Positions 1 to 64,000 of a stretch of DNA of 64,000 bases are shown piece after piece. Position 1 is the first letter of the stretch; each line of letters begins with the position of its first letter. The notes beneath the pieces were generated by a model that was not told where the DNA came from, ran no database searches, and was given only the letters and a program-made list of their open reading frames with translations. Location: the NCBI GenBank assembly GCA_963665665.1, contig OY762428.1, positions 5,152,001 through 5,216,000 of the forward strand. Reading direction: 5' to 3'. Made by a program: the position numbers and the translations under genes. The DNA comes from Candidatus Kapaibacterium sp. (lineage in GTDB: Bacteria > Bacteroidota > Ignavibacteria > Kapaibacteriales > UBA2268).

Positions 1-156
1 TCCGAAGGAGGGGGCCGGGGGGAGGTAGGAAGGGGCGAAAGCAAAGCACCAAAGTTTTAACCTATTGCTGCCTTGTTCGGAATCATTGCCGCCTTGTTTG
101 AAGATAATAAACTCTTGGTTGAAGCCATTGCAGCAATGTGTTGCTTTATTGCTGCC

Positions 157-323
157 TTGGTTGGAGTCATTGATGCCTTGGTTGAAGTCATTGACGCCTT
201 GGTCGGAGTCATTGACGCCTTGGTCGGAGTCATTGATGCCTTGGTCGGAGTCATTGATGCCTTGGTCGGAGTCATTGACGCCTTGGTCGAAGTCATTGAA
301 CTCTTGGTCGGAGGCAAAGAACA
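157..323 (+). repeat. 21-bp tandem array A, copy 1
   Basis: TTGGT units start at 157,178,199,220,241,262,283,304; degenerate in-phase units continue leftward (73,94,115,136). Confidence 0.95.
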
Positions 324-328
324 TGTTC

Positions 329-454
329 AGTAAGGTCAACCAAGTGTTCAGTAAGGTCAACCAAGTGTTCAGTAAGGTCAACCAAGTGTTCAATAAGGTC
401 AACCAAGTGTTCAGTAAGGTCAACCAAGTGTTCAGAAAGGTCAACCAAGTGTTC
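329..454 (+). repeat. 21-bp tandem array B, copy 1 (6 units)
   Basis: Six near-identical AGTAAGGTCAACCAAGTGTTC units; degenerate in-phase tail to about 660. Confidence 0.95.
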
Positions 455-692
455 AATGAGGCCAAATTTCACTACATTAAGGCCAAACAGTAGTTCAATA
501 ACTCCGGCCAAGGCAGTTTAAAGCCCTGCCAACAAAACATTTAGCCCAAACATTTGGATTCTGGTTCAAAACAGCGTTGAATTAAGGAAATTATTCGATT
601 CATTGAAACCAGAAGATGGGGAATTAAGGCCGGCGGCCTGTTCATTGGGGTGGAAGAACGGGTAAACAGAGCAAAAGAATGAGGTATTATGT

Positions 693-1057
693 TGTCATTC
701 TGACGGAGCGAAGCGACGGAAGAAACCATCTTTGTTTGCAGATAGTGTATGAAGAATCCACCCCGTCTCGCTGCGCTCGCCACCCCTCAACGAGGGGAAT
801 TTTCCGGAAGTCCACCCCCGTCCTTCGGACACCCCCGCCAGCGGGGGACATTCCCATCCGTCATTCTGAACAAAGTGAAGAATCCATCTTTCTTTGCAGA
901 TTAGGTATTAAGAATGGATTCTTCGCTGGCGCTCAGAATGACCTCCCCGACCATCGTCAAGTTCAATTGCCACGTGCTTTAGCTCGTGGATAAGGGCGCA
1001 AGGTTCGGAAGCAAGGAAAAGAATCCACCCCTGTAATTCCCTCCAAGGTAGGGGATG
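693..1057. repeat. Mosaic of REP-like palindromic repeats
   Basis: GTCATTCTGA..GAAGAA half (693), 49-mer AAGAATCCACCCC..CCCCTCAACGAGGGGAAT (752-800), CCCCCGCCAGCGGGGG hairpin (812-850), inverted pair GTCATTCTGA..TCAGAATGAC (860-942), GCCACGTGCTTTAGCTCGTGG (962-993); all recur elsewhere in the window. Confidence 0.85.
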
Positions 1058-1102
1058 AAAACATCGCAGAATAGTAAATCCACGAGGATGGAAAATATCC
1101 GA

Positions 1103-4100
1103 TCAACTGAATTTTTTCATCTCTTTATGTAAAATTTCCAATTGTTTACCAAAGTTAATTAATTCTTTTCTGTTCCAAACATGTGAGCGTACCCATTGGC
1201 TGTCATCACAATCAGGCATGGCCATTGATGTAAAAAGCAGCCTTGCCTTATATTGCTTTTGCGAAGGGTATTGCATGGAAAGAAAATAGGCGTAAATTTT
1301 CATTTGTAGCAGATAGTGATCGGAAAGTTTATCAAGGTTCCCGGCGTTTTCCGCTTTGTTTGTTTTCCAGTCCCATATTTCCATATTTCCGGCAGGGTCT
1401 CGAATGATCATATCAATTGTTCCGTTCAAAATATCATTTCCAACGGGAATGCTCATAAATACTTCATTTTCAGCATTTTGTATCCTTTTTGCCGATTTTT
1501 TAATTAATTCTGTGGAACTAAGGGATATTATCTCTTCCAGAATTTTATCAGAATATTTATTGTAATCACCCGGTATTTCCGAAATTACGTTTTCAATAGT
1601 ATTCGATAGCTCCTTTCGGTTTGTTTTTCCGTCACTTTTCAGCCACGATGAAATATTTTCCAGAACTTTGTGTACTATGGTTCCTTTTTCCGAGCCTGCA
1701 AATTCGCTGTTTTCACCATTATCAAAATATACAGGTTCTTTATCCGGATCAAATCCAAGAATATATTTCCTGAAATACCCCGGTTCATTTTCTGTAAAGG
1801 ACATAATTTTACTCGGGGAAAATATCTCTGAGAAATCCCCGGGTTTTGTTCTCTCTAAAAGAAATTTCCCTTGTTTCACAGATTTTACAGGTGACGTTGT
1901 GTCGGTGGAGTTTTCAATATATTTCGTTATTGTAATTGGATATCTGACAGGGTGGGTTTCAATCTGATTATTAACAAGTAATTTCAGATTGTCTGTGATT
2001 TCCACTTTTGTAACATTTTCCGTTAACGTTTCAAGATTCAGATTTCTAAGGAATTTGTTTTTGAAAATTAATTCAAGGGAACCCTTTAGCTTGTTTTTGA
2101 TAGTAGCGCTGATGATCAATCTGTCTTCGGCCCTAGTCATTGCCACGTATAGCAATCTTTTTGCTTCAGCATGATTTTTTGTTTTTTCAATTTCTTTGTT
2201 CAGCAGATGAATAGCCGGATCAACGGGAAATTCAATTCTGTTGGAATTGTTATTAATTTTGAAGGATAGTCCTAATTCATCGGTCTGAATCAGAGAATCC
2301 GTGCGATTGTTTTCGGAATTGCTGTCGAAAATGGCAACAACCGGGAATTCGAGGCCTTTCGATGCATGAATTGTCATAATATTTACAATTTCGGAATTTT
2401 GGAAAGTCATGGCTTCGGATTCATCAGAGCCGATCTTTGTCAGCATATCCGTATCATACAGGAAATCATAAATTGTATTAAATCCTCTTTTCTCGAATTT
2501 ACGTGCCCAGGCAGAAAGTTTATCAATATTGGCATACATTTGCGGGCATGATTCGTAACGCACAGTGGTGGCATACCATGCCGTTTTTTCAAGAATATCG
2601 GCAATTAGTTCTGTAATAGTCATTTCGTCGGCAATGCTGATAATTTCCCTCAATATCTCTCTGGCTCTTACAATCATCTTTTTATGATTCTCATTCGGCA
2701 GAATGTTGATTTCAATATTTATCATTTTTTGATAGAGGGTTTCTCCCTTGATTCCTGATATTATCAGCATAAGCGTATCATCGAAGCTGAAGTATGGGGA
2801 TTTAAGTATTGCGGACAGAGCGAGATCGTCGTGATTGTCGGTAATGAATTTCAAAAAAGAGATAATATCCCTGATTTCCGGCGAGTCAAAAAAGCCTCTT
2901 CCTGAATGAACTGCAAAGGGTATTTTTTCTTTCCTGAAAGCATCGGTAAGTTCATCTAATTTCGTTCTGCTTCTAATTAGCACCGCAACGTCGCCAAATC
3001 TGATTTTTCGGGATACACCTTTCTCATCAATAATATCATTGTTAACCATTGCCATAATTTTTCGTGCAAGTAAAACTGCTTCCGGGTTGTATTCCGTATT
3101 TGTATCCGTATCCTCTTCGAAATTAATAAGCATATCGATACTTCCACAGAATCCATTTTTATCAATAACCCTTGCTGTATTTCTTCCACAAATAAAATCC
3201 GAATAACTAACATCGTAGGATGAGTAGTTCGATTTCATAATTTCTGAACAAACAATGTTGGTGAAAGATGCAATTACAGGTTGCAGCCTGAATGTTGATG
3301 ATAATTTAAGATTGCCTGTTGATTCCTCCTTTGATAAAGCAGGGATTAACTCATTTTTTATTTGAAAATCAGGATTGATAAACTCTGAGCCTAACATTTT
3401 ACGGTTAACTTCAGCAATATCCATGGCTGCCTGAAGGAATATTCTCACGTCAGCGTTTCTGAATCCGTATATGCTTTGCTTTTCGTCTCCCACCACAAAC
3501 AAGTTCACCCCGAGTGTGCTACCGGCGAAATTTCCGGGAGCAAGTAGTTTGATAATTTCGTATTGAATTTTATTCGTATCCTGAAACTCATCCACGAGAA
3601 GATATTTAATTCCTTTTCGAATTTCGGAAGCAACTAATTTGTCTTTCAGCAGAACATGTGCTTTTACAAGCATATCCGAGTAATCAATATAGCCATTCTC
3701 TGATTTTTTTTCCGAATAAAGATCAATGGCCTGCCTGCTAATATCAAAAAATGCATTCCTGTGTGCGATTAGTTTCTCGTCGAATTCAAAATTCTGAAAA
3801 ATTTCAAGGGCCTTTCTTGCAGCTCTTATATTATCCTGCATGGAGGAATATTCAATAAAATCTTCAATAACAATTTTCCGAAGGTAACGCCTGCTAATAC
3901 CATCATCTTTTGTAATATGATCGGAAGCTAATATGGTTTCCAATAAAATAAAAATATCGGATATTATTTTTTCATCCGGCGGGGAGGATATTTTATCAAA
4001 CATATCAATTATTTTTTTCACATTGGCCGACAGATCGGCAATTTTTTCTTTATACCCGGGATGATAGCCGCCGTTGGCAATTATACTCAGATTTTTATCA

Positions 4101-4753
4101 AGTAAGAGCATTCCCGTGCTGATATTTGAAATATATAATCTATTGAATAATTCATTCCTGCGTTTAAAAATATCTTCATCAGCTATTTTTCCCGAATCTG
4201 CCTGCCTGAAATCTTCAGTACCAGAAATAAATTCATAGATCAGCCCTGCAAGCCTTCCCGGCCCGTGTATTTTTAATAATTGTTTCAGACCGTCTTTTTT
4301 TTCATTATCTGCAAATTCCAGGGTATCTTCGATTACCCGGTCAATTGATTCCATAATCAGGCGAAACTGTTCTGTTTCAGGAATATCAATAAAATTCGGA
4401 TCAACATCTGCTTCGATAGGGTAATCACGAAGAAGGGATGAACAGAAGCTATGAATAGTGGATATTCTTGCGCCGGTCAGCCTTTCCCTGATTCTTCGAA
4501 GTTTTTTGATTCTTGCCGAACTGTTTTCCGGACACCGTTCTTCGGTTTCGATAAGGGCGGTTACCCTGCTGATCATTTCCGAGGCAGCTTTTTTTGTAAA
4601 TGTGATGGCAACAATTTCCGACGGATCAGTACCACTTAGAATAATATCGCAGTATCGATTCACCAAAACTCTTGTTTTACCTGATCCTGCATTAGCAGTC
4701 AGAGAAATCCAGCGATCTATACTTCTGGCAATTTTTTGTTCTCTTGTATCCAT
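1103..4753 (-). CDS. addA: UvrD-family helicase with C-terminal PD-(D/E)XK nuclease (AddA-like)
   Basis: ANAGSGKT Walker A, AITFTKKAA, LVDEFQDT, VGDEKQSIYGFR, MTIHASKGLEF, LYVAMTRA, C-terminal GTIDMI..DWKT..Q..Y. Start placed at MDTREQ (4753) rather than 4858. Confidence 0.85.
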   Translation of the reverse strand: MDTREQKIARSIDRWISLTANAGSGKTRVLVNRYCDIILSGTDPSEIVAITFTKKAASEMISRVTALIETEERCPENSSARIKKLRRIRERLTGARISTIHSFCSSLLRDYPIEADVDPNFIDIPETEQFRLIMESIDRVIEDTLEFADNEKKDGLKQLLKIHGPGRLAGLIYEFISGTEDFRQADSGKIADEDIFKRRNELFNRLYISNISTGMLLLDKNLSIIANGGYHPGYKEKIADLSANVKKIIDMFDKISSPPDEKIISDIFILLETILASDHITKDDGISRRYLRKIVIEDFIEYSSMQDNIRAARKALEIFQNFEFDEKLIAHRNAFFDISRQAIDLYSEKKSENGYIDYSDMLVKAHVLLKDKLVASEIRKGIKYLLVDEFQDTNKIQYEIIKLLAPGNFAGSTLGVNLFVVGDEKQSIYGFRNADVRIFLQAAMDIAEVNRKMLGSEFINPDFQIKNELIPALSKEESTGNLKLSSTFRLQPVIASFTNIVCSEIMKSNYSSYDVSYSDFICGRNTARVIDKNGFCGSIDMLINFEEDTDTNTEYNPEAVLLARKIMAMVNNDIIDEKGVSRKIRFGDVAVLIRSRTKLDELTDAFRKEKIPFAVHSGRGFFDSPEIRDIISFLKFITDNHDDLALSAILKSPYFSFDDTLMLIISGIKGETLYQKMINIEINILPNENHKKMIVRAREILREIISIADEMTITELIADILEKTAWYATTVRYESCPQMYANIDKLSAWARKFEKRGFNTIYDFLYDTDMLTKIGSDESEAMTFQNSEIVNIMTIHASKGLEFPVVAIFDSNSENNRTDSLIQTDELGLSFKINNNSNRIEFPVDPAIHLLNKEIEKTKNHAEAKRLLYVAMTRAEDRLIISATIKNKLKGSLELIFKNKFLRNLNLETLTENVTKVEITDNLKLLVNNQIETHPVRYPITITKYIENSTDTTSPVKSVKQGKFLLERTKPGDFSEIFSPSKIMSFTENEPGYFRKYILGFDPDKEPVYFDNGENSEFAGSEKGTIVHKVLENISSWLKSDGKTNRKELSNTIENVISEIPGDYNKYSDKILEEIISLSSTELIKKSAKRIQNAENEVFMSIPVGNDILNGTIDMIIRDPAGNMEIWDWKTNKAENAGNLDKLSDHYLLQMKIYAYFLSMQYPSQKQYKARLLFTSMAMPDCDDSQWVRSHVWNRKELINFGKQLEILHKEMKKFS

Positions 4754-4944
4754 AATTTTCTTGCATTCATAAAAAATGAAATTTTTTTTTGGCGGAATAT
4801 TATTTCCCGCAAATATTGCTAAACTTAAAAATGAAAGAGCTTTAGCAAAATGAAACATTAAAATATCAAGATGCAGTAAGACTTTCAGTGGAAAATAATC
4901 ATAAAAAAACTATAAAAAAATTTTAGTATGTGCAAAAATTTACC

Positions 4945-4952
4945 TATATTTG
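4945..4952 (+). promoter_or_regulatory. Bacteroidota-type -7 promoter element (TAnnTTTG) for tRNA
   Basis: TATATTTG ends 13 nt upstream of the tRNA 5' end. Confidence 0.55.
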
Positions 4953-4965
4953 TAAACGTTATGAC

Positions 4966-5038
4966 CGCGGGGTGGAGCAATTGGCAGCTCGTCGGGCTCA
5001 TAACCCGAAGGTTGCAGGTTCAAGTCCTGCCCCCGCTA
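4966..5038 (+). tRNA. tRNA-fMet (CAT), initiator
   Basis: Cloverleaf with CAT anticodon, three G-C pairs in anticodon stem, C1:U72 mismatch, GTTCAAG T-loop; CCA not encoded. Confidence 0.96.
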
Positions 5039-5043
5039 CTAAG

Positions 5044-5068
5044 GCCCTGATAAATCAGGGCTTTTTTT
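5044..5068 (+). terminator. Rho-independent terminator after tRNA
   Basis: GCCCTGA-TAAA-TCAGGGC followed by T7. Confidence 0.85.
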
Positions 5069-5249
5069 ATTAATACCTGATTTGTTTTAAAGAACACAAT
5101 TTCGGTGAGGTTTGCGATTCTAAAAAAATATTAATTGAATTTCTTCGAAATAGTTTTTATTATAAACGGTTATAAAAATATCATTTGTTCTTTGTATTAA
5201 TAATTAAAAATATTATTAATATTTTACTTTTCAGTTTGTCGGCAATATT

Positions 5250-7502
5250 ATGTTAAAACCAATTTTTGAAATATTTTCTGGTAATAAAGCCATTATGAAG
5301 GGCCTGACTGACGAGCAGGCGCAGGAACTCAATACCCTGCTTGAACTTTGTAAAGCTAACCTTAAAAGCTTCGATTCGAATTTAATAGTAAAGGCTTTCC
5401 GATGGTGTATTGATGCACATAAGAACAAGATTCGAAAGTCAGGCAAACCATATTTTACGCATCCCGTAGCAGTTTCCAAGATCGTAGTAGAAGAAATGCC
5501 TCTTGATGATATTTCTGTAGCTTCGGCTCTTTTGCATGACGTTCTTGATTACAGTGACGATATTACTCTGAAAGATATTAAATCTGAATTTGGGACTACT
5601 ATTGCAGAAATTGTTGATGGTATAACAAAAATCAGGCATATTGAAGGGCATGGCCTGGGGCAGTTCGATAAATTAAAGAATTACCAGAAGTTATTACTTT
5701 CAATGTTCAAGGATGTCAGGATTATACTGATTAAACTGGCGGACAGGCTTCACAACATGAGGACTATCGAACATTTACCCGAACAGAGACAGCTGAAAAT
5801 AGCAAAGGAAACACAGGAGATATATTCCCGGTTTGCAAACAGGTTTGGGCTTGGAAATATCAAATGGGAACTTGAAGACCTTGCCTTCAAAGTACTGCAA
5901 AGGTCTAAATATTACGAAATAACAAAATCCATCAGCCAGTCCCGTGAAGACAGGGAAAAATATATACTCGATTTTAAAAATCCTATTGTCGAGAGGCTTA
6001 CCAAGGACGGACTGCTGAAAAGAAATAATATTAAATTCAAGATAAGCGGCAGGCCGAAACATATTTACTCTACATATAATAAACTAATCGACAGAAATCT
6101 TCCGATAGAAGAGTTGAACGATCTTTTTGCAGTAAGGATAATAATCGAGGATCCTGATCCAAATCTTTGTTTTTATTTTTATGGTATTGTTTGTGAGCTT
6201 TATAAACCTGTTCCGGGAACTTTTAAGAATTATGTTTATATACCGAAAAACAACGGCTATCAATCATTACATACTGCTGTTGTAGGGCCAAACGGCAAAC
6301 ATGTGGAAGTTCAGTTCAGAACCAGGCCGATGCATGAATTCGCAGAAAAAGGCGTTGCAGCTCACTTCCTTTATAAAAAAGGCCTTATGTCGGCAGAGTC
6401 TGTTCTCGAGGATGAAAACCTTCAGAAATGGATGGACTCGGTAAGGGAAATCTTGGAAAGCGCCGGAGATGAAACACCTCAGGATCTTCTTGACAGCGTT
6501 CAGCGGAATCTGTTCCAGGACGAAATATATGTGTTTACCCCGAAGGAAGAGCTGATTCTGTTGCCAAAGGATTCCACTCCTCTGGATTTTGCATTCCATA
6601 TTCACACACAGATCGGCTTTTCGTGTATAGGAGCAAAGATCAATGGGAAAATCGGGCCTTTGAATACAAAATTGCAAAGCGGGGATTTGGTGGAAATACT
6701 AACTTCCAACAAAGTTATTCCCAAACGGGAATGGCTGAATTATGTTATTACAAGTAAAGCCAGAAATAATATCCATAAATATTTGAAGGACGAGAAACGG
6801 GATGCTGAAAAAAGGGGTAGAGACCTCTGGAATAATAAAATTGAGGCAAACGAGCTTAAGCTAAGTGATTTTGCTATCGAGCAGCTTTTGAAAACATTGA
6901 ATTTTGATACCCAGGGAGAATTCTTTACTGCCATAGGAAAAGGCATCTTCGATTTGGAAAAAAGCTTCGATTATATTTTGTATAAACTCAGGGAAGGCTT
7001 CAAAACTGCTAATGGAGATAAAACCTGGGCCGGTACATTCGGCAGGCATGAATTGCGTGGCAATAACGGAAATGCAGGAAAAGTTCCTGCCAAATTCCCG
7101 GTTTGCTGTTCGCCTCTGATGGGGGATGATGTTATTGGTATTATTAGCGATACCAACGAGCTGTTTGTTCACAGAAGGACTTGTGAGAAGATTAAAGATA
7201 TTATCAACGAACCTCATCCCAATATTGTTGATATTGACTGGGATACTCTTGAAGGAAAGCATTCGAACCAGTTACTAAAGATAATTGCTGACAATCAGCC
7301 AGGTATCCTTAACGACATTACGTCTACAATCATTTCTATGGATAATACAAATATTCTTGGAATTTCCCAGGAAACCGAAGGTGATACTTTTGTGGCTAAA
7401 ATTTCTGTCCACGTTGCCGATCTGGATCATTTGAACAGGCTTTTCAATAATTTATACAAATTTAACAGCATAAAATCCATAGAAAGAATCTCTGCAGAGT
7501 AA
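5250..7502 (+). CDS. rel: Bifunctional (p)ppGpp synthetase/hydrolase, long RSH
   Basis: PYFTHP, ALLHD (intact HD), IKLADRLHNMRT, GRPKHIYS, YQSLHT, EVQFRT; TGS domain (TPLDFAFHIHT), CC motif and ACT domain. Confidence 0.95.
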   Translation: MLKPIFEIFSGNKAIMKGLTDEQAQELNTLLELCKANLKSFDSNLIVKAFRWCIDAHKNKIRKSGKPYFTHPVAVSKIVVEEMPLDDISVASALLHDVLDYSDDITLKDIKSEFGTTIAEIVDGITKIRHIEGHGLGQFDKLKNYQKLLLSMFKDVRIILIKLADRLHNMRTIEHLPEQRQLKIAKETQEIYSRFANRFGLGNIKWELEDLAFKVLQRSKYYEITKSISQSREDREKYILDFKNPIVERLTKDGLLKRNNIKFKISGRPKHIYSTYNKLIDRNLPIEELNDLFAVRIIIEDPDPNLCFYFYGIVCELYKPVPGTFKNYVYIPKNNGYQSLHTAVVGPNGKHVEVQFRTRPMHEFAEKGVAAHFLYKKGLMSAESVLEDENLQKWMDSVREILESAGDETPQDLLDSVQRNLFQDEIYVFTPKEELILLPKDSTPLDFAFHIHTQIGFSCIGAKINGKIGPLNTKLQSGDLVEILTSNKVIPKREWLNYVITSKARNNIHKYLKDEKRDAEKRGRDLWNNKIEANELKLSDFAIEQLLKTLNFDTQGEFFTAIGKGIFDLEKSFDYILYKLREGFKTANGDKTWAGTFGRHELRGNNGNAGKVPAKFPVCCSPLMGDDVIGIISDTNELFVHRRTCEKIKDIINEPHPNIVDIDWDTLEGKHSNQLLKIIADNQPGILNDITSTIISMDNTNILGISQETEGDTFVAKISVHVADLDHLNRLFNNLYKFNSIKSIERISAE

Positions 7503-7575
7503 ATTTATATTTTTTGTCTCGAAGATTTTTATTAACTTCATACAAAACTGTAAAACTAACTTATCGTAATTTATC

Positions 7576-8088
7576 GTGAGTTTATCTGCTATCTTCTTTT
7601 TTCTCCTCGGAATCCTGGCAATTGCCAGCGCTATACTTACCGTTGCAAGCAAGAACCCTGTGATGTCAGCATTATCGCTGGTATTTAATTTCTTTATGCT
7701 TGCAGGATTATATCTGACTCTTCAGGCTCAATTCGTGGCTGTTATTCAAATACTGGTTTATGCCGGTGCAATAATGGTATTGGTGATTTTTGTAATAATG
7801 CTTCTTAATCTGGGCGATGAGAAAAGCCTAAAAGAGAAATTTAACTGGCGAAAGGGCCTGGCAATACTTGTTGCTGCGGGCCTGGCAGTGCAGTTTGTTG
7901 TTGCTTTTTTCGCAACGCCCTCGGGAAATGTTCTGCTTCCGGAAGCTTCGGCTGAAATTGGCACACCTGCTTCGATAGGGAATGTATTGTTTAACGATTA
8001 CCTTTTGCCTTTCGAAGCTATTTCGCTTTTATTGCTTGTAGCAATCATCGGATCAGTTATCCTTGCTAAAAGAAGAATTGAAAATTAA
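7576..8088 (+). CDS. nuoJ: NADH-quinone oxidoreductase subunit J
   Basis: NPVMSAL, QILVYAGAIMVLVIFVIMLLN, YLLPFEAIS motifs; 5 TM. Confidence 0.95.
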   Translation: MSLSAIFFFLLGILAIASAILTVASKNPVMSALSLVFNFFMLAGLYLTLQAQFVAVIQILVYAGAIMVLVIFVIMLLNLGDEKSLKEKFNWRKGLAILVAAGLAVQFVVAFFATPSGNVLLPEASAEIGTPASIGNVLFNDYLLPFEAISLLLLVAIIGSVILAKRRIEN

Positions 8089-8102
8089 CCGGAGAGTAGA
8101 TC

Positions 8103-8414
8103 ATGTTTGAAAATGTGGCTTTGGAATATTATCTCGGACTTTCGGCTATACTGTTTACAATAGGAAGTATTGGTGTTTTAACCCGCCGAAATGCAATAAT
8201 AATATTTATGTCTATCGAAATAATGTTGAATTCAGTTAATCTGACTCTTGTAGGTTTTTCATCCTTTATGGGGGACTCTGCCGGGCAGATATTTGTTTTC
8301 TTTGTTATGGCCGTAGCTGCTGCCGAAGCAGCAATCGGGCTTGCTATAGTTCTTGCATTGTTCAGGAACAAGAAAACGGTTTACGTGGATGAAGTTAACC
8401 TTATGAAGTGGTAA
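8103..8414 (+). CDS. nuoK: NADH-quinone oxidoreductase subunit K
   Basis: [32 protein letters not shown]. Confidence 0.96.
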
Positions 8415-8428
8415 TTTTATTGCACTAT

Positions 8429-8458
8429 AAAAAATCCCGGCTGATGCCGGGATTTTTT
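8429..8458. terminator. Bidirectional intrinsic terminator
   Basis: A6-TCCCGGC-TGAT-GCCGGGA-T6 between convergent nuoK and lipocalin. Confidence 0.85.
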
Positions 8459-8531
8459 GATTGTGATGAAGGCCTTGAAGGCAATCAATAAAATTAAGTT
8501 ATTGCCTGAAGAATATAGCCCAAAAGCACCG

Positions 8532-9071
8532 TTATTCTTTTTCCTGCTTAACTTGTTCAACAACTATAAGATCATTTGTATTGAATCCAAAGTTTTTGGC
8601 GGTTTCAATGTATAATTCAAGCATTTTGGGTTCTATTGTTCTGCTCCTGCTTAGAATCCACAAATACTTTTTACTTGAGGATGTTACCATCGCTATGCTG
8701 TAGTCTCTTTCTAATTTTATTACTTTGTATTCGGCATAAAACGGCCTGAAAAAACTGACCTCAAGTACAGCAGGGTTGTTCTTATTGACTATACCTGCCA
8801 CTCCTTCAGCCTCCTGCCACTCATTGTCTTCAGTATCAAATCCACGATTAATAACTTTGATATCTCCATCCTCGTCAAGAGAATATTCAGCACTTACTTT
8901 TATCAATCCGTCTTCAAAGCTGTGAGGCAGCCTTGCAATTTCATACCATTTACCAAGATATTTTTCTAATTCAAAATTTTTGACAGCCGGTATTGAATCA
9001 GTTCGCATTTCTTTTGGAATGCTGCATGCGGAAGTAATCAATACAATTGTGAATATGAGTAAATATTTCAT
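8532..9071 (-). CDS. blc: Outer-membrane lipoprotein lipocalin (Blc family)
   Basis: Lipobox ITSAC, YLGKWYEIAR, VSFFRPFYAEY, YLWILSR; start at MKYLL. Confidence 0.9.
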   Translation of the reverse strand: MKYLLIFTIVLITSACSIPKEMRTDSIPAVKNFELEKYLGKWYEIARLPHSFEDGLIKVSAEYSLDEDGDIKVINRGFDTEDNEWQEAEGVAGIVNKNNPAVLEVSFFRPFYAEYKVIKLERDYSIAMVTSSSKKYLWILSRSRTIEPKMLELYIETAKNFGFNTNDLIVVEQVKQEKE

Positions 9072-9213
9072 TTTATTGTCAGATATGTAAAACAAAAAAT
9101 ACTGTTACAAATCAATATTATATTCTAAGACTTTGAAAAAAATGGATTATTTCATCTTTTTTTGTTTTTGAACCCTCAAATTCTTAATTTTCTGAAAATA
9201 AATAAATCCGGGA

Positions 9214-9756
9214 ATGAACATGGACAAGAAAAAAGCTGAAGAAATCCTGATTGAAAAAGGATATGAAGATTTTAAGTGGATCGGTGGATGGGATATAGTT
9301 GTCAGGAACTGGGTGCGTTTTAAATGTATGTACGGGTGTTCAAGCTACGGACATAAGGGTAGTTGTCCGCCAAACACACCTTCGGTAAGGGAATGTAAGG
9401 ATTTTTTTAACGAGTATGAACACATTGCTCTTATCAGACTGAAAAAGAGATTTTCCGACCCGACAGAAAGAATATCGTGGAGTAGAAAAGAAAACAAAAG
9501 ACTTATTGAATTGGAAAGGGCTTTTTTCCTGAATCAGAATTATAAAGCTTTTATACTTTTTATGGATGAATGCAGAATTTGCAGTGAGTGTAGCGGTAGT
9601 AAATCAGACTGTAAAAGTCCGGATCAGTCGAGGCCATCACCCGAGGGCCTTTCTGTTGATGTTTTCGAGACAGTTAGAAAAGCAGGATATGACATTGATG
9701 TCCTTACTGATTTTAATAAAGAAATGAGCCGTTTTGCCTTTTTATTAATCGAATAA
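9214..9756 (+). CDS. DUF2284-family Cys-rich metal-binding protein
   Basis: VRFKCMYGCSSYG...CPP, CRICSEC, RPSPEGLSVDV pattern. Confidence 0.8.
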   Translation: MNMDKKKAEEILIEKGYEDFKWIGGWDIVVRNWVRFKCMYGCSSYGHKGSCPPNTPSVRECKDFFNEYEHIALIRLKKRFSDPTERISWSRKENKRLIELERAFFLNQNYKAFILFMDECRICSECSGSKSDCKSPDQSRPSPEGLSVDVFETVRKAGYDIDVLTDFNKEMSRFAFLLIE

Positions 9757-9772
9757 TGTGTAAGTGTAAGCT

Positions 9773-10765
9773 TTAAACATGGTTTAAACTCTCACTTTTA
9801 CGGATTAAATAAGCATCAGTTAGAACTATTGAGGTGACGGCTTCGATAATAACCGGTACCCGAAGTGCGAAACATGCGTCATGCCTGCCTGATATTTCAA
9901 GTGTTTCGGATTCTCCTGTTTCGAAGTTGAATGATCTCTGCTTTCCGGGAATACTTGCCGGAGGCCTGACTGCAACGCGAAAAACAATATCGTTCCCATT
10001 ACTAATACCACCGTTTATTCCACCTGAATTATTTGTTAATGTTCGTCCGCTGTTATCCTCATACTCGTCATTATATTCCGAGCCGAACATATCAGGAGTT
10101 CTGAATCCGGCCCCGAACTCAATTCCTTTTATACCTGGTATGCTGAATATCGCATGAGATATTACTGATTCAAGAGAATCGAAGAAAGGGTTACCCAGGC
10201 CTTCCGGAATATTTTTTACGGTACATTCTATGATTCCACCAACAGAATCATTCCTGCTAATAGCTTCTTCAACAGCTTTCTCAATATCAGTACTTCCGTG
10301 AACAGACAGCAATTTTGTACTAATATCAACTCCGTTTAATATTTTATCGGCAATAACACCTGCACATAACAAGGGGAGTGTTATCCTGCCTGAGAAATGG
10401 CCTCCTCCACGGGGGTCGTTAAAGCCATTGAACTTTTTGCGGGCTGTGAAATCAGCATGACCAGGCCGGGGTACTCGTGCTATTTTGGTATAGTCATCTG
10501 ATCTGGTATTACTGTTTTCAAAAGTTATATTAATCGGAGCTCCGGTTGTTAAATCGTTATAAACACCGGAATTAAAATGAGGTATGTCTGATTCTTTTCT
10601 TGGCGTAGTACCTTTTTTTCCGGGTTTTCTCCTTTCAATTTTTTCATTGAAATCATCCAAACGAAGTTTGATACCGGCAGGGCATCCGTCTATTGTTATT
10701 CCAATAGCGGGGCCGTGAGATTCACCGAAAATACTTATTCTGAAAAGTCTTCCGAAGGAGTTCAT
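9773..10765 (-). CDS. aroC: Chorismate synthase
   Basis: FGESHGPAIG, PRPGHAD, GGGHFSGR, NNSGGINGGISNG, GRHDAC. Confidence 0.97.
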   Translation of the reverse strand: MNSFGRLFRISIFGESHGPAIGITIDGCPAGIKLRLDDFNEKIERRKPGKKGTTPRKESDIPHFNSGVYNDLTTGAPINITFENSNTRSDDYTKIARVPRPGHADFTARKKFNGFNDPRGGGHFSGRITLPLLCAGVIADKILNGVDISTKLLSVHGSTDIEKAVEEAISRNDSVGGIIECTVKNIPEGLGNPFFDSLESVISHAIFSIPGIKGIEFGAGFRTPDMFGSEYNDEYEDNSGRTLTNNSGGINGGISNGNDIVFRVAVRPPASIPGKQRSFNFETGESETLEISGRHDACFALRVPVIIEAVTSIVLTDAYLIRKSESLNHV

Positions 10766-12904
10766 TTATCGTACCACTTTGATGTTTGATTTCAGATTTG
10801 TATTGTTAGATTCCATATTTAAAATATAAGAACCCTGTTCGAGTTGCGAAATATTGATTCTGACAGAATTGTCTCCAATAACCTGGTAGTATTTATCCTC
10901 AAAAACTATATTCCCGTTAATATCATATATTGTAATTTTTGAACAGCTATTGGTTTCTGAATAATAATTGATATTTACAAAATCTTCTGCCGGATTTGGG
11001 TACAGGACAAATTTGTTTTCCGGAGCATTTTTATCATCAATTCCTGAAGAAGTATATTTACTTCGATAAACACCGTTAAAATATGTACCGGCATAAACGT
11101 AATCATCTGAATCAAATTTGAAATCATTAACCCAAATTCCTCCCATACCGGAAGTAATATCTTCCCAGTAATTGCCTCCGTCGGTTGACCTGTATTTTTT
11201 AAGTCTCTGATCGTAGGGAAGTGACTGGTCATAGCTGTGATCGGCATAGAAAATATAATCATTCTTGTTTATACCCATAGCTCTGACTATTCGGCCTGTT
11301 ATAACTTCTTCCCAGTTTAATCCGAAATCAGATGATTTGAAAATTCCCTTTGTGAGCCCGGCATATAATGTTCCTTCTGAATTAAAATCAATAAAATTGA
11401 AATTAAGTGTATCACCATTGGGATATGCAGGCCTGTATTCCCAACCTTCATCAACAGGCATATCTGAAGGATGAAAGATAATACCTGCAACGGTTGCAGC
11501 TGCAATATTTCCTTCGAATTCCCTGATTTCAAGAATCGGATGCTCGGTATTGTAGTATGCAGTGTCCCATGTCTGTCCTGTATCATCACTGTAAAGAATA
11601 CCGCTTATTGTACTGTTCATCAGGTCAAGGTACAAAATCATCCTGTTGTTACTGATCATCGCAAGCCCGTATTGAACCATTGATCCGGCTGCATGGACTT
11701 TATTCCAGGTTCCGGCATTATCAGTTGATAAGAATACCTCTCCGATTTCATTTACAAAAAGTACATTATTCTCACCGGCAGCAAGGGCTGTAACAATTAT
11801 TGATTCCGTTACAGGCAATACACTTTCCCAAACATCTCCTTTATTTGTTGTTTTAAAAAGCCCGCCTTCGTCAGCAGCGGCGTAAACACTGCCGACGGCA
11901 TCAACTGCCATAAAAGGTACAATCAGTTTATTCAGGCCGCTTCCTGCAAATCTCCAGTTTGCACCATCATCGGTTGACCTCCATATTCCGAGGCCGTTGG
12001 AACCGATAAATAAGTTTTCATTGGTATGATCCATACATGTAATATTGGCAATTGAAACACCCATGTCATTCCATTGGCTGCCTTCAAGCTTAAATACACC
12101 TGTAATGTCAAGTCCGTCATTTGCATAAATAACGGGATTATTCTCACTGTCGAAAGTAATGTTGACAACATTTGTGAAATCAGTTCCGTAATTAATATTT
12201 GTCCAGGTTTGGGTTTCAGTATCAAATATAAAAACTCCCTTTGATCCTGATACTGCATAAATATTATTCTCAGCATCCCTGGCAACCTGGTTTACTCTTC
12301 CGTATCCAATACCCTCGTTAACGATATTCCAGGTTGTTCCGCTGTCAGTAGAAATATAAACTCCTGCTGACAAGGCGCCTGCATAGATAATTCCTGATGT
12401 ATCCTGGCATAGTGATGTAACACTTTTGCTTGTCATGTTTTCCCATGTAACGCCCCTGTCCGTTGATCTGTTCACTCCGGAACCGCTGCCCGTATAAACT
12501 CTTCCGTCTTCAGTTGTCAGAATTGTTTTCACATTATAAAAAATAACTTCAGTTTCCGGTTCGGCCCAATTTTCGCCTCCGTCCTGAGATACAAAAATCT
12601 GACCGTCGCATCCGGCAACTGTAAGGCCATCCCATCCGGCAGATATTGTATAGACCATTCTGTTTTGAAGCTGATTTCTCTGAAATACCTGTGACCAGGT
12701 TTCACCGTTATCTTCAGATCGAAATATTTCTGCATCAACTTCGAGGTAAGGATCGCCAAACCCGGCGAATATAATCCCATCTGGGCTGACATCCATCGAT
12801 CTTACAAGTCCGCCATGCGGGCCGTTTGTCTCTTCCCAGAACTTAGCACTCAGGCTATAGTTTATAATTGGCAGGGCAAAAAACAGAAGTAAAATTGGTT
12901 TCAT
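10766..12904 (-). CDS. Secreted BNR/Asp-box beta-propeller protein with T9SS type A sorting domain
   Basis: Signal peptide, repeated S-x-D-x-G-x-T/N-W boxes, C-terminal LYPNPA...ITIYDING...GSYIL. Confidence 0.85.
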   Translation of the reverse strand: MKPILLLFFALPIINYSLSAKFWEETNGPHGGLVRSMDVSPDGIIFAGFGDPYLEVDAEIFRSEDNGETWSQVFQRNQLQNRMVYTISAGWDGLTVAGCDGQIFVSQDGGENWAEPETEVIFYNVKTILTTEDGRVYTGSGSGVNRSTDRGVTWENMTSKSVTSLCQDTSGIIYAGALSAGVYISTDSGTTWNIVNEGIGYGRVNQVARDAENNIYAVSGSKGVFIFDTETQTWTNINYGTDFTNVVNITFDSENNPVIYANDGLDITGVFKLEGSQWNDMGVSIANITCMDHTNENLFIGSNGLGIWRSTDDGANWRFAGSGLNKLIVPFMAVDAVGSVYAAADEGGLFKTTNKGDVWESVLPVTESIIVTALAAGENNVLFVNEIGEVFLSTDNAGTWNKVHAAGSMVQYGLAMISNNRMILYLDLMNSTISGILYSDDTGQTWDTAYYNTEHPILEIREFEGNIAAATVAGIIFHPSDMPVDEGWEYRPAYPNGDTLNFNFIDFNSEGTLYAGLTKGIFKSSDFGLNWEEVITGRIVRAMGINKNDYIFYADHSYDQSLPYDQRLKKYRSTDGGNYWEDITSGMGGIWVNDFKFDSDDYVYAGTYFNGVYRSKYTSSGIDDKNAPENKFVLYPNPAEDFVNINYYSETNSCSKITIYDINGNIVFEDKYYQVIGDNSVRINISQLEQGSYILNMESNNTNLKSNIKVVR

Positions 12905-13165
12905 CTATTTTTCTCCATGATTAATCTCATTTTTCCATTCTGCAAGTTTGAACTCATACGCAGCAATAGTCGCATTAAGTTCAATTTCATGAACGCCGTT
13001 CACAGCACCCCATGATTTATTCATGGCATCATAAGCTGTTTTCAGCAGGCTTTCGAGTTTTTCAATAGTAAAATGCTCGTATTTTTCTTTTTTATGGTCA
13101 ATTGCCCGGCACTGTGCTTCAAATGTTTCATCATATATCTGGTCGTTTAACTCGTCGAAGATCAT
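12905..13165 (-). CDS. Hypothetical protein
   Basis: 86-aa ORF abutting downstream gene on the same strand; normal composition. Confidence 0.6.
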   Translation of the reverse strand: MIFDELNDQIYDETFEAQCRAIDHKKEKYEHFTIEKLESLLKTAYDAMNKSWGAVNGVHEIELNATIAAYEFKLAEWKNEINHGEK

Positions 13166-13340
13166 GCTTGTTTTTTTCTTAGAATAATTAAAAAATAATC
13201 CGCAAGATAATATATTTGACTGTCAAATAAAACAGTCTTTTATTAAAAAGGTTTCAATTATTCTATTACGAAATTACTTTTTAGAATTAAGGCTCATTAA
13301 TAATCTGGAGGTTTATTTTCCAAATTGTGAAGAAATTAAC

Positions 13341-15176
13341 TTATCTCATCATAAGAATTTTAAATGTAATTGTTTTTTCCTTGCCTTTAATATTGCATAA
13401 ATAGCAGTTGGAAAGCAGCGCCTGGCCATTGCCGTCAGTTCCGTTCCATGTTATCTCGTTGCGGCCCGATGGGAAAATTCCTTCGGCCAGAGTCTTTATT
13501 TTTATCCCGTTAATATCCGTTATAAATATTTCCACGTACTCTTCTTTATTCAGATCAAAGGGAATAACCGTTACTGAAGAAAATGGATTGGGATAATTGT
13601 TAAGTCTTATATCTGCGCCGATATTATTAATTTTTCCGGGATATGAGAGTATTATATATTCGGGAGTATAGTACACCGGTTCCCTTCCTGTTATTGTCGG
13701 GCCGGGCGAAAGATCCATGCCTTCCAGCCCTGGATAATCTACATCATAGCGGTAAAGCCTGAATACGGAGTTCCGCATTGGAAAGCCATCCTTCATAACG
13801 GTTTTAATTTCATTGCTGATAACGGGATTAATATATTCCCAAACGACTTCGGGGTAGTTATCAGCATCTCCGGGGGTTACTTCGAAGAAATGTCCTTCAA
13901 CGTCCGCGCATATCAATGTATTGCCGTTTGGCAGACGCTGAGCGCCGGATCCAATGTGGCTGAAAAAGCTTTGAATGCTGAGCGAATGGTACATCCATAC
14001 TATCTGTCGGGATATATTCTTTTTTTGCTTGTGGCTGTCTTTGTCTTCATATTTCCAGACATAATACAAGGCCTCAGGAGGATTAACGAAATCGTCGCTA
14101 ATATCTCCTTCCGCATTAAGGTAGGGATTGATTTCATAAATATAGGACTGGCTTGTCCGCTCGAACATATACTGCCCGTTATTGAATACAAGAATATTTC
14201 CTTCGCCGGGAAGGCCCCGGGGTATCCAGTGGGCGTGATGCGAACCTCCGATTTGCTTGTGGCCGGAAGTTGATGCTGTCCAGTCTTCCAGGATTGACGG
14301 TTTATCACCCTGATTATATCGTGCAGGATCTCCGAACCTGTACAGAAAATCTCCGGCTTCGGAAGCAGCTTTATTAATACTTTCCGATGGTTTATCCGGA
14401 AAGAAGGTATTGTCGTGATCTATAATATAAAATTCGCCCTGAACTGAATTCAGCATTATCTGGCCAGTGTCAGGATTATAATCAATCGAGTTGCAATGCA
14501 GCCAGTCTTTTTTAAGTGGCCTGCCCGGCATGTTGATATTGATCTTCCCCGGGTAATCTGCTATTGTTTTTCCGGCTCCGGTATAGTTAGCCTTCGTGGA
14601 GTCAAAATCCTGAATAATATGATCAAAAAACCACCATTCCCATACAATATTGCCATCCATGTCAATTTCGACAACTGCATCAACCTGGGCTGCATCGTAT
14701 GTGCTTTTTGCAGTGTCGGCACCGGCTTCAATTGCCATTTCATTTGTTATAAATTTATTGGCAATATACAATGTTGTGTATTTACCAAGCTTTGCATTAT
14801 AAATTCTTTTCCAGTCATGGTGGGGAATGTAGTCCTGCCTTTTCTCAGTGTAACTCCAGACGATATTGCTTTCCCGATCAAGCTCAACAAACATTGGTTT
14901 GCCGTCGGGAGTATTTTTAATTACATCCAGGATATTTCCATTTTCAAGCAGGATGGGCTGGAATCCGTATTCCCATCTGTGAATAATATGTCCTTCCATA
15001 TCAATCAGGTAAGTTTTATCGCCCGTAGCGAACAGGTTATAACCTGGGTCGGTTTTCTGTTCGTCCCAATAAATTATTTCCGTTTTCCCGTAATGTGATT
15101 CATAAGCAAAGGCTTGTATTTCAAAAAGTAACAATGCTAAGCATGTTATTATTCCGATTTGTGAGATTCTCTTCAT
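13341..15176 (-). CDS. Arylsulfate sulfotransferase (ASST)-like secreted protein with T9SS/FlgD-type C-terminal domain
   Basis: Signal peptide, PHHD, DWLHCNSIDY, SHHAHWI, VFNNG, AQRLPNGNTLI; C-terminal NYPNPF...WNGTD. Confidence 0.8.
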   Translation of the reverse strand: MKRISQIGIITCLALLLFEIQAFAYESHYGKTEIIYWDEQKTDPGYNLFATGDKTYLIDMEGHIIHRWEYGFQPILLENGNILDVIKNTPDGKPMFVELDRESNIVWSYTEKRQDYIPHHDWKRIYNAKLGKYTTLYIANKFITNEMAIEAGADTAKSTYDAAQVDAVVEIDMDGNIVWEWWFFDHIIQDFDSTKANYTGAGKTIADYPGKININMPGRPLKKDWLHCNSIDYNPDTGQIMLNSVQGEFYIIDHDNTFFPDKPSESINKAASEAGDFLYRFGDPARYNQGDKPSILEDWTASTSGHKQIGGSHHAHWIPRGLPGEGNILVFNNGQYMFERTSQSYIYEINPYLNAEGDISDDFVNPPEALYYVWKYEDKDSHKQKKNISRQIVWMYHSLSIQSFFSHIGSGAQRLPNGNTLICADVEGHFFEVTPGDADNYPEVVWEYINPVISNEIKTVMKDGFPMRNSVFRLYRYDVDYPGLEGMDLSPGPTITGREPVYYTPEYIILSYPGKINNIGADIRLNNYPNPFSSVTVIPFDLNKEEYVEIFITDINGIKIKTLAEGIFPSGRNEITWNGTDGNGQALLSNCYLCNIKGKEKTITFKILMMR

Positions 15177-15416
15177 AGCAACCTCTAAATAATTTATTTC
15201 CCATTGAATACCAACACTATTTACGGAAAGAGCAGTGTAATAAATTTATTACATACCCTTACTTAAATAAACACTTTTTAGGAAATAATGTGAAAAATTT
15301 GTAACTTTTAGCCGTATTATTCGCTCTTATAAGTAGATGTTGGTATAATTGTGATGCGGATGAAAAAACTCTCCTGATTGAAAAATTGATTTGTAACCTA
15401 CAGAAGGGAGTATGCC

Positions 15417-18128
15417 ATGACTACGCGATTGTTTTCGATGCTTATCGTGTTTTTGTTTTATTTTTCCGCGTCAGCCCAGATGTCATTCCGGGGCGGACAG
15501 CTACCGATAGAACCGGAAGATGATAAATCTTTATCACCATATTTTAAGATAATCAGTGATGATCCTGACCTGGATGAATTTCCTCTTCTCGAAACATCGG
15601 CGGATGTTTCGATTGCCGGAGTGATTGCCGATGTTACCGTTAAGCAGGTTTATAAAAATGACGGTAAAAAGGCTATCGAGGCAATTTATGTTTTCCCGGC
15701 TTCTACCAGGGCCGCCGTGTATTCAATGGTAATGAAGATAGGCGAGAGGACTATTGTAGCCGAGATAAAAGAAAAGGGCGAGGCCCGGCAGATTTACGAG
15801 GACGCTAAGGAAGAGGGGCGGAGTGCATCGCTGCTGGAACAGTCAAGGCCAAATGTTTTCACGATGAATGTCGCTAATATTATGCCCGGCGACGTGATCA
15901 GCGTGGAGATGAAATATACCGAGCTGCTTGTGCCCGAGGAAAATGTTTATGAGTTTTCATATCCTACCGTTGTAGGCCCGAGATATACAAAGCCCAAAAA
16001 GGATGCAGACGGTAAGGACGAAACTTTTACAAACCAGCCTTATACGCACGAGGGCGAGGAACCTTCATATAAATTCGACCTGAATGTGAATATCAATCCC
16101 GGACTGCCGATCTCTGAGATTAAATCGGAAAGTCATGAAATTGATGTGGATATGGTTTCAGAAAATATTGCTGAGATAAAACTAAAACCCGGACAGGAAA
16201 AAAGCGGCAACAAAGATTTTATCCTGAAGTATAAACTTACGGGCGACAGGATTAACACCGGGCTGCTTCTGCATGAAGGAAGGAATGAAAATTTCTTCAT
16301 GTTGATGGTGCAGCCTCCAAAACGGGTGAATAAATCCGAAGTAAATAAAAGGGAATATATATTTGTTGTGGATATTTCAGGCTCAATGAACGGTTTTCCC
16401 TTAGATGTATCCAAGCAACTGATGAATAACCTGCTGCTTAAACTTAACCCCGAGGAAAAATTTAACATACTAATGTTTGCAGGCGGATCGAAAGTTCTGT
16501 CCGAACAATCCCTTGCCGCTACAAACGCCAATATTTTCAGGGCAAATAAATTTCTCGGCGAGGAAAGAGGAGGCGGCGGAACCGAACTGCTCCCGGCTTT
16601 GAAAAGAGCGCTGGCTCTGCCGACCGAAAAAGGAGTTTCACGGCAGGTGATTATTATTTCTGACGGGTACGTTAACGTTGAACGCGAGGCATTCGACCTG
16701 ATAAGGGATAACCTGGATAATTCCAACTACTTTGCCTTTGGTATCGGTAGCAGCGTTAATCGTTACATCATCGAAGGTATAAGCAGGGTTGGAACCGGGC
16801 AGTCGTTTATAATAACATCTCCGAAAGACGCCGCCGAGAAAGCCGACCTTTTCCGCAAGTACGTGCAAAGCCCAGTTATGACAGATATCAAAGTTGAGTT
16901 CAACGGCTTCAAGGCTTATGATTACAGCCCGAAGAAGATTCCGTCATTATTTGCATACCGCCCGATTGTCCTTTTCGGAAAATGGAAAGGCTCTGCGGCA
17001 GGCGAGATAAAGATCAGCGGCGTAAACGGCGATCAGCCGCTTAGCGTTACCATCCCGGTGAAAGTACTATCATCGAAAGATGAAAGCGAAGCCCTGAAAT
17101 ACCTCTGGGCAAGAAACAAGCTACTGACACTCGCTGATTATAATAAATCAATGTTCCAAAACGAAACAAAAGAAGAAATTACCAAACTGGGGCTTGACTA
17201 TAACCTGCTTACTGAATATACATCCTTCGTGGCTGTAGATTCAGAAGTAAGAAATAATGACAGCCTGACAACCGTAAACCAGCCATTACCGCTGCCCGAG
17301 GGAGTGGGGGATAAGGCTTTAGGTTTATCTGCAGGCGCTATCAGAACGAACAGACTTTACTCTAAATCAAAAGTTGCTGCACCAGCACAACATTATGCAA
17401 TGTATGCAATCGAAGAGGAAGTGAAAGAATTTGATGCCGATCATGAGTATTTGCAGCCTGATGTAATGGCTTCATACAACAGTAAAGAGCTTGTGAAGCT
17501 GGCTAAAAAATATTACCCCGAGGAAGCCAGAAAATCACATACTGACGGCGTGGTGCTTGTAAACGTGCAGGTGGATGAAAAAGGCAATGTAAAGAAAACA
17601 GAGATATTCTCAGCTTCAGCAGAGGTTCTGAAAGAGGCCGCCTTCAAGGTGATAAAAGACCTCAGCTTTATCCCGGCCTCAAAGGGTGGCAAGCAGATCG
17701 AGTCCTGGGTAAAAGTCCCGGTTAAATTTGAACTTGACCCGGAGGCTATGGACTTTGTTCGATATACTTTCCAAAATAATACACACCTGATGGAAAATAT
17801 TGGCTCTGGAGTACTTATCTATGACAAGAGCAAAGGAAGCACTTTAACAGCTATGCCGGGAATGACTGTAATACTTCATTACACGGCCTACTCGCCGGAC
17901 GGAACCAAGCTTGCAGGATCGAATGAAAGCGGTATGCTGAAATATAAGATAGGACAGAAACCAAGTATAATCAAGGGGCTGAACCAGGCAATAATAGGAA
18001 TGAAGAGAAACGGTGTCCGCCTGATTGTAATTCCGCCGGAAATGCAAATGGGAACTATGCCTGCTGTTCCGCGCAAGAGCGGCGAGGACCTGATATTCGA
18101 AGTGGAATTGCAGGATATTGAACTATAG
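15417..18128 (+). CDS. Secreted VIT-vWA protein fused to TonB C-terminal-like and FKBP-like domains
   Basis: Signal peptide; VIT (VKQVYKN..IEAIYVFP); MIDAS DISGSM; YTSFVAVD; YPEEARK..GVVLVNVQVDEKGNV; VILHYT..IKGLNQAIIGMK..IPPEM..LIFEVEL. Confidence 0.85.
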   Translation: MTTRLFSMLIVFLFYFSASAQMSFRGGQLPIEPEDDKSLSPYFKIISDDPDLDEFPLLETSADVSIAGVIADVTVKQVYKNDGKKAIEAIYVFPASTRAAVYSMVMKIGERTIVAEIKEKGEARQIYEDAKEEGRSASLLEQSRPNVFTMNVANIMPGDVISVEMKYTELLVPEENVYEFSYPTVVGPRYTKPKKDADGKDETFTNQPYTHEGEEPSYKFDLNVNINPGLPISEIKSESHEIDVDMVSENIAEIKLKPGQEKSGNKDFILKYKLTGDRINTGLLLHEGRNENFFMLMVQPPKRVNKSEVNKREYIFVVDISGSMNGFPLDVSKQLMNNLLLKLNPEEKFNILMFAGGSKVLSEQSLAATNANIFRANKFLGEERGGGGTELLPALKRALALPTEKGVSRQVIIISDGYVNVEREAFDLIRDNLDNSNYFAFGIGSSVNRYIIEGISRVGTGQSFIITSPKDAAEKADLFRKYVQSPVMTDIKVEFNGFKAYDYSPKKIPSLFAYRPIVLFGKWKGSAAGEIKISGVNGDQPLSVTIPVKVLSSKDESEALKYLWARNKLLTLADYNKSMFQNETKEEITKLGLDYNLLTEYTSFVAVDSEVRNNDSLTTVNQPLPLPEGVGDKALGLSAGAIRTNRLYSKSKVAAPAQHYAMYAIEEEVKEFDADHEYLQPDVMASYNSKELVKLAKKYYPEEARKSHTDGVVLVNVQVDEKGNVKKTEIFSASAEVLKEAAFKVIKDLSFIPASKGGKQIESWVKVPVKFELDPEAMDFVRYTFQNNTHLMENIGSGVLIYDKSKGSTLTAMPGMTVILHYTAYSPDGTKLAGSNESGMLKYKIGQKPSIIKGLNQAIIGMKRNGVRLIVIPPEMQMGTMPAVPRKSGEDLIFEVELQDIEL

Positions 18129-18141
18129 ATGTTTTTAGAAA

Positions 18142-18174
18142 ATTCATCCGATGACTTGAAGTCATCGGATGAAT
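18142..18174. repeat. Perfect 16-bp inverted repeat (terminator-like or REP hairpin)
   Basis: ATTCATCCGATGACTT-G-AAGTCATCGGATGAAT, 13 nt after the stop codon. Confidence 0.8.
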
Positions 18175-18225
18175 AGATAAACAGAGTTCAACACTACGCA
18201 GGTGTTGGACATCTTGCTTTTCAGT

Positions 18226-18403
18226 ATGACATTCCAGCCTTATTCAATAGCCACGTGCTCTATCTCGTGGATAAATGAGGCTAAGAAAAAGAATCCACCC
18301 CGTCTCGCTGCGCTCGCCACCCCTCAACGAGGGGAATTATTTGGAAGTCCACCTCCGCCAGCGGGGGACATAAAGCCTCCTTCCCAGGTTGTACTTGGGA
18401 AGG
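18226..18403. repeat. REP-like mosaic (modules shared with 693-1057 and 29159-29353)
   Basis: GCCACGTG..CGTGG module (18243-18274), identical 49-mer (18289-18337), CCGCCAGCGGGGGACA, CCTTCCCA..TGGGAAGG hairpin. Confidence 0.85.
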
Positions 18404-18656
18404 ATTATTTCCTGGAATGTTATACTTTGGAATTGTGAAGCACTGCTTCAAAGGAAAACTGCATTGGAAATACAAGTTCGTGATGAGGGAAATTTTTACC
18501 ATATATCCAACTTCTGCCAGGAGTTGAACAACTTCACAAACAGATTTTACTTTTTTTCAAAAAACTCGGTATCGGCTGAGTAGTTATCTTTCTTTTGAAA
18601 AGATTTATTTGTATTTTGTGTTTCAAGGGAAATTGTTAAATCAAGATATTGAAACC

Positions 18657-21008
18657 ATGGCAAAAAAAGTTGTAAGCAGGAAAAAAGCAGATAACGAAAA
18701 AGTTGTTGAAGATAAAAAAACTATTAGTATTAAGGAATTTAGCCCGTATATAGCAATTGCGGTTTTTATTTTTACCACAATTGTATTCTTTTGGGGCCAA
18801 TTGAGCGGCGGCAGCTACTTCTGGGAAGATTTTACTGAGTATGTGTATCCGGTTCAGTCTTTTGCAGCAACCGAATCGGCTGGATTTGAAATACCTCACT
18901 GGAATCCTTATACTTTTGTTGGTATGCCTTTCGTGGCTGACCTCCAGGCCGGGTTCTTTTATCCCTTTAACAGGCTGCTTAATTTCTTTGTTACCGACGG
19001 ACACCTTTCTGTCTGGGCTTTGCAGTTTATAATAATACTTCATTTCATTATTGCCCAGGCCGGTTTTTTCTTCCTTGCGCGATCCTGGAAGATCAGCAGC
19101 CTCGGGTCAATGATCTCGGCGGTTTCATGGGGCTTTTCGCTCATGCTTGTGTGCCATGTTATACATCCCATGATAATATATCATCTGGCATGGTTCCCGC
19201 TTGTGGTTATGCTTTTCCGCCAGGGGCTTGAACAGAATTCTTATAAAAAGACAATTTTCAGCGGCCTGATCCTTGGTATGTCCATGCTTTCGGGGCATCC
19301 TCAGCTCACTCTGTACGAAGCATTCTTTATTCTGTTAATGGGATTATGGTATTTTATTTTTAATATTAAGGAAAAGAAAATCTCCGGTTCTGCAATTGGC
19401 TTTTATTTGCTCAGGGCTTTTCTGCCCCTTGTAATTGGCGCAGGAATATTTGCGATTCAGTATATGCCTTCGGCTGAACTTGCCGAGCTTTCGCAAAGAA
19501 AAGAAATGACTTACGAAGCTGCCGGGGAAGGATCTTTGCAGTTCCGTCAGCTTTATACGGCTGTTAATCCCAAACTTTTCGGATTTGTGGATGGAAGTGG
19601 TAAAAGTTCCGTTCCATACCATCTGACAATTGACGGTGATAAGGGCAGGCAGCAGGCTCCATACTATTACTATTGGGAATCAGCATTTTACTTTGGTATT
19701 GCTGCTCTTATCCTGGGACTTTTTGCAGTATCAACTTCGTTAAAAGGAAAATCAAAAATATTTTTACTTTCTGCCGGTATATTCGGGATATTATTTGCTA
19801 TGGGGTCAAACGGGTTTATTTTCCCGATATTTTATAATCTGCCATTCTTTGGAAGCTTCAGGAATCCCTCCAGGATGATGTTCTGGTTTGTGTTTGCATT
19901 ATCTTTGTTTGCAGGTTTCGGATTCGACAGCCTGTGGAAAAATATCGGAAATAAAGCTACTTTTACCAGGCTTCTGATAATTGCAGGTTTTATTTCATTT
20001 CTTGCCGTACTTATGGTTACGGGCGCAATTCCATCGGCATTCGACGTTCCGGATCAGGTTGCATCCGGTGTTGCTTCTGCTTCAACAATAATTTTCATTA
20101 TTGCCCTTGCCATTTCAATTGTTGCAATATTGATAAACAAAAAGATACTGAATCCTTTTGCCGGAGGAATATTACTTGTCGTTATAGTATTCCTCGATTT
20201 AAATTTCGCTGGTGCATCATTTAATCAGAGTGAGAAAAATCCGGCTGATGTTTACAAATTACCTGAACAACTAAAGGCTCAGTTTACACCGCAGTTGCCC
20301 GGAAATATTTTCAGGGTGAACACCAGGATGTATAATCCGTCATATTCTGCCATGCAAAGGAATCAGGGTATGGTTGATAAAATTATGCTGACTGAAGGAT
20401 ACAACCCTTTAATACTTGACAGGGTGAAACCTCCGGTACAAACCAGGGAAGAACTGAATAATATTTATAACGTGAAATACCAGATTGATATCGATCAGGC
20501 AGCAAGGCAGCCTGTTTTCACAGAAAAGAACAATTATTTCCCGAGAGCATGGATGGTTCATAACGCGGAGGTGATAAAATCTGAAGATGTAGAAAAATAT
20601 ATACTTGAGAAAAGGCCGGACCTTCGTAAAACTGCCGTAATTGAAGAGGATCCCGGACTGGAACTGAGCAAAACTCCGGATGTATTTGCCCAGGGAAGCG
20701 CCGAGATTAAGGAATATGATAATAATTATATCAGTGCACATGTTTTATCCGACATGAACGGACTTCTTTGTTTCAGCGAGATTTGGTATCCGGCCTGGAA
20801 AGCCTATGTTGATGGTAAAGAAACAAATATGCTGCGTCTTGATTATTGTTTCAGGGCCGTGCCGGTTCCATCAGGTGATCACGTTGTGGAATTAAAATAC
20901 GAATCAGCAGCTTTTTCCGGCGGGGCAACAGTAACATTAATAACTTTGCTTCTTTCAATTGGCGGCCTGGTTTTTGCTTTTATTAAGCAAAAGGCAAAAG
21001 CTGAATAA
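18657..21008 (+). CDS. YfhO-family GT-C membrane glycosyltransferase-like protein
   Basis: WNPYTFVGMPFVAD..FYP, many TM segments, FRNPSR, C-terminal SEIWYPAWKAYVDG..FRAVPVPSGDHVVELKY; start at MAKK. Confidence 0.85.
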   Translation: MAKKVVSRKKADNEKVVEDKKTISIKEFSPYIAIAVFIFTTIVFFWGQLSGGSYFWEDFTEYVYPVQSFAATESAGFEIPHWNPYTFVGMPFVADLQAGFFYPFNRLLNFFVTDGHLSVWALQFIIILHFIIAQAGFFFLARSWKISSLGSMISAVSWGFSLMLVCHVIHPMIIYHLAWFPLVVMLFRQGLEQNSYKKTIFSGLILGMSMLSGHPQLTLYEAFFILLMGLWYFIFNIKEKKISGSAIGFYLLRAFLPLVIGAGIFAIQYMPSAELAELSQRKEMTYEAAGEGSLQFRQLYTAVNPKLFGFVDGSGKSSVPYHLTIDGDKGRQQAPYYYYWESAFYFGIAALILGLFAVSTSLKGKSKIFLLSAGIFGILFAMGSNGFIFPIFYNLPFFGSFRNPSRMMFWFVFALSLFAGFGFDSLWKNIGNKATFTRLLIIAGFISFLAVLMVTGAIPSAFDVPDQVASGVASASTIIFIIALAISIVAILINKKILNPFAGGILLVVIVFLDLNFAGASFNQSEKNPADVYKLPEQLKAQFTPQLPGNIFRVNTRMYNPSYSAMQRNQGMVDKIMLTEGYNPLILDRVKPPVQTREELNNIYNVKYQIDIDQAARQPVFTEKNNYFPRAWMVHNAEVIKSEDVEKYILEKRPDLRKTAVIEEDPGLELSKTPDVFAQGSAEIKEYDNNYISAHVLSDMNGLLCFSEIWYPAWKAYVDGKETNMLRLDYCFRAVPVPSGDHVVELKYESAAFSGGATVTLITLLLSIGGLVFAFIKQKAKAE

Positions 21009-21056
21009 TTTCTTTATTTATTGGTCTTATTTGAAAATTTTGAAGACAATGAAAAA

Positions 21057-21169
21057 TGTCATCCCCCGATAAATCGGGATCTTCGACTGAGCTCAGCGAA
21101 GGATTCATTCATCAAAAAAATCTGATGGAAAAAATGGATTCTTCAGTAGCAAGCTCCTTCAGAATGACA
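21057..21169. repeat. REP-like inverted pair (TGTCAT...AGAATGACA family)
   Basis: Ends in ATGGATTCTTCAGTAGCAAGCTCCTTCAGAATGACA, similar to 32463-32498; left half carries a CCCGATAAATCGGG mini-hairpin. Confidence 0.75.
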
Positions 21170-21285
21170 TTTGCCAGAGTTCTCATTTTATATTGTAAAA
21201 AATCACAATATAAGAAAAATGAATTTTAAACGAACAGATGATTCAGCTATAACAAATGATTAATTCTTTCATTATTGAGCATTAA

Positions 21286-23184
21286 ATGAAAAGGAAAAAG
21301 CGGAAACAGGATGACGAACTTTTTGAATCCGACTGTGATTTTTCGGAAGAAGAATTGCCGGAGTTGGATTTTGACGACGGGCTTCAAATGATCCACGGTG
21401 AGGAGTTTTCTGCTGCTATTGAATTTTTTAATGAATATATTGAATACTATCCGAACACGCCGGAGGCATACTACAATATTGCTTATGCAAACTATCGGCT
21501 CGGATATTTCAACCTTGCAATTGAATATGCCGAAAAGGCCCTTGAAGCCGATCCTGATTACGCCATTGCATGTAATATGCTTGGATCACTTTACCAGGCA
21601 ACCGAGGATTTTGATAAAGCAGAGCAATATTATTTCAAGGCCATTGTAATCGAACCAGATATGTATGACGCTCAGTATAATCTGGCTCATTTACTTTTTG
21701 AGAATGGGAAATATCAGGATTCAATTAAGGCATTCAATGAATGTATCCGCCTGAACAGGAAAGATGCCGACAATCACTTTTACCTTGGTATGGCATATTA
21801 CAGAATGGAGAGCCCTGATAAAGCGATAAAAGCCTTCGAAAAAACGATAAGCATTGATAAATCATATATCGAAGCTTATAATAATTTGTCTGTTTTATAT
21901 TATTCAGAATCAAGAATCGACAAAGCCCGGGATGTACTTTACAGGCTTCTGAAATATGATCCGGATTACTATGAAGCATACTATAAACTTGGGATGCTTT
22001 ATTATCGGGAAGAACAATACGAAGCTGCAATAAGAATGCTCCAAAGGGCAGTTGAATTAAGGCCCGTCAGTTACGATGCTCATGTTAAACTTGCATTATC
22101 ACTGTATCATAACGGATTATATTACCAGGCGATAAGGAATTTCGAAGAGGCCTTTGAACTTAATAAATCATTCACCGAAGGTAAATTCGAATATGGGGTA
22201 TCGAGTTTTTCGGTTGGGTATTTCGATCAGGCAGTAAGAATATTCGGAGCTTTACTCGCAAATGACCCCGAGAATTACGATATTCTTGTATGGTACGGCA
22301 ATTCACTAATTAGAATTGGCGAATACGAGGATGCAATAAATGTTTTCATAAAAGCCGAATCAGTTGCTGAGGCAAATGCAGCACTATATATATCCATGGG
22401 ATCGGCATATAAACAGCTCGGACGATTTGACAATGCAATCGAATCATATAAAAATGCCTGCGCAGTGGAACCGGATTCTGCCGATTCTTATGTTTCACTT
22501 GGCTCTTTATATATTCATGTTGCAAAAGAAACTGATAATAAAACTTTATACAGGGATGCTATAATAGTTCTCGAAAAAGCTTACGGCCTGACAGGTGGTA
22601 CTTTTGAATCCAGCCTTCACCTTGGTATTGCCTACGACTGCCTTGGGCAATACAATGACGCTATCAAGCATTTTCAGCTTGCCAAGAAGTATAATCGTAA
22701 TTCTGCTGTTGTACTTTATCATATTTCATTATGTCAGGCTCACGAAGGTAATTTTGCTCCGGCAATGAAAAATCTTAAAAAGGTTGTTGAATTAAAACCT
22801 GATCTTATTTCGGCCATTTATCATCTCGGGGTTATCTACACTTATGTTGGCAGGTATGACAGGGCAAAAGACTCCTTACGAACATGTATCAGGATGAAAC
22901 CTGATTTTACTCATGCCTACAACACACTTGGAATAGTTTATCTAAATTCCGAGGAATATGAAAATGCCGCCAGCCTTTTCCGCCAGTGTATAGAAATGGA
23001 TGCTTCCTATGTCGATCCGCTCTACAACCTTGGCGTAACTTATGTTGAAATGGATTGGAAAGTTGATGCAAAAGCTGTTTATAATGAACTTAAGGACAAA
23101 GATAAAGAAAAAGCAGCTTCCCTTCTGCGCCAGATAGAAGGTGGAAAGAAACTGGACCTGATCGATCCTCCAATGCTGGATTGA
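21286..23184 (+). CDS. Tetratricopeptide-repeat protein
   Basis: Many 34-aa repeats (AYYNIA..G..A, AHVKLA, AYNTLG) after an acidic N-terminus. Confidence 0.9.
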   Translation: MKRKKRKQDDELFESDCDFSEEELPELDFDDGLQMIHGEEFSAAIEFFNEYIEYYPNTPEAYYNIAYANYRLGYFNLAIEYAEKALEADPDYAIACNMLGSLYQATEDFDKAEQYYFKAIVIEPDMYDAQYNLAHLLFENGKYQDSIKAFNECIRLNRKDADNHFYLGMAYYRMESPDKAIKAFEKTISIDKSYIEAYNNLSVLYYSESRIDKARDVLYRLLKYDPDYYEAYYKLGMLYYREEQYEAAIRMLQRAVELRPVSYDAHVKLALSLYHNGLYYQAIRNFEEAFELNKSFTEGKFEYGVSSFSVGYFDQAVRIFGALLANDPENYDILVWYGNSLIRIGEYEDAINVFIKAESVAEANAALYISMGSAYKQLGRFDNAIESYKNACAVEPDSADSYVSLGSLYIHVAKETDNKTLYRDAIIVLEKAYGLTGGTFESSLHLGIAYDCLGQYNDAIKHFQLAKKYNRNSAVVLYHISLCQAHEGNFAPAMKNLKKVVELKPDLISAIYHLGVIYTYVGRYDRAKDSLRTCIRMKPDFTHAYNTLGIVYLNSEEYENAASLFRQCIEMDASYVDPLYNLGVTYVEMDWKVDAKAVYNELKDKDKEKAASLLRQIEGGKKLDLIDPPMLD

Positions 23185-23226
23185 TCTATAGTGCTACATG
23201 CTACATTAATTGCTGAATCAGCTAAT

Positions 23227-24588
23227 CTATTCTCGGTTCTTAATATCATTTATTTTGATAAGTTTAAATACTCCGGCGGACACGGTTTCGAAAATAAATT
23301 CTTTATCCAGCCTTTTATATTCCCAAACTTCAAATGATTTCTCTCCGGTAAGCTTTACATCCTTTTTATCCGGTTTGCCATATAGCATGTAAACCTTGCC
23401 CATATCGGTACGTGCGCCGTCATTTACGGCCATAGTACGGTAATTATAGAAAGCAAAATCCGCCCGGCTGAAATATTCAGCCATGGCCTCGTTGTAAGGT
23501 GTATTCTTTGATGGATCGTGGTCGGTCCAGTATGCAAGCAGCTTTGCTACCATTTCATCATCCGATCCTGAATCCATTGCGTCGAATTCTTCTTCGGTCA
23601 GGATATAATACATCAGAGAAACCGCATAGTCCGCTGAGGAACTATAATCAATACTTCTTAAGGATAACGGCATATCAGCCCATTCCACAAGGAATGTATC
23701 ACGCATTACTTCATTTTTACCATCGCGAAAAACGAAAAGGTACTCGCCGGGAACCATTTCCTCTGCAGGCAGTTTCACGAGATAATAACCGTTTTTCAGG
23801 TTGCCGGCATCGCTGCCTTTTACCGAGAATTCGTTATTTGAATAATCTTCAACATTAAGTTCCATCCCGCGGAATATTTCAGCTGATCCCGATAAATCAA
23901 CATTTTCATTCCATTGCAGCAGCTGGCTTACCGAGCGCATTTTACTTACTTCGAAAAATAGCGGGTCAAGCCCTGCTTTCTTGCGTGCGGTAACGATAAT
24001 TGCAGGTCGGGGAGAGGTAAAAGAAATTTTATCCTCAAGTATGAACGGCGTAAAGAAATTTCCAGTCATGGAAACTTCCGCGAAAATCGGCGCTGAATAG
24101 AAATTACCGTCTTTATCAACCTTTGTATTCAGCTTGATCTTTGTCTTCATCAGCTTGTTGCCTGTTTCGCCAAGAACGCTCAGTTCCGGTTTGTAATTGT
24201 CGTTAGGCAGCGTTTTTTCGATATAGCCGCGAATAAATTTGGTTTTGGAGTTAGTTTCCTCAAATTCATCAACAATTGTATTTGAAGAGTGTTTGGATCG
24301 GCTGATAATGATACCGTCGCTGTCGGCAAAGCTGATCTCGACAGTGGTTTCGTTTTTATATTTTTTTTCGTCATCGATCTGTTTGAACGGCAGGGCATCG
24401 TACATAATCCTGTAAAATACGAGAATTTTCACGGAGTCCGGGCTTTCGGAGGGAACAACGTGGGCTTCGGCAAAGAAAGGATCGCCGAAGTTATAATAGA
24501 ACCTGCGGTCTTCGGGCAGATTGCTTTGTGCGAAGATATTCAAAGCGAAAGCAAAGGAGAGGAATGTCAGCAGAATAATTTTTTTCAT
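23227..24588 (-). CDS. GWxTD-domain secreted protein
   Basis: Signal peptide; YWTDHDPSKNTPYNE..EYFSR..GARTDMGKVYMLYGKP..EVWEY. Confidence 0.85.
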   Translation of the reverse strand: MKKIILLTFLSFAFALNIFAQSNLPEDRRFYYNFGDPFFAEAHVVPSESPDSVKILVFYRIMYDALPFKQIDDEKKYKNETTVEISFADSDGIIISRSKHSSNTIVDEFEETNSKTKFIRGYIEKTLPNDNYKPELSVLGETGNKLMKTKIKLNTKVDKDGNFYSAPIFAEVSMTGNFFTPFILEDKISFTSPRPAIIVTARKKAGLDPLFFEVSKMRSVSQLLQWNENVDLSGSAEIFRGMELNVEDYSNNEFSVKGSDAGNLKNGYYLVKLPAEEMVPGEYLFVFRDGKNEVMRDTFLVEWADMPLSLRSIDYSSSADYAVSLMYYILTEEEFDAMDSGSDDEMVAKLLAYWTDHDPSKNTPYNEAMAEYFSRADFAFYNYRTMAVNDGARTDMGKVYMLYGKPDKKDVKLTGEKSFEVWEYKRLDKEFIFETVSAGVFKLIKINDIKNRE

Positions 24589-24951
24589 GAACCTTACCGT
24601 AAATAATTATTTCAATTTTCCTATAAAACGATTCTGTTTGTTTATTATTAACAAATCTATGGAATAATTAGTTACGAACTAAGAAAGATTTTGTTTGGGA
24701 GGGTGGGGGAGATTAGAAAAAAACTCTATTATGTACAAATTCCTCTCCTCCGATTTGTATTCCTGATTAGCTTTGTGTAATTTATTGAAAATTGTACTGT
24801 ATTTTTACCAGGATAAATTATAATACTAATAGTCATTCTTATATTACTGCTCTTATTGCCTCCTGTGATATGTAGAGAACCAGAAATACTAATACTTCCG
24901 GGGATAGCAGTAATGAAAAAAACACATTGCTCACAATCATGAAGGTTAAAA

Positions 24952-25620
24952 ATGAAAAGGAAAAATGATAATCAAACGCGGATCAATTCAGCGCTGAAAA
25001 TTTTTGTTGCTTTTATACTGATTGGCTTTACGCTTGGCGCAACGGGATGTTCGCAGAGGAATGTTTATTCAAGCGGGCTTAGCGAGCCGATGAACTTTTC
25101 CAAAAGAAAAGTGATGTACAGTATGAAATACCTGTTTCCAACGAACCAGCCGGACAGTATTCATGCTAAAGTAATACAAATTGCCAAAAAATTCGACGGC
25201 TATATCGTCGAGCAATCAAACGATTTGACTACTATCAGGATACCTTCGAAAAATCAGATCGAAGCAGTTTCAATTATCGAGGGCATGGGAGAAATTGCTA
25301 ATAAGCAGGTATGGGGAAAGGATGTAACCGAGGAATACCAGGATTTGAATATTAAGCTTGAAACCCTGGAAAAAACCAGGAAAAGATATCTTGAATTGCT
25401 TGCCAAGGCCGAAAATGTTACGGCTACGCTTGAAGTGGAAAAAGAACTGGAACGGGTAAACAAAGAAATTGACCTGATAAAGGGGAGACTTGCAAATATG
25501 ACGCACCTGATAGAATATATTACTATTGAAGTAAGAACTGAAAAACCTGTCAGGCCCGGCCCCATAGGATGGATATTTTATGGCCTTTACAAAGGCGTAT
25601 CCTGGCTTTTTGTATGGTAA
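24952..25620 (+). CDS. DUF4349-family lipoprotein
   Basis: Lipobox-like ATGC; TIRIPS, DVTEEYQDL, coiled coil, C-terminal TM. Confidence 0.8.
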   Translation: MKRKNDNQTRINSALKIFVAFILIGFTLGATGCSQRNVYSSGLSEPMNFSKRKVMYSMKYLFPTNQPDSIHAKVIQIAKKFDGYIVEQSNDLTTIRIPSKNQIEAVSIIEGMGEIANKQVWGKDVTEEYQDLNIKLETLEKTRKRYLELLAKAENVTATLEVEKELERVNKEIDLIKGRLANMTHLIEYITIEVRTEKPVRPGPIGWIFYGLYKGVSWLFVW

Positions 25621-25866
25621 AATAAATAATTTTACCTTGAAGAGGGATATAAAAGAAATGTTATTATTTTAAATCTGCTATCATAATTTTATGATGCTCT
25701 ATAACTGATAATTCGATTTCTTTGTATTCCTGACCTTTCACTTCCGGATTAGATATCTTTGAAACTGAAATAATATCCAACATGCTCAATGAGTTGTGTA
25801 CTCTGGCACGGGCATTGCAATTATATCCCTGACAAATGATTATAAATTTGTAAATAGGGATGAAAT

Positions 25867-26946
25867 ATGGAATTAGAAAAAATAGCCGGAATGAATAAGG
25901 GGATAAAATCATACAGATGGATAATATTATCCGCACTTGTGTTTGTGGTTTTATTAAATTCCTGCACACAGTTGAGGAGCGTAAGGCATTATGCCGGCCC
26001 TTATGTTGTGAAGAAAGAGGCCGGAGGAGTGGAAATACCAACAGATGACGCGAAGGCAATTCAGGTAAACCCTGATGATCCGAAACTTAAACAGAACAGG
26101 GATATACTGGCAAAGCTTGAAGAATTTCGCGAAATGGCTGAAAAACAACAATCCGGGGAAGGCCTGAAACCCGAAGAGGGTCTGCTTGCAACAAGCGATA
26201 ACAGGCCCGTGAAATCGGTTCGCAGAAGGCTGCCGACCCTAAGGGAACAGATGAGGGAAATAGCCGACAAACAGGTTGCAATGGAATCAAGGCTGAATAA
26301 TATCGAAGGAGATATCAGCGATATAAGGGGAGATATTGCGTCAATTAACAGGAAACTTGACAATATTACAACCCGGGACGCAGGAGCTATTGCAGGCGTG
26401 CAGCAAAAAAGGGCAGAGAATCCGAATTATGCTTCCCAGACATTTTTCGATGACGAAGACATTATTCTTCCTGAAGAAATGGAAGAACCAAAAGCAAAAG
26501 CCAAACCGAAGAAAACTGTTAAAACTGATCAGGCTAAAATCCATGATGATCCGAAACCTGCTGCTAACACAAACCAGGAGCAACAAAAGGAAAAACTCGC
26601 GGCTATTGCTAAAAATGTAGAAAGTAAAGATTACAGCAATGCGCTGAATTCATTGAATAAACTTCTGAAAGAATCTGAAAACCCGACAATAATCGTTAAT
26701 TGTCATTACTGGATTGGCGAATCGTACTTCGGACTGGAACAATTCGAAGATGCAATTGAGCATTTCAAGATGGTTGTTGATTCAAAAATACCTGATAATA
26801 AACCGAAAGCCAGGATAATGATAGCGGAGTCTTTGATACGTACCGGAAAAGTTAAGGAAGCAAAGAAGGAATATTCCACGCTTATTGCAAATCATCCGTC
26901 AAGCGAATATGTTCCCGATGCAAGGAAAATGCTTCAGAAACTGTAA
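25867..26946 (+). CDS. CpoB/YbgF-like coiled-coil + TPR lipoprotein
   Basis: LLNSC lipobox, coiled coil, C-terminal TPR HYWIGESYF..AIEHF..HPSSEY. Confidence 0.75.
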   Translation: MELEKIAGMNKGIKSYRWIILSALVFVVLLNSCTQLRSVRHYAGPYVVKKEAGGVEIPTDDAKAIQVNPDDPKLKQNRDILAKLEEFREMAEKQQSGEGLKPEEGLLATSDNRPVKSVRRRLPTLREQMREIADKQVAMESRLNNIEGDISDIRGDIASINRKLDNITTRDAGAIAGVQQKRAENPNYASQTFFDDEDIILPEEMEEPKAKAKPKKTVKTDQAKIHDDPKPAANTNQEQQKEKLAAIAKNVESKDYSNALNSLNKLLKESENPTIIVNCHYWIGESYFGLEQFEDAIEHFKMVVDSKIPDNKPKARIMIAESLIRTGKVKEAKKEYSTLIANHPSSEYVPDARKMLQKL

Positions 26947-26967
26947 TATATATCATTCAAAAATCAA

Positions 26968-27005
26968 AAGCCGATTCGGAGATATAAATTCGTATCGGTT
27001 TTTTT
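26968..27005 (+). terminator. Probable intrinsic terminator
   Basis: AAGCCGATTCG...CGTATCGGTT followed by a T run after the CpoB-like gene. Confidence 0.55.
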
Positions 27006-27050
27006 ATTTCCACTGTAATACCACCTTGTTCTAAAGCAAAGAAAGAAAAC

Positions 27051-27495
27051 CACCCCCTTCCTTCGGACTCATCGGGGCCGGCGGAGGACAGCTAACGTTG
27101 TCATTCTGACCAAGCTTGCGACTGAAGAATCCATCTTTGTTTGCAGATAGTGTATGAAGAATCCACCCCGTCTCGCTGCGCTCGCCACCCCTCAACGAGG
27201 GGAATTTTTCCGGAAATCCACCCCGCCCTTATACTCGCATCTAAGCCCCTGCTTAGATGTGATGTTTTCTTTTTTTCCCAGTGGTATTTGCCTTCCCAAG
27301 CGGGGCTTGGGAAGGAGTATAAAATCAGCCATCCCGAAAGCGGCGTAGCCGCGACATTTTTGTAGAAAGGCGAATCCGGAAAGGACAACACCCCCGTCGG
27401 GGCGGCATTGGCAAAAGATTGTGTCGCTCCTACGGAGCTTTTTGAAATAATGACTGACAAAATATCTACAAAAATTCCGCTCCTACGGAGCTTTT
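27051..27495. repeat. REP-like mosaic, left flank of fold-back copy 2
   Basis: GTCATTCTGA half (27099), 49-mer (27157-27205), CATCTAAGC..GCTTAGATG and CCTTCCCAAG..CTTGGGAAGG hairpins, two CGCTCCTACGGAGCT, and TTTTTGTAGA/TCTACAAAAA inverted ends. Confidence 0.8.
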
Positions 27496-27497
27496 TC

Positions 27498-28157
27498 CCT
27501 TCTTCCGAAGGATCTGGCCGGGGGTAGGTAGGAAGGGTCGGAAGCAAAGCACCAAAGTTTTAACTTATTGCTGCCCTATTCTTCTTCAAAGCCCTTCCCT
27601 TCGGGGAGGGTTTGGGAGGGGTCAGAAGCATTGCACCGATGGTTGAAGATAATGGCGCACTGACCAGAAGCAAAGAAAGAAAACCACCCCTGTATTCCCC
27701 TCCTACATTAGGAGGGGATAAGAAATTAAATATCATAGAATTAACTCCCCCTTCTTCCGAAGGATCTGGCCGGGGGTAGGTAGGAAGGGTCGGAAGCAAA
27801 GCACCAAAGTTTTAACTTATTGCTGCCCTATTCTTCTTCAAAGCCCTCCCCTTCGGGGAGGGTTTGGGAGGGGTCAGAAGCATTGCACCGATGGTTGAAG
27901 ATAATGGCGCACTGACCAGAAGCAAAGCAAGAAAACCACCCCTGTATTCCCCTCCTACTTTAGGAGGGGATAAGAAGTTAAATATCATAGAATTAACTCC
28001 CCCTCCTTCCGAAGGAGGGGGCCGGGGGGAGGTAGGAAGGGTCGAAAGCAAAGCACCGATTGTTTGGGATATTGGCGCACTATTCTTCTTCAAAGCCCTC
28101 CCCTTCGGGGAGGGTTTGGGAGGGGTCAGAAGCAATGCAACGATGTTTGATGATAAT
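27498..28157. repeat. 252-bp tandem repeat (about 2.6 copies) containing three GC-rich hairpins per unit
   Basis: T(T/C)CTTCCGAAGGA recurs at 27500, 27752 and 28004 (period 252 = 12 x 21). Confidence 0.9.
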
Positions 28158-28205
28158 GAACTCTTGGTTGAAGTTATTGCAGCATTGTTTTGCTTTATTG
28201 ATGCC

Positions 28206-28351
28206 TTGGTCGGAGTTATTGATGCCTTGGTCGGAGTTATTGATGCCTTGGTCGAAGTCATTGATGCCTTGGTCGGAGTTATTGATGCCTTGGTCGGAGT
28301 TATTGACGCCTTGGTTGAAGTCATTGACGCCTTGGTTGAAGTCATTGATTA
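28206..28351 (+). repeat. 21-bp tandem array A, copy 2 (7 units)
   Basis: TTGGT units at 28206 to 28332 every 21 nt; degenerate units at 28143, 28164, 28185. Confidence 0.95.
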
Positions 28352-28356
28352 TAATC

Positions 28357-28776
28357 AGTAAGGTCAACCAAGCTGTCAGTAAGGTCAACCAAGCTGTCAG
28401 TAAGGTCAACCAAGCTGTCAGTAAGGTCAACCAGGCTGTCAGTAAGGTCAACCAGGCTGTCAGTAAGGTCAACCAAGCTGTCAGTAAGGTCAACCAGGCT
28501 GTCAGTAAGGTCAACCAAGTGTTCAGTAAGATCAACCAAGTGTTCAGTAAGATCAACCAAGTGTTCAGTAAAGCCAACCAAGTGTTCAATAAGGTCAACC
28601 AAGTGTTCAGTAAAGCCAACCAAGTGTTCAATAAGGTCAACCAAGTGTTCAGTAAGATCAACCAAGTGTTCAGTAAAGCCAACCAAGTGTTCAATAAGGT
28701 CAACCAAGTGTTCAGTAAAGCCAACCAAGTGTTCAATAAGGTCAACCAAGTGTTCAGTAAGATCAACCAAGTGTTC
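28357..28776 (+). repeat. 21-bp tandem array B, copy 2 (20 units)
   Basis: 7 x AGTAAGGTCAACCA(A/G)GCTGTC then 13 x ..AACCAAGTGTTC variants; tail 28777-28984 matches 455-662. Confidence 0.95.
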
Positions 28777-29003
28777 AATGAGGCCAAATTTCACTACATT
28801 AAGGCCAAACAGTAGTTCAATACCACCGGCAAAGGCAGTTTAAAGCCCTGCCAACAAAGCGTTTAGCCCAAACATCAGGATTCTGGTTCAAAACAGCGTT
28901 GAATTAAGGAAATTATCCGGTTCATTGAAACCACAGGATAGGGAATTAAGTCCGGCGGCCTGTTCATTGGGGTGGAAGAACGGGGAGTAAGGGACAGTTG
29001 ACG

Positions 29004-29432
29004 TTGTCATTCCCCGACCAGTCACCGAAAAATCGGGAATTTGCCCACCGCCAGCGAGGAACATTCCCATCCGTCATTCTGACGGAGCGAAGCGACCGAA
29101 GAATCCATGCAAAATAGCAGATAATTTATGAAGAATGGATTCTTCGCTGGCGCTCAGAATGACATCCCAGCCTTATAATCGTCAAATTCAATTGCCACGT
29201 GCTTTAGCTCGTGGATAAAGTAGGCTAAGAAAAAGAATCCACCCCTGCCTGTCCCGACGTGTCGGGAACTCGCTGCGCTCGCCACCCCTCAACGAGGGGA
29301 ATTTTTCCGGAAATCCACCCCCGCCCTTCGGGCACCCCCGCCAGCGGGGGACAGGTGGCTTCTTCCAATTTTTAATTCTTAATTGTCAATTATCAATTAG
29401 GAACGAATTCTTCGCTGGCGTACAGGATGACA
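29004..29432. repeat. REP-like mosaic, right flank of fold-back copy 2
   Basis: Inverted pair 29073-29164, GCCACGTGCTTTAGCTCGTGG 29187-29218, 49-mer variant 29233-29302, CCCCCGCCAGCGGGGG hairpin, final half-site TTCTTCGCTGGCG..GATGACA. Confidence 0.85.
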
Positions 29433-29459
29433 GCACTTCCGCCAGTGGGGAAGAGGGAA

Positions 29460-30608
29460 TTATACTTCTTCAATACTAACGTATTTGCCTTTTTCGCGCA
29501 GGCGACATGCTATCAGGCGGACTACGCGGTCGCGCTTTATAAGGCCCATCTGGCGAAATCGTATATTTGAATCGGCGGGATTAATGCCGCGTCCGAGTAT
29601 AAAATTAATCCGGTCGGAAGAATGAATGATATCGTAGAGCTTGGTAACGGGGTTGTCCTCGTCGAAAACTTCCCGGTCTTCGTCCAGCAGGTTGAAAAGC
29701 TGGTTCAGGGTCATAACTCCCTCGCACACAAGGTCTATACCATTAATTCGGCTTTCCGGCGGCGTCAGGTCGTCTGTGGCAATGCCCGTGTTTTGAATTT
29801 CGTTTCCTGTATACTCTGAAACGATCCGTGCGGTAGTGGCTCCGCAGATCACTTTCCTGCCGGGGCCGGCAAGGAATTTCTGAACGGTGAATTTGTCGTT
29901 GGACTGCCTTGCGGGCGGGCCCGTGAAGATATTTGTAATGTTTGCTTCCGTGGTTCTGACGGCAAGGATAGTATAGTCGTCCTGGTTTGTGCCCCCGCAT
30001 ATTTCCAGGGATTTTTTCCTGATCATTTTTACTAAGGACCTTTTGCTTGAACTTCCAAGCAGAGAAGTAAAAATGAAATCGTTAAGGCCTTCTTCGCCCC
30101 ATCCCAGAGGGTATCCCATTCCGAGGCCTGCCTGTGTTATGCCATCGCTCACACATAGCAGCCCCATACCGGAATCAAGCCATCCGTTAAATTCGGATGT
30201 TACTTTTTCTCCTATCGTTCTTGTTCTGCCTTTCAGAATTTTCGACTGATTAGAGTATAACAATATTGGCGAGGGCATATCATAGTTGAAGATGGAAAAA
30301 GATCCGTCGTTGAGTATCCGCATTATCATGAACACAGCGTAAGGCAGATTGTTTTCAACAGCGCTATTCATTGTTTCTGCTACTTTCCTGAAAGCTTTTC
30401 GCAGGTGGGTTCCGCCGCGGACAAGTTCTTTGAGCCTTGAAATGCAGAGCAGTGCCGCAATATTTGCTTTCACCCCCGAACCCAGCCCGTCAGCAATAAT
30501 TACCAATGTACCCTTGTCATCCCTGAGATAATCCCAGGCATCGCCGCAGGGCTGCCCCGGATACTTAGAGTCCTGCAGGCAGTCTATTTTGCAGTGAAGA
30601 TATCCCAT
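29460..30608 (-). CDS. SpoIIE/PP2C-family Ser/Thr phosphatase (hydrogenase-associated)
   Basis: PCGDA, IADGLGSGVKAN, VSDGITQAG, DDYT, VICGATTA, EGVMTL. Confidence 0.9.
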   Translation of the reverse strand: MGYLHCKIDCLQDSKYPGQPCGDAWDYLRDDKGTLVIIADGLGSGVKANIAALLCISRLKELVRGGTHLRKAFRKVAETMNSAVENNLPYAVFMIMRILNDGSFSIFNYDMPSPILLYSNQSKILKGRTRTIGEKVTSEFNGWLDSGMGLLCVSDGITQAGLGMGYPLGWGEEGLNDFIFTSLLGSSSKRSLVKMIRKKSLEICGGTNQDDYTILAVRTTEANITNIFTGPPARQSNDKFTVQKFLAGPGRKVICGATTARIVSEYTGNEIQNTGIATDDLTPPESRINGIDLVCEGVMTLNQLFNLLDEDREVFDEDNPVTKLYDIIHSSDRINFILGRGINPADSNIRFRQMGLIKRDRVVRLIACRLREKGKYVSIEEV

Positions 30609-32344
30609 TGGCTTTCCCTTTTGTCATTTTTTTCATTTCCGGCCATTTCCATCAACTGCTCCACGAGCTGTTCACCTTTGGCGGTATTTTCTCCGAGCAT
30701 TTTTGCAAAATTCTGTGCCATATTTATCTGGTGATCAAGCAATTCTTTTGCCTGACGGAGTGTTTGATTCTTTAGTTCTTTAAGAATTTCCTTGTCGTTC
30801 TGATGATTGGTAACATTAACAAAAATCCCGACAATCTTTCCGTCATCATGTAATTTATAATGAATCTGGTGGCAGATCAGGTTATAATTTTCGTGTTCAG
30901 TTTGAATTTCATAAATATCAGAATCGGATTCCTTTAGTTTGACGAATGGTTCCGGGTCAATCAGATATGACAAGTGTTTTCCGCATATTGAATCGTTGCA
31001 CAGGAACATTTTTCTGAAAGCCGGGTTCATCTGTTTTATCCTCAGGTGCTCGTCGAGAATTATTATACCATTGGGGCTTGTGTCCATTATCTTGTTGCTG
31101 CGGGTTTCCGCTTTGCGGCGCATGTATGGCATGCACATTTCGGGCACGGCCATTCCGGAAAGAACAGCAATGGCTTTTTCCCGGCAGCTGTTGTATCCGC
31201 ATGCTCCGCAGTCGGGCCTGTCCTCGGGGTTGGCCTTGCCTGTTTTGCTTAATACTTCAATGATAGCTTCCTCGCTGAATGCGTTTGTGAAATCATACTG
31301 TTTGCAAAATGAGCATGAGTAATCAATATCTGCGTATAATCCTTCTTCATAATCGTTGTTTTCAGCCATGTTATTTACAGATAGTTTTTCCCAGGCAGCA
31401 AACTGATTGATCTTTCTGCTGCTGCCGGGGCCTGAGGGGCATCCACCCTTGCAGAAGAGCAATTCCATAACAACAGGTTCTCCGGCTGAACGTAAATAAT
31501 CGAAAGCAGCATCGAATTCAATAAATCCGTTAACGCTTATCTTCTTTATTTTTTTATTATTAATTAATCCAACAGCTCCGCCCGGCAGGGGAAAATCACT
31601 ACAGTAAGTATTTCCGATTTGGTCGAAATTACTTTCTTCCAGGCATTCGAAATCAACCCCTTCTGATTCCATCCATTTGTCCAATTCTTCGAAAGTCATA
31701 GCCGAGCTGATAATATTTTTATATTCATCTCTGAGGTTTTCATCTTTTTTGGCAACGCATGGTCCAATAAATACCACTCTTGTTTTTTTGCCGTATAATT
31801 CCTTAACTGCTTTGCCACAGGATATCATGGGGGAGATCACCGGAATAATTGAATCAATAAACTCGGGCCGGTATTTTTCGATATAGCTTATTGATGCAGG
31901 GCAGCTTGTATATATAAATGAAGAATTAGCTTGTGAACTGAGGGTGCTATCAATATAATCCGATGCCCGCTTCATTACAGGGCGTATTGACTCGCCGACG
32001 TTATGAACATATTTGAATCCCAGGCGCCGCAGAGCAGAGGGGAGCCTTGCCGCCTGCCATTTCTCGAAGTTTGCCATATAGGACGGTGCAACAATTGCCA
32101 CCGGAAGAGGTGATTTATCAGATATTATTTTGGACAAATAAATATCATTCCTGTATTTCTTTGCGCCCTGCGGACATTCCCTGATACAAGTACCACAGGA
32201 AATGCATCGCTCCGGAACTATCAGTGCCTGATTAATATCCATCCTGATAGCCTTAACGGGGCATACCCTGATACACCTGTAGCAATCCCTGCATTCAGCA
32301 TTATCCGTATAAACTATTTTTGCCCTGCCTTCATTTTTTTCCAT
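30584..32344 (-). CDS. hydS: Sensory [FeFe]-hydrogenase-like protein with PAS domain (HydS/HfsB, group C)
   Basis: 2x[4Fe-4S] N-terminus, divergent H-cluster motifs TSCP / GPCVAKKDE / ELLFCKGGC, FeS CGACGYNSC, C-terminal PAS (SPNGIIILD..QMNPAF). Start at MEKN with AGGAGA RBS. Confidence 0.85.
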   Translation of the reverse strand: MEKNEGRAKIVYTDNAECRDCYRCIRVCPVKAIRMDINQALIVPERCISCGTCIRECPQGAKKYRNDIYLSKIISDKSPLPVAIVAPSYMANFEKWQAARLPSALRRLGFKYVHNVGESIRPVMKRASDYIDSTLSSQANSSFIYTSCPASISYIEKYRPEFIDSIIPVISPMISCGKAVKELYGKKTRVVFIGPCVAKKDENLRDEYKNIISSAMTFEELDKWMESEGVDFECLEESNFDQIGNTYCSDFPLPGGAVGLINNKKIKKISVNGFIEFDAAFDYLRSAGEPVVMELLFCKGGCPSGPGSSRKINQFAAWEKLSVNNMAENNDYEEGLYADIDYSCSFCKQYDFTNAFSEEAIIEVLSKTGKANPEDRPDCGACGYNSCREKAIAVLSGMAVPEMCMPYMRRKAETRSNKIMDTSPNGIIILDEHLRIKQMNPAFRKMFLCNDSICGKHLSYLIDPEPFVKLKESDSDIYEIQTEHENYNLICHQIHYKLHDDGKIVGIFVNVTNHQNDKEILKELKNQTLRQAKELLDHQINMAQNFAKMLGENTAKGEQLVEQLMEMAGNEKNDKRESQWDIFTAK

Positions 32345-32407
32345 TCTAAGTCTCCTGTTCCGAGGCAATTTTCTTTTAGTGTCATGTTTTTTTGTGATAT
32401 AAAGTAT

Positions 32408-32498
32408 TGTCATTCTGAGCGCCAGCGAAGAATCCATTCTTCAATAATTCTTTAAGAAAAAGATGGATTCTTCAGTCGCAGGCTCCTTCAGAATGATA
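32408..32498. repeat. REP-like inverted pair
   Basis: TGTCATTCTGAGCGCCAGCGAAGAATCCAT...ATGGATTCTTC..CAGAATGA; left half is the reverse complement of 914-942. Confidence 0.85.
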
Positions 32499-32588
32499 TT
32501 TTCAGGTTTTTTCTTCAAAATATTAAACCATCTGAGTGGTTACGATTAATTCATCCTGAAATTTTTTATTTCCAAATAACTTTTCAGC

Positions 32589-32619
32589 AACCTTCCGAAG
32601 GGATCAGCTTCGGAAGGTT
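32589..32619 (-). terminator. 12-bp stem hairpin just downstream of hydA
   Basis: AACCTTCCGAAG-GGATCAG-CTTCGGAAGGTT; no clear U-tract. Confidence 0.5.
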
Positions 32620-32633
32620 ATATAAATATAATT

Positions 32634-34637
32634 CTATGCCAATGCAAGTTCAGATTCTAAAAGCACGATGATCTTCTTCAGCGTTGCATTCGGAACGAGC
32701 TTGCCGTTGAAAGTAGCGTTAGGGGCCTGCTCGCAATTTTCCATACAGAAGCCTGCTTTAACGCTAACCATTTCACTGAGTCCGTGTTTATCCACGTAGT
32801 CAAGGAGTTGGCGCAGAAGCTGCTGAGAGCCTTTCACGAAGCAATTAGTTCCCACGCATACAGATATTTCTACTTTTGGAGATTCTGTACCAAGAATTGA
32901 TATGCTTTGTCCGCTGATCCTTTTCCTGTTATAATATTTAGTATGTAGGATTTCATGCGGATCAATAGCGTTTTTACCATTAAATGTTTTGGCATACAGC
33001 TGTTTAATAAACGGATTTTCCTGAGGTTTGTGCAGTTGCAGCATCTTGTCGGCCTCGTAAAGAGCAGCCTTTCGTGAATCCCTTGTATCTGTATTCATGC
33101 ATACAGGCTGGCCTGCTCCGCCGATACAACCGCCCGGGCAGGACATAACTTCGATCATATCAAGTTTTCTTCTGCCTTCTTTTACATCGTCCATTACCCG
33201 CGATGCGTTTTTCAGGCCCTGAACGATAGCCATTTTTATTTCATTTCCGCCCAGTTTGATTGATATTTCACGAATACCTTCTTTGCCGCGTACTTCATGG
33301 AAATCTGCATTTTCCAGTTTAACTCCGTTGGTTTTTTCGTATGCATATCTCAGAACAGCTTCGCTAACTCCGCCGGAATTTCCGAAAATAACGCCCGCGC
33401 CTGTTTTAAACCCAAAAGGCATGTCAAGCGATTCCGGAGAGAGTTTGTTGAAGTTCACCCCTGCTTCGTTCATCATGGAAACAAGTTCCTGAGTTGTTAT
33501 CACGTGGTCAACTTCGGGGATTCCATCGGTATAGAATTCCGGCCTTTTTGCTTCGGATTTCTTGGCTGTGCATGGCATAACAGATACGATAACAATGTTT
33601 TTTGTCTCGACTCCGTATTCTTTCGGGAGAACTTTCTTTGCCAGGGATCCGAACATCTGCTGTGGTGAGCGGCAGCTTGAAATATTGTTCAGGAACTCGG
33701 GATAGAACTGTTCTGCATATTTTACCCAGGAAGGGCAGCAGGAGGTTAGTAGTGGGAGGTTCTCGTTATTCCTCTTTCTTTCAATAAATTCGTTTGCTTC
33801 TTCAATAACCGTCAGGTCGGCGGTGAATGAAGTATCGAAAACCTTGTCGAAGCCGAGCGCTTTCAGGGCAGCAACAGTTTGTCCGGTAAGAACCGATCCG
33901 GGTTTTCTTCCAAAAGCTTCACCAATAGCAACTCTGACAGCAGGAGCAATCTGAGCTATTACCATCTTCTCGGGGTTGAAAATATCTTTCCATACCTGAT
34001 CAGTTTCCGATTTCGGCATTATTGCACCTGTGGGGCAAACCCTGGCACACTGGCCGCAATCCACGCAGTTTACTTCAGATAAATTTTTATTGAATGCCGG
34101 CTGTACTTTTACGGAAGCCCCCCTGTTAATAAAATCAATTGCTCCTATACCTTGAATTTCCTCGCATGCACGAACGCAGTCTCCGCAAAGTATGCACTTG
34201 TTAGGATCCCTAACCAGGGCATCAGAGGATGTATCGATAGGTAGTTCGTTATCTGATTTTTTATACCGGATTTTTTTAACGCCGAGCCTGTGAGCAAGTT
34301 CCTGCAATTTGCAATTTGTATTCTTACCGCAGGTAGGGCAGTTATGATTGTAACTTGCAAGAAGCAATTCAATATTAATTTTCCGGATTTTCCTTATCTC
34401 TTCAGTATTTGTTTTTACAACCATTCCTTCTTCCGGAGGAATAGAGCAGGAAGCCTGAATACCGCGTCCTTCAATATCGACTATGCAAAGCCTGCATGCT
34501 CCGTAAATACTCAGCTCCGAGTGGTAGCAGAATGTAGGTATTTCAATATTTGTTTTCCTGATCACTTCAAGCAGGTTTCTTTCGTTATCGAAAAAAACTC
34601 TTTTACCGTCTATTGTTATCTGTTTTCTGTTTTCCAT
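32634..34637 (-). CDS. hydA: [FeFe]-hydrogenase catalytic subunit, group A3 type, with C-terminal 2Fe-2S domain
   Basis: TSCCPSW, MPCTAKKSE, EVMSCPGGCIGGAGQP; N-terminal 2Fe-2S and 4Fe-4S motifs; C-terminal CVGTNC..CMENC. Confidence 0.96.
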   Translation of the reverse strand: MENRKQITIDGKRVFFDNERNLLEVIRKTNIEIPTFCYHSELSIYGACRLCIVDIEGRGIQASCSIPPEEGMVVKTNTEEIRKIRKINIELLLASYNHNCPTCGKNTNCKLQELAHRLGVKKIRYKKSDNELPIDTSSDALVRDPNKCILCGDCVRACEEIQGIGAIDFINRGASVKVQPAFNKNLSEVNCVDCGQCARVCPTGAIMPKSETDQVWKDIFNPEKMVIAQIAPAVRVAIGEAFGRKPGSVLTGQTVAALKALGFDKVFDTSFTADLTVIEEANEFIERKRNNENLPLLTSCCPSWVKYAEQFYPEFLNNISSCRSPQQMFGSLAKKVLPKEYGVETKNIVIVSVMPCTAKKSEAKRPEFYTDGIPEVDHVITTQELVSMMNEAGVNFNKLSPESLDMPFGFKTGAGVIFGNSGGVSEAVLRYAYEKTNGVKLENADFHEVRGKEGIREISIKLGGNEIKMAIVQGLKNASRVMDDVKEGRRKLDMIEVMSCPGGCIGGAGQPVCMNTDTRDSRKAALYEADKMLQLHKPQENPFIKQLYAKTFNGKNAIDPHEILHTKYYNRKRISGQSISILGTESPKVEISVCVGTNCFVKGSQQLLRQLLDYVDKHGLSEMVSVKAGFCMENCEQAPNATFNGKLVPNATLKKIIVLLESELALA

Positions 34638-34639
34638 CT

Positions 34640-36550
34640 TTACACCCCGATTATTGCGTTCAATTTACATACTTCCTTACATGCACCGCATTTTATACAT
34701 TTGGTTTCGTCAATAACGTGCGCTTCTTTTCTGTTTCCGCTGATAGCCCCGACAGGACATGCCTTTATACAAAGGCCGCATCCCTTACAGGCATCAGCGT
34801 CTATTTGTGGCGACAGCAGAGCCGTGCATTTTTTTGCAGGACAGGTCTTTTGCAGAACGTGGGCATCATATTCCTGCCTGAAATATTTCAGGGTTGATAA
34901 TACCGGGTTCGGGGCAGTTTTGCCCAGGCCGCATAGCGATGCTTTTTTTACAGCAAGTGAAAGTTCTGTAAGCAGGTCAAGAGTCTCAGCGGTTGCCGAT
35001 CCGTCTGTAATATCGTTCAGTATATTAAGTATTTGTTTTGTGCCCTCGCGGCATGGCACACATTTACCGCAGGATTCGTTCTGGGTAAATTCCATGAAGA
35101 ATTTTGCCACGCTTACCATGCAGGTGTTTTTGTTCATTACCACAAGCCCTCCGGAGCCAACCATAGCACCAACCGACTGAAGTGAATCAAAATCAAGAGG
35201 CAGGTCGAGATGTTCTTCTGTAAGGCAACCGCCCGAGGGGCCTCCGATCTGTACGGCTTTGAATCCTTCGCCTGTAATTTTACCTCTGTCGTCAGTAACA
35301 CCGCCGCCGATATTATAAATAATTTCCCTCAAAGTTGTACCGAAGGGTACTTCAATCAATCCGGTATTAAGAACATGCCCGGTAAGTGCAAAAGTTTTTG
35401 TACCCGGGGAATTTATTGTTCCGGTTTTCCTGTAATCCAAAGCTCCGTTGCGGATTATCAACGGAATGGATGCCAGGGTTTCCACATTGTTTATCACAGT
35501 TGGTTTTCCGAAAAGACCGGACTGAGCAGGGAAGGGTGGTTTGGGGCGTGGCATTCCTCGTTTGCCTTCCACCGAGGCAATAAGTGCTGTTTCCTCGCCG
35601 CATACAAACGCTCCGGCACCTTCCATAACGTCGATAGTGAAGTTCATTCCCGAGCCGAAAATATTTTCGCCGAGTATTCCCATATTCATAGCGTCTTTTA
35701 CAGCCTGGCGAATTCTTCTTACTGCAAAGGGATATTCAGTACGGACATAAACAACGCCCTCGTCGGCGCCTATAGCACGGGCAGCAATTATCATTCCTTC
35801 GATAACAGAATGAGGATTGCCTTCCATAACACTCCTGTCCATGAAAGCTCCGGGATCGCCTTCGTCGCCGTTGCAGATAACGTATTTCTTTTCGCTTTCC
35901 CTGACTCTTGTCAGTTCCCATTTTTTTCCTGTTGGAAAACCGCCGCCCCCGCGTCCCCTGAGTCCGGCATGAGTTACTTCTTCACATACTTCCTCGGGCT
36001 TCATGTATTTCACGGCTTTTTTTGCTGCTGCATAACCACCTCCGGCTATATACTCCTCGATATGCCCGGGGTTGATGTAACCGCAGTCTTTGAGCACAGT
36101 TCTCTTCTGAAGGCGGTAAAAATCAATTTCTGATGAACTGACGCATTTTTTCTTGTTAACGGGGTTGGTATAAACAAGGCGTTCAATTACTTCATGGCCG
36201 ATAATTGTTTTATTAATAATATCATCAGCGTCCGAAGGTTTTACTTTCAGGTAATGTATATCGTCCGGTTCGATAGTTACCAGCGGGCCCATCTGGCAAA
36301 ATCCCTGGCATCCGCTTTCCGATAAATATATATTGCTGCTGTCCTTTTCACATTTTTCGAAACGAATATCAACAATAAGATTAATTCCCGCTTTTTCAGC
36401 GCTTTCCTTCAGTGCTTCAAATACTTTCATGGAACCATTAGCAACACATCCGGTTCCTGCGCAAACAACAATCCTTTTCTGAAGCTTTGCGGATTTCTCT
36501 TTGTATTCTATAGAGATTTTATTCAGATCAATTAATTTTTCCATCTTCAT
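34640..36550 (-). CDS. hydB: NADH/FMN-binding hydrogenase subunit (NuoF-like)
   Basis: GRGGGGFPTG, CNGDEGDPGAFMDR, FVCGEETAL, ESCGKCVPCREG, C-terminal 2x[4Fe-4S]. Confidence 0.95.
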   Translation of the reverse strand: MKMEKLIDLNKISIEYKEKSAKLQKRIVVCAGTGCVANGSMKVFEALKESAEKAGINLIVDIRFEKCEKDSSNIYLSESGCQGFCQMGPLVTIEPDDIHYLKVKPSDADDIINKTIIGHEVIERLVYTNPVNKKKCVSSSEIDFYRLQKRTVLKDCGYINPGHIEEYIAGGGYAAAKKAVKYMKPEEVCEEVTHAGLRGRGGGGFPTGKKWELTRVRESEKKYVICNGDEGDPGAFMDRSVMEGNPHSVIEGMIIAARAIGADEGVVYVRTEYPFAVRRIRQAVKDAMNMGILGENIFGSGMNFTIDVMEGAGAFVCGEETALIASVEGKRGMPRPKPPFPAQSGLFGKPTVINNVETLASIPLIIRNGALDYRKTGTINSPGTKTFALTGHVLNTGLIEVPFGTTLREIIYNIGGGVTDDRGKITGEGFKAVQIGGPSGGCLTEEHLDLPLDFDSLQSVGAMVGSGGLVVMNKNTCMVSVAKFFMEFTQNESCGKCVPCREGTKQILNILNDITDGSATAETLDLLTELSLAVKKASLCGLGKTAPNPVLSTLKYFRQEYDAHVLQKTCPAKKCTALLSPQIDADACKGCGLCIKACPVGAISGNRKEAHVIDETKCIKCGACKEVCKLNAIIGV

Positions 36551-37046
36551 CTTCCCTTGCCTTAATTTTCTTAATCACTTTTTCCATCTTCTGAGCAGTC
36601 ATCATCGGGTAAACTTCTTCATTTACAACAACTACCGGGGCTAATCCGCAGGCACCGAGGCATGAAACTGTTTCGAGTGTGAACAGCATATCGTCGGTTG
36701 TGTTCTTTTCTTCCGTTAGCGAGAGAGCTTTCCTGCACGATTCGATTATCCTGCCTGAGCCTTTCACGTGGCAGGCTGTGCCGTTGCAAACTTTTATCAC
36801 ATATTTGCCTTTGGGTTCAAGTGCAAAGTGTGAATAAAATGTTGCCACGCCATAAACTCTTGCCGGCGAGATTTTGAGTGAAGTAGCAATAAATGAAAGT
36901 ATCTCTTCCGGCAGGTAACGGTATTCTTCCTGGACCTGCTGGAGTATTGCAATCAGTCTGTTTTCTTTGTTTTTGTTCTCTTCAAGAATTTCGCAGACTT
37001 TCTCGAATTTCCTTACCATCTGTGATGAATTTTGCATCGTTGTCAT
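36528..37046 (-). CDS. hydC: 2Fe-2S hydrogenase subunit (NuoE-like)
   Basis: VATFYSHF, CNGTACHVKG, CLGACGLAP. Confidence 0.95.
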   Translation of the reverse strand: MTTMQNSSQMVRKFEKVCEILEENKNKENRLIAILQQVQEEYRYLPEEILSFIATSLKISPARVYGVATFYSHFALEPKGKYVIKVCNGTACHVKGSGRIIESCRKALSLTEEKNTTDDMLFTLETVSCLGACGLAPVVVVNEEVYPMMTAQKMEKVIKKIKAREDEDGKIN

Positions 37047-37071
37047 ATCTTCTCCAAATTGTTTGTATCAT

Positions 37072-37719
37072 TTATTCATCAGTATTCGTTAAAATCGATA
37101 ATTTTCTTGTTAGTACGGCGAGGCTTTGCGAAAACTGTGCATGTTCCACGACTGCTGTTTCGGGAACTCTTACCCTGTGGGGGGCGAAATTCCATATAGC
37201 TATTACCCCGCCATCAAGCATGGCATCAACAACTGCCTGTGCAACAGTATTCGGAACTGCTACAACGCCGATCTTTATATCATATTTTCTTGCTATCCTG
37301 GCAATGTTTTTTACATCATGAACCTCAACTCCATTGATTTTAGTGCCAATTTTTGATTTATCATTATCAAAAGCAGCTTCGAAATGGAAGCCGTATCGCT
37401 CAAAAAATTTATATCCAAGCATAGCGCTGCCAAGATTACCAACGCCGGCAATAAGTGCACTTTTGTAATCGTTCCAGTGAAGACAATCCTTAATGGCATC
37501 AATCAGGTCATCAAGGTCGTATCCGGTTTTCGGCTTTCCGACAATGCCGGTGTATTGAATATCTTTTCTGATCTGGATAGGGTCAAGAAGCAAATCATCG
37601 GACATTTTAGTACTTGATATGCTAACTTCGCCTTCGTCCTGCATAACGCTCAGATAGTGCATATAATGAGAAAGCCTTTTCAATGTTATGTCCGGTATTA
37701 TGATATTTTTTTTCTTCAT
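37072..37719 (-). CDS. rex: Redox-sensing transcriptional repressor Rex
   Basis: TLKRLSHY, QIRKDI..G..GY, GVGNLGSA, IWNFAP. Confidence 0.95.
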   Translation of the reverse strand: MKKKNIIIPDITLKRLSHYMHYLSVMQDEGEVSISSTKMSDDLLLDPIQIRKDIQYTGIVGKPKTGYDLDDLIDAIKDCLHWNDYKSALIAGVGNLGSAMLGYKFFERYGFHFEAAFDNDKSKIGTKINGVEVHDVKNIARIARKYDIKIGVVAVPNTVAQAVVDAMLDGGVIAIWNFAPHRVRVPETAVVEHAQFSQSLAVLTRKLSILTNTDE

Positions 37720-37848
37720 TACAATATCCAGTTGCTTATTAAGTAATTTTTTATCGATATATTTTTATCGGTAAAAATTTATCGATTGCAAAATAGCATT
37801 TTCTGATAACATGTCAAGCATTTTTTTTTAAAATCTAAAAAATTGTTT

Positions 37849-37862
37849 GTTTCCATGGAAAC
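37849..37862. promoter_or_regulatory. Candidate MarR operator
   Basis: Perfect palindrome GTTTCCATGGAAAC just upstream of TATATTTG (37874-37881) and the marR start. Confidence 0.55.
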
Positions 37863-37886
37863 TATTGTTTTTGTATATTTGTATTT

Positions 37887-38351
37887 ATGGAAAGAATCAA
37901 AGGTGATATGGATACTGAAATTTCAGGGATAGTACTCGGTAAACTGATGAGTATAAGCGGAATTCTACAGCGTGAGGGCAACAGGCTTTTGCTGCCTTAC
38001 CAATTAAATCAGCAACAGTTTTCGATACTGTTTGAAATCGCTAAGGCAGGGGAAGTAATGCAGAAGAATATGATAAACCGCCTGGCGCTGGAAAAAGCCC
38101 ATGTTTCAAAAGTTGTAAAAAAGCTGAAAGTGATGGGGCTTATCGAAATAATCCCATTGCCGGACGATAAACGCTCGGCATTCCTAAAAACCACGTCAAA
38201 GGGTCGGGCGCTGGTAGAAGATTGCCGGTCTGTTTTCAGGGAATGGAACAGGGAATGGTTTGATGAATTCAGCGACGAAGAAATAAATAATATTCTTGAT
38301 AGTGTGGAACTTCTGCAAAAAGTATTCAATAAGAAATATGCGAGAAAATGA
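37887..38351 (+). CDS. MarR-family transcriptional regulator
   Basis: QQFSIL, VSKVVKKL..GLI, DDKRS..LKTTSKG. Confidence 0.9.
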   Translation: MERIKGDMDTEISGIVLGKLMSISGILQREGNRLLLPYQLNQQQFSILFEIAKAGEVMQKNMINRLALEKAHVSKVVKKLKVMGLIEIIPLPDDKRSAFLKTTSKGRALVEDCRSVFREWNREWFDEFSDEEINNILDSVELLQKVFNKKYARK

Positions 38352-38368
38352 GACGATAGAATTATTAA

Positions 38369-39190
38369 ATGATGAAAGGCATGGAAAAAATGAAGATAGA
38401 AACTTTGAAAATAGTATATTTTTCGCCGACGGGGACCTCAAAAACAATTGCCGAAGAAATAGCTAAAGGAATTGATGCTGAAAGGATAGAAAAAATCAAT
38501 ATTACTAAACCTGAAGCAAGAAAGATTCCCTTGAATGTCTTAAAGAATGACCTGCTGGTTTTTGTCGTTCCTGTTTATGTCGGCAGAGTTCCCGCTTTGC
38601 TGAGTGAATACTTTCAGGCAATAAATGCTGATAAGACACCTGCCGTTTGCGTTGTTGTTTACGGAAACAGGGAATACGACAACGCCCTTCTTGAGCTTAA
38701 GGATATTCTAAAAAATCGTGGTTGTCTGCCGATAGCAGGGGCAGCTTTTATTGGCGAGCACTCTTTTTCATCAGACGATACCCCGATAGCACCCGGCAGG
38801 CCGGATATTCCTGATATGGAACTGGCGCGGGAATTCGGGAAAAGAATATCTGAAAAACTGAAAATTGTTCCGAATGTAAACGAAATTCAGGAATTAAAGA
38901 TACGTGGCGATTATCCTTACGGTGGGATAAACGAACTATGGGATGTTAATTTTATTGAAGTAAGCCCTGATTGTACTGATTGCGGGATTTGCTCTGATGT
39001 TTGCCCGACGGGTGCTGTTAATCCTGAAAACGGCAGAATCGTTAATATTAAAAAATGCATCACCTGTTGTAACTGTATAAAAACCTGTCCGGAGAATGCA
39101 AGAAAGATAAAACCCGGGCAGGTAATGGATGTCGCCATACGGTTGAGCGCTAATTGCCAGGCCAGGAGAGAGCCGGAATTGTTTTTTTAG
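38369..39190 (+). CDS. EFR1-family flavodoxin/ferredoxin protein
   Basis: YFSPTGTS, PVYVGRVP, YGNREYDNAL, FIGEHSF, C-terminal 2x[4Fe-4S]. Confidence 0.9.
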   Translation: MMKGMEKMKIETLKIVYFSPTGTSKTIAEEIAKGIDAERIEKINITKPEARKIPLNVLKNDLLVFVVPVYVGRVPALLSEYFQAINADKTPAVCVVVYGNREYDNALLELKDILKNRGCLPIAGAAFIGEHSFSSDDTPIAPGRPDIPDMELAREFGKRISEKLKIVPNVNEIQELKIRGDYPYGGINELWDVNFIEVSPDCTDCGICSDVCPTGAVNPENGRIVNIKKCITCCNCIKTCPENARKIKPGQVMDVAIRLSANCQARREPELFF

Positions 39191-39390
39191 GTAAGGATTT
39201 ATTTAGTATAAATCCTTTTTATTAATTGTAGAGTTAATGTATTAATCTGGAGAGTTTATTGGGCTGAAATTATTATTATCTTTAATAATATGTTTTTATC
39301 TGAGAATTGTCTGAAAAACAGTAGATTTATGTAATATACAATTATTATATTCGTTTTTGATTCTGAACGTTTAAAAAATAAAAAATTTCA

Positions 39391-39696
39391 ATGAATTTGA
39401 ACAGCTCCCAAATAATTAAAAAGGTAGAAGAATTTTCAGAAAAAATTCGACTTAACGGAGTTGAAAAACTTGGATTATTCGGATCTTATGCCAGGGATGA
39501 GGCAGATTACGAAAGCGATATCGACTTTATTGTTCAATTTGTTTCAGGTCAAAAATCTTATAAAAACCTGTCTGATTTATATTTCCTTCTTGAGGATTTA
39601 TTCGGAAAAAGGATTGAAATTGTAACGCCTGAAGGCATTAAACCATTGTTTTTTGAGAATATAAAAAATGATATAATTTATGCCAAGATCAATTAA
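39391..39696 (+). CDS. Minimal nucleotidyltransferase (MNT) antitoxin
   Basis: GLFGSYARDE...SDIDF, LEDLFGKRIEIV. Confidence 0.92.
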   Translation: MNLNSSQIIKKVEEFSEKIRLNGVEKLGLFGSYARDEADYESDIDFIVQFVSGQKSYKNLSDLYFLLEDLFGKRIEIVTPEGIKPLFFENIKNDIIYAKIN

Positions 39697-40015
39697 ACTA
39701 CTTATTGAAGATATCCTGGAGGAAATTTTTTTTCTTGAGAGAAATTCAAATATCAACGAAATAGAATTTTTGGATAATGAATTGCTCCAAAGAGCATTTG
39801 TAAGAAGTTTGGAGGTTATCGGGGAGGCTACAAAGAAAATTCCGATTTCAATTAAGGAACAATATCCGAAAATTCAATGGAGAGAAATGGCCGGAATAAG
39901 AGATATATTGATAAATGATTATTCAGGAATAGATTACTCTATTGTCTGGAATGTAGTAGAGGAATATATTCCGCTTTTGAAAGAAAAATTAACAAAAATT
40001 GAGATTGATGAGTAA
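39680..40015 (+). CDS. DUF86/HEPN (HepT-like) toxin, catalytic motif altered
   Basis: RSLEVIGEA..I, PKIQWREMAGIRDILINDY; overlaps MNT. Confidence 0.88.
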   Translation: MPRSIKLLIEDILEEIFFLERNSNINEIEFLDNELLQRAFVRSLEVIGEATKKIPISIKEQYPKIQWREMAGIRDILINDYSGIDYSIVWNVVEEYIPLLKEKLTKIEIDE

Positions 40016-40066
40016 AAGATCAGAAATAATTTATTTAACTAAAATCCTTCAAAAATAATAATCCAA

Positions 40067-40819
40067 ATGAACGATAACAGATATTTACGGTTTATTTCCG
40101 GAATTGGAAAAGAGAAATTCAGCCAACAGGGAAATTCAGGCAAATGTCCATTTTGCCGGCCGGAAGAAAATTCCGAAATAATTGACAGAGATGGGCCTAT
40201 CGTGCTTGTTAAGAATAAATACGCCACTCTGGCCGACAGCTTCCAGACTGTTCTTATTGAAACTGATGACTGCAAAGCTGATATCAGATCATACAATACA
40301 GAATATCTTCGGAGAATTATAACTTTTGGTATTGATCACTGGCAAAAATTTGAGAATTCAGGAGATTTTAGGTCAGTTGTATTTTATAAAAATCACGGGC
40401 CGTTATCCGGCGGAACTATCGAGCATGCCCACATGCAAATTGTAGGGCTGGAAAAGATTGATTACAGGGCGAATCTACGGGACGAATTCTTTACAGGTAT
40501 AGAAATACTTAAGAATGAAAACAGCCTTGTAAACCTATCATGCAGTCCATTGAGTTCGGCTATTGAATTTAATATTATTGCCATGCAGCGAGACGATCAT
40601 TTTATGGCTGAATGCATTAAAATATTAGTTGAATATATTATGACTTATACTGAAAGCTATAATTTATTTTTTTACGATCGGAAAGGTTCGATAATATGTA
40701 AAATTGTTCCCCGATGGGTCTCGTCTCCGTATTTTATCGGTTATTTCCTGCCGCAGATTACCGACGGATTAACTGGTATTGCCCGGCAGGCAAAAAAGTT
40801 TTTTGATGCAAAAATATAA
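40067..40819 (+). CDS. DUF4931-like HIT/GalT-superfamily protein
   Basis: CPFC, VKNKY, KNHGPLSGGTIEHAHMQIVG. Confidence 0.75.
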   Translation: MNDNRYLRFISGIGKEKFSQQGNSGKCPFCRPEENSEIIDRDGPIVLVKNKYATLADSFQTVLIETDDCKADIRSYNTEYLRRIITFGIDHWQKFENSGDFRSVVFYKNHGPLSGGTIEHAHMQIVGLEKIDYRANLRDEFFTGIEILKNENSLVNLSCSPLSSAIEFNIIAMQRDDHFMAECIKILVEYIMTYTESYNLFFYDRKGSIICKIVPRWVSSPYFIGYFLPQITDGLTGIARQAKKFFDAKI

Positions 40820-40844
40820 TTTCAGGCTTTCGGAAAAACTGTTA

Positions 40845-42149
40845 TCAAAAAGGGTGATCCACGAACATTTGAATTTCTGTTGATTCCGCTCCTTTTCCAA
40901 CGTCAACTCTAATTACAATACCGTCCATGAAAAATCTTATTCCGCCGCCAACAGACCACTGTAAATCTTTGTGAAGAGTTGATAATTTCCATTCCGGGGC
41001 TACTCTTCCTACATCGGCAAAGGCAACTACCTGGAAAAAGTCTATCCCGATTTTTCGGGTAAAATCCCAGTATTCCATGGGATTCCATTTCAGGTTTTGC
41101 CTGAGTTCGGCTGAATAATAGATCATAGCTTTATCAAAATATCGGAAATTTATAAATCCCCGAAGTTTTTTAAATCCGCCAAGGTTTACACCTGCAAAGA
41201 ACTGCGGCCTTTTATATTCAATGTATTCGCTTCCGTCCTGAAGCGTTGTCCTGCTTTTTATATCATACCAGGAAGGCGTATCCATAGTATAAAAATTCAG
41301 GGCTAATACCCTCGGCGCTTCTCCTGATTCTTTATCATAAACAGGAATATACCATCTCAGGTCGGCCTTCCATGCACTGAACTCGCTGTTCGAACCCAGT
41401 GCACCCCAATCATCAAGTAATGCGAATTTAAAATAATTTCCGCATGTCGGATTAAAGAAGTAGTCCATATTTTCCCAGGTTAAGCCATATTCTAACCCGA
41501 ATGTAACTGGTTTCAATTTCACCCCGTTATCTGTTTCCAGGTTGTTATTTCTGTAGAAAGCTTTTACGTTGATAAAAGTCCGGCCGCTTTTAATCGGATT
41601 AATAAAATTATGCGCGCCGGTTTCACCTGATATCAGAATGCCTTTGTCAAATTTGTAGTTTGTGAATGGATTTTTTCCATCGCCGATAGGGAGGAGGTAT
41701 TTCAAAGTGAATTCATACCATTGGTCTGTTCCGTCCATAACAATATAGGAATCAGCCCTAGAATCGTTTGAACCGGCCGGAGGATCGTCAGGGCTTTTAG
41801 CAACAGCGTAGGACTTTACATTTTTTACTTTGCCGGCGTAAAGGTCCGGGCGAAAAAAAAGTCTTGGAAAAAATGGAAATTGAAATTCTTCAAGCTGAAG
41901 GTAACCATAATAAGTTCCAAGAGTGGAAACTATACCGCCAGCTTTCAAAAGAGTCTGTTCCTGGGCAAATCCCTTGTATCCGACAAAACCTCCGAAAGCC
42001 CAGTCAATAGAAGCATTGTAAAATGCAAAGGGCAGCATGACGAATGAAGGTTCTTTCTTAGAATTTAAACTGTCGCTGTCAGCTATAAGTAATGATTTTG
42101 CAAATAATATTATTACGATAAACGCGATATATTTTTTTAAATAATGCAT
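40845..42149 (-). CDS. Omp85/BamA-TamA-family beta-barrel outer-membrane protein (no POTRA evident)
   Basis: Signal peptide, LGGFKKLRGF..RY loop motif, FADVGRV, SVGGGIRF, terminal HPF. Confidence 0.78.
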   Translation of the reverse strand: MHYLKKYIAFIVIILFAKSLLIADSDSLNSKKEPSFVMLPFAFYNASIDWAFGGFVGYKGFAQEQTLLKAGGIVSTLGTYYGYLQLEEFQFPFFPRLFFRPDLYAGKVKNVKSYAVAKSPDDPPAGSNDSRADSYIVMDGTDQWYEFTLKYLLPIGDGKNPFTNYKFDKGILISGETGAHNFINPIKSGRTFINVKAFYRNNNLETDNGVKLKPVTFGLEYGLTWENMDYFFNPTCGNYFKFALLDDWGALGSNSEFSAWKADLRWYIPVYDKESGEAPRVLALNFYTMDTPSWYDIKSRTTLQDGSEYIEYKRPQFFAGVNLGGFKKLRGFINFRYFDKAMIYYSAELRQNLKWNPMEYWDFTRKIGIDFFQVVAFADVGRVAPEWKLSTLHKDLQWSVGGGIRFFMDGIVIRVDVGKGAESTEIQMFVDHPF

Positions 42150-42152
42150 ATT

Positions 42153-44531
42153 TTACTTTTTCCTGAATAATTTTAATATCCCCGGAAGAATAACTAATGT
42201 TGCAAACCAGATCATGAATAAACCAAGGCAGGCGAAAATACCGATGGATTCAATGCCTGTGTGGTGGGCGAAAACCATACCCGAATATCCGAGAAGAGTG
42301 GTGAATGTTGCCAGTGAAAGTGGCCCTGTAAGTTCCTTCTGTGATTCGGATACATTTTTTCCCAATTCCCGCCAACGACGTATATAGTGTACTCCGCCGT
42401 CAACGCCCATTCCAAGAAGAGCGGGGATAACCACAATATTGAAGAATGATATTTTCAACCCTGTCAGCGACATAATACCAAGAGTAGCGCCGATTCCGAG
42501 TATTAAGGGTATAAGCACAAGCAGAGTGTCAACGATGGATTTATTACTGAGCCATACCAGCAATACAATAGCGGCAAATGTGGCGATACCTATCCAGGCG
42601 CTTTCGCTGAAGACGAGCCATAATAACTCTGCAAAGATCACTGTTTCACCGACCGGACCCTGAACTTTATCAGGAATATCCAGTGCGTATAAGTCGCGGG
42701 TAAATTTCATGGCGTTGCGGCCGTCTTTTCTTTCCTCTTCTGGATAGATTGTCAGCAGGTAATCATTACTGTCAAGCCCAACGAGAGAACTTTTCAAAAC
42801 ATCAGGGATTTCGTCAACGGAAGCGCATTTTTCCGGAATTTCCCATTCCCTGATTTTTTTGATTATATTCCTATATTCTTCATCCTCAACTTTATCGGCC
42901 CAGCTTCCTGAAAGTATATCTTTTATTTCTTCAATTAATTCAAGTCTTTCCTCTGCATCTTCTTCGACGGGGGCAAAATCTCTGATACTTCTTATCCTGC
43001 CTATCATAGACGAATCTTTGTTTGCCGCGTTCCTCACTTCTGCGTTAAATTTATCAAGAGCGTCTATTCCCTTAGCAAGATAAATTGCAGCCGGACTCAT
43101 TGATTTTGAAAATACTTTTCCGTGTTTTTCTCTTACCTTCAGGTAATCGCCAATTTCTGCCTTGTCGAAATTCATGTTGCTAAGATTATAATCAAAGCTG
43201 ATGGAGAATATCGAATAAATACCCAGAATCAAAGCAAGGGCGGCCAATGGAATTGAAACCCATGTTGGAAGGGTCATGGATTTTTCAGTTTTTCGGACGC
43301 CCTTACGAAATAGATTATAACGGGAAAAAATTATTAGAATGGATGGCAAAACAATATACATAGCCAGGAGAATGCACAATATTGATATTCCGGCTATGAT
43401 ACCAAATTCGGAGAATCCACGAAAACCGGAAAAAGCCAACACTGCAAGCGCCAACGCGGTCGTCAGTCCTGAAACAGTCACAGAAACACCTGTTGATTGG
43501 TATGTTATTATCAAAGCTTCCCGTACAGAATGATTTTCTAGCTCAAGAATATACCTTTTTACAAGATGTATGGAGAAATCAACCCCCATTCCAAACATTA
43601 TTAGAATAAGGAAAGAAGTAATCAGGTTAAGAGGCCCTACTGCCAGGGAGACAATAGCGAAGCCCCATATCAACCCGAATATTAAAGGAATCAGGACGGC
43701 AATCACTGGAAAAACCGCCCTGAAACCTATCACCAACAACAATATTATCAGAACTGAAGCAATTAATCCGGAAGTATTCAGGTCTCCGGTAATAGTATCC
43801 AGTTCATTTATTTTGTTTCTGTGATTGCCCCCGATACCGGTCCGGACAGAATATTTCCGTTCTGTACTTTTACAGATTGCTCCTATTTCAGAGTAAATAG
43901 TTTTAATCTTTCCTATGCTGCTTATTCCTTCAGCAGTTGGTATCATTATTCCGATAATTTTTCCGTCCCGGCTTTCGTAATATTCAGGCAGGCTAAGATA
44001 CTGCCTGATCATTACGTTCATATCCTGTTCGTTTTCAATATCATTATGAGTTTTGGGCTCATTATTATTGTCTGCATTACCCAGATCTTCGACGAAGGGA
44101 TTGGCTTTTGCCTCCCAGTCAATAGCCATATCATAAAGTGTTTCCAGGTAATCATTCGGAATCAGTGTAAAACCGTATTTACTTATAAATTCCATCGGAA
44201 ACTTTAACCTTACTTTATCAACATCGGGAAGCTTCTTAAGTTCGGCTGCTGCATAATTTGCCGCCTGAACAAGTTTATCCCGGTTTTCGGACTCAAGAAA
44301 TACAATAAAATGTCCCCTGTCGCCTATCTTATCTTCAATCAGGCTGTTATTAACAACGGATTTATTATCTTTCGGCAGCAGGCTCATCAGATTTGTATCA
44401 ATTTCCAGCTTGCTAAGTGTTAGTTCAGCAGGCGCAGTCAGAAGTAAAATCATAATCAGAGATAAAACAGGCCTTTTATAAATTGCTTTCAATATTCTTG
44501 TAACAGTTCTATCATACATCCCGTTCGGCAT
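42153..44531 (-). CDS. MMPL/RND-family lipid transporter (HpnN-like)
   Basis: Two 1+5 TM halves with GMGVDFSIHL and GMGVDGGVHY, LTTA/FTTL motifs. Confidence 0.9.
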   Translation of the reverse strand: MPNGMYDRTVTRILKAIYKRPVLSLIMILLLTAPAELTLSKLEIDTNLMSLLPKDNKSVVNNSLIEDKIGDRGHFIVFLESENRDKLVQAANYAAAELKKLPDVDKVRLKFPMEFISKYGFTLIPNDYLETLYDMAIDWEAKANPFVEDLGNADNNNEPKTHNDIENEQDMNVMIRQYLSLPEYYESRDGKIIGIMIPTAEGISSIGKIKTIYSEIGAICKSTERKYSVRTGIGGNHRNKINELDTITGDLNTSGLIASVLIILLLVIGFRAVFPVIAVLIPLIFGLIWGFAIVSLAVGPLNLITSFLILIMFGMGVDFSIHLVKRYILELENHSVREALIITYQSTGVSVTVSGLTTALALAVLAFSGFRGFSEFGIIAGISILCILLAMYIVLPSILIIFSRYNLFRKGVRKTEKSMTLPTWVSIPLAALALILGIYSIFSISFDYNLSNMNFDKAEIGDYLKVREKHGKVFSKSMSPAAIYLAKGIDALDKFNAEVRNAANKDSSMIGRIRSIRDFAPVEEDAEERLELIEEIKDILSGSWADKVEDEEYRNIIKKIREWEIPEKCASVDEIPDVLKSSLVGLDSNDYLLTIYPEEERKDGRNAMKFTRDLYALDIPDKVQGPVGETVIFAELLWLVFSESAWIGIATFAAIVLLVWLSNKSIVDTLLVLIPLILGIGATLGIMSLTGLKISFFNIVVIPALLGMGVDGGVHYIRRWRELGKNVSESQKELTGPLSLATFTTLLGYSGMVFAHHTGIESIGIFACLGLFMIWFATLVILPGILKLFRKK

Positions 44532-44548
44532 TTATTCCCCGCGAAAAA

Positions 44549-45112
44549 TTATTTCTTCAATTCTTTTAATTTGGACTTCAATCTTGATATGATTTGATCG
44601 TAGCTTTGCTTTTTGAACAATTTCCTGAATTGTTTTTTGTAATTTTTACTTGTGCTTATATCCTCTACGATATAGTTCACAATTTTCCATTTGCCTGATA
44701 TCTGTTTCATTTCGTAATTGATACTATAGCTTTTCTCTCCTGATTTAACATTAGTTTTAACAGTTGTCAGCCCGTCGTTTGTCTCTTCGCCAAGGTAACT
44801 GATGCTGTATGATGAGAAACCGGAAAGTTTATCTGCAATTGAATATTTTACCATTTCAGCAAAAACATCTTTTATATCTGCACACTGTTTGTCGCTTAAA
44901 TTCTTGCAGTATTTGTCCAGAACATCAGAGGAAATACATGAAAAGCAGGAATATTCTTCCAGTTCTTTAGCAATTTTCTCTTTGGATTTAACGCCGGATA
45001 TTTTTGAGTTTAGCGTCTTTATAATATCCGTTGCTCCGCCTCCGGCGGCATTTATCAGTGCAATTGCCGAAAAAAATATGATAATGTTAAAAATTAACTT
45101 CACTTTCATCAA
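44549..45112 (-). CDS. MlaC/Ttg2D/HpnM-family periplasmic lipid-binding protein
   Basis: Signal peptide, TVKTNV..INYEM..WKIVNYIVEDIS..NYKKQF. Confidence 0.8.
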   Translation of the reverse strand: MMKVKLIFNIIIFFSAIALINAAGGGATDIIKTLNSKISGVKSKEKIAKELEEYSCFSCISSDVLDKYCKNLSDKQCADIKDVFAEMVKYSIADKLSGFSSYSISYLGEETNDGLTTVKTNVKSGEKSYSINYEMKQISGKWKIVNYIVEDISTSKNYKKQFRKLFKKQSYDQIISRLKSKLKELKK

Positions 45113-46472
45113 TCCACCTTAAATATTTTTCGAAAGTTGTTGTTTTTGAGGCAAGGTCGGCCAGAGCCTTATGATAATCAAGTATCATAGCTATTCTCCT
45201 GCCTTTAAGTTCGTAATAGGTTTTGTATGCCCTGATAAGCTTTTCAGCATCGCCAAATCCCATTTGCCAGTTATCCAGACCAAGAGCAAGCCACTTCTCC
45301 GCATTTTTAATGGATTCGTCAACTTTTGTTATCAGGCTGAAAATTCCGGAAGCATCGTTAAAAGACTGAATAACTTCAATTTTTACTTTTGTTTTGAGAA
45401 GTTCAAGATTCTCTTCCTGAACTTTAAGTTCCAATTTGTCAGAAGCGGCTTTGTCGCCGGAAGTAAGGAAATTTAAATTCCATGACATTCCGAGAAAAGC
45501 GCCCAGGTTCAGGTAATTGAAACTGTCGTACACAAATGGATTTGTCTGATCGTCCCTCCCCGGGGCGTACGCATACTGAACGCCTCCGGCCAGATATATC
45601 ATTGGCAGTGTTGAATTTCCCGCAAGCTGTGCCTTTTTTCTTAAAGCTTTAATTCCGGATTCGAGAGCTTTTATATCACTTCTTTCGGATAAAGCGGTTT
45701 CAATAGCAATCTGCCGGGCTGTGGCGGACGTATCCATTCGGGGAATTAATTCCATATCAAAAGAAATACTGTCACATCCGGTGATTTCTTTGAAAGCCAT
45801 TCTAACTGTTTGGTAGCCGTTTTTAGCTGTGGCAGAGACACTTTCAATCATGAAGTAATTGGATTTTACTTCCAAGAGGTCGCTTTCATCCAGGTCGCTG
45901 TCCTCTTTTTCAATTTCCTTATTTACTTCTTCAGTCAGCTTGGCAAAATTTGATTCAAGTTCATCAGCCAATTTAACAGAGTTTTTCAGAACGTTAACAG
46001 TCCAGTATGATTTTGCAATAATGTAACGGAATTTGTCAAGTTCAATTTCATTCATCCTGTCGCGGAGGTTGATTCCTTCTGTTGCCAAATCTTCGGCATT
46101 GTCGATTCTTCCAAAAGTATAAATCGGCTGCATAAATGTAAGTTCTGCCCTGACAAATGGCCCCCAGGAGTCAAGGTCTGTCTGTTTATCCTGCGAGAAA
46201 AAAACATCGCCCCTGGCATCGGGAACAATTCCGCCATTGATGTTCATTTTAATCTCAGGCAGGAATTTCATATCTTCAACCGTTCTGATATCCGTTTCAG
46301 CTAACTCTCTTTGAGCTTTGAGTTTCTCTAAAACATGAGATTCTCCGCCAAGGGCTGCCTTGACGACAGCCCTCAGTTCGTTTTGCCAAACCTTCGGTTC
46401 GGCCTTCTCTGCGGAGAAAATTTCAAGTTTGGGTTGTATTAAAAAAAATAATATAACGATTAATCTGGTCAT
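45087..46472 (-). CDS. TolC-family outer-membrane efflux protein
   Basis: Signal peptide, two OEP repeats (FLPEI..QPIYTFG; LPMIYL..MSWNL). Confidence 0.85.
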   Translation of the reverse strand: MTRLIVILFFLIQPKLEIFSAEKAEPKVWQNELRAVVKAALGGESHVLEKLKAQRELAETDIRTVEDMKFLPEIKMNINGGIVPDARGDVFFSQDKQTDLDSWGPFVRAELTFMQPIYTFGRIDNAEDLATEGINLRDRMNEIELDKFRYIIAKSYWTVNVLKNSVKLADELESNFAKLTEEVNKEIEKEDSDLDESDLLEVKSNYFMIESVSATAKNGYQTVRMAFKEITGCDSISFDMELIPRMDTSATARQIAIETALSERSDIKALESGIKALRKKAQLAGNSTLPMIYLAGGVQYAYAPGRDDQTNPFVYDSFNYLNLGAFLGMSWNLNFLTSGDKAASDKLELKVQEENLELLKTKVKIEVIQSFNDASGIFSLITKVDESIKNAEKWLALGLDNWQMGFGDAEKLIRAYKTYYELKGRRIAMILDYHKALADLASKTTTFEKYLRWIDESEVNF

Positions 46473-46515
46473 TTTATACTTTTAATATATACTAACATTT
46501 TTTAAAATGATAATA

Positions 46516-47832
46516 TTACACGCTGTGCCCATTTGAATCGAGATGAGTGATAACCTCTTCGCCCATCATTTTCCTCAAAGTGTTTTTCATCTTCATGAGC
46601 TGGATGAAAAGGTCATTTTCCGGAACCACATTTTTCTTATGCATCGGGCTTTTGAAATAGAATGAAAGCCATTCCTGAATACCTTTCATTCCGGCTCTGG
46701 ACGCGAGATCGTTCAGTAGTACAAGGTCGAGGCAAATTGGTGCTGCAAGGATAGAATCCCGGCACAGGAAATTGATCTTCAATGACATCTGGTAACCCAT
46801 CCATCCGAATATATCAATATTATCCCAGCTTTCCTTGTTGTCTCCACGAGGCGGATAATAGTTTATTCTTACTTTATGATAGTAGTTGTCGTAAAGATCA
46901 GGATAAACATCCGGCTGAATAATACTTTCGATCACTGAAAGTTTTGATTCTTCTTTTGTTTTGAATGACTCAGGATCGTCAAGAACTTCGCCATCCCTGT
47001 TGCCGAGTATATTACTCGAAAACCAGCCGTTAAGCCCAAGCATCCTGGCCTTAAGCATTGGAGCAATTACTGTTTTCAACATTGTCTGGCCGGTTTTAAA
47101 ATCCTTTCCGCAAATCGGAACTGAATTTTCAATTGCCAGTTCTTCAAGGGCCGGGACGTCAATTGTCAGGTTCGGAGCGCCGTTGATATACGGAACTCCC
47201 TCTTTGATTGCAGCCCAGGCGTATAGCATGGACGGAGAAATATCCTCGTGGTTATCCTTCATGGCCTGTTCGAAACGATGGATACTATTATGAACTTCTG
47301 ATTTACTTAGGAATACTTCCGTAGAGCCGCACCAGATAACCACGAGTCGGTCTAGCTCATTGTTTATTTTAAAATTTTGAATATCATTTCTCAGTTGCTC
47401 TGCAAGGTCATATTTTGTTGAAGCGGATTTAATATATTCGCCTTCAAGGTTATGTACGTAAGCCTGGTCGAAAACTCCGGGCATAGGTTTTATATTTTCA
47501 AGTTCGTCTTTTATATTGATATAGTCTCTTTCTTCGAGAACAGCATTGGACTGAAGAGATTCAAATAGGTTTTCATCCCGAATATCCCATCCGCCAAAAA
47601 CAATATCATCAAGGTTTGCCAGGGGTACAAAATCTTTTATCATCGGAAATTCATTGTTGATCCTTGCGCCTATCCTGATAGTCTGCATTTGTGTTACCGA
47701 GCCGACCGGTTGAGAATAGCCCCTTCGGATAGCTATTGTACCTGCTATAAAAGTCGAGGAAACAGCACCGTTCATACCTACAACGAGAACGCCGAGCTTA
47801 CCGTTTGCTTCTTTGATCTGTAACTTATCCAT
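46516..47832 (-). CDS. ino1: myo-inositol-1(3)-phosphate synthase (MIPS)
   Basis: FGGWDI, INGAPN, GKDFKTGQT, NILGNRDG, GDNKESWD, CRDSILAAP, LSFYFKSP. Confidence 0.96.
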   Translation of the reverse strand: MDKLQIKEANGKLGVLVVGMNGAVSSTFIAGTIAIRRGYSQPVGSVTQMQTIRIGARINNEFPMIKDFVPLANLDDIVFGGWDIRDENLFESLQSNAVLEERDYINIKDELENIKPMPGVFDQAYVHNLEGEYIKSASTKYDLAEQLRNDIQNFKINNELDRLVVIWCGSTEVFLSKSEVHNSIHRFEQAMKDNHEDISPSMLYAWAAIKEGVPYINGAPNLTIDVPALEELAIENSVPICGKDFKTGQTMLKTVIAPMLKARMLGLNGWFSSNILGNRDGEVLDDPESFKTKEESKLSVIESIIQPDVYPDLYDNYYHKVRINYYPPRGDNKESWDNIDIFGWMGYQMSLKINFLCRDSILAAPICLDLVLLNDLASRAGMKGIQEWLSFYFKSPMHKKNVVPENDLFIQLMKMKNTLRKMMGEEVITHLDSNGHSV

Positions 47833-47855
47833 TTCATGCCCTTCAATAAATCTTA

Positions 47856-48560
47856 TTAATCCATGTTTATAATTACATTGGTTATTTCTGAAAAATCACT
47901 GATGATGATATCATAATCAGGTTGGTCATCATCATTTACCCACGATTTGTTTTTTAGCCAAATTGATCTTGCACCCAGTTCGATTGCAGGAGCAATATCA
48001 TTTTTATATGAATCTCCAATAATTACAACTTCATTATTTTCAAGCTTCAAAGCATCTATACCCATTTGCCATATTGTCTTATCAGGCTTCCTGATATTGA
48101 TTTCACCCGAATCGATCAAGCAGTCAATTTGATATAATACTTCGAATTCCTGCATTATTGATTTCAGGTTTCCATAGAAATTTGATACAATCCCAATTTT
48201 ATAAAATTGTTTTAATATCGACAGATATTCAATATTTCCGGCTATGGTTTTTGATACTTTATGGAAAATATTATTACAAATATTTCTCCCCGTTTTATCA
48301 GAAATCTGAATACTTGTATTCTTTCTTAGATAATTTATTTGAGAATAGATTTTCAAGCCTAATGTTTCGGAAAGCCTCGTATCCGGAGGGATAATTATCT
48401 TAGCCATTCTTCTTTCTGCAAAGATGTATGCTTCTCTGAATATATCTTCGTCAATATCCAAATCAAACTCTTTGTAGGATTGTAAAAAATACCTGAACCA
48501 GTGAATACCACCGGTATCGATAGTTCCTCCGAAATCGAACAATAATCCTTTTATACTCAT
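47856..48560 (-). CDS. HAD-family hydrolase
   Basis: FDFGGTIDT, IVSNFYGN, RKPD, IGDSYKND. Confidence 0.9.
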   Translation of the reverse strand: MSIKGLLFDFGGTIDTGGIHWFRYFLQSYKEFDLDIDEDIFREAYIFAERRMAKIIIPPDTRLSETLGLKIYSQINYLRKNTSIQISDKTGRNICNNIFHKVSKTIAGNIEYLSILKQFYKIGIVSNFYGNLKSIMQEFEVLYQIDCLIDSGEINIRKPDKTIWQMGIDALKLENNEVVIIGDSYKNDIAPAIELGARSIWLKNKSWVNDDDQPDYDIIISDFSEITNVIINMD

Positions 48561-49549
48561 GCCCCGGTCCTTTTGTTAAGAATTGGTATTATCAGAAATC
48601 CTGCTGCTATCCAGAATATTTCCCGGATACGTGTTGTAAGTGAAACAAATAATCCCAGGCCCGGAGCAAGGCTTAATGTTGCAATTATAAATGTAAGGCT
48701 GCCTTCACGGACTCCAAGCTGCATCGGTATGAAAAATATCATATTAGCTATCAGCGATGATGCCGCTGAAATATATATTGCGTCAGCAAAACTTATATTA
48801 ATTCCAATTGCTTTCAGAATCAGGAAAAACTCAAAAGAAGCAACAATTCTGGAAACTAATTCAAAGCCCAGTGATTTATAAAATCCACTTTTGTCATTTT
48901 GATAAAAATCAGATATTAATACATCAATTTCTTCAAGCTTTGCTATATAATGTTTTTCCGAAAGGATTTTTCCTATAAGCGGCAACTGTACAAGGATTTT
49001 GTGCAATTTGATAATAAATCCCTTTTTGAACAGGGACATAAAAATTGTCAAAAGCAATCCTGTAAAAATTACAGAGCAACAGATAATCATAAGGTTGTCG
49101 CCTTCAAGCCCGAGGCTTGCCAGCATGATAATCAGGCCAAGAATCCAGAACCATACATGTGAATACATGTGCATCATTGAATACAGAAGAACTGCCGCAG
49201 CAGATCTTGAGCCGGTAATTTCTTTTCCGAGAACAGACATTCTGTATGGCTCGCCGCCAAGGCTGACAAAAGGCGTTACATAATTAATTGCATACCCTGA
49301 AATTGTTAACCCGAGTATTTTTGAAAATGAAACTTTGTCTGATTTTGAATTAATAATAAATTTCCACGACATGGCATTCAGAAGATAAACCGCAAGCCAT
49401 ACGAATAATATCGGAATAAAATACCAGGATACTTGCGAAATTTTTTCTAACATCAGCACTATTCCGTAATTATTTATCATAAGCGCAATGGCGATTAATC
49501 CGGCTAAATAAAGAAGGATTTTGAAATATTTTTTTAGTACAGCCTTCAT
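48557..49549 (-). CDS. Lysylphosphatidylglycerol-synthase TM domain (flippase-like, UPF0104) protein
   Basis: NYVTPFVSLGGEPYR, IPMQLGVREG, RIREIFW; multiple TM. Confidence 0.85.
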   Translation of the reverse strand: MKAVLKKYFKILLYLAGLIAIALMINNYGIVLMLEKISQVSWYFIPILFVWLAVYLLNAMSWKFIINSKSDKVSFSKILGLTISGYAINYVTPFVSLGGEPYRMSVLGKEITGSRSAAAVLLYSMMHMYSHVWFWILGLIIMLASLGLEGDNLMIICCSVIFTGLLLTIFMSLFKKGFIIKLHKILVQLPLIGKILSEKHYIAKLEEIDVLISDFYQNDKSGFYKSLGFELVSRIVASFEFFLILKAIGINISFADAIYISAASSLIANMIFFIPMQLGVREGSLTFIIATLSLAPGLGLFVSLTTRIREIFWIAAGFLIIPILNKRTGA

Positions 49550-50457
49550 TACTCAGCAAACTCCCAAATCAGTTTCCTGCTCATACTTTCATGCCTTAAA
49601 ACCATATATATCAAAAGTAGATTCAATACCGTCAGTTCAAACCACAGGTAAATCCAAACATTGCCGAGAAGAACAGAGATGAATAATGTGATCATCCTTG
49701 TATTGGTAGTAAGGATATTTGTATATTTCATTAGTGGTTTACTCAGTTCACGGTATCTTTCGCGCATGTAAGCCGGTATATTGTCTCCGTATTTTCCAAC
49801 AACAAAATCTCTGAAAATTCCGTATTTGCGGGCAATAAATTGCTGCTGGCTAACATAATTAATAAACATTCTTAAATATAATTTCCTGAAAAAATCCGAC
49901 TTCCAACTAAGTGATTTGTAGTCCTCTTTAAGTTGTTTCAGGTCTTCGATATCTTTCAAGCTGTTCTTGCCGATAAATATCAGATGCTGCGTACGATAAT
50001 AATCAGCCATGGCTGCCTGGAGGGAGTGGAAAGCACCCACCATTATCATGAATAAGAATATAGCTGGAGAGTAACCTTCATTTATAAGCCTCAACATTAG
50101 GTGAACGTAAATACTAACAAACCAGAGATTGCCTGCAAATCCGTCCAGGAATCGCCCGAGTTTGGTACAGTTATTTGTCATTCTGGCAAGTTGGCCGTCG
50201 GCGCTGTCCAGCAGATTGGCAAATACCAGGCTGATAATACCGATAATATTCAAAGTCAGATCATGATAATAGAACATGTGCCCGGCAAGTATTCCCCAGA
50301 AAATGCTAATGATAGTTATCGGATTTGGCGTTAGGCCTACTTTTTTTGAAAACAATGCAATCAGGTAGCCAACCGGCCTGTAAAATATCAGGTCGAGTGT
50401 TTCTTCCGTGTCGGCCGATTTTAATGTTGATTTTAGTGTACTTTTTTGCTCTACCAT
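49549..50457 (-). CDS. CDP-alcohol phosphatidyltransferase
   Basis: TPNPIT, DSADGQLAR..GRFLDG motif. Confidence 0.9.
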   Translation of the reverse strand: MVEQKSTLKSTLKSADTEETLDLIFYRPVGYLIALFSKKVGLTPNPITIISIFWGILAGHMFYYHDLTLNIIGIISLVFANLLDSADGQLARMTNNCTKLGRFLDGFAGNLWFVSIYVHLMLRLINEGYSPAIFLFMIMVGAFHSLQAAMADYYRTQHLIFIGKNSLKDIEDLKQLKEDYKSLSWKSDFFRKLYLRMFINYVSQQQFIARKYGIFRDFVVGKYGDNIPAYMRERYRELSKPLMKYTNILTTNTRMITLFISVLLGNVWIYLWFELTVLNLLLIYMVLRHESMSRKLIWEFAE

Positions 50458-51314
50458 GTCTGTTCTTCCAGTTCAAATAATTCAAATTTCTGTGATCTGC
50501 GTTGTTCAATATTTTGAAATATAACTTTTGCTATCATTCCCGAAGCCTCTTCCCGAACAGGAGCGAAGCTGGGCCAGTCGTTGATATCTATAAAATAAAT
50601 CTCTCCGTCCGGTGTAATTATCGCATCACCCCCGAAAAATTTAAGGTCAAACAAGTTTGCGCAACGAAATATTTCATTTTTAAGCTTACTTTTGCTGAAA
50701 GGATATTCGTTATGGCCATTTGCGTAATACCAGTAGATGTAATCTGCTTCAGGGACGGCATAAAATTTAATCTCATCGCCGCCAATATGCTCCATAACCG
50801 AGGCTTTGCTGATTCCCCTTCTCATGAACTCTTTCAGAATATTACCTAACTCGGAGGGGGAATAAACTTTCACAATATCTTCGCGGTGATTTATATGCCC
50901 TTCCCTTTTTACCCAAAGTTTATTTTTCGAGAATGCGGATGCTATCCTTTCGGCATATTTGTAATCTTCAGTACTCACGGTAATATTAACCGGGGTGGAA
51001 ATATTATTTCTGGTGAGTATGTCCATCATGTTTTCCCTGTGACAGTTCCTTACACCCCTGACCGAGTTAAGAATCATGGAATTATTATTCTCTAGATTTT
51101 TAAGATTTTTCAAAGCGTTTGAACTTCTTGCCATCGTAAAAATTACATCTTCTGTAATATTTATTTTATCTAAATCATTTTCATCATAATAGTTTACTAT
51201 TGTACCCATATTTTTAAGTTTTTCGCCTGTTAGCTGGAGTATAATACTGTCGTTATCCACGTGGTTGGGTGAGAACCTTGTAGCCCTTCTGATAGCAGCG
51301 ACACTTTTTATCAT
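50451..51314 (-). CDS. ATP-grasp-like protein of unknown function
   Basis: WVKR, EHIGGDEIKFY, FFGGDAI..YFIDINDWPSF. Confidence 0.7.
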   Translation of the reverse strand: MIKSVAAIRRATRFSPNHVDNDSIILQLTGEKLKNMGTIVNYYDENDLDKINITEDVIFTMARSSNALKNLKNLENNNSMILNSVRGVRNCHRENMMDILTRNNISTPVNITVSTEDYKYAERIASAFSKNKLWVKREGHINHREDIVKVYSPSELGNILKEFMRRGISKASVMEHIGGDEIKFYAVPEADYIYWYYANGHNEYPFSKSKLKNEIFRCANLFDLKFFGGDAIITPDGEIYFIDINDWPSFAPVREEASGMIAKVIFQNIEQRRSQKFELFELEEQTW

Positions 51315-51334
51315 ATACTCGCCTTCCAAATAGT

Positions 51335-51778
51335 TTAATAATTTATCTTAATGACCTGTTCAACTTGTTTGTCCTTTACTTCAAAACACGCGTCGTCGAA
51401 GTCCGGAATACCCATTCCGAGGAATGCTTTTGCATTGTTCGAGCAAGCCCAGCCTTCGCTGGGAAGGCCAAGAAAAGTCTTATCCATTTTCTTGTTTCCG
51501 TTTTCATCATGATGAACTGTAAAAGCATACTTGCCTGGTTTAAGCCCTGCGAAAAGGAATTCGGCCTGCATATCATCAAGATCGAAATCATTAATATATT
51601 TCATAGCTTTTTTTGAATTAGTAGGATAGCCGTCCTCGCTATTAAAAATGTGGCAAACCACCCAGCCGTTTGAATTTCTGAGCCCGTTCACCACGACATG
51701 AACCGAGCCGGTTGAACCAGCGCCGGTGTCAGACGGAGCTATGAGCAGCAACACAAATAAATATATTATTATATTCAT
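51335..51778 (-). CDS. DUF2141-family exported protein
   Basis: Signal peptide, PGKYAFTVHHDENGNKKMD..GLPSEGWACSNN. Confidence 0.88.
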   Translation of the reverse strand: MNIIIYLFVLLLIAPSDTGAGSTGSVHVVVNGLRNSNGWVVCHIFNSEDGYPTNSKKAMKYINDFDLDDMQAEFLFAGLKPGKYAFTVHHDENGNKKMDKTFLGLPSEGWACSNNAKAFLGMGIPDFDDACFEVKDKQVEQVIKINY

Positions 51779-52476
51779 TTCTCATCCTTTAAAAATTTTT
51801 CGGCTTTATCAATATCTTTAATATGGTCAACATCAATTATCTTTGAAAATTCAAAGGCTTTAACTTTAAGTTGTCTTTCAAGAAGCATTCTCTGAAAATT
51901 TCTGAGCATGTGAATTCCTTTGTCAAAACATTCATTCAGAACATCAATAACTGTCGGAGCGAAGTAATATATTCCTCCGGATACAAGGCTTGTATCTTCC
52001 CGATCATCCGGGAATGCCGTTATATCATGGAATTGATTGGTTCTTATATATAGCGGCTTTTCGTCGTCGATATAGGGGGTTGCAGCCATAACAGCATCAT
52101 AATCGTCAAGATTTCTTGCGTAATTGATGTAACTGCTAAACTCTTTTTCCCTGAAAACGGTGTCAACAGTAAACAGGCAGAAATAATCGTCTTTCAGCCA
52201 ATCTCTCATTTCATACAGGCTGTGCATAGAACCGGGTGTATTCTTAACGAGAAGATTGATATTCATTCCATTTGTTATTTTTTTAATGTGTTTCTCCAGG
52301 GTTTCCGAATTTCCATTGATAATAATTGAAAGGCTGTTATAATCAAATTTTGATATTAGTTGTATCAGTCTTTCTATCATCGGAATGCCGTTGAGTTTTA
52401 CTAAACCTTTTGGTTTATTAAGGCCTTCATTGTTGAGCCTGGAACCCAACCCCGCTGCGAGAATGGCGAAATTCAT
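51775..52476 (-). CDS. NTP-transferase (sugar/inositol-phosphate cytidylyltransferase-like)
   Basis: AILAAGLGSRL...PKGL, TVDTVF, IDVDHIKDI; start at MNFAIL. Confidence 0.88.
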   Translation of the reverse strand: MNFAILAAGLGSRLNNEGLNKPKGLVKLNGIPMIERLIQLISKFDYNSLSIIINGNSETLEKHIKKITNGMNINLLVKNTPGSMHSLYEMRDWLKDDYFCLFTVDTVFREKEFSSYINYARNLDDYDAVMAATPYIDDEKPLYIRTNQFHDITAFPDDREDTSLVSGGIYYFAPTVIDVLNECFDKGIHMLRNFQRMLLERQLKVKAFEFSKIIDVDHIKDIDKAEKFLKDEK

Positions 52477-52760
52477 ATTTAACCTGTTAATATATCTAAA
52501 TGATTTAACATAAAAGATTAACCAATTGGTTAATCTTTTTTTTTTCAATTTACAATTTTTTTTTAATACCAGCAAAACATTTTTAACTGAATGGTTAAAT
52601 AATATTTATAATATATGTATTACTTTCACTTAAAACATATAATAAACTACATAGGTATAAATAGTATACATAAGAGTATAAAAATTTCTGTCCGATAAAA
52701 ATTATTAACGGATTTTCACTATTCCGACTATGCAGAATATTTTATTTTATTACCTGACTT

Positions 52761-53333
52761 CTATCTTTTAACCAAGCCATTCATGGTAATATCCATGAAA
52801 ACTTTTGAAATTCGTTCAAAATCGGAATCTGAATGATCACCCATGATCAATGCGTCAAAAAAGACGTGAGTTAAAATTATATAAGCATCAATATCGATAT
52901 CTTCTCTTATAATGCCATCTTTTTGGCAATCGTCCATAAAATTTTTGAATATTTCATGGCTGACTTCATCTTTCTGTTTCAATTCTTTCTTAAGCAAAGG
53001 ATATTCTATTGACACATCCTTTGCAAATCTTCTCGTAAAACCACTGAATCGCTTCGGAATATCGTTGAACAATATTTCAAGTTTTTCTTTATTAGTTTTG
53101 TTGCTTGAAATAATTTTTTCAATAGCTGCTTTATTATCTAACATGCCGCTCAGAAAAAGTCTGGATATCAGATTTTCCTTGCTGCCTATAATCGCATATA
53201 ATGTTTTCTTTGCAAGACCACTGTTCCTGGCAAGATCGTCCATATTCCAGCCTTTTATGCCATATTTCTCGATTAATTCCAAAGCGTTCTCATAAACAAC
53301 TTCTTCGTATTCTTTGTTATTAACTTTTTTCAT
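52761..53333 (-). CDS. TetR/AcrR-family regulator
   Basis: KYGIKGWNMDDLARNSGLAKKTLY..SKENL; start at MKKV. Confidence 0.88.
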   Translation of the reverse strand: MKKVNNKEYEEVVYENALELIEKYGIKGWNMDDLARNSGLAKKTLYAIIGSKENLISRLFLSGMLDNKAAIEKIISSNKTNKEKLEILFNDIPKRFSGFTRRFAKDVSIEYPLLKKELKQKDEVSHEIFKNFMDDCQKDGIIREDIDIDAYIILTHVFFDALIMGDHSDSDFERISKVFMDITMNGLVKR

Positions 53334-53454
53334 CCTTCTCGCACCTTGCTTATACTGTCTCGTTTCATTTAGTGTAAGATACGAATTTTCCATAGTAACT
53401 CCAAAAAAGTATTTTTATTTTAAATTATTTTCAAATCATTAAAAAAAATTCTTT

Positions 53455-54798
53455 TCAATACCTGGCTGTTGCAACTAAATAATTAGCCTGCTTGATTTTA
53501 TAGTTAGCTTTTGCATCTGTAAGATCATTAAGCGTAGACTGGTGAATTGCCCTGGCTTCAAGGAGGTCGGAAGTAGTTACTATTCCGGCATCGTAATTGT
53601 CCTGTATTACTTTCAGGTGTTCTTCTGCCTGAAGTACTGATGCTTCGGCAACTTTTATTTGCTGAAAACTATCGAACAGGTCGCGGTATGATTTTTCAAT
53701 CTGCAGGGCAATCAGTTCGGATTTTTCCTCCAGATTATTTTTTGCAATTTCAATTTCAATTTCTTTTTCCTCGATTTCATGCGAACCTCCCCACCAGTCA
53801 GAGATTGGGACACTAAGGTTGACCATTCCTATTAAATTTGAACTTTCCGTATCCATAATATCAAGATAAAGCGCCTGTGCCCCAATGCTTAATTGCGGAT
53901 AATATTCTCCGGCCTGAATATCTTTCTGTAAATTCCCGGCTTCAACAGCCATGTTCAGCAGCTGTATTTCATTTCTTGATTTAAGTGCTCCGGGATGGTC
54001 TGTTTTTATTGTTTCAGGAGCAGGGGTGTCAAATACCGGGGTGCTGATATCGAATTCTTCTGAATATTCAACCCCGATATGCTGTGCAAGGCTCATTTTC
54101 AGTAGTGTTGTACCGTTTGTTAATTTAATTTTGTTTGCATTTATTTTGCTTATTTCAAGCTGAACTTTCAGCAGGTCGCTTTTTTGTACAAGTCCTGCGT
54201 GCAATGCTGTTTGAACATCGGATTCAAGTGTTTTCAATAGTTTTTCATAACTCAGCAGCGTGTTCATCTTTTCTTCCAGGGACCTTATAGTCCAGAAGTA
54301 ATTCTCAGTTCGGAGCAGGACTTCATCAATAGTCAGCAGAGATTTCTTCTTTTTGATATCAATAGCAAGGCCTGCAAGTTTGTTGGCATTTCTTATACGT
54401 CCTCCTGCATATATTGGCTGAATTATATTAACAGCAGCAAGATTTGTGTAGTCAAGCAGCTCCAGTTTCATACCCGGAAAATAAGCAAATTCTGTTGCAG
54501 TACGCAAGTTAGCCGGGTTGCCGTCGTAAACCGGTAGGTTCATTTCGGGTACTTCAGCTTCAAGTAACGGGTCCATAGCTTTCATTACAGTTGCATTTGC
54601 ACTTATATTGGGATAATATTTCGTGTATGCCGATTTTTTAACTTCTTCAGAAGCTTTTATTTCGTAATTACTTTCCCTGATCTTTTTATTGTTTTCCAAT
54701 GCATATTTTTTGCATATTTCCAGGCTTAATTCTTCTGCAGAAATATTTACCGCCATAGATACTATTAACACTAAAAAAACTGATATTTTATTAAACAT
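53455..54798 (-). CDS. TolC-family outer-membrane efflux protein
   Basis: LSLEICKKYALENN, YYPNIS, QPIYAGG, YDAGIVTTSDLLEA. Confidence 0.92.
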   Translation of the reverse strand: MFNKISVFLVLIVSMAVNISAEELSLEICKKYALENNKKIRESNYEIKASEEVKKSAYTKYYPNISANATVMKAMDPLLEAEVPEMNLPVYDGNPANLRTATEFAYFPGMKLELLDYTNLAAVNIIQPIYAGGRIRNANKLAGLAIDIKKKKSLLTIDEVLLRTENYFWTIRSLEEKMNTLLSYEKLLKTLESDVQTALHAGLVQKSDLLKVQLEISKINANKIKLTNGTTLLKMSLAQHIGVEYSEEFDISTPVFDTPAPETIKTDHPGALKSRNEIQLLNMAVEAGNLQKDIQAGEYYPQLSIGAQALYLDIMDTESSNLIGMVNLSVPISDWWGGSHEIEEKEIEIEIAKNNLEEKSELIALQIEKSYRDLFDSFQQIKVAEASVLQAEEHLKVIQDNYDAGIVTTSDLLEARAIHQSTLNDLTDAKANYKIKQANYLVATARY

Positions 54799-54814
54799 TT
54801 TTATTCCTTGCCTA

Positions 54815-57800
54815 TTATATACTTACATTCTCAGGTTCAATTTCTTTTTGCGATGTTGTCTTCCAGTAGAGTACGGGGACTACAAACAGAGTTTGCAACA
54901 TACCGAATATCAGGCCAAAGCAGATAACAGCACCGAGCGGGCCCCATAGTGGCGAATTGCTGATTATCATTGGTACAACGCCAATTGCGGCTGCCATGGA
55001 AGTCAGAAATATTGGTCTCATTCTGCGCCTGCCTGCTGCAATTCCGGCTTCCATAAAGCTCATCCCGTCTTTTTCCACGAGTTGCATTGCGTAATCAACC
55101 AGTATTATTCCATTCCTGACAGTTATTCCCATTAATCCTATTAACCCTATAAAAGATGTAACTCCAAAAGGATAGCCTACTATTAACAGCCCTAAACTAA
55201 CGCCAAATAAGCTTAGCAACATCGTTGACATAATTAAAAGTGACCTGCGTATTGTTTTAAACTGGAATAAGAGAATGAAGAATATCAATACAATACTTGT
55301 TGCTAAAGCTTTACCCATAGGTACAAATACTTCCAGTCCCATTTCTTTTTCACCACCGTACACGATATTAACACCCTGGGGTAATTTAATTGATTCAATT
55401 GCTTCATGGACTTCATTGAATACTTTTGAGTAGATAACAGCTCTCTCAATATCTGCCTGCACAGTAATAGTTCTGACTCCGTTTCTCCTTACAATTTGTC
55501 CTTCGGTCCATTCCGGATGTAAAGTTGCTACAGACCTTAGCGGAAGTGATTCCATTGTAAAAGGAGAAACAACATATTGATTTTCAACATCTTTTATATC
55601 GTTTTTAAATTCTTCTTCATTTGAAAGGACCACTTCAACAGGATAGTCACCTTCCCATACTGTAGTCACAGGAAGTCCGCTAAGTGCGGTCATCAAAGAA
55701 GTGGAAACAAAAGTTTTGGTATAACCCATACGGTTTGCTTTGTCCCTGTCAAGCTCTACCTGGATACCCCGTCTTTTTTCAAGCCAGTCGGTTCTTATCC
55801 ATGTTGTTTTCTCATTTCTGTCAAGAATACCGGAAACTTCAGAAGCCACTTCTTTGATTTCCCTTATATTATCTCCGGAAATTCGAATTTCGATAGGAGC
55901 GGGGAAACTTTCCATAGCAATTTGTTTCCATTTAATGTGGGCCTGCGGGAAGATGTCTCTGTACTTTTGGCTGTATTCGTCAAGTACTTCAACTGTTGCA
56001 TTGTTTGATACTGTATTTACCAGTATCTGCCCGTAATTTTTCGCCGGCATGTGAGGTGCGTATAAATCGTGAAACCTTGGCGATCCGCTGCCGACAAAAC
56101 TTGCTACATTGGTAATCCTTTTGTCATCCATAAGAATATTTTCAAGGCTGTCAATTACTGTTTCTGTTTGTTCCAGGGAATATCCCTCCGGAAGATAAAC
56201 TTCAACTGCGAACTGCATCCTGTCCATCGAAGGAAATACCTGCATATCAATATTTTTAAACATAATTATTGCGATTAAAACCGATAATACACCGGAAAAA
56301 ATTGTTGTTTTGGGCCATCTGAATGCAAGATCGAGTATCTTATCGTATTTTTCCTGAACTATGTCCAGAAAGCTTTTTTTATTTTTTGTTTTGGAACTGT
56401 CGTGCAGCCCTTTTTTTATAAATATGAAGCAGATTACCGGCACAAGGAGTATTGCGATGATTAATGATATTCCAAGAGCAATACCGATTGTTAACGGAAA
56501 ACTACCTACAAAATCACCAGCCATTCCCACAAGGAACATCATCAATGGAAAAAAAGCAGCACATATTGCAGCTGTAGCCGAAAGGACTGGTATATACAGG
56601 TCGGTTGCTGCTTTCCAGGCCGCATCCCATGGAGAATCCCCGTGATCGAGTTTTTCAACATGGTTGTCTATTATCACTATTGCGTTATCCACAACCATGC
56701 CCAGAACAACTATAAGCCCGGCAAGTGAGACGGTATCGAGTTGTATACCAACCATCTGCATGATTCCAAGTGTGATCATAATTGTTATTGGGATAGTAAC
56801 TGCTGCAACCGATGCTATCCTGAATGGCAAAAGGATCATCGTAACAATTATAACTGCAAGCACTGCTATCAAAAATTCTTTCAGAAAATGACTTATTGAG
56901 TTATCAACCACTTCACCCTGATTTGATATTATATTCAAATCAATTTTTCCCGAATATTTTGAAGAGAAATTATCAAGTATTGTTTCTACTTCTTCGCTGA
57001 ACTCGACAATATTTCTTCCGAGCTGCATTTCCAGGGATAAAAGAAGAGCATTTTTTTTGTTATTTCGAATATAACTGTCTGGCTTATCGTATTTTCTTTC
57101 TACTCTGGCAATATCTTTCAGTCGAATTACATTTCCCATAGGATCTGAATATACGATCTGCTCTTCAAGGTCTTTTACAGATTCAAAACGGGGTGGAAGG
57201 TGAACAGGCATTGTCAGAACATTATTATCCAACATTCCTGCATAATTGAGTGCATCCTGTATTTTAAATGATGCAAGAATACTCGTTGGATTTACAGAGT
57301 ATTCGTTTAATTTTTCAGGTTTTGTATAAATAAATATTTTTTCTTTTTGCTCTCCGTATTTTTTAATTTTCGAAACTGATTCAAGTTTACGGATTTCAGT
57401 TTCCAGCTCTTCCATTGAATCTTCAAGTTCCCGGTAATCTTTGCTTTCCGATGACATAGTAACAAGTAGGGCGGAGGTATCGCCAAAATCATTTGTACCA
57501 AACAGGGCAAGCACACCTGATGGAAGTTTCATTTTAAGTTCCTCAAGCCCATGCCTGAGCTTGGACCAAAACTGGTCTGAATTTTCGACGTCGTCATTTA
57601 GTTCCACGAAAACTATCATCATTCCTTCGCGGGACTGGGAATAAGTTTTCTCTTTGTTGATTTCCTTGTAGCCAAAAAGATAATTTTCAACATCTTTAGT
57701 AAGCTGCTGCTCAACTTCCAGAGAAGTTGCCCCGGGATATACTCCTATAACAAGGCCCTGGCGTATAGTAAAATGAGGAAATTCATTTCTTGGCATTGTT

Positions 57801-57901
57801 GCAAGGGAAAAACCTCCGATAATCATCATTACCAGAACAATTGATATTATAACCTGGCGGTATTTCATTGATAATTCTATCAGATTCTGCTTTTTCATCA
57901 T
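54815..57901 (-). CDS. AcrB/AcrD/AcrF-family RND permease
   Basis: YPGATSLEVEQ, LGMVVDNAIV, VRNGIILVD, RMRPIFLTS. Confidence 0.95.
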   Translation of the reverse strand: MMKKQNLIELSMKYRQVIISIVLVMMIIGGFSLATMPRNEFPHFTIRQGLVIGVYPGATSLEVEQQLTKDVENYLFGYKEINKEKTYSQSREGMMIVFVELNDDVENSDQFWSKLRHGLEELKMKLPSGVLALFGTNDFGDTSALLVTMSSESKDYRELEDSMEELETEIRKLESVSKIKKYGEQKEKIFIYTKPEKLNEYSVNPTSILASFKIQDALNYAGMLDNNVLTMPVHLPPRFESVKDLEEQIVYSDPMGNVIRLKDIARVERKYDKPDSYIRNNKKNALLLSLEMQLGRNIVEFSEEVETILDNFSSKYSGKIDLNIISNQGEVVDNSISHFLKEFLIAVLAVIIVTMILLPFRIASVAAVTIPITIMITLGIMQMVGIQLDTVSLAGLIVVLGMVVDNAIVIIDNHVEKLDHGDSPWDAAWKAATDLYIPVLSATAAICAAFFPLMMFLVGMAGDFVGSFPLTIGIALGISLIIAILLVPVICFIFIKKGLHDSSKTKNKKSFLDIVQEKYDKILDLAFRWPKTTIFSGVLSVLIAIIMFKNIDMQVFPSMDRMQFAVEVYLPEGYSLEQTETVIDSLENILMDDKRITNVASFVGSGSPRFHDLYAPHMPAKNYGQILVNTVSNNATVEVLDEYSQKYRDIFPQAHIKWKQIAMESFPAPIEIRISGDNIREIKEVASEVSGILDRNEKTTWIRTDWLEKRRGIQVELDRDKANRMGYTKTFVSTSLMTALSGLPVTTVWEGDYPVEVVLSNEEEFKNDIKDVENQYVVSPFTMESLPLRSVATLHPEWTEGQIVRRNGVRTITVQADIERAVIYSKVFNEVHEAIESIKLPQGVNIVYGGEKEMGLEVFVPMGKALATSIVLIFFILLFQFKTIRRSLLIMSTMLLSLFGVSLGLLIVGYPFGVTSFIGLIGLMGITVRNGIILVDYAMQLVEKDGMSFMEAGIAAGRRRMRPIFLTSMAAAIGVVPMIISNSPLWGPLGAVICFGLIFGMLQTLFVVPVLYWKTTSQKEIEPENVSI

Positions 57902-57931
57902 TTCTCGCTTCTTTTTTCCAAATAAATTATT

Positions 57932-58966
57932 CTATAAACTGATTTCTGTTTTACCATTTAACTTATCCTGTCCGTCTATCAGCACCTGGTCTCCTTCGGA
58001 TAATCCCGATTTAACTTCAATGTCGTTGTTACAAAAAATTCCGGTTTTAATATCCTGTCTGATTATTTTATTAGTTTTTGTATCTACCATGTAAATATAT
58101 TTATCATTATTTTCATCCTTAAGCACGGCCTTATAGGGGATAGTAAGAGCCATATCGCTGGCGCTTGTCTCAAGATTAACATCGCAGGCCATACCCGGTT
58201 TGATTTTATGCCCGGGATTATCCACAACAATTTTTACTTCGTATGTTTTGGATACGGGGCTTGCCATTACGCCTATCTTATCTACTATTCCGGTGGCGTT
58301 ATCAATTCCGGCAGCAGGGATTGATATATTAGCTTTATCTCTTGTGCTTATCCTTGATATTTCATTTTCCGGAACTGATACTTTTACATATATTCTATTA
58401 ATATCAACAAGTTCGAAAACAGGAATACCCGGAGCTGCGTTAGATCCAATCTCAATATTCCTTGAGCCAATAACACCTGCTACAGGTGCTTTCAATAAGC
58501 AGTCGTCCAGGTTTTCTTTAGCAATATTACTGGTTGATTTTGCCTGCTGAAGTTTCGATACAACTTCTTCCCATTTAATGTCCGGCAGGCTTCCGTTCTC
58601 ATGAACTTTCCTGAGTCTTTCGTGGGCGTCTTCAGCCTGCTCAAGCATGGCAAGTGAAGCATCGTATGAATTCTGCATAGTGGTTTTGTCTAAAATAGCC
58701 AAAGTTGCTCCTGCAGATACCATGTCTCCAATATCCACCTTTATTTCATGAACGGAGCCTGGTATGCTAAACCCAAGAGAGGTTTTCTTGAATGGCTCGG
58801 CTACGCCACTATATTCAAATTTATTAGATCGATATTTCATCTTGGCTTTAACTGTCTGAATTTTTATCTTTTCGTTCTTTCTGGTTAATTGACTGCTTTC
58901 ATCAGTTCCGCAGGAACTAATTAAAAATGAAATAAGAACACTTGTAAATATGATTTTTGCCTTCAT
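57932..58966 (-). CDS. RND periplasmic adaptor (MFP) lipoprotein
   Basis: LISSC lipobox, lipoyl halves GSVHEIKVDIGD / LKAPVAGVI, IKPGM; start at MKAK. Confidence 0.92.
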   Translation of the reverse strand: MKAKIIFTSVLISFLISSCGTDESSQLTRKNEKIKIQTVKAKMKYRSNKFEYSGVAEPFKKTSLGFSIPGSVHEIKVDIGDMVSAGATLAILDKTTMQNSYDASLAMLEQAEDAHERLRKVHENGSLPDIKWEEVVSKLQQAKSTSNIAKENLDDCLLKAPVAGVIGSRNIEIGSNAAPGIPVFELVDINRIYVKVSVPENEISRISTRDKANISIPAAGIDNATGIVDKIGVMASPVSKTYEVKIVVDNPGHKIKPGMACDVNLETSASDMALTIPYKAVLKDENNDKYIYMVDTKTNKIIRQDIKTGIFCNNDIEVKSGLSEGDQVLIDGQDKLNGKTEISL

Positions 58967-59118
58967 GAAAATAGTCCTTCGTAAATCGTATATAAAAATA
59001 TTATTCAAATTTTATCGATAATCAGAAAATATCAAAAATCTTTTAGCTGAATTAGTGTAAATTACTTAAAGAATATAATACTATATTAGTATTTTAGTCG
59101 AATTAAGTACAAAAAAAA

Positions 59119-59703
59119 TTAACAGATCAATTTTGGTATCAATTTATCTACAGTATTTTTCAATTTTTCGGTATCAAAGCCTTTTTCCCTGATAGTTGAG
59201 TATTTAACTATACCAATAAAAGCTGCATATAATATTTCAGATGTCCATTCGATATCGTCTTTTTCGATAGTTTTAATTTCACCAATGTCATATCCGTCTT
59301 CAAGAAGCCTTTGAATATAAGACCTCTCATATTCCATTATACGGTCGAAATACTCCTGACCCTTACGGCTGATGTTTACTTCCTTTTTCAGGATTGAATA
59401 AAGGTTCAACTTATTCAATACCTCGGTATGGAATTTTATGAGATATGTTGATACCTTATCCTGGACTGTAATAGCCTTATCAACTTCCTGTTTGACCATT
59501 CTGCGAAGGTTAGTTATTTCCTTTTCAATAACGCTTTTGAATACTTCCTCCTTGCTTTTGAAATAGTGATAAAGCGTGCTTTTCCCCTTACCGCATTCTG
59601 CGGCAATTTCGTCCATTGTAGTTTTTTTAAGTCCGAATTTCCTGAATAAATGCTGTGCAGCAGATATTATTTCATCCTTAACTATTTCGTCTTTCGATCT
59701 CAT
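59119..59703 (-). CDS. TetR/AcrR-family regulator
   Basis: FRKFGLKKTTMDEIAAECGKGKSTLYHYFKSKEE. Confidence 0.95.
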   Translation of the reverse strand: MRSKDEIVKDEIISAAQHLFRKFGLKKTTMDEIAAECGKGKSTLYHYFKSKEEVFKSVIEKEITNLRRMVKQEVDKAITVQDKVSTYLIKFHTEVLNKLNLYSILKKEVNISRKGQEYFDRIMEYERSYIQRLLEDGYDIGEIKTIEKDDIEWTSEILYAAFIGIVKYSTIREKGFDTEKLKNTVDKLIPKLIC

Positions 59704-59783
59704 ATCTTCTCTAAATCAATGTGAATTTCTTTTCGAAACAAAATTACATTTTTATTTACGAACATACAAGACAAATGTTGTAA

Positions 59784-59814
59784 TATTCGACTAAAAATGT
59801 ATTATGGTCGAATA
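59784..59814. promoter_or_regulatory. Candidate TetR operator
   Basis: TATTCGAC-N15-GTCGAATA upstream of tetR; related half-site TTTTAGTCGAAT at 59092-59103 upstream of the MFP gene. Confidence 0.4.
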
Positions 59815-60075
59815 ATAATAATCCAATTTTGGGGGAAGATCATTGCTTTTAAAAATAATTAAATTGATAATAACAGCAAATACAAGGAAATTTATGATAT
59901 ATGTATGATTGTCTGACAAGATAAAAAGTCTCAATCAAAAAAATTCTCCTAAATATCTAATAATATTATGTTATTTTGAGTTTTAATATCAATATTAAAA
60001 GTAAAAAAAATTAGCCTGTTAACATATTCGATTTTAAATTGCATTTTAGAATTGTGACATATTATTGAAATTGTT

Positions 60076-61413
60076 ATGAAATATACTATTATTGGAGCGG
60101 CAAGAAGCGGTATGGCTGCCGCAATACTTGCAAAAGAACTCGGACATGATGTTTTCCTGACAGAATCGCAAGCAATTGAAAAACATGAAGAATCGGTTAG
60201 GAAACTTGACAGAAAGGGAATTGGTTACGAATTTGGAGGAAACAGCGATAAAGCACTTGAAAATACTGACTGTATCATCACTTCTCCCGGAGTACCCCCG
60301 ACAGCGGATATCATTATTAAAGCTGAAAAAGCCGGCATTCCTATTATCAGCGAGCTGGAATTTGCCTACAATCAGATAGATAATCCTATTATTGCCATTA
60401 CAGGAACCAACGGAAAAACGACAACAACAGCGCTAACCGAATTTATTTTTAATAATTCCGGAAGAAAAGCTATTGCCGTGGGAAACATCGGCAGGCCGCT
60501 CTCGTCAGTTGTTCTCGGGCTTGAGCCTGATGTTGTAATTGTTGCGGAGGTAAGCAGTTACCAGCTTGACCGTATAGATAAATTTGCTCCGGACGTGGCA
60601 ATAATAACCAATATTACACCCGATCATATAAGTTATCACGGTAGTTTTGAGAATTATCAACAGGCTAAGTGGAAAATTTCTTCTAAACAAATTGCGAAAA
60701 ATTTGTTAATTTTAAATGCAGATGATGAGTTTGCTTCACAACCGAAGATAAATATCGAAGCAACTCTTGCCTGGGTTTCATTGTCGCCTCTTGAAAGGGG
60801 GATCTTCAAGGACGACGGAAAGATGAAAATCAGGTTTCCGGAACAGCATAAAACGGAGGAAGTAATGTTTTTCGACGAACTAAGCCTGCCCGGCGTTCAT
60901 AACGCCTATAATTCTATGGCAGCAGCTCTGGCAGCAAGAGCTTTCGAGATCAGCAACGAAGATATCCGCGACAGCCTGATGACCTTCAAAGGCGTGGAAC
61001 ACCGCCTTGAATTCGTGCGTACTATCGGAGGGGTGGATTTTGTGAACGACACAAAGGCTACCAACATTAACGCATGCTGGTATGCCCTGCAAAGCTATAA
61101 AAAGCCTCTTATATGGATTGCAGGCGGAAGGGGTGACAATAACGACTACAGCGCCCTGGATCAGCTTGTAAAAGATAATGTAAGAGCTATTATCGCCATA
61201 GGCGAAGAGCAGGATGCAATTTTTAATCATTTCTGCGCAAGTTCCCGCTGCATTAAAGCCGACGATCTTGAAGACGCTGTTATCAAAGGTTTTTCAGAAG
61301 CAGATAACGGCGATATTGTTCTTTTATCGCCGTCATGCAAATCATTTGATATGTTCATGAGTTTCGAGCACAGGGGCTTCGAATTCAAGAAAATTGTTAA
61401 CAACCTGAAGTAA
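60076..61413 (+). CDS. murD: UDP-N-acetylmuramoyl-L-alanine--D-glutamate ligase
   Basis: GAARSG, SPGVP, ITGTNGKTTT, EVSSYQL, NITPDH, HRLE, NDTKATN, LSPSCKSFDMF. Confidence 0.97.
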   Translation: MKYTIIGAARSGMAAAILAKELGHDVFLTESQAIEKHEESVRKLDRKGIGYEFGGNSDKALENTDCIITSPGVPPTADIIIKAEKAGIPIISELEFAYNQIDNPIIAITGTNGKTTTTALTEFIFNNSGRKAIAVGNIGRPLSSVVLGLEPDVVIVAEVSSYQLDRIDKFAPDVAIITNITPDHISYHGSFENYQQAKWKISSKQIAKNLLILNADDEFASQPKINIEATLAWVSLSPLERGIFKDDGKMKIRFPEQHKTEEVMFFDELSLPGVHNAYNSMAAALAARAFEISNEDIRDSLMTFKGVEHRLEFVRTIGGVDFVNDTKATNINACWYALQSYKKPLIWIAGGRGDNNDYSALDQLVKDNVRAIIAIGEEQDAIFNHFCASSRCIKADDLEDAVIKGFSEADNGDIVLLSPSCKSFDMFMSFEHRGFEFKKIVNNLK

Positions 61414-61416
61414 GCA

Positions 61417-62568
61417 ATGGAATTTCCAACGAAAAAGGGCCGTATCGACTGGTATATATTTCTGCCGGTTGTAGGCCTGATGCTTTTCAGTATAGCATTC
61501 GTTTACAGCGCCAGCGCTTCTATTGCAAGTATAAAGTTTGGCTCAGCCGAAGGGCTTTTCGTAAAGCACACATTCAGGGTGCTGCTCGGTATAGCTGTTA
61601 TGCTTGCTTTTTCCGTGATTGATTACCATAAGTATAAGAAAATTGCAAAACCGATAATGTATGTGGCTATCGGGCTGCTTATTGTAGTATTGTTCACTAA
61701 CCCTCTGAACAATGTGTCACGCTGGATACAACTCGGGCCTGTCAGTTTTCAGCCATCGGAATTTGCCAAGTTCGGGATGGTTATTTACTTCGCGGCATTG
61801 CTTGAAAAGAAACAGCATATTATTAAAGACTTCAAGGAAGGCTATGTACCATTCCTGATATGGACCGGTATTATCTGCTTTCTGATTGCGCTACAGCCAA
61901 ACTTTTCAACTGCTACGGTAATATTTCTGATAGCAATAGTAATGCTTTTCGTTGGCAATACAAACCTGCTCCATGTTCTCGGTACATTTGGCGCCACAAT
62001 GCTCCTTGCTTTTGTTTACCTGACTTCAACACAAAGCTACAGGCTGAACAGGATTCTTGCATATTTCGGCGACCAGGAGATGCTCAGCAGTGAAAAAAGT
62101 ATAAATTACCAGCTGGACCAGGCCTTGATTGCAATCGGTAACGGAGGCCTGTTCGGAGTCGGCCCGGGGCAGAGCCGCCAGAGTCATTTATATCTTCCGG
62201 AATCTTATGGTGATTTTATTTTTTCAATAATCGGCGAGGAATATGGCCTTTTCGGGCTGACTGTTATCCTGGCTGCTTTTGGATTTATTTTCTGGAGGGG
62301 ACTAAAAATTGCGAAAAATGCACCCGACCTATTCGGTTATATGCTTGCAACAGGTATTATTATTACTTTTGCCCTGTACGTGTTTGTAAATGCCGGGGTT
62401 AATTGCGGTCTTCTGCCAACTACGGGGCTTCCGATGCCCTTTATCAGTTACGGAGGTACTGCAATATTTTTCTATGCCGCAGCAATTGGTATTTTGCTGA
62501 ACATCTCAACACAGGCAGGGGTATATCCTTCGAATAAACAATATAATGATTTGAATCCCGATTATTAA
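61417..62568 (+). CDS. ftsW: Cell division SEDS glycosyltransferase
   Basis: RWI..FQPSEFAK, LPESYGDFIFSIIGEE, PTTGLPMPFISYGGT; follows murD. Confidence 0.95.
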   Translation: MEFPTKKGRIDWYIFLPVVGLMLFSIAFVYSASASIASIKFGSAEGLFVKHTFRVLLGIAVMLAFSVIDYHKYKKIAKPIMYVAIGLLIVVLFTNPLNNVSRWIQLGPVSFQPSEFAKFGMVIYFAALLEKKQHIIKDFKEGYVPFLIWTGIICFLIALQPNFSTATVIFLIAIVMLFVGNTNLLHVLGTFGATMLLAFVYLTSTQSYRLNRILAYFGDQEMLSSEKSINYQLDQALIAIGNGGLFGVGPGQSRQSHLYLPESYGDFIFSIIGEEYGLFGLTVILAAFGFIFWRGLKIAKNAPDLFGYMLATGIIITFALYVFVNAGVNCGLLPTTGLPMPFISYGGTAIFFYAAAIGILLNISTQAGVYPSNKQYNDLNPDY

Positions 62569-62628
62569 ATATTCAGATTTTGTTTATATTGCGTCGGGAA
62601 ATAACTAAAATCGAATTAAAGGATAAAT

Positions 62629-63099
62629 ATGAATAAGTTAGATCCGCAGGTCAAAGCAATATGGGCTTTCAGGATTTTTTTAAAATTCTTCTTTATTGGA
62701 TTGATCATTTTATTAGCTGAAATAATATTTGTTCCGTCTCATTGGGATTTTATGCCGCCTTCCGGAGTAATAGGATTATCTATAATAGTTCTTGCTCTTT
62801 TAATGGCATTGATTTGGCCGCCGTTGATGTACAGATTCTGGGCATTTGATATACGGGAACAGGAAATGTATATCGAAAGGGGCGTGATCACAAGAATCCA
62901 CACAACTGCTCCTTATACACGTATTCAGCATTTAGATGTACGCCAGGGGGTATTTGAAAGAATGTTCGGGCTGGCATCGCTGGTCGTTTACACTGCCGGA
63001 ACACGTGGTGCTGATATTGAAATACCCGGACTTCCAAGGTCTTACGCTGAACAGTTAAGAGATAGTTTGAAGAATTATTCACCCGAGGATGCGGTATGA
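62629..63099 (+). CDS. YdbS-like bacterial PH-domain membrane protein
   Basis: Two TM then IERGVI..PYTRIQHLDVRQGVFERMFGLASL..TAG..IPGL. Confidence 0.88.
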   Translation: MNKLDPQVKAIWAFRIFLKFFFIGLIILLAEIIFVPSHWDFMPPSGVIGLSIIVLALLMALIWPPLMYRFWAFDIREQEMYIERGVITRIHTTAPYTRIQHLDVRQGVFERMFGLASLVVYTAGTRGADIEIPGLPRSYAEQLRDSLKNYSPEDAV

Positions 63100-64000
63100 C
63101 GGGCTACGATTACAGTCATCCGCGCAGGCTTCATATCAATACCCTGGTTTACAGGCTGATCTCTTCATCGCCCGGCTACCTGATTCCTTTATATTTTGGT
63201 ATTAAGAATCAGGATATGTTTGAGTGGACATTTATAATTATTGCCGGTATCATTGCAATAATGTCTTTGCCGGTAACTATTCTTGCCTATTATTATTTCA
63301 CTTATTATATAAACGACAGGGAACTGATAATTCACTCGGGAATTCTGGCGAAGAACCAAAGAAACATACCGCTCGCAAGGGTGCAAAATGTTGATATCAG
63401 CCAGAACTTCCTGCAAAGAATATTGAAAATTGCCAAAGTTAAAGTTGAAACTGCCGGAGGGTCGGAAACCGAGGGGCTGCTGGAATTTGTTTCTGTTGCC
63501 GATTCGGAAATAATTCGGGATTTACTTAAGAAAAGAGCTAAAGAACAAACAGAATTGAAACAGGATGAAATCACTGATTACAATTTTGAAAGTAACATGG
63601 ACCCGGTTTCTCTACCTTTTGAACAAACTACTCAAAAATTATTATTTTCAATGAGTTATGTTGATCTATTAAAGTACGGAATGCTTACATTTCGTCCGGT
63701 TATGCTCGTATTTATGGCATGGGCTTTCCAAACAGCTCAGCAGTTTGCCTTCCTTCCTGATTTCGATGAAATGGATTCCGAATCAATAGCCGGTTATATT
63801 GAACAATATCCTCTTGAAGAAGCAATATTATATATAGTTATTGCTACTGTTATAATCCTGATTTTATCATGGTTATTTAATATTCTTCTGTCAGTAAACA
63901 AATATTGGAAGTTCAATATCAAACAGGATGATGACAAACTTCTTTCAGAATATGGCCTGCTAAATAAAAGAAAGGGGAGTATCCCTTTAAAAAAACTACA
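63096..64000 (+). CDS. YdbT-like PH-domain membrane protein (partial, runs off window)
   Basis: ATGA overlap with upstream gene; my translation MTGYDYSHPRRLH...HSGILAKNQRNIPLARVQNVDISQNFLQRILKIAKVKVETAGG. Confidence 0.85.
   Translation, partial: MTGYDYSHPRRLHINTLVYRLISSSPGYLIPLYFGIKNQDMFEWTFIIIAGIIAIMSLPVTILAYYYFTYYINDRELIIHSGILAKNQRNIPLARVQNVDISQNFLQRILKIAKVKVETAGGSETEGLLEFVSVADSEIIRDLLKKRAKEQTELKQDEITDYNFESNMDPVSLPFEQTTQKLLFSMSYVDLLKYGMLTFRPVMLVFMAWAFQTAQQFAFLPDFDEMDSESIAGYIEQYPLEEAILYIVIATVIILILSWLFNILLSVNKYWKFNIKQDDDKLLSEYGLLNKRKGSIPLKKL

Follow-up and report, generated by a model that had tools for sequence, protein, structure and literature searches.

A dispersed bacterial repeat with converging arms of 21-nt units and REP-like hairpin blocks held in register

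The window analyzed here, 64,000 nt of contig OY762428.1 (positions 5,152,001 to 5,216,000 of the forward strand) from Candidatus Kapaibacterium sp., contains an intergenic element in which two arrays of 21-nt units converge on a short palindromic centre and hairpin-bearing blocks are embedded in one arm without breaking the 21-nt phase. This architecture recurs in many copies across the genome, each hairpin keeps a fixed phase relative to the units, changes of length by multiples of 21 nt are a rule of the arms only, and the arms carry no coding signal. We favour, with a probability of roughly 0.55, the reading that the element is a non-coding, foldback-type dispersed repeat, in which the register of the hairpins was inherited from two founder blocks and has been kept by unit-wise turnover. 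An earlier note on this DNA, made from the letters of the window, had taken the unbroken phase to mean that the register itself, be it a helical phase or a heptad frame, is constrained, and we consider below how the evidence bears on each of these possibilities.

Results

Structure of the element

The element lies in a 2,513-bp gap between two converging ORFs. Its parts, in the coordinates of the window, are the following.

25867-26946, + strand: ORF of a TPR protein, left neighbour of the gap
26947-27496, + strand: left-hand outer flank, a patchwork of other dispersed repeats (dispersed copies, terminator-like hairpins)
27497-28158, + strand: 252-bp higher-order repeat, 12 x 21 nt, outer part of the A-type (left) arm (TRF)
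27588-27629, + strand: H1 block of 42 nt, two units long, with further copies at 27840-27881 and 28092-28133
27672-27797, + strand: M block, 126 nt (6 units), containing H2 and H3, repeated at 27924-28049
28134-28343, + strand: inner left arm, three degenerate units and then clean array A, units directed to the centre
28195-28349: array A, 21 nt x 7.4 (TRF)
28344-28359, no strand: 16-nt centre ATTGATTATAATCAGT, with the palindromic core TGATTATAATCA at 28346-28357
28355-28777: array B, 21 nt x 20.1 (TRF)
28360-28821, - strand: B-type (right) arm, about 21 units (TRF, inverted repeats, weight matrix)
28778-28995, - strand: R1 module, the conserved end of the B arm away from the centre, present next to that arm at 52 of 53 loci
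29460-30608, - strand: ORF of a SpoIIE/PP2C-type phosphatase, right neighbour of the gap
1-700, + strand: second copy of the element in the window, cut by the window start

Array A is built of the unit ATTGATGCCTTGGTCGGAGTT, and the B-arm unit, read on the minus strand, is its homologue ATTGAACACTTGGTTGACCTT, likewise directed to the centre, so that the two arrays converge across 16 nt in which the first 8 nt of the unit are fused to their own reverse complement. TRF finds 2.6 copies of the 252-bp repeat, with 93% matches and 0% indels; copies 1 and 2 are 98% identical and, therefore, are not independent evidence, and copy 3 is 63% identical to copy 1. The H1 hairpin, CCCTTCCCTTCGGGGAGGG, lies at 27592-27610, 27844-27862 and 28096-28114, and its 42-nt block sits between intact units. 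The M block, of which a partial outermost copy begins at 27497, carries H2 at 27697-27717 and 27949-27969 and H3 at 27999-28021, with weaker forms of H3 from 27497 and 27749. The earlier note had described three hairpins that fill whole multiples of 21 nt; the lengths hold, but the blocks are only two, of 42 nt (H1) and 126 nt (H2 and H3 together). In the second copy of the element, the M block ends at 42, units begin at 43 and 64, and the centre core GAACATGTTC, at about 316-331, is followed by the B arm and R1; the units at 43 and 64, said to keep the same phase, do so, and they are preceded by the 126-nt block, itself in phase.

REP-type hairpins of the form GCTCCTACGGAGC lie in the outer left flank at 27426-27438 and 27479-27491, and this motif also flanks the Y1-transposase gene of the genome (G000 1821817-1822161), which is flanked by GCTCCGTAGGAGC-type hairpins, these standing next to TTTTTGTAG, and has no CCCTCCCC or GGAGGGG motif within about 600-700 nt. 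An Rfam scan of 26000-30500 brought up nothing near threshold, the sole match being RAGATH-25 at 28887-28940 (E 0.5, and 18.3 bits where the gathering score is 49). The short-read contigs of four runs over 26500-29900 break inside the repeats, and none spans the element.

Distribution in the genome and in relatives

Tandem tracts with a period of 21 nt number 123 in the genome (27.5 kb), and there are none with periods of 7, 14, 19, 20, 22 or 23 nt. A family-wide weight matrix detects 2,405 units scoring above 10 bits; the element's units, counted at 1,923, occupy about 40 kb. The clusters number 63, and in 55 of them a plus-strand arm is followed by a minus-strand arm; purely reversed clusters are absent, and the reversed order is held only by three mixed clusters ('-+-' twice, '+-+' once). 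Setting aside two tiny and probably spurious clusters leaves 53 loci, with A arms of 84-1764 nt and B arms of 168-1135 nt. The centre is exactly 16 nt long in 39 of the 55 clusters and comes in three sequence variants, each of which joins the first 8 nt of the unit to their reverse complement. Some loci carry a 541-nt central insert of 14-17% GC (541 nt in eight loci, 562 nt in one, and 162 + 21 + 358 nt in five); a search of the 541-nt inserts for ORFs yielded no real one, and the four-helix-bundle family PF05635, considered as cargo, has three copies in the genome, none of them at element loci. Forty-five distinct copies of R1 align gap-free over 218 columns with a mean column identity of 0.917, and the consensus RNA fold of this module is weak on both strands (-12 and -5 kcal/mol) and not convincing.

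All loci are strictly intergenic and lie in large gaps between long ORFs. Of the 53 loci, 20 lie between converging genes, 26 between genes of the same direction and 7 between diverging ones, against a genome background of 533 converging, 2,392 same-direction and 533 diverging pairs (n = 3,458). The conserved positions of the unit fall into two blocks, 1-4 (A.TG) and 9-14 (CTTG.T), that are separated by variable ones, and the profile has no 7-nt sub-period. A second family of 21-nt repeats in the genome differs in its unit and has direct sub-arrays.

We found no insertion footprint, empty site or transposase for the element; its outer ends are mosaics of other repeats, so that a footprint is not definable. 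Next to the orthologues of the right-hand gene in three relatives (41-45% identity), the following ORF is at most 144 nt away or overlaps, compared with 2,513 nt here. In one of these relatives, L138, this neighbour is unrelated to the left-hand gene of the window and, with synteny lost on one side, no insertion boundary can be read.

Genomes from other genera of the family, G147 and G162 among them, possess older versions of the converging 21-nt arrays that have no hairpins; one example in G147 consists of 14 + 12 units, and a centre in G162, TGATTTTAATCA, is close to the one described here. A loose 21-nt pattern matches in 7 of the 201 genomes of the order, with 905 matches in this genome and at most 17 in any of the 200 others, mostly fragmented assemblies, which often fail to assemble such repeats. 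In a wider contig collection, the loose pattern picks up at least 113 stretches from many phyla, most of which are unrelated 21-nt repeats, for instance, in Nostoc; an exact 30-mer of array A has no match in that collection.

Register of the units

The phase was scored with a weight matrix derived from the seven clean array-A units only. Phase 0 is preferred across 27546-28196, with z 4.06 in 27546-28133, 4.08 and 3.88 in the two 252-bp copies, and 4.89 in 28050-28196; the flanks display a weak preference at most (left, best phase 0, z 2.1; right, best phase 6, z 2.0). Among 5,000 dinucleotide-preserving shuffles of one 252-nt copy, a single one attains the observed best-phase mean. The weight matrix thus confirms that the 252-bp repeat is 12 x 21 nt in the phase of array A and answers in the affirmative the all-phase test that the earlier note had proposed. 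The autocorrelation proposed alongside it is weak in one 252-nt copy (0.264 at lag 21, against 0.244 +/- 0.04): a Fourier test would hardly detect this phase, which the weight matrix does.

When 21-mers are cut from 27546, all the unit starts quoted earlier (AAA GCA, ATT GCT, AAA GCC, ATT GCA, AAT GGC, AAA GAA and ATA GAA) and both unit ends (GTC AGA AGC and GTC GGA AGC) appear in the table, and the claim of exactly 28 units from 27546 to 28134 is correct (588 = 28 x 21). That these 21-mers are degenerate array-A units is true of about 7-8 of the 12 in each 252-bp repeat: compared with genomic 21-mers, 3 of the 12 lie above the 99.6th percentile, 4 at the 92nd-98th and 1 at the 87th. The 4 at 27672-27755 are not unit-like; they fall at the 21st-55th percentile and are foreign.

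Across the genome, all strong units share a single phase in 89 of 106 arms, and the blocks between consecutive strong units measure multiples of 21 nt in 211 of 228 cases; of the gaps between units, 47 of the 57 that span 64-150 nt and 24 of the 31 that span 151-400 nt are in phase. The phase changes in 17 of the 106 arms, some of which then keep to the new phase over 4 to about 20-35 units; in some arms, a shift is tolerated over as many as 19 to 20 units. A 16-nt shift recurs in three arms and, in the G000 1462900 arm, is directly visible as an insertion inside H1. The phase shifts of the 17 arms include no excess of multiples of 3.

Indels were assessed by aligning 27497-28196 with other loci in BLAST. 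Of 178 arm alignments, 98 have a net shift of zero, 37 one that is a non-zero multiple of 21 and 43 one of some other length, and part of these 43 may stem from H2 and H3 modules outside arms; in the alignments of the two flanks, non-zero multiples of 21 account for 2 of 38 and 0 of 98. Indels among the genomic copies are, then, strongly enriched for multiples of 21 in the arms and not in the flanks, in agreement with the indel test put forward in the earlier note. Gap events per 100 mismatches amount to 4.2 in the arm versus 18.7 and 15.7 in the flanks, an about fourfold deficit that fits either selection against small indels or the pairing of non-orthologous units; because arm alignments do pair non-orthologous units, this comparison is not a clean one.

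Phase and copies of the hairpins

H1, H2 and H3 have, respectively, 63, 104 and 34 copies in the genome, and all copies examined lie between long ORFs. In 54 of the 55 copies with an upstream unit, H1 starts at phase 4, and the spans between the units flanking H1 are multiples of 21 in 52 of 54 cases; the corresponding in-phase spans are 17 of 17 for H3 and 25 of 27 for H2. Since the phase of each hairpin is the same in nearly all its copies, the in-phase cases would trace to two founder events, a single one for each hairpin block. The register is indeed kept throughout the left arm, as claimed earlier; the constraint read into this goes further than the data, given that the fixed hairpin phase is identity by descent and does not demonstrate selection. 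Among the non-unit in-phase 21-mers, of which there are 136 distinct ones, we inspected the 45 commonest: the low scorers (about -10 bits or below) are H1 and M blocks, and the rest, at about -6 to -1 bits, are weak or degenerate units.

The hairpins also lead a life outside the arms. There is no unit within 300 nt of H2 in 54 of its 104 copies, and H1 is found in the same genome as inverted pairs outside arms. In a BLAST comparison of the element with 40 relatives, the H1 hairpin is the only match, in 5 of the 40, and these relatives lack the arrays. Within the element, hairpin blocks are confined to the A arm, and H3 closes the arm on the outside, having units only on its inner side, in 16 of 34 copies, which suggests that the 126-nt block is probably a former arm terminus.

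Higher-order repeats that bear hairpins provide a comparison between arms and other contexts. Inside arms, their period is a multiple of 21 in 18 of 18 cases (range 84-273), whereas the tandem hairpin repeats outside arms have periods of 132, 132, 133 and 256, with one of 168 at an arm edge, so that a multiple of 21 occurs in 1 of 5. The rule of multiples of 21 belongs, therefore, to the arm context, and this restriction to arms points to exchange of whole units in register.

Coding potential

Because 21 nt equals a heptad of codons (IDALVGV in the A arm and IEHLVDL in the B arm, minus strand), one has to consider that the arms are, or recently were, protein-coding and that the hairpins are tolerated because 42 and 126 nt keep the frame. 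Several observations point in this direction. Frame 0 is the most open, with no stop in 62 of the 106 arms and 1.39 stops per 100 codons, and has the lowest pN/pS (0.80 versus 1.08-1.25 in the other five frames); at one locus, a frame-0 ORF of 471 aa passes through hairpin blocks; some of the unit differences between genera are synonymous in this frame; and gene callers annotate ORFs here. However, copies 1 and 2 of the 252-bp repeat contain frame-0 stops at 27561 (TAA) and 27777 (TAG), real genes have pN/pS values far removed from 0.80, and the antisense frame, free of stops in 48 arms, is almost as open. Conservation in the unit is among the highest at positions 3, 9 and 12, which are third codon positions, TTG hardly ever becoming TTA, and a search for a conserved start found none. 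In the commonest centre variant, the frame meets no stop at the centre and continues into the other arm.

Homology searches speak against coding as well. Among 5.8 billion proteins, the 165-aa frame-0 ORF has nine homologues, all within the lineage and all lacking both a name and a Pfam domain; its own 5.46-Mb contig accounts for five of them, and the remaining four come from other contigs, 51-111 kb in size. Pfam searches with six ORFs of the locus returned coiled-coil and low-complexity families only, in other frames of array B, and the second 21-nt family offers no plausible heptad. Given the frame-0 stops, the pN/pS value and the nine unnamed homologues, we reject a gene for a heptad-repeat (coiled-coil) protein; as multiples of 3 show no excess among the phase shifts either, the heptad-frame part of the original proposal falls, and any current or recent coding role appears extremely improbable. 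If the phase is inherited and maintained by unit-wise turnover, its unbroken course over 27546-28142 is not evidence of a reading frame.

Pairing of the arms

The converging layout raises a further question, namely, whether the arms pair, as a long hairpin in transcribed RNA or as a DNA cruciform, with the register serving to keep them aligned. At this locus, the 155 nt nearest the axis have a Watson-Crick plus G-U pairing of about 0.8, and 28050-28800 folds as RNA at -278 kcal/mol, against -190 +/- 8.7 for shuffles. Over the 39 loci with a 16-nt centre, however, Watson-Crick complementarity within a locus is about 0.57-0.63 across the first 218 nt, no higher than between loci; it is 0.74 in the 8 nt nearest the axis and about 0.51 and 0.37 further out. 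The 252-nt repeat as single-stranded DNA folds no better than shuffles (z -1.04), and the hairpin blocks are present in the A arm only. Moreover, an insertion in one arm would just bulge out, so that pairing gives no reason for multiples of 21. All told, we regard pairing as the cause of the register as quite improbable.

Discussion

Unit-wise turnover and two founder blocks

The reading that we prefer, a foldback-type repeat whose hairpin register was inherited and then maintained unit by unit, can be cast as a sequence of events. The element, taken as an A arm, a 16-nt palindromic centre, a B arm on the opposite strand and a 218-nt end module in about 53 intergenic copies, would mainly gain and lose whole units in its arms, by slippage in register or by unequal exchange among the 21-nt units, and the same process would build higher-order repeats such as the 252-bp one. 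REP-like hairpins would have entered the A arm once each, as the 42-nt block with H1 and the 126-nt block with H2 and H3. The latter probably began as the outer terminus of the A arm, and duplications would have carried it inward; both blocks would since have been copied along as oversized units. Duplications and deletions that end in homologous 21-nt units are expected to produce multiples of 21 in the arms only.

In-register exchange, which we infer as the mechanism, explains the higher-order periods as sums of block lengths. It does not explain the founder lengths of 42 and 126, because a block out of phase would be equally duplicable; that both are multiples of 21 is left by the inheritance account to luck, or to selection. 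We estimate the chance that two independent insertions of arbitrary length both fall in phase at about 1 in 441.

Is the register selected?

It is at this point that selection enters. Tentatively, and with a minor share of the probability, it can be proposed that the arms are arrays of putative protein-binding sites, all facing the same side of the DNA, 21 bp being two turns of B-DNA, and that only insertions of whole multiples of 21 were kept and amplified, so that a filament or wrap along the arm would stay continuous. The founder lengths of 42 and 126, both exact multiples of 21, keep such a helical-phase model alive, and selection of this kind is possible. The two-block conservation of the unit (positions 1-4 and 9-14) resembles a protein-binding site, and what the arms retain is a shared word and its orientation, not base pairing. 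No tandem period other than 21 is abundant in the genome, and the second family uses this period, too; other genera keep the period and the converging layout despite diverged units, although the search for relatives required a period of 21, so that its conservation across genera is partly circular. The arms also have fewer gap events per mismatch than the flanks, and out-of-phase blocks are low-copy, with in-phase blocks at about 57 and about 30 copies, as a phase filter would give.

Against this stand the 17 of 106 arms that shift phase, several of which continue for 4 to about 20-35 units, and the 16-nt shift seen in three arms, in one of them as an insertion within H1. Every in-phase case, moreover, goes back to two events.

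The two outcomes differ in what they would mean. If unit-wise turnover alone is at work, the element presents a clear bacterial case of satellite-style higher-order repeat evolution and a warning that conservation of register in repeats need not imply a reading frame. If the lattice is selected, an undescribed DNA-binding system would organize about 53 intergenic sites and measure DNA in two-turn steps. Either way, the element family seems to be undescribed.

Comparison with known repeats

A full-text search of the literature found no description of palindromes with arms of 21-nt repeats in bacteria. Among bacterial intergenic repeats, Rehm et al. 2015 (PMC4692102) describe heptamer repeats and palindromes, such as GGGAATC in Xanthomonas and those of Nostoc. 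Like these, the element consists of short intergenic tandem units, often in back-to-back inverted arrays, that are scarce between divergent genes; what its arms have in common is a word, not matched base pairs. Unlike them, it has a 21-nt unit, is neither G-rich nor quadruplex-prone, and has arms of 0.1-1.8 kb with foreign hairpin modules embedded in phase; as period-21 tracts number 123 in the genome and those of period 7 or 14 are absent, it does not belong to the heptamer class.

The hairpins invite comparison with REP, BIME and REPIN sequences, which are mobilized by RAYT Y1 transposases (PMC2817692, PMC3333891 and PMC3733652). H1-H3 are short, GC-rich, extragenic palindromes of high copy number, as REPs are. 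Unlike REPINs, they are single rather than paired in the arms and are locked to the 21-nt lattice. Nor do the H1-H3 palindromes flank the Y1-transposase gene, where a different hairpin type is found.

Together with the heptamer repeats, the nearest relatives in print are eukaryotic, the Foldback (FB) elements of Drosophila and Galileo-type long terminal inverted repeats (see PMC3688188). Such elements have inverted arms of tandem sub-repeats. Long inverted arms of this kind, variable in length, were found at all 53 loci. The likeness extends to the higher-order structure, to the many dispersed copies and to arms that meet directly or enclose a loop, which here is 16 nt or the 541-nt AT-rich insert. 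The differences are that the element is bacterial and strictly intergenic, that its unit is 21 nt, that its arms are not mutual copies (a hairpin-bearing A arm as opposed to a B arm with R1), and that it has yielded neither a transposase nor a terminal cleavage site nor a target-site duplication.

The internal organization of the A arm is that of a higher-order repeat, with 252 = 12 x 21. In satellite DNA, blocks of n monomers are re-duplicated, and the resulting periods are exact multiples of the monomer; the periods of 84-273 seen here and the block identity of 98% between copies 1 and 2 conform to this pattern. Unlike a satellite, the element is an intergenic unit of about 1 kb in a bacterium and not a megabase array, and some of its 'monomers' are foreign hairpin modules.

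Finally, iteron and centromere-like arrays of the ParR/parC type are contiguous repeats of about 20 bp that are bound cooperatively by a dedicated protein encoded nearby, and the contiguous 21-bp units described here are similar to these in layout. By extension, and this is a rather doubtful prospect, a protein that polymerizes along the arms from the palindromic centre might read the 21-bp lattice and admit foreign DNA only in two-turn steps. Held no more firmly, the analogy would liken the element, in prokaryotic form, to the ends of foldback transposons or to a centromere-like wrap; if so, the 42- and 126-nt blocks would be the footprint of a structural ruler at about 53 loci.

Modules of the dispersed element

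For the dispersed intergenic element, with its two arms of 21-nt units (A and B) around a 16-nt centre, further modules and a second copy lie as follows in the window and elsewhere on the source genome (coordinates G000:C1):

Window 28778-28995: R1, the 218-nt outer module, adjoining the B arm
Window 1-700: second, shorter element copy with centre core GAACATGTTC, its left end cut by the window start
G000:C1:1260014-1260575, 2212152-2212692, 3088728-3089268 and 10 further loci: the ~541-nt central insert

R1 stands beside the B arm in 52 of the 53 loci, and its 45 distinct copies align without gaps at a mean column identity of 92%; a consensus RNA fold computed from these copies yielded nothing convincing. 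In 14 element copies, the centre is occupied by a conserved insert of ~541 nt, with 14-17% GC, no ORF and inverted ends (GAAATCC...GGATTTC).

Other repeats and hairpins

Two further features of the window are:

Window 27337-27496: hairpins GCTCCTACGGAGC, left flank of the element
Window 29073-29165: palindromic pair GTCATTCTGAC...GAAGAATCCAT / ATGGATTCTTCGC...CAGAATGAC

Copies related to the palindromic pair occur at window 27100-27162 and 29389-29432. Elsewhere in the genome, the rows of period 65-67 at G000:C1:121293-126825, which share a 30-nt repeat (ATTTCAATTCCTATATGGTTCGATTAAAGG) separated by variable spacers, look like a CRISPR array.

Outside the window, we also observed another family of 21-nt arrays (G000:C1:235709-236296 and 4735815-4736360), the unit of which appears unrelated to that of the element; ~13 units of CCAACGCTAAGACGGCACGAA are followed by ~14 units of GGAACGCTCGGAAAGCACGGG with orientation and phase unchanged, and loci of this family are numerous across the genome.

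Comparison with known systems

Tandem arrays of a 21-nt unit (~GAACGAATGGACTTGTGTTCT) are common to several Nostoc genomes (L014, L019, L058, L104, L109 and L119-L123), and in Tolypothrix (L084), two 21-nt arrays lie side by side. The left-flank GCTCCTACGGAGC hairpins differ from the CCCTCCCC-type hairpins (H1-H3) that are embedded in phase within the A arm. The GCTCCTACGGAGC motif, beside TTTTTGTAG, is present on both sides of a gene for a Y1 transposase (RAYT-like; G000:C1:1821817-1822161), and these hairpins and the transposase gene form a classic REP/RAYT pair.

Follow-up and report, generated by a model that had tools for sequence, protein, structure and literature searches.

Opposed 21-bp tandem arrays in a Candidatus Kapaibacterium genome suggest a lineage-specific, non-coding fold-back minisatellite family

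The analysed window is a 64,000-nucleotide stretch of the closed 5.46-Mb genome of Candidatus Kapaibacterium sp. and holds two copies of a composite repeat element. Copy 1 lies at the left edge of the window, and copy 2 lies between two convergent ORFs, 25867-26946 (+) and 29460-30608 (-). These are 2.5 kb apart, and according to the BLAST depth profile nearly all of the gap (27025-29350) is repeated DNA. In both copies a 21-bp tandem array (arm A) meets an opposed 21-bp array (arm B) at a short palindromic axis, as follows.

1-63, + strand: end of the hairpin modules upstream of copy 1; the element begins before the window
64-323, + strand: arm A of copy 1
319-328, no strand: axis of copy 1, palindrome GAACATGTTC, centred between 323 and 324
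324-455, + strand: arm B of copy 1, 6 units
456-662, + strand: tail of copy 1, including an inverted A-type unit at 492-514
27320-27496, no strand: leader-like segment of copy 2, with small, terminator-like GC hairpins and about 35 genomic matches (BLAST depth)
27497-28158, + strand: 252-bp tandem repeat, 2.6 copies, 93% matches (TRF period 252)
28144-28351, + strand: arm A of copy 2, with degenerate units from 28144
28346-28357, no strand: axis of copy 2, perfect palindrome TGATTATAATCA, centred between 28351 and 28352
28352-28777, + strand: arm B of copy 2, 20 units of TCAGTAAGGTCAACCAAGYKK, read as an inverted, diverged relative of arm A
28778-28985, + strand: tail of copy 2, degenerate inverted A-like units, then unique flank

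The left part of the elements is built from the leader and from GC-rich hairpin modules interleaved with degenerate A-like units, and the leader sequence of copy 2 is also present upstream of copy 1 (L004, about 820-950). The 252-bp repeat, in which GC-rich hairpin modules alternate with degenerate A-like 21-bp units, reaches a BLAST depth of about 85-110 matches genome-wide. The initial annotation, made on the window alone, had placed the start of the element at 27498, which is the start of this separate hairpin-module repeat and not of array A. Its central observation, opposed 21-bp arrays meeting at a central palindrome in both places, is confirmed by TRF, which reports arrays at 148-313 (7.9 copies) and 324-455 (6.3 copies) in copy 1 and at 28195-28349 (unit TTGGTCGGAGTYATTGAYGCC, 7.4 copies) and 28355-28777 (20.1 copies) in copy 2, all four free of indels. 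The two axis palindromes and the near-intact inverted A-type unit in the tail of copy 1 are also present as described, and the stretch from the innermost TTG to the innermost CAA is 40 nt long in each copy (304-343 and 28332-28371). In the tail of copy 2, degenerate inverted A-like units reach a conserved CAT at 28874-28876, beyond which lies unique flank; the two tails are 93% identical.

The element had been described as having two copies. A genome-wide search instead gives 53 copies of the 185-bp tail (28800-28985). They are 84-100% identical, each element has one, and every copy shares the orientation of its element. Of the elements, 39 are fold-backs, and the two window copies belong to a family of some 53 composite elements. 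Upstream of the tail lies arm B in 31 elements, a variant arm B' (unit AAACAAGCGTGGGATGAAGTC) in 8, and an arm C with an AT-rich core in 14. Arm C is inverted and more diverged; between it and arm A lies the conserved core, roughly 520 bp long with an A+T content of about 88%, which occurs in 16 full-length copies (82-93% identity) against the 14 C-type elements counted by tail. No gene was found within the core, and promoter-like sites are not enriched there (7 versus 8.1 expected). A core apparently split by a gene turned out not to be an autonomous parent element but a degenerate copy into which an IS3-type element had inserted; the transposase of this insertion is the only one seen. When up to 4 mismatches are allowed, the whole genome holds 420 A-type units in 68 clusters and 321 B-type units in 44 clusters, with A followed by B in the same order at 31 loci and arms of 1 to 24 units. 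Tandem repeats of this period are common throughout the genome: period 21 accounts for 288 of 777 TRF rows, 163 of the 195 tandem arrays of at least 100 bp have a period of 21, 42, 63 or 84, and 21-bp-type arrays amount to 46 kb (0.84% of the genome) at 95 loci.

The register seen in the two window copies recurs wherever arm A meets arm B. The gap between the arms measures 2, 23, 44, 149 or 170 nt, always 2 mod 21, so that all 31 junctions keep the 21-nt register. In a best-axis scan, 30 of the 31 have their axis at the same position, and 66-87 of 126 opposed bases pair. The initial annotation took the constant spacing as an argument for selection. However, the register needs no selection, because the elements share a common founder and the arrays change by whole 21-bp units only, so that the register is simply inherited. 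The axis sequences carry more information. Among the 39 fold-backs (31 B and 8 B' elements) the GAACATGTTC type, GAACA/TGTTC with the slash at the axis, is commonest (26; 18 B and 8 B'), followed by GAGTA/ACCTC (7), the TGATTATAATCA type TGATTA/TAATCA (4) and GAGCA/ACCTC (2), the two ACCTC types forming a 3-bp stem with a 4-nt loop. The types differ by complementary changes to the left and right of the axis: counted outward, pair 2 is C-G and pair 3 A-T in one type, both pairs are T-A in another, and the rest have G-C as pair 3.

The likeness between the arms, previously given as 12-15 of 21 positions, is weak at its lower end and strong near the axis. Comparison of the A consensus with B in reverse complement gives 12 matches in 21 positions, which 1196 of 20000 shuffles also reach, but the innermost unit pairs are complementary at 15-17 of 21, a level reached by only 0-19 of 20000 shuffles. 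From the axis outward the similarity falls to about 12 of 21, and at the far end of arm B A-like inverted units appear again. Given this peak beside the axis and the inverted A-like units at the far end, the earlier reading of the arms as diverged inverted relatives facing each other is supported by sequence comparison. When all aligned arms are taken together, Watson-Crick pairs make up 3800 of the 6174 opposed positions (61.5%). In the innermost units, the base that follows CTTG lies 17 nt from the axis; it varies between sub-lineages and agrees across the arms in 37 of 39 fold-backs (G/G 24, T/T 13, G/T 2), and in the outer units the same base is correlated between arms (Spearman 0.57), although these are non-independent events given that the copies share descent. 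The complementary axis changes and the 37/39 cross-arm match, together with the higher complementarity of the innermost units than of those further out, argue for exchange between the arms or selection on the hairpin. The axis variants and the cross-arm position would suit templating by fold-back as well as selection for a small hairpin at the axis. The earlier suggestion of selection or a fold-back mechanism is weakened as regards the spacing and partly restored by these results.

The 21-bp period itself is rigid. TRF rows with 0% indels make up 34 of 35 for B, 37 of 48 for A, 11 of 16 for C and 35 of 38 for an unrelated GC-rich 21-bp family in the same genome (units GCTCGGGGGAACGCTCGGAAA and CACGAACCAACGCTAAGACGG). 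All six C arms measured are exact multiples of 21, with a unit identity of only about 73%, and within the units some positions are invariant and others vary freely. That even diverged arrays contain so few indels speaks for a 21-bp period under active constraint, which a purely selfish reading does not explain. A stretch of 21 bp makes two helical turns, and also seven codons, and the strict period fits a helical-phase or ruler constraint. Arrays of 21 bp with unrelated sequence also occur in five other genomes of the phylum, among the loci examined, and the same period in unrelated families, within the genome and across the phylum, hints at a function or a ruler mechanism. One sequence-specific protein cannot account for all of these families, because they share length and not sequence.

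All 53 elements are intergenic. Convergent gene pairs flank 25 of the 53, compared with 422 of 2206 background gaps (19%), a 2.5-fold excess; the others are flanked by divergent genes (8) or by tandem genes (20), in the latter case without orientation preference (11 versus 9). This placement is the pattern of repeats that persist where no promoter is broken. If the replication origin lies near 1.8 Mb and the terminus near 5.0 Mb, 33 of the 53 elements point the same way as the leading strand, a share indistinguishable from the general gene bias.

Each array leaves two open frames per strand, and every frame without a built-in stop stays open. The resulting readings are symmetric, either inward (f1 on the + strand and r-b on the - strand) or outward (f2 on the + strand and its mirror on the - strand). 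In copy 2 they are as follows.

27864-28361, + strand: open frame f1, heptads LVGVIDA, crossing the hairpin modules; gene-caller prediction P0001
28342-28794, - strand: open frame r-b, heptads EHLVDLT
28060-28815, + strand: open frame f2, spanning both arms with PWSELLM and then SKVNQVF heptads

The arrays could accordingly be read as small heptad-repeat (coiled-coil) genes, either f1 and r-b converging on the axis or f1 followed by f2 in tandem, which we regard as improbable. The period of seven codons suits such genes, the variation in arm A falls mostly at third positions of f1, and f1 is predicted by gene callers in this genome and on three other contigs, but f1 must cross REP-like hairpin modules. 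For f2, the GAACATGTTC axis provides GGAGG, 8 nt and then ATG in an organism that uses Shine-Dalgarno sites, the stop is kept in 29 of 31 copies (CAGTAG 25, CAATGA 4, by eye), and the product matches coiled-coil families, with the Pfam family Alanine_zipper at 41.8 bits against a cut-off of 23.1; the ATG is, however, missing from the TGATTATAATCA axis type and from the C-type elements. In 21 of 31 copies the r-b frame runs from its conserved upstream ATG into a TAA at codon 12. The C arms hold some third positions invariant while second positions vary freely, and the tail lacks 3-base periodicity. Hexamer scores (f1 +0.40, r-b +0.72 to +0.94, low in both frames of the B' and C arms) carry no weight, because an open frame with a score of at least 0.72 exists in 54% of tandemised random 21-mers. 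Stop counts are equally powerless, since frames without a built-in stop are open anyway; under column shuffling of the C arms about 0 stops are expected and 0 were seen. A word-indexed protein database gave no match to r-b, and an exhaustive search gave 374 matches at E<=0.001, of which 150 were listed; the 7 top matches examined are all unrelated low-complexity heptad runs, among them EEQVDVT and SAEHLVD in otherwise unrelated proteins. In Atlas recognition f2 reaches 850 and r-b 1006, whereas 91 of 100 known-family proteins reach 2300. A consistent start, a frame intact in all copies and true homologues elsewhere, as expected of such genes, were not found. The element is most likely non-coding, and the heptad "proteins" predicted from it would be the work of misled gene callers.

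The remaining alternatives place the function in RNA or in DNA-bound protein. A long hairpin RNA, with arm A folding on arm B and acting as an RNase III substrate, a small-RNA precursor or a two-way read-through barrier, agrees with the enrichment between convergent genes and with the compensatory changes in the central stem. For copy 2 the predicted fold is a single uninterrupted hairpin in register (-179.8 kcal/mol, z = -11.2), and copy 1 folds less well (z = -3.9). However, just 61.5% of the opposed positions are Watson-Crick, the arms of C-type elements are parted by the 520-bp core, and mismatches compatible with G-U pairing favour neither strand (392 on + versus 457 on -). The hairpin RNA of the initial annotation is possible but shows no consistent strand signal, and we hold it to be very doubtful. 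No Rfam family matched: in the window Rfam recovers a tRNA alone, with chance-level matches in the element, and an alignment fold of 43 tails gives no compensatory pairs. A DNA-binding or nucleoid protein that recognises the unit core (CTTG with ATTG/ACTG) and polymerises along one helix face, loading in opposite polarity on the two arms, is rather unlikely in our judgement. It would account for a 21-bp period kept without indels even in diverged arms and for units in which some positions are fixed and others free, and the invariant third-codon positions suit DNA recognition better than coding. Protein loading is also the idea favoured by the authors of PMC8161180 in their Discussion. Against it, the other 21-bp families share the length and no motif, arm lengths are free between 1 and 24 units, the preference for convergent gene ends resembles that of selfish repeats, and a linked gene for such a protein was not found, the survey of neighbouring genes covering their orientation. 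An iteron, centromere or partition site is expected as one or a few arrays beside rep or par genes, and does not suit 53 dispersed loci.

Among the three functions offered by the initial annotation, a non-autonomous dispersed element fits best, and the iteron or centromere type misfits the dispersed loci. We lean, at slightly better than even confidence, towards a lineage-specific, non-coding, composite fold-back minisatellite, organised from left to right as a leader with GC-hairpin modules, arm A, the axis, an inverted diverged arm and the 185-bp tail. Its founder may have been an inverted (fold-back) duplication of a 21-bp array. Each arm would then have been homogenised separately by slippage and unequal exchange, which would keep the register automatically, and either hairpin-templated repair or selection for a small hairpin at the centre would preserve complementarity in the units beside the axis. 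The element would have spread as one unit and be tolerated wherever no promoter is broken. If it affects the cell at all, it probably does so incidentally, for instance through read-through RNA that folds into a long, imperfect hairpin. We infer mobility from copy number and similarity only. Terminal inverted repeats were not found in a non-exhaustive comparison: the tail gives one match per element and has no inverted partner, and by eye the leader start and tail end are dissimilar. A transposase of the element was not found, and no target-site duplications were seen at ends that adjoin other repeat families.

The initial annotation knew of no named feature with this architecture, which is too strong a statement, given two close relatives in the literature. 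Bacterial tandem repeats of constant 20-21-nt length, with variable, species-specific sequence and a short conserved core, have been described by Subirana and Messeguer (2021, PMC8161180). On the features described there, this genome is a strong example of the class: the 21-bp unit dominates its tandem repeats, several families share the length and differ in sequence (A, B, B', C and the GC-rich family), the sequence is species-specific, and the arrays are intergenic, with a short core per unit and unknown function. The text examined describes single arrays and no opposed arm pairs, axis, conserved leader or tail, or AT-rich core. The second relative is BrickBuilt, a MITE of Porphyromonas gingivalis composed of a leader, (23 nt)n and a tail (Klein et al. 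2015, PMC4596501). BrickBuilt has the same modular plan, with units of about two turns in variable number, tens of intergenic copies in one lineage and spurious ORFs predicted by gene callers. In contrast to the two inverted arms found here, it has one array in one orientation, and it carries IS5-like terminal inverted repeats, whereas here none were found, nor a matching IS.

Outside bacteria, the Foldback (FB) transposons of Drosophila (e.g. Tetris and Galileo) have near-identical inverted arms made of short tandem subrepeats; some copies carry a transposase, and forms with and without a central domain exist. The elements described here resemble them in their inverted arms of tandem subrepeats, in arm lengths that vary between copies and between arms, and in an optional central domain. 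They differ in their bacterial host, in having only about 61% of opposed bases paired in place of near-identical arms, in asymmetric outer ends with a tail that lacks an inverted partner, in an AT-rich core without a gene, and in that no transposase-bearing copy was found. The BOX elements of Streptococcus pneumoniae and the BIME/REP mosaics of enterobacteria are dispersed modular intergenic repeats with variable internal units, which can form hairpins and are common at gene 3' ends; their unit sizes and sequences are different and they lack long opposed 21-bp arrays. A limited literature search found no description of opposed in-register 21-bp arrays with an AT-rich-core variant, and the opposed-arm architecture appears to be an unusual form of the little-understood constant-length tandem repeats.

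A bolder reading, which we think rather improbable, takes the family as a prokaryotic counterpart of the eukaryotic foldback elements, that is, a self-propagating satellite whose opposed arms exchange information through the central hairpin and whose two-turn period is enforced. If so, either a bound protein or copying by a ruler-like mechanism would enforce the period, and this could explain the constant-length 21-nt repeats of many bacteria. Tandem repeats of fixed 20-21-nt length are abundant in some bacteria and little understood. With 53 composite elements, clear anatomy, three architectural variants and cross-arm covariation, this genome is a well-suited case, and its elements offer handles to test selfish DNA against protein-loading tracks and against RNA.

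The distribution of the element is narrow. It was not found in any of 40 relatives of the same family and order (0/40), and pattern searches returned 0 matches in 185,579 species genomes and 0 in JGI metagenomes. A search of 400 genomes of the phylum gave weak matches in 7 only, and the loci examined (5/5) proved to be unrelated 21-bp arrays of their own; for a foreign ORF with SKANQVF heptads (P0006) no relative was found in the metagenomes. Two relatives carry an orthologue of the gene to the right of copy 2 (44-45% identity), with a 4-nt overlap and a 143-bp gap before a convergent gene, compared with the 2.5-kb gap here. No insertion boundary can be read from them, because the partner gene differs. 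Among the sequencing runs listed as containing this stretch, none is recorded as RNA. Contigs of four DNA runs over 26400-30000 break at the repeats, and none spans the element or shows an empty site. The element is nevertheless carried by related strains: in public DNA runs the repeats are present at high depth, both in the same organism and in a slightly different strain.

Within the window, the second fold-back copy is accompanied by a tandem repeat and by palindromic repeats:

27497-28158, 252-bp tandem repeat, 2.6 copies
27098-27225 and 29062-29350, MITE/REP-like palindromic repeat (GTCATTCTGA..GAAGAATCCAT / ATGGATTCTTC..TCAGAATGAC)

The 252-bp repeat carries GC-rich hairpins of three kinds (for example, CCCTCCCCTTCGGGGAGGG), and these hairpin modules, through which the called ORF P0001 reads, occur approximately 90-110 times genome-wide. 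The MITE/REP-like repeat, with approximately 65-140 matches in the genome by BLAST, usually adjoins the tail of the fold-back element.

Two side observations come from other loci of the same genome:

G000:C1:1775223-1777282, two near-identical fold-back elements, 1.4 kb apart
G000:C1:2032788-2033913 (locus L009, 2289-3414), IS3-type insertion sequence with orfA and orfB

The neighbouring pair appears to stem from a duplication that was local and recent and took the element with it. At L009, the insertion sequence, assigned to the IS3 type by eye from its ORFs, interrupts a degenerate element of the C type, the form in which an AT-rich core separates arm C from arm A; the insertion has split this core.

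Arrays with a 21-bp period are also found in other genomes of the phylum. At each of five loci from different genomes (L014-L018) lies a separate tandem array with a period of 21 bp (or 42 bp) and a unit unrelated to the others, one example being GTTTTCTCCGAACTTTCTGCG in 19.6 copies, and the fixed length of 21 bp therefore recurs across the phylum. A B-like array may be present in another assembly, given that a called ORF of SKANQVF/SKANHVF heptads (P0006), located on a foreign 1.05 Mb contig (ENA), resembles the f2 reading of arm B, the open frame across both arms, with 81% identity across 28% of the query.

Outside the window, the genome itself contains a further composite family of 21-bp arrays, unrelated to the fold-back element, at G000:C1:235702-236291 and approximately 30 more loci, including the following example:

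G000:C1:1574018-1574525, second composite 21-bp family

In this family two arrays stand in direct orientation, the first of CACGAACCAACGCTAAGACGG type and the second of CACGGGGGAACGCTCGGAAAG type, and a conserved AT-rich leader precedes both.

What the first reader, a model, noticed from the sequence alone, without database searches (positions are those of the whole stretch)
40845..52476. 11-gene operon coupling inositol-lipid synthesis to a complete trans-envelope transport set (TolC-MlaC-MMPL-Omp85)
Seen: NTP-transferase, DUF2141, ATP-grasp-like, CDP-alcohol transferase, LPG-synthase-TM flippase-like, HAD, MIPS, TolC, MlaC-like, MMPL and Omp85 barrel are co-oriented with overlaps or gaps of 43 nt or less. 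Established: MIPS with NTP-transferase, CDP-alcohol transferase and HAD resembles the CDP-inositol logic of di-myo-inositol-phosphate synthesis and the proposed alternative inositol-lipid cluster of Bacteroidetes. MMPL plus MlaC-like pairs (HpnN/HpnM) traffic hopanoids. Inference: a dedicated pathway that makes an inositol-containing lipid, flips it and delivers it to the outer membrane or beyond. I am not aware of such an inositol-lipid export machine being characterised.
Basis: partly seen in the sequence, partly recalled or inferred. Interest (0 to 1): 0.75.

Follow-up and report, generated by a model that had tools for sequence, protein, structure and literature searches.

The report
Inositol-lipid genes beside a lipid exporter
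This gene cluster joins a proposed bacterial route for making inositol lipids to a three-part exporter that many bacterial groups keep beside different lipid-making genes, suggesting an undescribed way to move special lipids to the outer membrane.

Summary
The 11 co-oriented genes exist as described but form two modules plus an accessory gene. Module 1 (nucleotidyltransferase, ATP-grasp, CDP-alcohol transferase, flippase-like, HAD, MIPS) is the proposed 'alternative' Bacteroidetes inositol-lipid cluster; four Bacteroidales records carry its core without transport genes. Module 2, TolC-MlaC-MMPL, is portable: 51 of 79 loci around related MMPLs hold both partners. Its neighbours are inositol/CDP-alcohol genes (26 of 79), ceramide-type genes, PKS/NRPS or polysaccharide genes. 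The 10-gene order recurs in 4 of 79, one clade. Omp85 is in 0 of 79, so it is accessory. Two new leads: a predicted MMPL-MlaC complex (0.62, best control 0.00; mark reached by 116 of 157 solved and 2 of 215 mismatched pairs), and the ATP-grasp gene, an unannotated cluster member with a RimK-like fold but ITPK-type active-site motifs. Best reading: an HpnN/HpnM-like exporter with TolC as outer-membrane partner, here carrying an inositol phospholipid. Nothing is shown experimentally. New variant of a known kind.

The parts
52512..52539 (.). Perfect 28-bp palindrome (core AACC-N4-GGTT) 36 bp upstream of the first gene; candidate operator or hairpin
   Evidence: Only loop-free palindrome with arms of 10 or more in the window; same core between MIPS and tolC in L001, L002, L003, L008, i.e. 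4 of 39 tolC upstream regions, one clade. Function inferred.
51775..52476 (-). Nucleotidyltransferase (233 aa), predicted CTP:inositol-phosphate cytidylyltransferase
   Evidence: PF00483 E 1.8e-13; best PDB hits are cytidylyltransferases 1tzf and 1jyk; 40-50% identical to Bacteroidales cluster genes; below the IPCT/DIPPS cut-off, 49.7 versus 580
51335..51778 (-). DUF2141 small protein with N-terminal hydrophobic segment, probably exported; role unknown
   Evidence: PF09912 E 6.9e-29; in 4 of 79 loci; absent from the four Bacteroidales loci; a homologue lies in a Roseomonas locus of Caulobacter sphingolipid type
50451..51314 (-). ATP-grasp protein (287 aa): RimK-like fold, ITPK-type motifs; candidate inositol-phosphate kinase
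   Evidence: K183 in 120 of 121 and D243 in 118 of 121 family members; fused to nucleotidyltransferase in 10 of 11 long homologues scanned, one also with HAD and one also with CDP-alcohol transferase
49549..50457 (-). CDP-alcohol phosphotransferase with non-canonical signature (fourth Asp missing)
   Evidence: PF01066 E 8.8e-13; motif scan; 38-53% identical to Bacteroidales homologues, which have Asp one position later
48557..49549 (-). LPG_synthase_TM / HpnL-like membrane protein, putative flippase
   Evidence: PF03706 E 8.4e-27; TIGR00374 flippase-like domain above cut-off, HpnL below; about 7 hydrophobic segments
47856..48560 (-). Soluble HAD-IA hydrolase, predicted phosphatase
   Evidence: PF13419 E 7e-15; no hydrophobic segment
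46516..47832 (-). myo-Inositol-phosphate synthase (MIPS)
   Evidence: PF07994 E 1.2e-106; PDB 7nwr E 2e-175; 52-61% identical to Bacteroidales MIPS
45087..46472 (-). TolC-family outer-membrane protein of the conserved triad
   Evidence: PF02321, two stretches, E 4.2e-32; relative near MMPL in 51 of 79 loci
44549..45109 (-). MlaC/HpnM-like periplasmic lipid carrier
   Evidence: PF05494 E 7.6e-27; profile hits MlaC/Ttg2D structures; near MMPL in 55 of 79 loci; predicted to bind MMPL
42153..44531 (-). MMPL/HpnN-like RND inner-membrane transporter
   Evidence: PF03176 E 3.8e-33; closest structures HpnN 5khn, 6wu0; D318, D711, T744 conserved in 51, 53 and 52 of 53 aligned rows; below HpnN and BstA cut-offs
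40845..42149 (-). POTRA-less Omp85-fold barrel; accessory, not part of the conserved module
   Evidence: Model pLDDT 92.6, strands start at residue 35; best match BamA 9ccg Z 25.0, rmsd 3.7, 305 aligned; 0 of 79 loci

Best explanation
Two modules fused into one operon. Synthesis, in the cytoplasm and inner membrane: MIPS turns glucose-6-phosphate into inositol 3-phosphate (family function established). The ATP-grasp protein and the HAD adjust the phosphorylation of the inositol (inferred). The nucleotidyltransferase makes a CDP-inositol (inferred). The CDP-alcohol transferase moves phospho-inositol onto a lipid alcohol, diacylglycerol or a ceramide (inferred; acceptor unknown). The flippase-like protein exposes the lipid to the periplasmic leaflet (inferred). 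Export: the proton-driven MMPL lifts the lipid from the inner membrane and hands it to the MlaC-like carrier, which docks on a conserved periplasmic Asn-Pro-Phe loop of the MMPL (model-supported, not shown). The carrier crosses the periplasm and unloads at the TolC-family protein, which takes the place of the MlaA-like HpnS of the hopanoid system or BstC of the sterol system (inferred from synteny only). The triad is a portable exporter recruited to several lipid chemistries; in this genome its likely cargo is the inositol lipid. Omp85 and DUF2141 are accessory.
For: Tight co-orientation. Same 10-gene order in 4 of 79 loci. TolC and MlaC relatives both present near MMPL in 51 of 79 loci, and in 36 of the 44 loci with at least 20 kb of sequence, across Acidobacteriota, Aminicenantes, Spirochaetota, Latescibacterota, Calditrichota, Balneolota and Kapabacteria-like genomes. 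MIPS, IPCT-like or CDP-alcohol transferase genes in 26 of 79 (22 of 44), on about nine separate branches of a FastTree tree. In Latescibacterota an IPCT/CDP-alcohol fusion sits between tolC and mlaC in 7 of 8 loci; the eighth contig begins at the fusion. Only 2 of the 44 long loci lacked all scored lipid or surface-glycan genes. Predicted MMPL-MlaC complex: score 0.62, best of 3 controls 0.00; the mark was reached by 116 of 157 solved complexes and 2 of 215 mismatched pairs (counts hold only roughly with my alignments); runs agree in at least 92% of contacts, partner pLDDT at least 83. The MMPL interface (133-151) includes P145, invariant in 53 of 53 rows. Heaver 2022 (PMC9246714, passages) found PI-dihydroceramide in B. 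vulgatus and P. veroralis, which lack the B. thetaiotaomicron-type genes and have this cluster type. HpnN-HpnM-HpnS and BstABC are precedents for RND + carrier + outer-membrane partner (PMC12324291, PMC11713862, passages).
Against: No lipid, transcript or activity data. Four of four Bacteroidales clusters lack the triad within 9 kb, so making the lipid does not need a linked triad. 53 of 79 triad-type loci show no inositol/CDP-alcohol gene within the fetched flank (35 of the 79 are under 20 kb). In the four nearest full loci MIPS and tolC are 173-433 nt apart with a palindrome between them and a TetR after MMPL, suggesting separate control. The CDP-alcohol transferase lacks the fourth signature Asp and has Asn one place later in the window and those four loci; Asp-to-Asn at that site nearly abolished activity of mycobacterial PIP synthase (PMC4634129, passage). 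The alternative pathway is itself unconfirmed in print. TolC as a lipid acceptor has no support here beyond synteny. The survey was seeded on MMPL, capped at the best 80 of 580 confirmed matches, and 35 of the 78 tree rows are one Balneolota-dominated clade.
Confidence: 0.55

Rival explanations
1. The triad exports a lipid backbone class (for example sphingolipids or other lipids made elsewhere in the genome) regardless of head group; the inositol genes are one of several head-group cassettes that landed next to it, and the inositol lipid is not its specific cargo.
For: Seven Acidobacteriota loci have tolC-mlaC followed by an SPT-like gene, with MMPL divergent. Five carry a full-length 35-38% relative of the gene in the bCerS position of a Caulobacter-type sphingolipid locus, six an epimerase-type reductase. 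L057 joins SPT-like and CDP-alcohol genes. An MmpL gene downstream of Myxococcus spt was noted in bioRxiv 10.64898/2026.04.12.717747 (passage). A DUF2141 homologue lies in the Roseomonas sphingolipid-type locus.
Against: No SPT-like gene among the window ORFs scanned; the rest of the genome could not be searched. The SPT-like hit scores below the NCBIfam cut-off (436 versus 640). PKS and polysaccharide contexts show the triad is not sphingolipid-only either.
Confidence: 0.25
2. CDP-inositol feeds a surface glycan or lipid-anchored polymer, and the triad moves the anchor or a subunit.
For: In Balneolaceae-type loci, MIPS and IPCT-like genes sit with Wzx, TagF-like, sulfotransferase and sometimes Wzi genes, upstream of MMPL and often between mlaC and MMPL; 24 of 79 loci have Wzx, Wzi or TagF. 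Inositol was detected in B. thetaiotaomicron capsule.
Against: This operon has no glycosyltransferase, Wzx or TagF and does have a membrane CDP-alcohol transferase.
Confidence: 0.08
3. TolC and MMPL work as an efflux or import channel for a small amphiphile, unrelated to membrane lipid delivery.
For: TolC proteins normally act as exit ducts (established). NRPS/PKS neighbours in 3 of 79 loci.
Against: No membrane-fusion adaptor in the operon; the MMPL is HpnN-like, not AcrB-like; the MlaC-like carrier is the most constant partner (55 of 79) and is predicted to dock on MMPL.
Confidence: 0.07
4. The synthesis genes make a soluble compatible solute such as di-myo-inositol phosphate.
For: MIPS + nucleotidyltransferase + CDP-alcohol transferase + phosphatase is the same enzyme logic; weak IPCT/DIPPS hits.
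Against: Scores far below the IPCT/DIPPS cut-off (49.7 and 26 versus 580); no IPCT structure among the five PDB hits; closest characterised context is lipid-producing Bacteroidales; flippase-like and lipid-carrier genes are embedded.
Confidence: 0.05

Closest known systems
Putative alternative inositol-lipid cluster of Bacteroides vulgatus/Prevotella (Heaver 2022, PMC9246714)
   Same: MIPS + NTP transferase + CDP-alcohol transferase + HAD + LPG-synthase-like gene; same core order as four Bacteroidales records at 30-61% identity.
   Different: Adds DUF2141, TolC, MlaC-like, MMPL and Omp85. The paper's main text has no occurrence of 'grasp' or 'transport'. The HAD is soluble, which fits a phosphatase better than the AUR1-like role proposed there (inference).
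Hopanoid transport HpnN-HpnM-HpnS (PMC12324291)
   Same: HpnN-like RND plus MlaC-like carrier, plus an HpnL-like membrane protein nearby.
   Different: All below family cut-offs; TolC-family instead of MlaA-like outer partner ('TolC' does not occur in that paper's main text); no hopanoid genes in the operon.
Sterol transport BstABC of Methylococcus (PMC11713862 passages; PMC10942540 listing only)
   Same: MMPL-family inner-membrane transporter, periplasmic carrier and outer-membrane partner encoded beside lipid enzymes.
   Different: BstB is PhnD-like, not MlaC-like; BstA score 194 versus cut-off 1400; different outer partner and cargo.
ITPK1/ITPK4 inositol-phosphate kinases, including Lokiarchaeum LcIKs flanking MIPS genes (PMC6900528)
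   Same: ATP-grasp fold; Lys of K-F-Y and the D-x-N-x-x-P-S-F motif align with AtITPK4; encoded beside MIPS.
   Different: Whole fold and profile are closer to RimK (Z 23.2 versus 20.0); the window protein does not match PF05770; bacterial; fused to nucleotidyltransferases.
CDP-inositol route of Rhodothermus marinus (IPCT + BEPIS; seen only as cited in PMC4587543)
   Same: MIPS, cytidylyltransferase and CDP-alcohol transferase in an operon making an inositol lipid from CDP-inositol.
   Different: No direct sequence comparison was possible; here an ATP-grasp, HAD, flippase-like gene and exporter are added.

Membership tests
Alternative Bacteroidetes inositol-lipid cluster | NTP transferase, CDP-alcohol transferase and HAD beside MIPS, no BT_1522/1523/1525-type genes | tested here: met
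   (BT1523 model 27 versus cut-off 350); definition
Alternative Bacteroidetes inositol-lipid cluster | Full-length homology and order shared with Bacteroidales clusters | tested here: met
   Four records, 30-61% identity; the B. vulgatus proteins themselves were not available
Alternative Bacteroidetes inositol-lipid cluster | Production of PI-DAG or PI-dihydroceramide | not testable with these tools
   Needs lipidomics
CDP-alcohol phosphotransferases (canonical) | Signature D1xxD2GxxAR...GxxxD3xxxD4 | tested here: not met
   D1-D3 present, D4 is Gly followed by Asn; Pfam cut-off is met; signature
IPCT/DIPPS (di-myo-inositol phosphate) | Score above NF041135 cut-off | tested here: not met
   49.7 and 26 bits versus 580; the model is of the bifunctional protein, so separate halves are penalised
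HpnN hopanoid transporter | Score above TIGR03480 / NF052374 cut-off | tested here: not met
   276 versus 751.85; 139.4 versus 1100
HpnN hopanoid transporter | RND/MMPL two-repeat topology with conserved membrane Asp residues | tested here: met
   Two MMPL stretches; D318 and D711 conserved; their role in proton relay is recalled, not tested
HpnN-HpnM-HpnS system | MlaA-like outer-membrane lipoprotein and hopanoid genes in the neighbourhood | tested here: not met
   None among the operon or scanned window ORFs; HpnM 45.6 versus 160.1; rest of genome not searched
BstABC sterol transport | BstA equivalog with PhnD-like BstB | tested here: not met
   193.8 versus 1400; carrier is MlaC-fold
Mla pathway | MlaFEDB ABC transporter and MlaA beside mlaC | tested here: not met
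   Absent from the operon
Tripartite RND-MFP-TolC efflux pump | Membrane-fusion adaptor gene and AcrB-type permease | tested here: not met
   None in the operon; a separate complete pump lies at 53455-59008, whose adaptor could in principle be shared
ITPK1 kinases (PF05770) | Pfam family match | tested here: not met
   Window protein no match at E 0.1; 11 of 121 relatives match weakly, best 0.0036
ITPK1 kinases (PF05770) | Lys in the K-F/V-Y strand and D-x-N-x-x-P metal motif | tested here: met
   Aligned with AtITPK4 7pup (the 12-row profile was enriched for PF05770-matching rows, so its E-values are biased); conservation
ITPK1 kinases (PF05770) | Inositol-phosphate contacts H167 and R212 of the human enzyme | tested here: inconclusive
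   Named; the displayed alignments did not cover them. D146 is near-invariant about ten residues after K136, which may differ from ITPK1
ITPK1 kinases (PF05770) | Kinase activity on inositol phosphates | not testable with these tools
   Needs assay
RimK/LysX amide ligases | Overall ATP-grasp fold | tested here: met
   Z 23.2, rmsd 2.5, 247 aligned
RimK/LysX amide ligases | Arg in D-I-R and Glu in E-x-N | tested here: not met
   Lys in 120 of 121 and Asp in 118 of 121 at the aligned columns
BamA/TamA insertases | POTRA domains before an Omp85 barrel | tested here: not met
   Barrel begins right after the signal region; BamA 24.5 versus 297, Omp85_fam 61.7 versus 200; barrel fold itself matches

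The most novel reading that the evidence does not exclude
TolC-MlaC-MMPL is a widespread, undescribed inner-to-outer-membrane lipid highway, neither Lpt nor Mla, that moves inositol lipids and sphingolipids in several diderm phyla, with a TolC channel acting as lipid acceptor without an adaptor. The ATP-grasp gene is a bacterial ITPK-type inositol-phosphate kinase that, with the HAD, shifts the phosphate from the 3- to the 1-position so that the CDP-inositol route yields eukaryote-like D-1-linked phosphatidylinositol, also in gut Bacteroidales.
Probability: 0.25. Interest if true: 0.85.

Novelty: new variant of a known kind. Interest (0 to 1): 0.62.

Why it matters
How inositol lipids and sphingolipids reach the outer membrane outside the Caulobacter-type Lpt paralogues is stated as open in a 2026 preprint, which points to an MmpL beside Myxococcus spt as a lead (passage). 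This locus and its relatives supply a concrete three-protein candidate, a predicted docking loop to mutate, and natural variants with different cargo to test specificity. Separately, the ATP-grasp gene sits in the gut Bacteroidales cluster as a 'hypothetical protein'. If it is an inositol-phosphate kinase, it fills a gap in the proposed pathway and extends such kinases to bacteria; the papers read describe them in eukaryotes and Asgard archaea.

Tried and rejected
Omp85 as a core component: 0 of 79 loci by phmmer and by the 116-sequence profile; two plasmid-collection homologues have none of the other ten genes within 8 kb; nine or more unnamed neighbour families (16 tested) showed no profile similarity to it. 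Weak support the other way: proteins related to Omp85, MMPL and the ATP-grasp share a longest-contig length of 63,905, and Omp85 and MMPL share 114,553, which suggests co-location but was not verified. Promoter/terminator scan: uninformative. A five-sequence C-terminal profile of the ATP-grasp ranked AtITPK4 first but at E 0.33, not significant. ESM Atlas: nearest clusters unnamed; RimK-type and Asgard ITPK clusters tie at 0.95-0.96. Foldseek ranked D-Ala ligases and ArgX first, ITPK1 at rank 50. No MMPL relative in the plasmid collection at E 1e-20. The window's TetR genes did not match the TetR of the four nearest loci. The IQ-TREE run did not finish; the FastTree tree has several long-branch warnings, so lineage counts are approximate. 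Two other DUF2141 neighbourhoods were not sphingolipid-like. Cluster-member names could not be retrieved, and metagenome and viral contigs were not available, so uncultured relatives with Omp85 stayed unchecked. TolC-MlaC binding was not modelled (trimer exceeds the size limit; one job only).
Full report
VERDICT. The 11-gene run is real, but it is better read as two modules and an accessory gene than as one dedicated machine. The synthesis half is a known though unproven cluster type. The transport half, TolC-MlaC-MMPL, is a conserved, portable triad that I did not find described. It most likely exports special lipids to the outer membrane, here an inositol lipid. All function is inferred.

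OBSERVATION. Eleven minus-strand ORFs run from 52476 to 40845 with junctions of -23 to 43 nt. Ten domain labels pass Pfam cut-offs. The eleventh, the ATP-grasp, needed a profile and a model. The host is probably of the Bacteroidota/Chlorobiota group: the window encodes a T9SS-sorted protein, and the nearest MMPL relatives (49-50% identity) come from genomes labelled Kapabacteria or Chlorobiota.

SYNTHESIS MODULE. Heaver 2022 (PMC9246714; abstract and passages; supplements not read) proposed that an NTP transferase, a CDP-alcohol transferase and a HAD beside MIPS make inositol lipids through CDP-inositol, and left it unconfirmed. A search with the ATP-grasp protein found four Bacteroidales records. 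All four carry nucleotidyltransferase, ATP-grasp, CDP-alcohol transferase and HAD in this order; two also have the flippase-like gene and three have MIPS within 9 kb; identities are 30-61%. None has TolC, MlaC, MMPL, Omp85 or DUF2141 in that span. So this operon belongs to that cluster type by gene content.

THE ATP-GRASP GENE. It has 857 relatives at E 0.001 among 50%-identity representatives. Of 11 longer relatives scanned, 10 are fused to a nucleotidyltransferase, one of these also to a HAD and one also to a CDP-alcohol transferase, which ties it to the pathway. Its fold is closest to RimK (Z 23.2, rmsd 2.5, 247 aligned); ITPK1 and PPIP5K2 follow at Z 20.0. At the active site it differs from RimK: Lys replaces the Arg of D-I-R and Asp replaces the Glu of E-x-N, and both motifs align letter for letter with Arabidopsis ITPK4 (K-F-Y; D-x-N-x-x-P-S-F). 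These residues are kept in 120 and 118 of 121 rows. It fails Pfam membership of the ITPK family, and two ITPK1 substrate contacts could not be checked. Asgard ITPK genes flank MIPS genes, and ITPK1 acts on inositol monophosphate but not free inositol (PMC6900528; passages and section 6). A kinase also makes chemical sense (own knowledge and inference): MIPS gives inositol 3-phosphate, so a direct CDP route would link the lipid at D-3, whereas a 1-kinase plus a phosphatase would give the usual D-1 link. I put an inositol-phosphate kinase role at about 0.5.

A CAVEAT ON THE TRANSFERASE. Its signature lacks the fourth Asp. The window and the four nearest loci have Gly then Asn; the four Bacteroidales have Gly then Asp; the triple fusion has Gly then Glu. 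That Asp is the proposed base, and Asp-to-Asn nearly abolished mycobacterial PIP synthase activity (PMC4634129, passages). The enzyme may use another mechanism or acceptor; this lowers confidence in the product.

TRANSPORT MODULE. A scan of GTDB genomes seeded on the MMPL alignment kept the best 80 of 580 confirmed matches, giving 79 loci with up to 10 kb flanks; 44 hold at least 20 kb. TolC and MlaC relatives are both present in 51 of 79 and 36 of 44; flank limits make these lower bounds. Neighbours vary: MIPS 12 of 79, IPCT-like nucleotidyltransferase 24, CDP-alcohol transferase 18, any of these 26; SPT-like 8; PKS/NRPS 3; Wzx, Wzi or TagF 24; ATP-grasp 4; none of the scored classes 20 of 79 but only 2 of 44. 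Labels come from clustering and family scans of 71 cluster representatives and 97 of 167 listed further neighbours. The full 10-gene order occurs in L001, L002, L003 and L008, one clade. Inositol or CDP-alcohol genes accompany the MMPL on about nine branches (FastTree, long-branch warnings). In Latescibacterota an IPCT/CDP-alcohol fusion lies between tolC and mlaC. In seven Acidobacteriota loci the triad adjoins an SPT-like gene; five have a 35-38% full-length match to the gene that, in a Roseomonas locus, occupies the position of Caulobacter bCerS next to lptF/lptG paralogues (that this gene is bCerS is recalled and inferred from order). One database protein fuses this MMPL to a PgpA domain (P0179), and L009 has PAP2 and GtrA genes after MMPL, both echoing the B. 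thetaiotaomicron-type cluster. The triad is therefore lipid-associated but not inositol-exclusive.

MMPL-MlaC MODEL. The complex scored 0.62 against a best control of 0.00; this mark was reached by 116 of 157 solved complexes and 2 of 215 mismatched pairs (roughly applicable, as my own alignments were used). Runs agree in at least 92% of contacts and the partner's pLDDT is at least 83. MMPL residues 133-151 and 535-547 touch carrier residues 86-94 and 146-164. P145 is invariant in 53 of 53 rows and F146 is Phe or Leu in 50 of 53. The PDB sequence searches listed HpnN and MlaC-fold chains with no title naming such a pair, but MlaC-MlaD complexes are known (recalled), so partial memory cannot be excluded. 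The model supports binding; it does not show it.

OMP85. It is a POTRA-less Omp85-fold barrel with 608 relatives. It is absent from all 79 loci and from the context of two plasmid-collection homologues. Matching contig lengths hint at one or two other contigs that carry it with the MMPL. I treat it as accessory.

COMPARISON AND NOVELTY. The system works like HpnN-HpnM-HpnS (PMC12324291, passages) and BstABC (PMC11713862, passages; PMC10942540, listing only) but meets neither family's cut-offs and has a TolC-family outer partner. Searches for prior description: MMPL/MlaC/TolC/Omp85 with at least 3 of 4 terms gave 5 papers, none on this by title and abstract; sphingolipid + MMPL gave 1, which only hypothesises a Myxococcus MmpL. 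The library omits most subscription journals. Tripathi 2025 on extra mlaC copies and Jorge 2015 were seen only as citations and may overlap. Other papers seen as passages: PMC8024741, PMC4587543, PMC11334938, bioRxiv 10.64898/2026.10.02.756314, PMC5989583, PMC11087976. No supplements were read.

SCORES. Best explanation 0.55; backbone-general exporter 0.25; surface polymer 0.08; efflux channel 0.07; soluble solute 0.05. Novelty: new variant of a known kind. Interest 0.62: two open questions become directly testable, but the evidence is synteny, motifs and one model.

Noticed in passing
window 52512-52539; L001 about 7917-7946 and same place in L002, L003, L008: Perfect palindromes sharing an AACC-N4-GGTT core: upstream of the whole operon here, between MIPS and tolC in the four nearest loci, which have a TetR gene after MMPL. 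Possible operator.
   Followed up: partly
L011, L015, L018, L019, L020, L025, L028 (about 4-12 kb in each): Acidobacteriota: tolC-mlaC-SPT-like-(bCerS-like)-reductase with divergent MMPL; a candidate ceramide synthesis and export locus.
   Followed up: partly
L023 1655-12466; L026 1634-12358; L021 1293-12379: Aminicenantes: type I PKS or NRPS genes directly beside mlaC-MMPL, recalling mycobacterial PKS-MmpL pairs in a diderm with an MlaC-like carrier.
   Followed up: no
L030, L033, L048, L059, L073, L074, L075: Latescibacterota: bifunctional IPCT/CDP-alcohol transferase inserted between tolC and mlaC.
   Followed up: partly
L035, L041, L065, L066, L067, L068, L078: Balneolota/Rhodothermia: MIPS + IPCT-like + TagF-like + Wzx upstream of MMPL; possible inositol-phosphate surface polymer.
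   Followed up: no
protein P0179; L009 12715-14153: MMPL fused to a PgpA domain; MMPL followed by PAP2 and GtrA genes, resembling parts of the B. thetaiotaomicron inositol cluster.
   Followed up: no
L086 2758-3279: DUF2141 homologue inside a Roseomonas locus of Caulobacter sphingolipid type; DUF2141 is also reported beside crtG and as a domain of LptZ.
   Followed up: partly
L014 7307-12457: Tandem pair of MMPL genes after tolC-mlaC in a Spirochaetota genome.
   Followed up: no
window 52761-59703: Separate complete RND pump (adaptor, AcrB-type permease, TolC) between two TetR genes, directly upstream on the same strand.
   Followed up: no
window 29460-37719: Multisubunit [FeFe]-hydrogenase cluster with a Rex-like regulator, a PAS-bearing hydrogenase and a SpoIIE-type phosphatase.
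   Followed up: no
window 39391-40015: MntA/HepT-like nucleotidyltransferase-RNase pair, below NCBIfam cut-offs.
   Followed up: no
window 15417-18128: 903-aa protein with VIT, vWA, TonB C-terminal and FKBP domains, an unusual combination.
   Followed up: no
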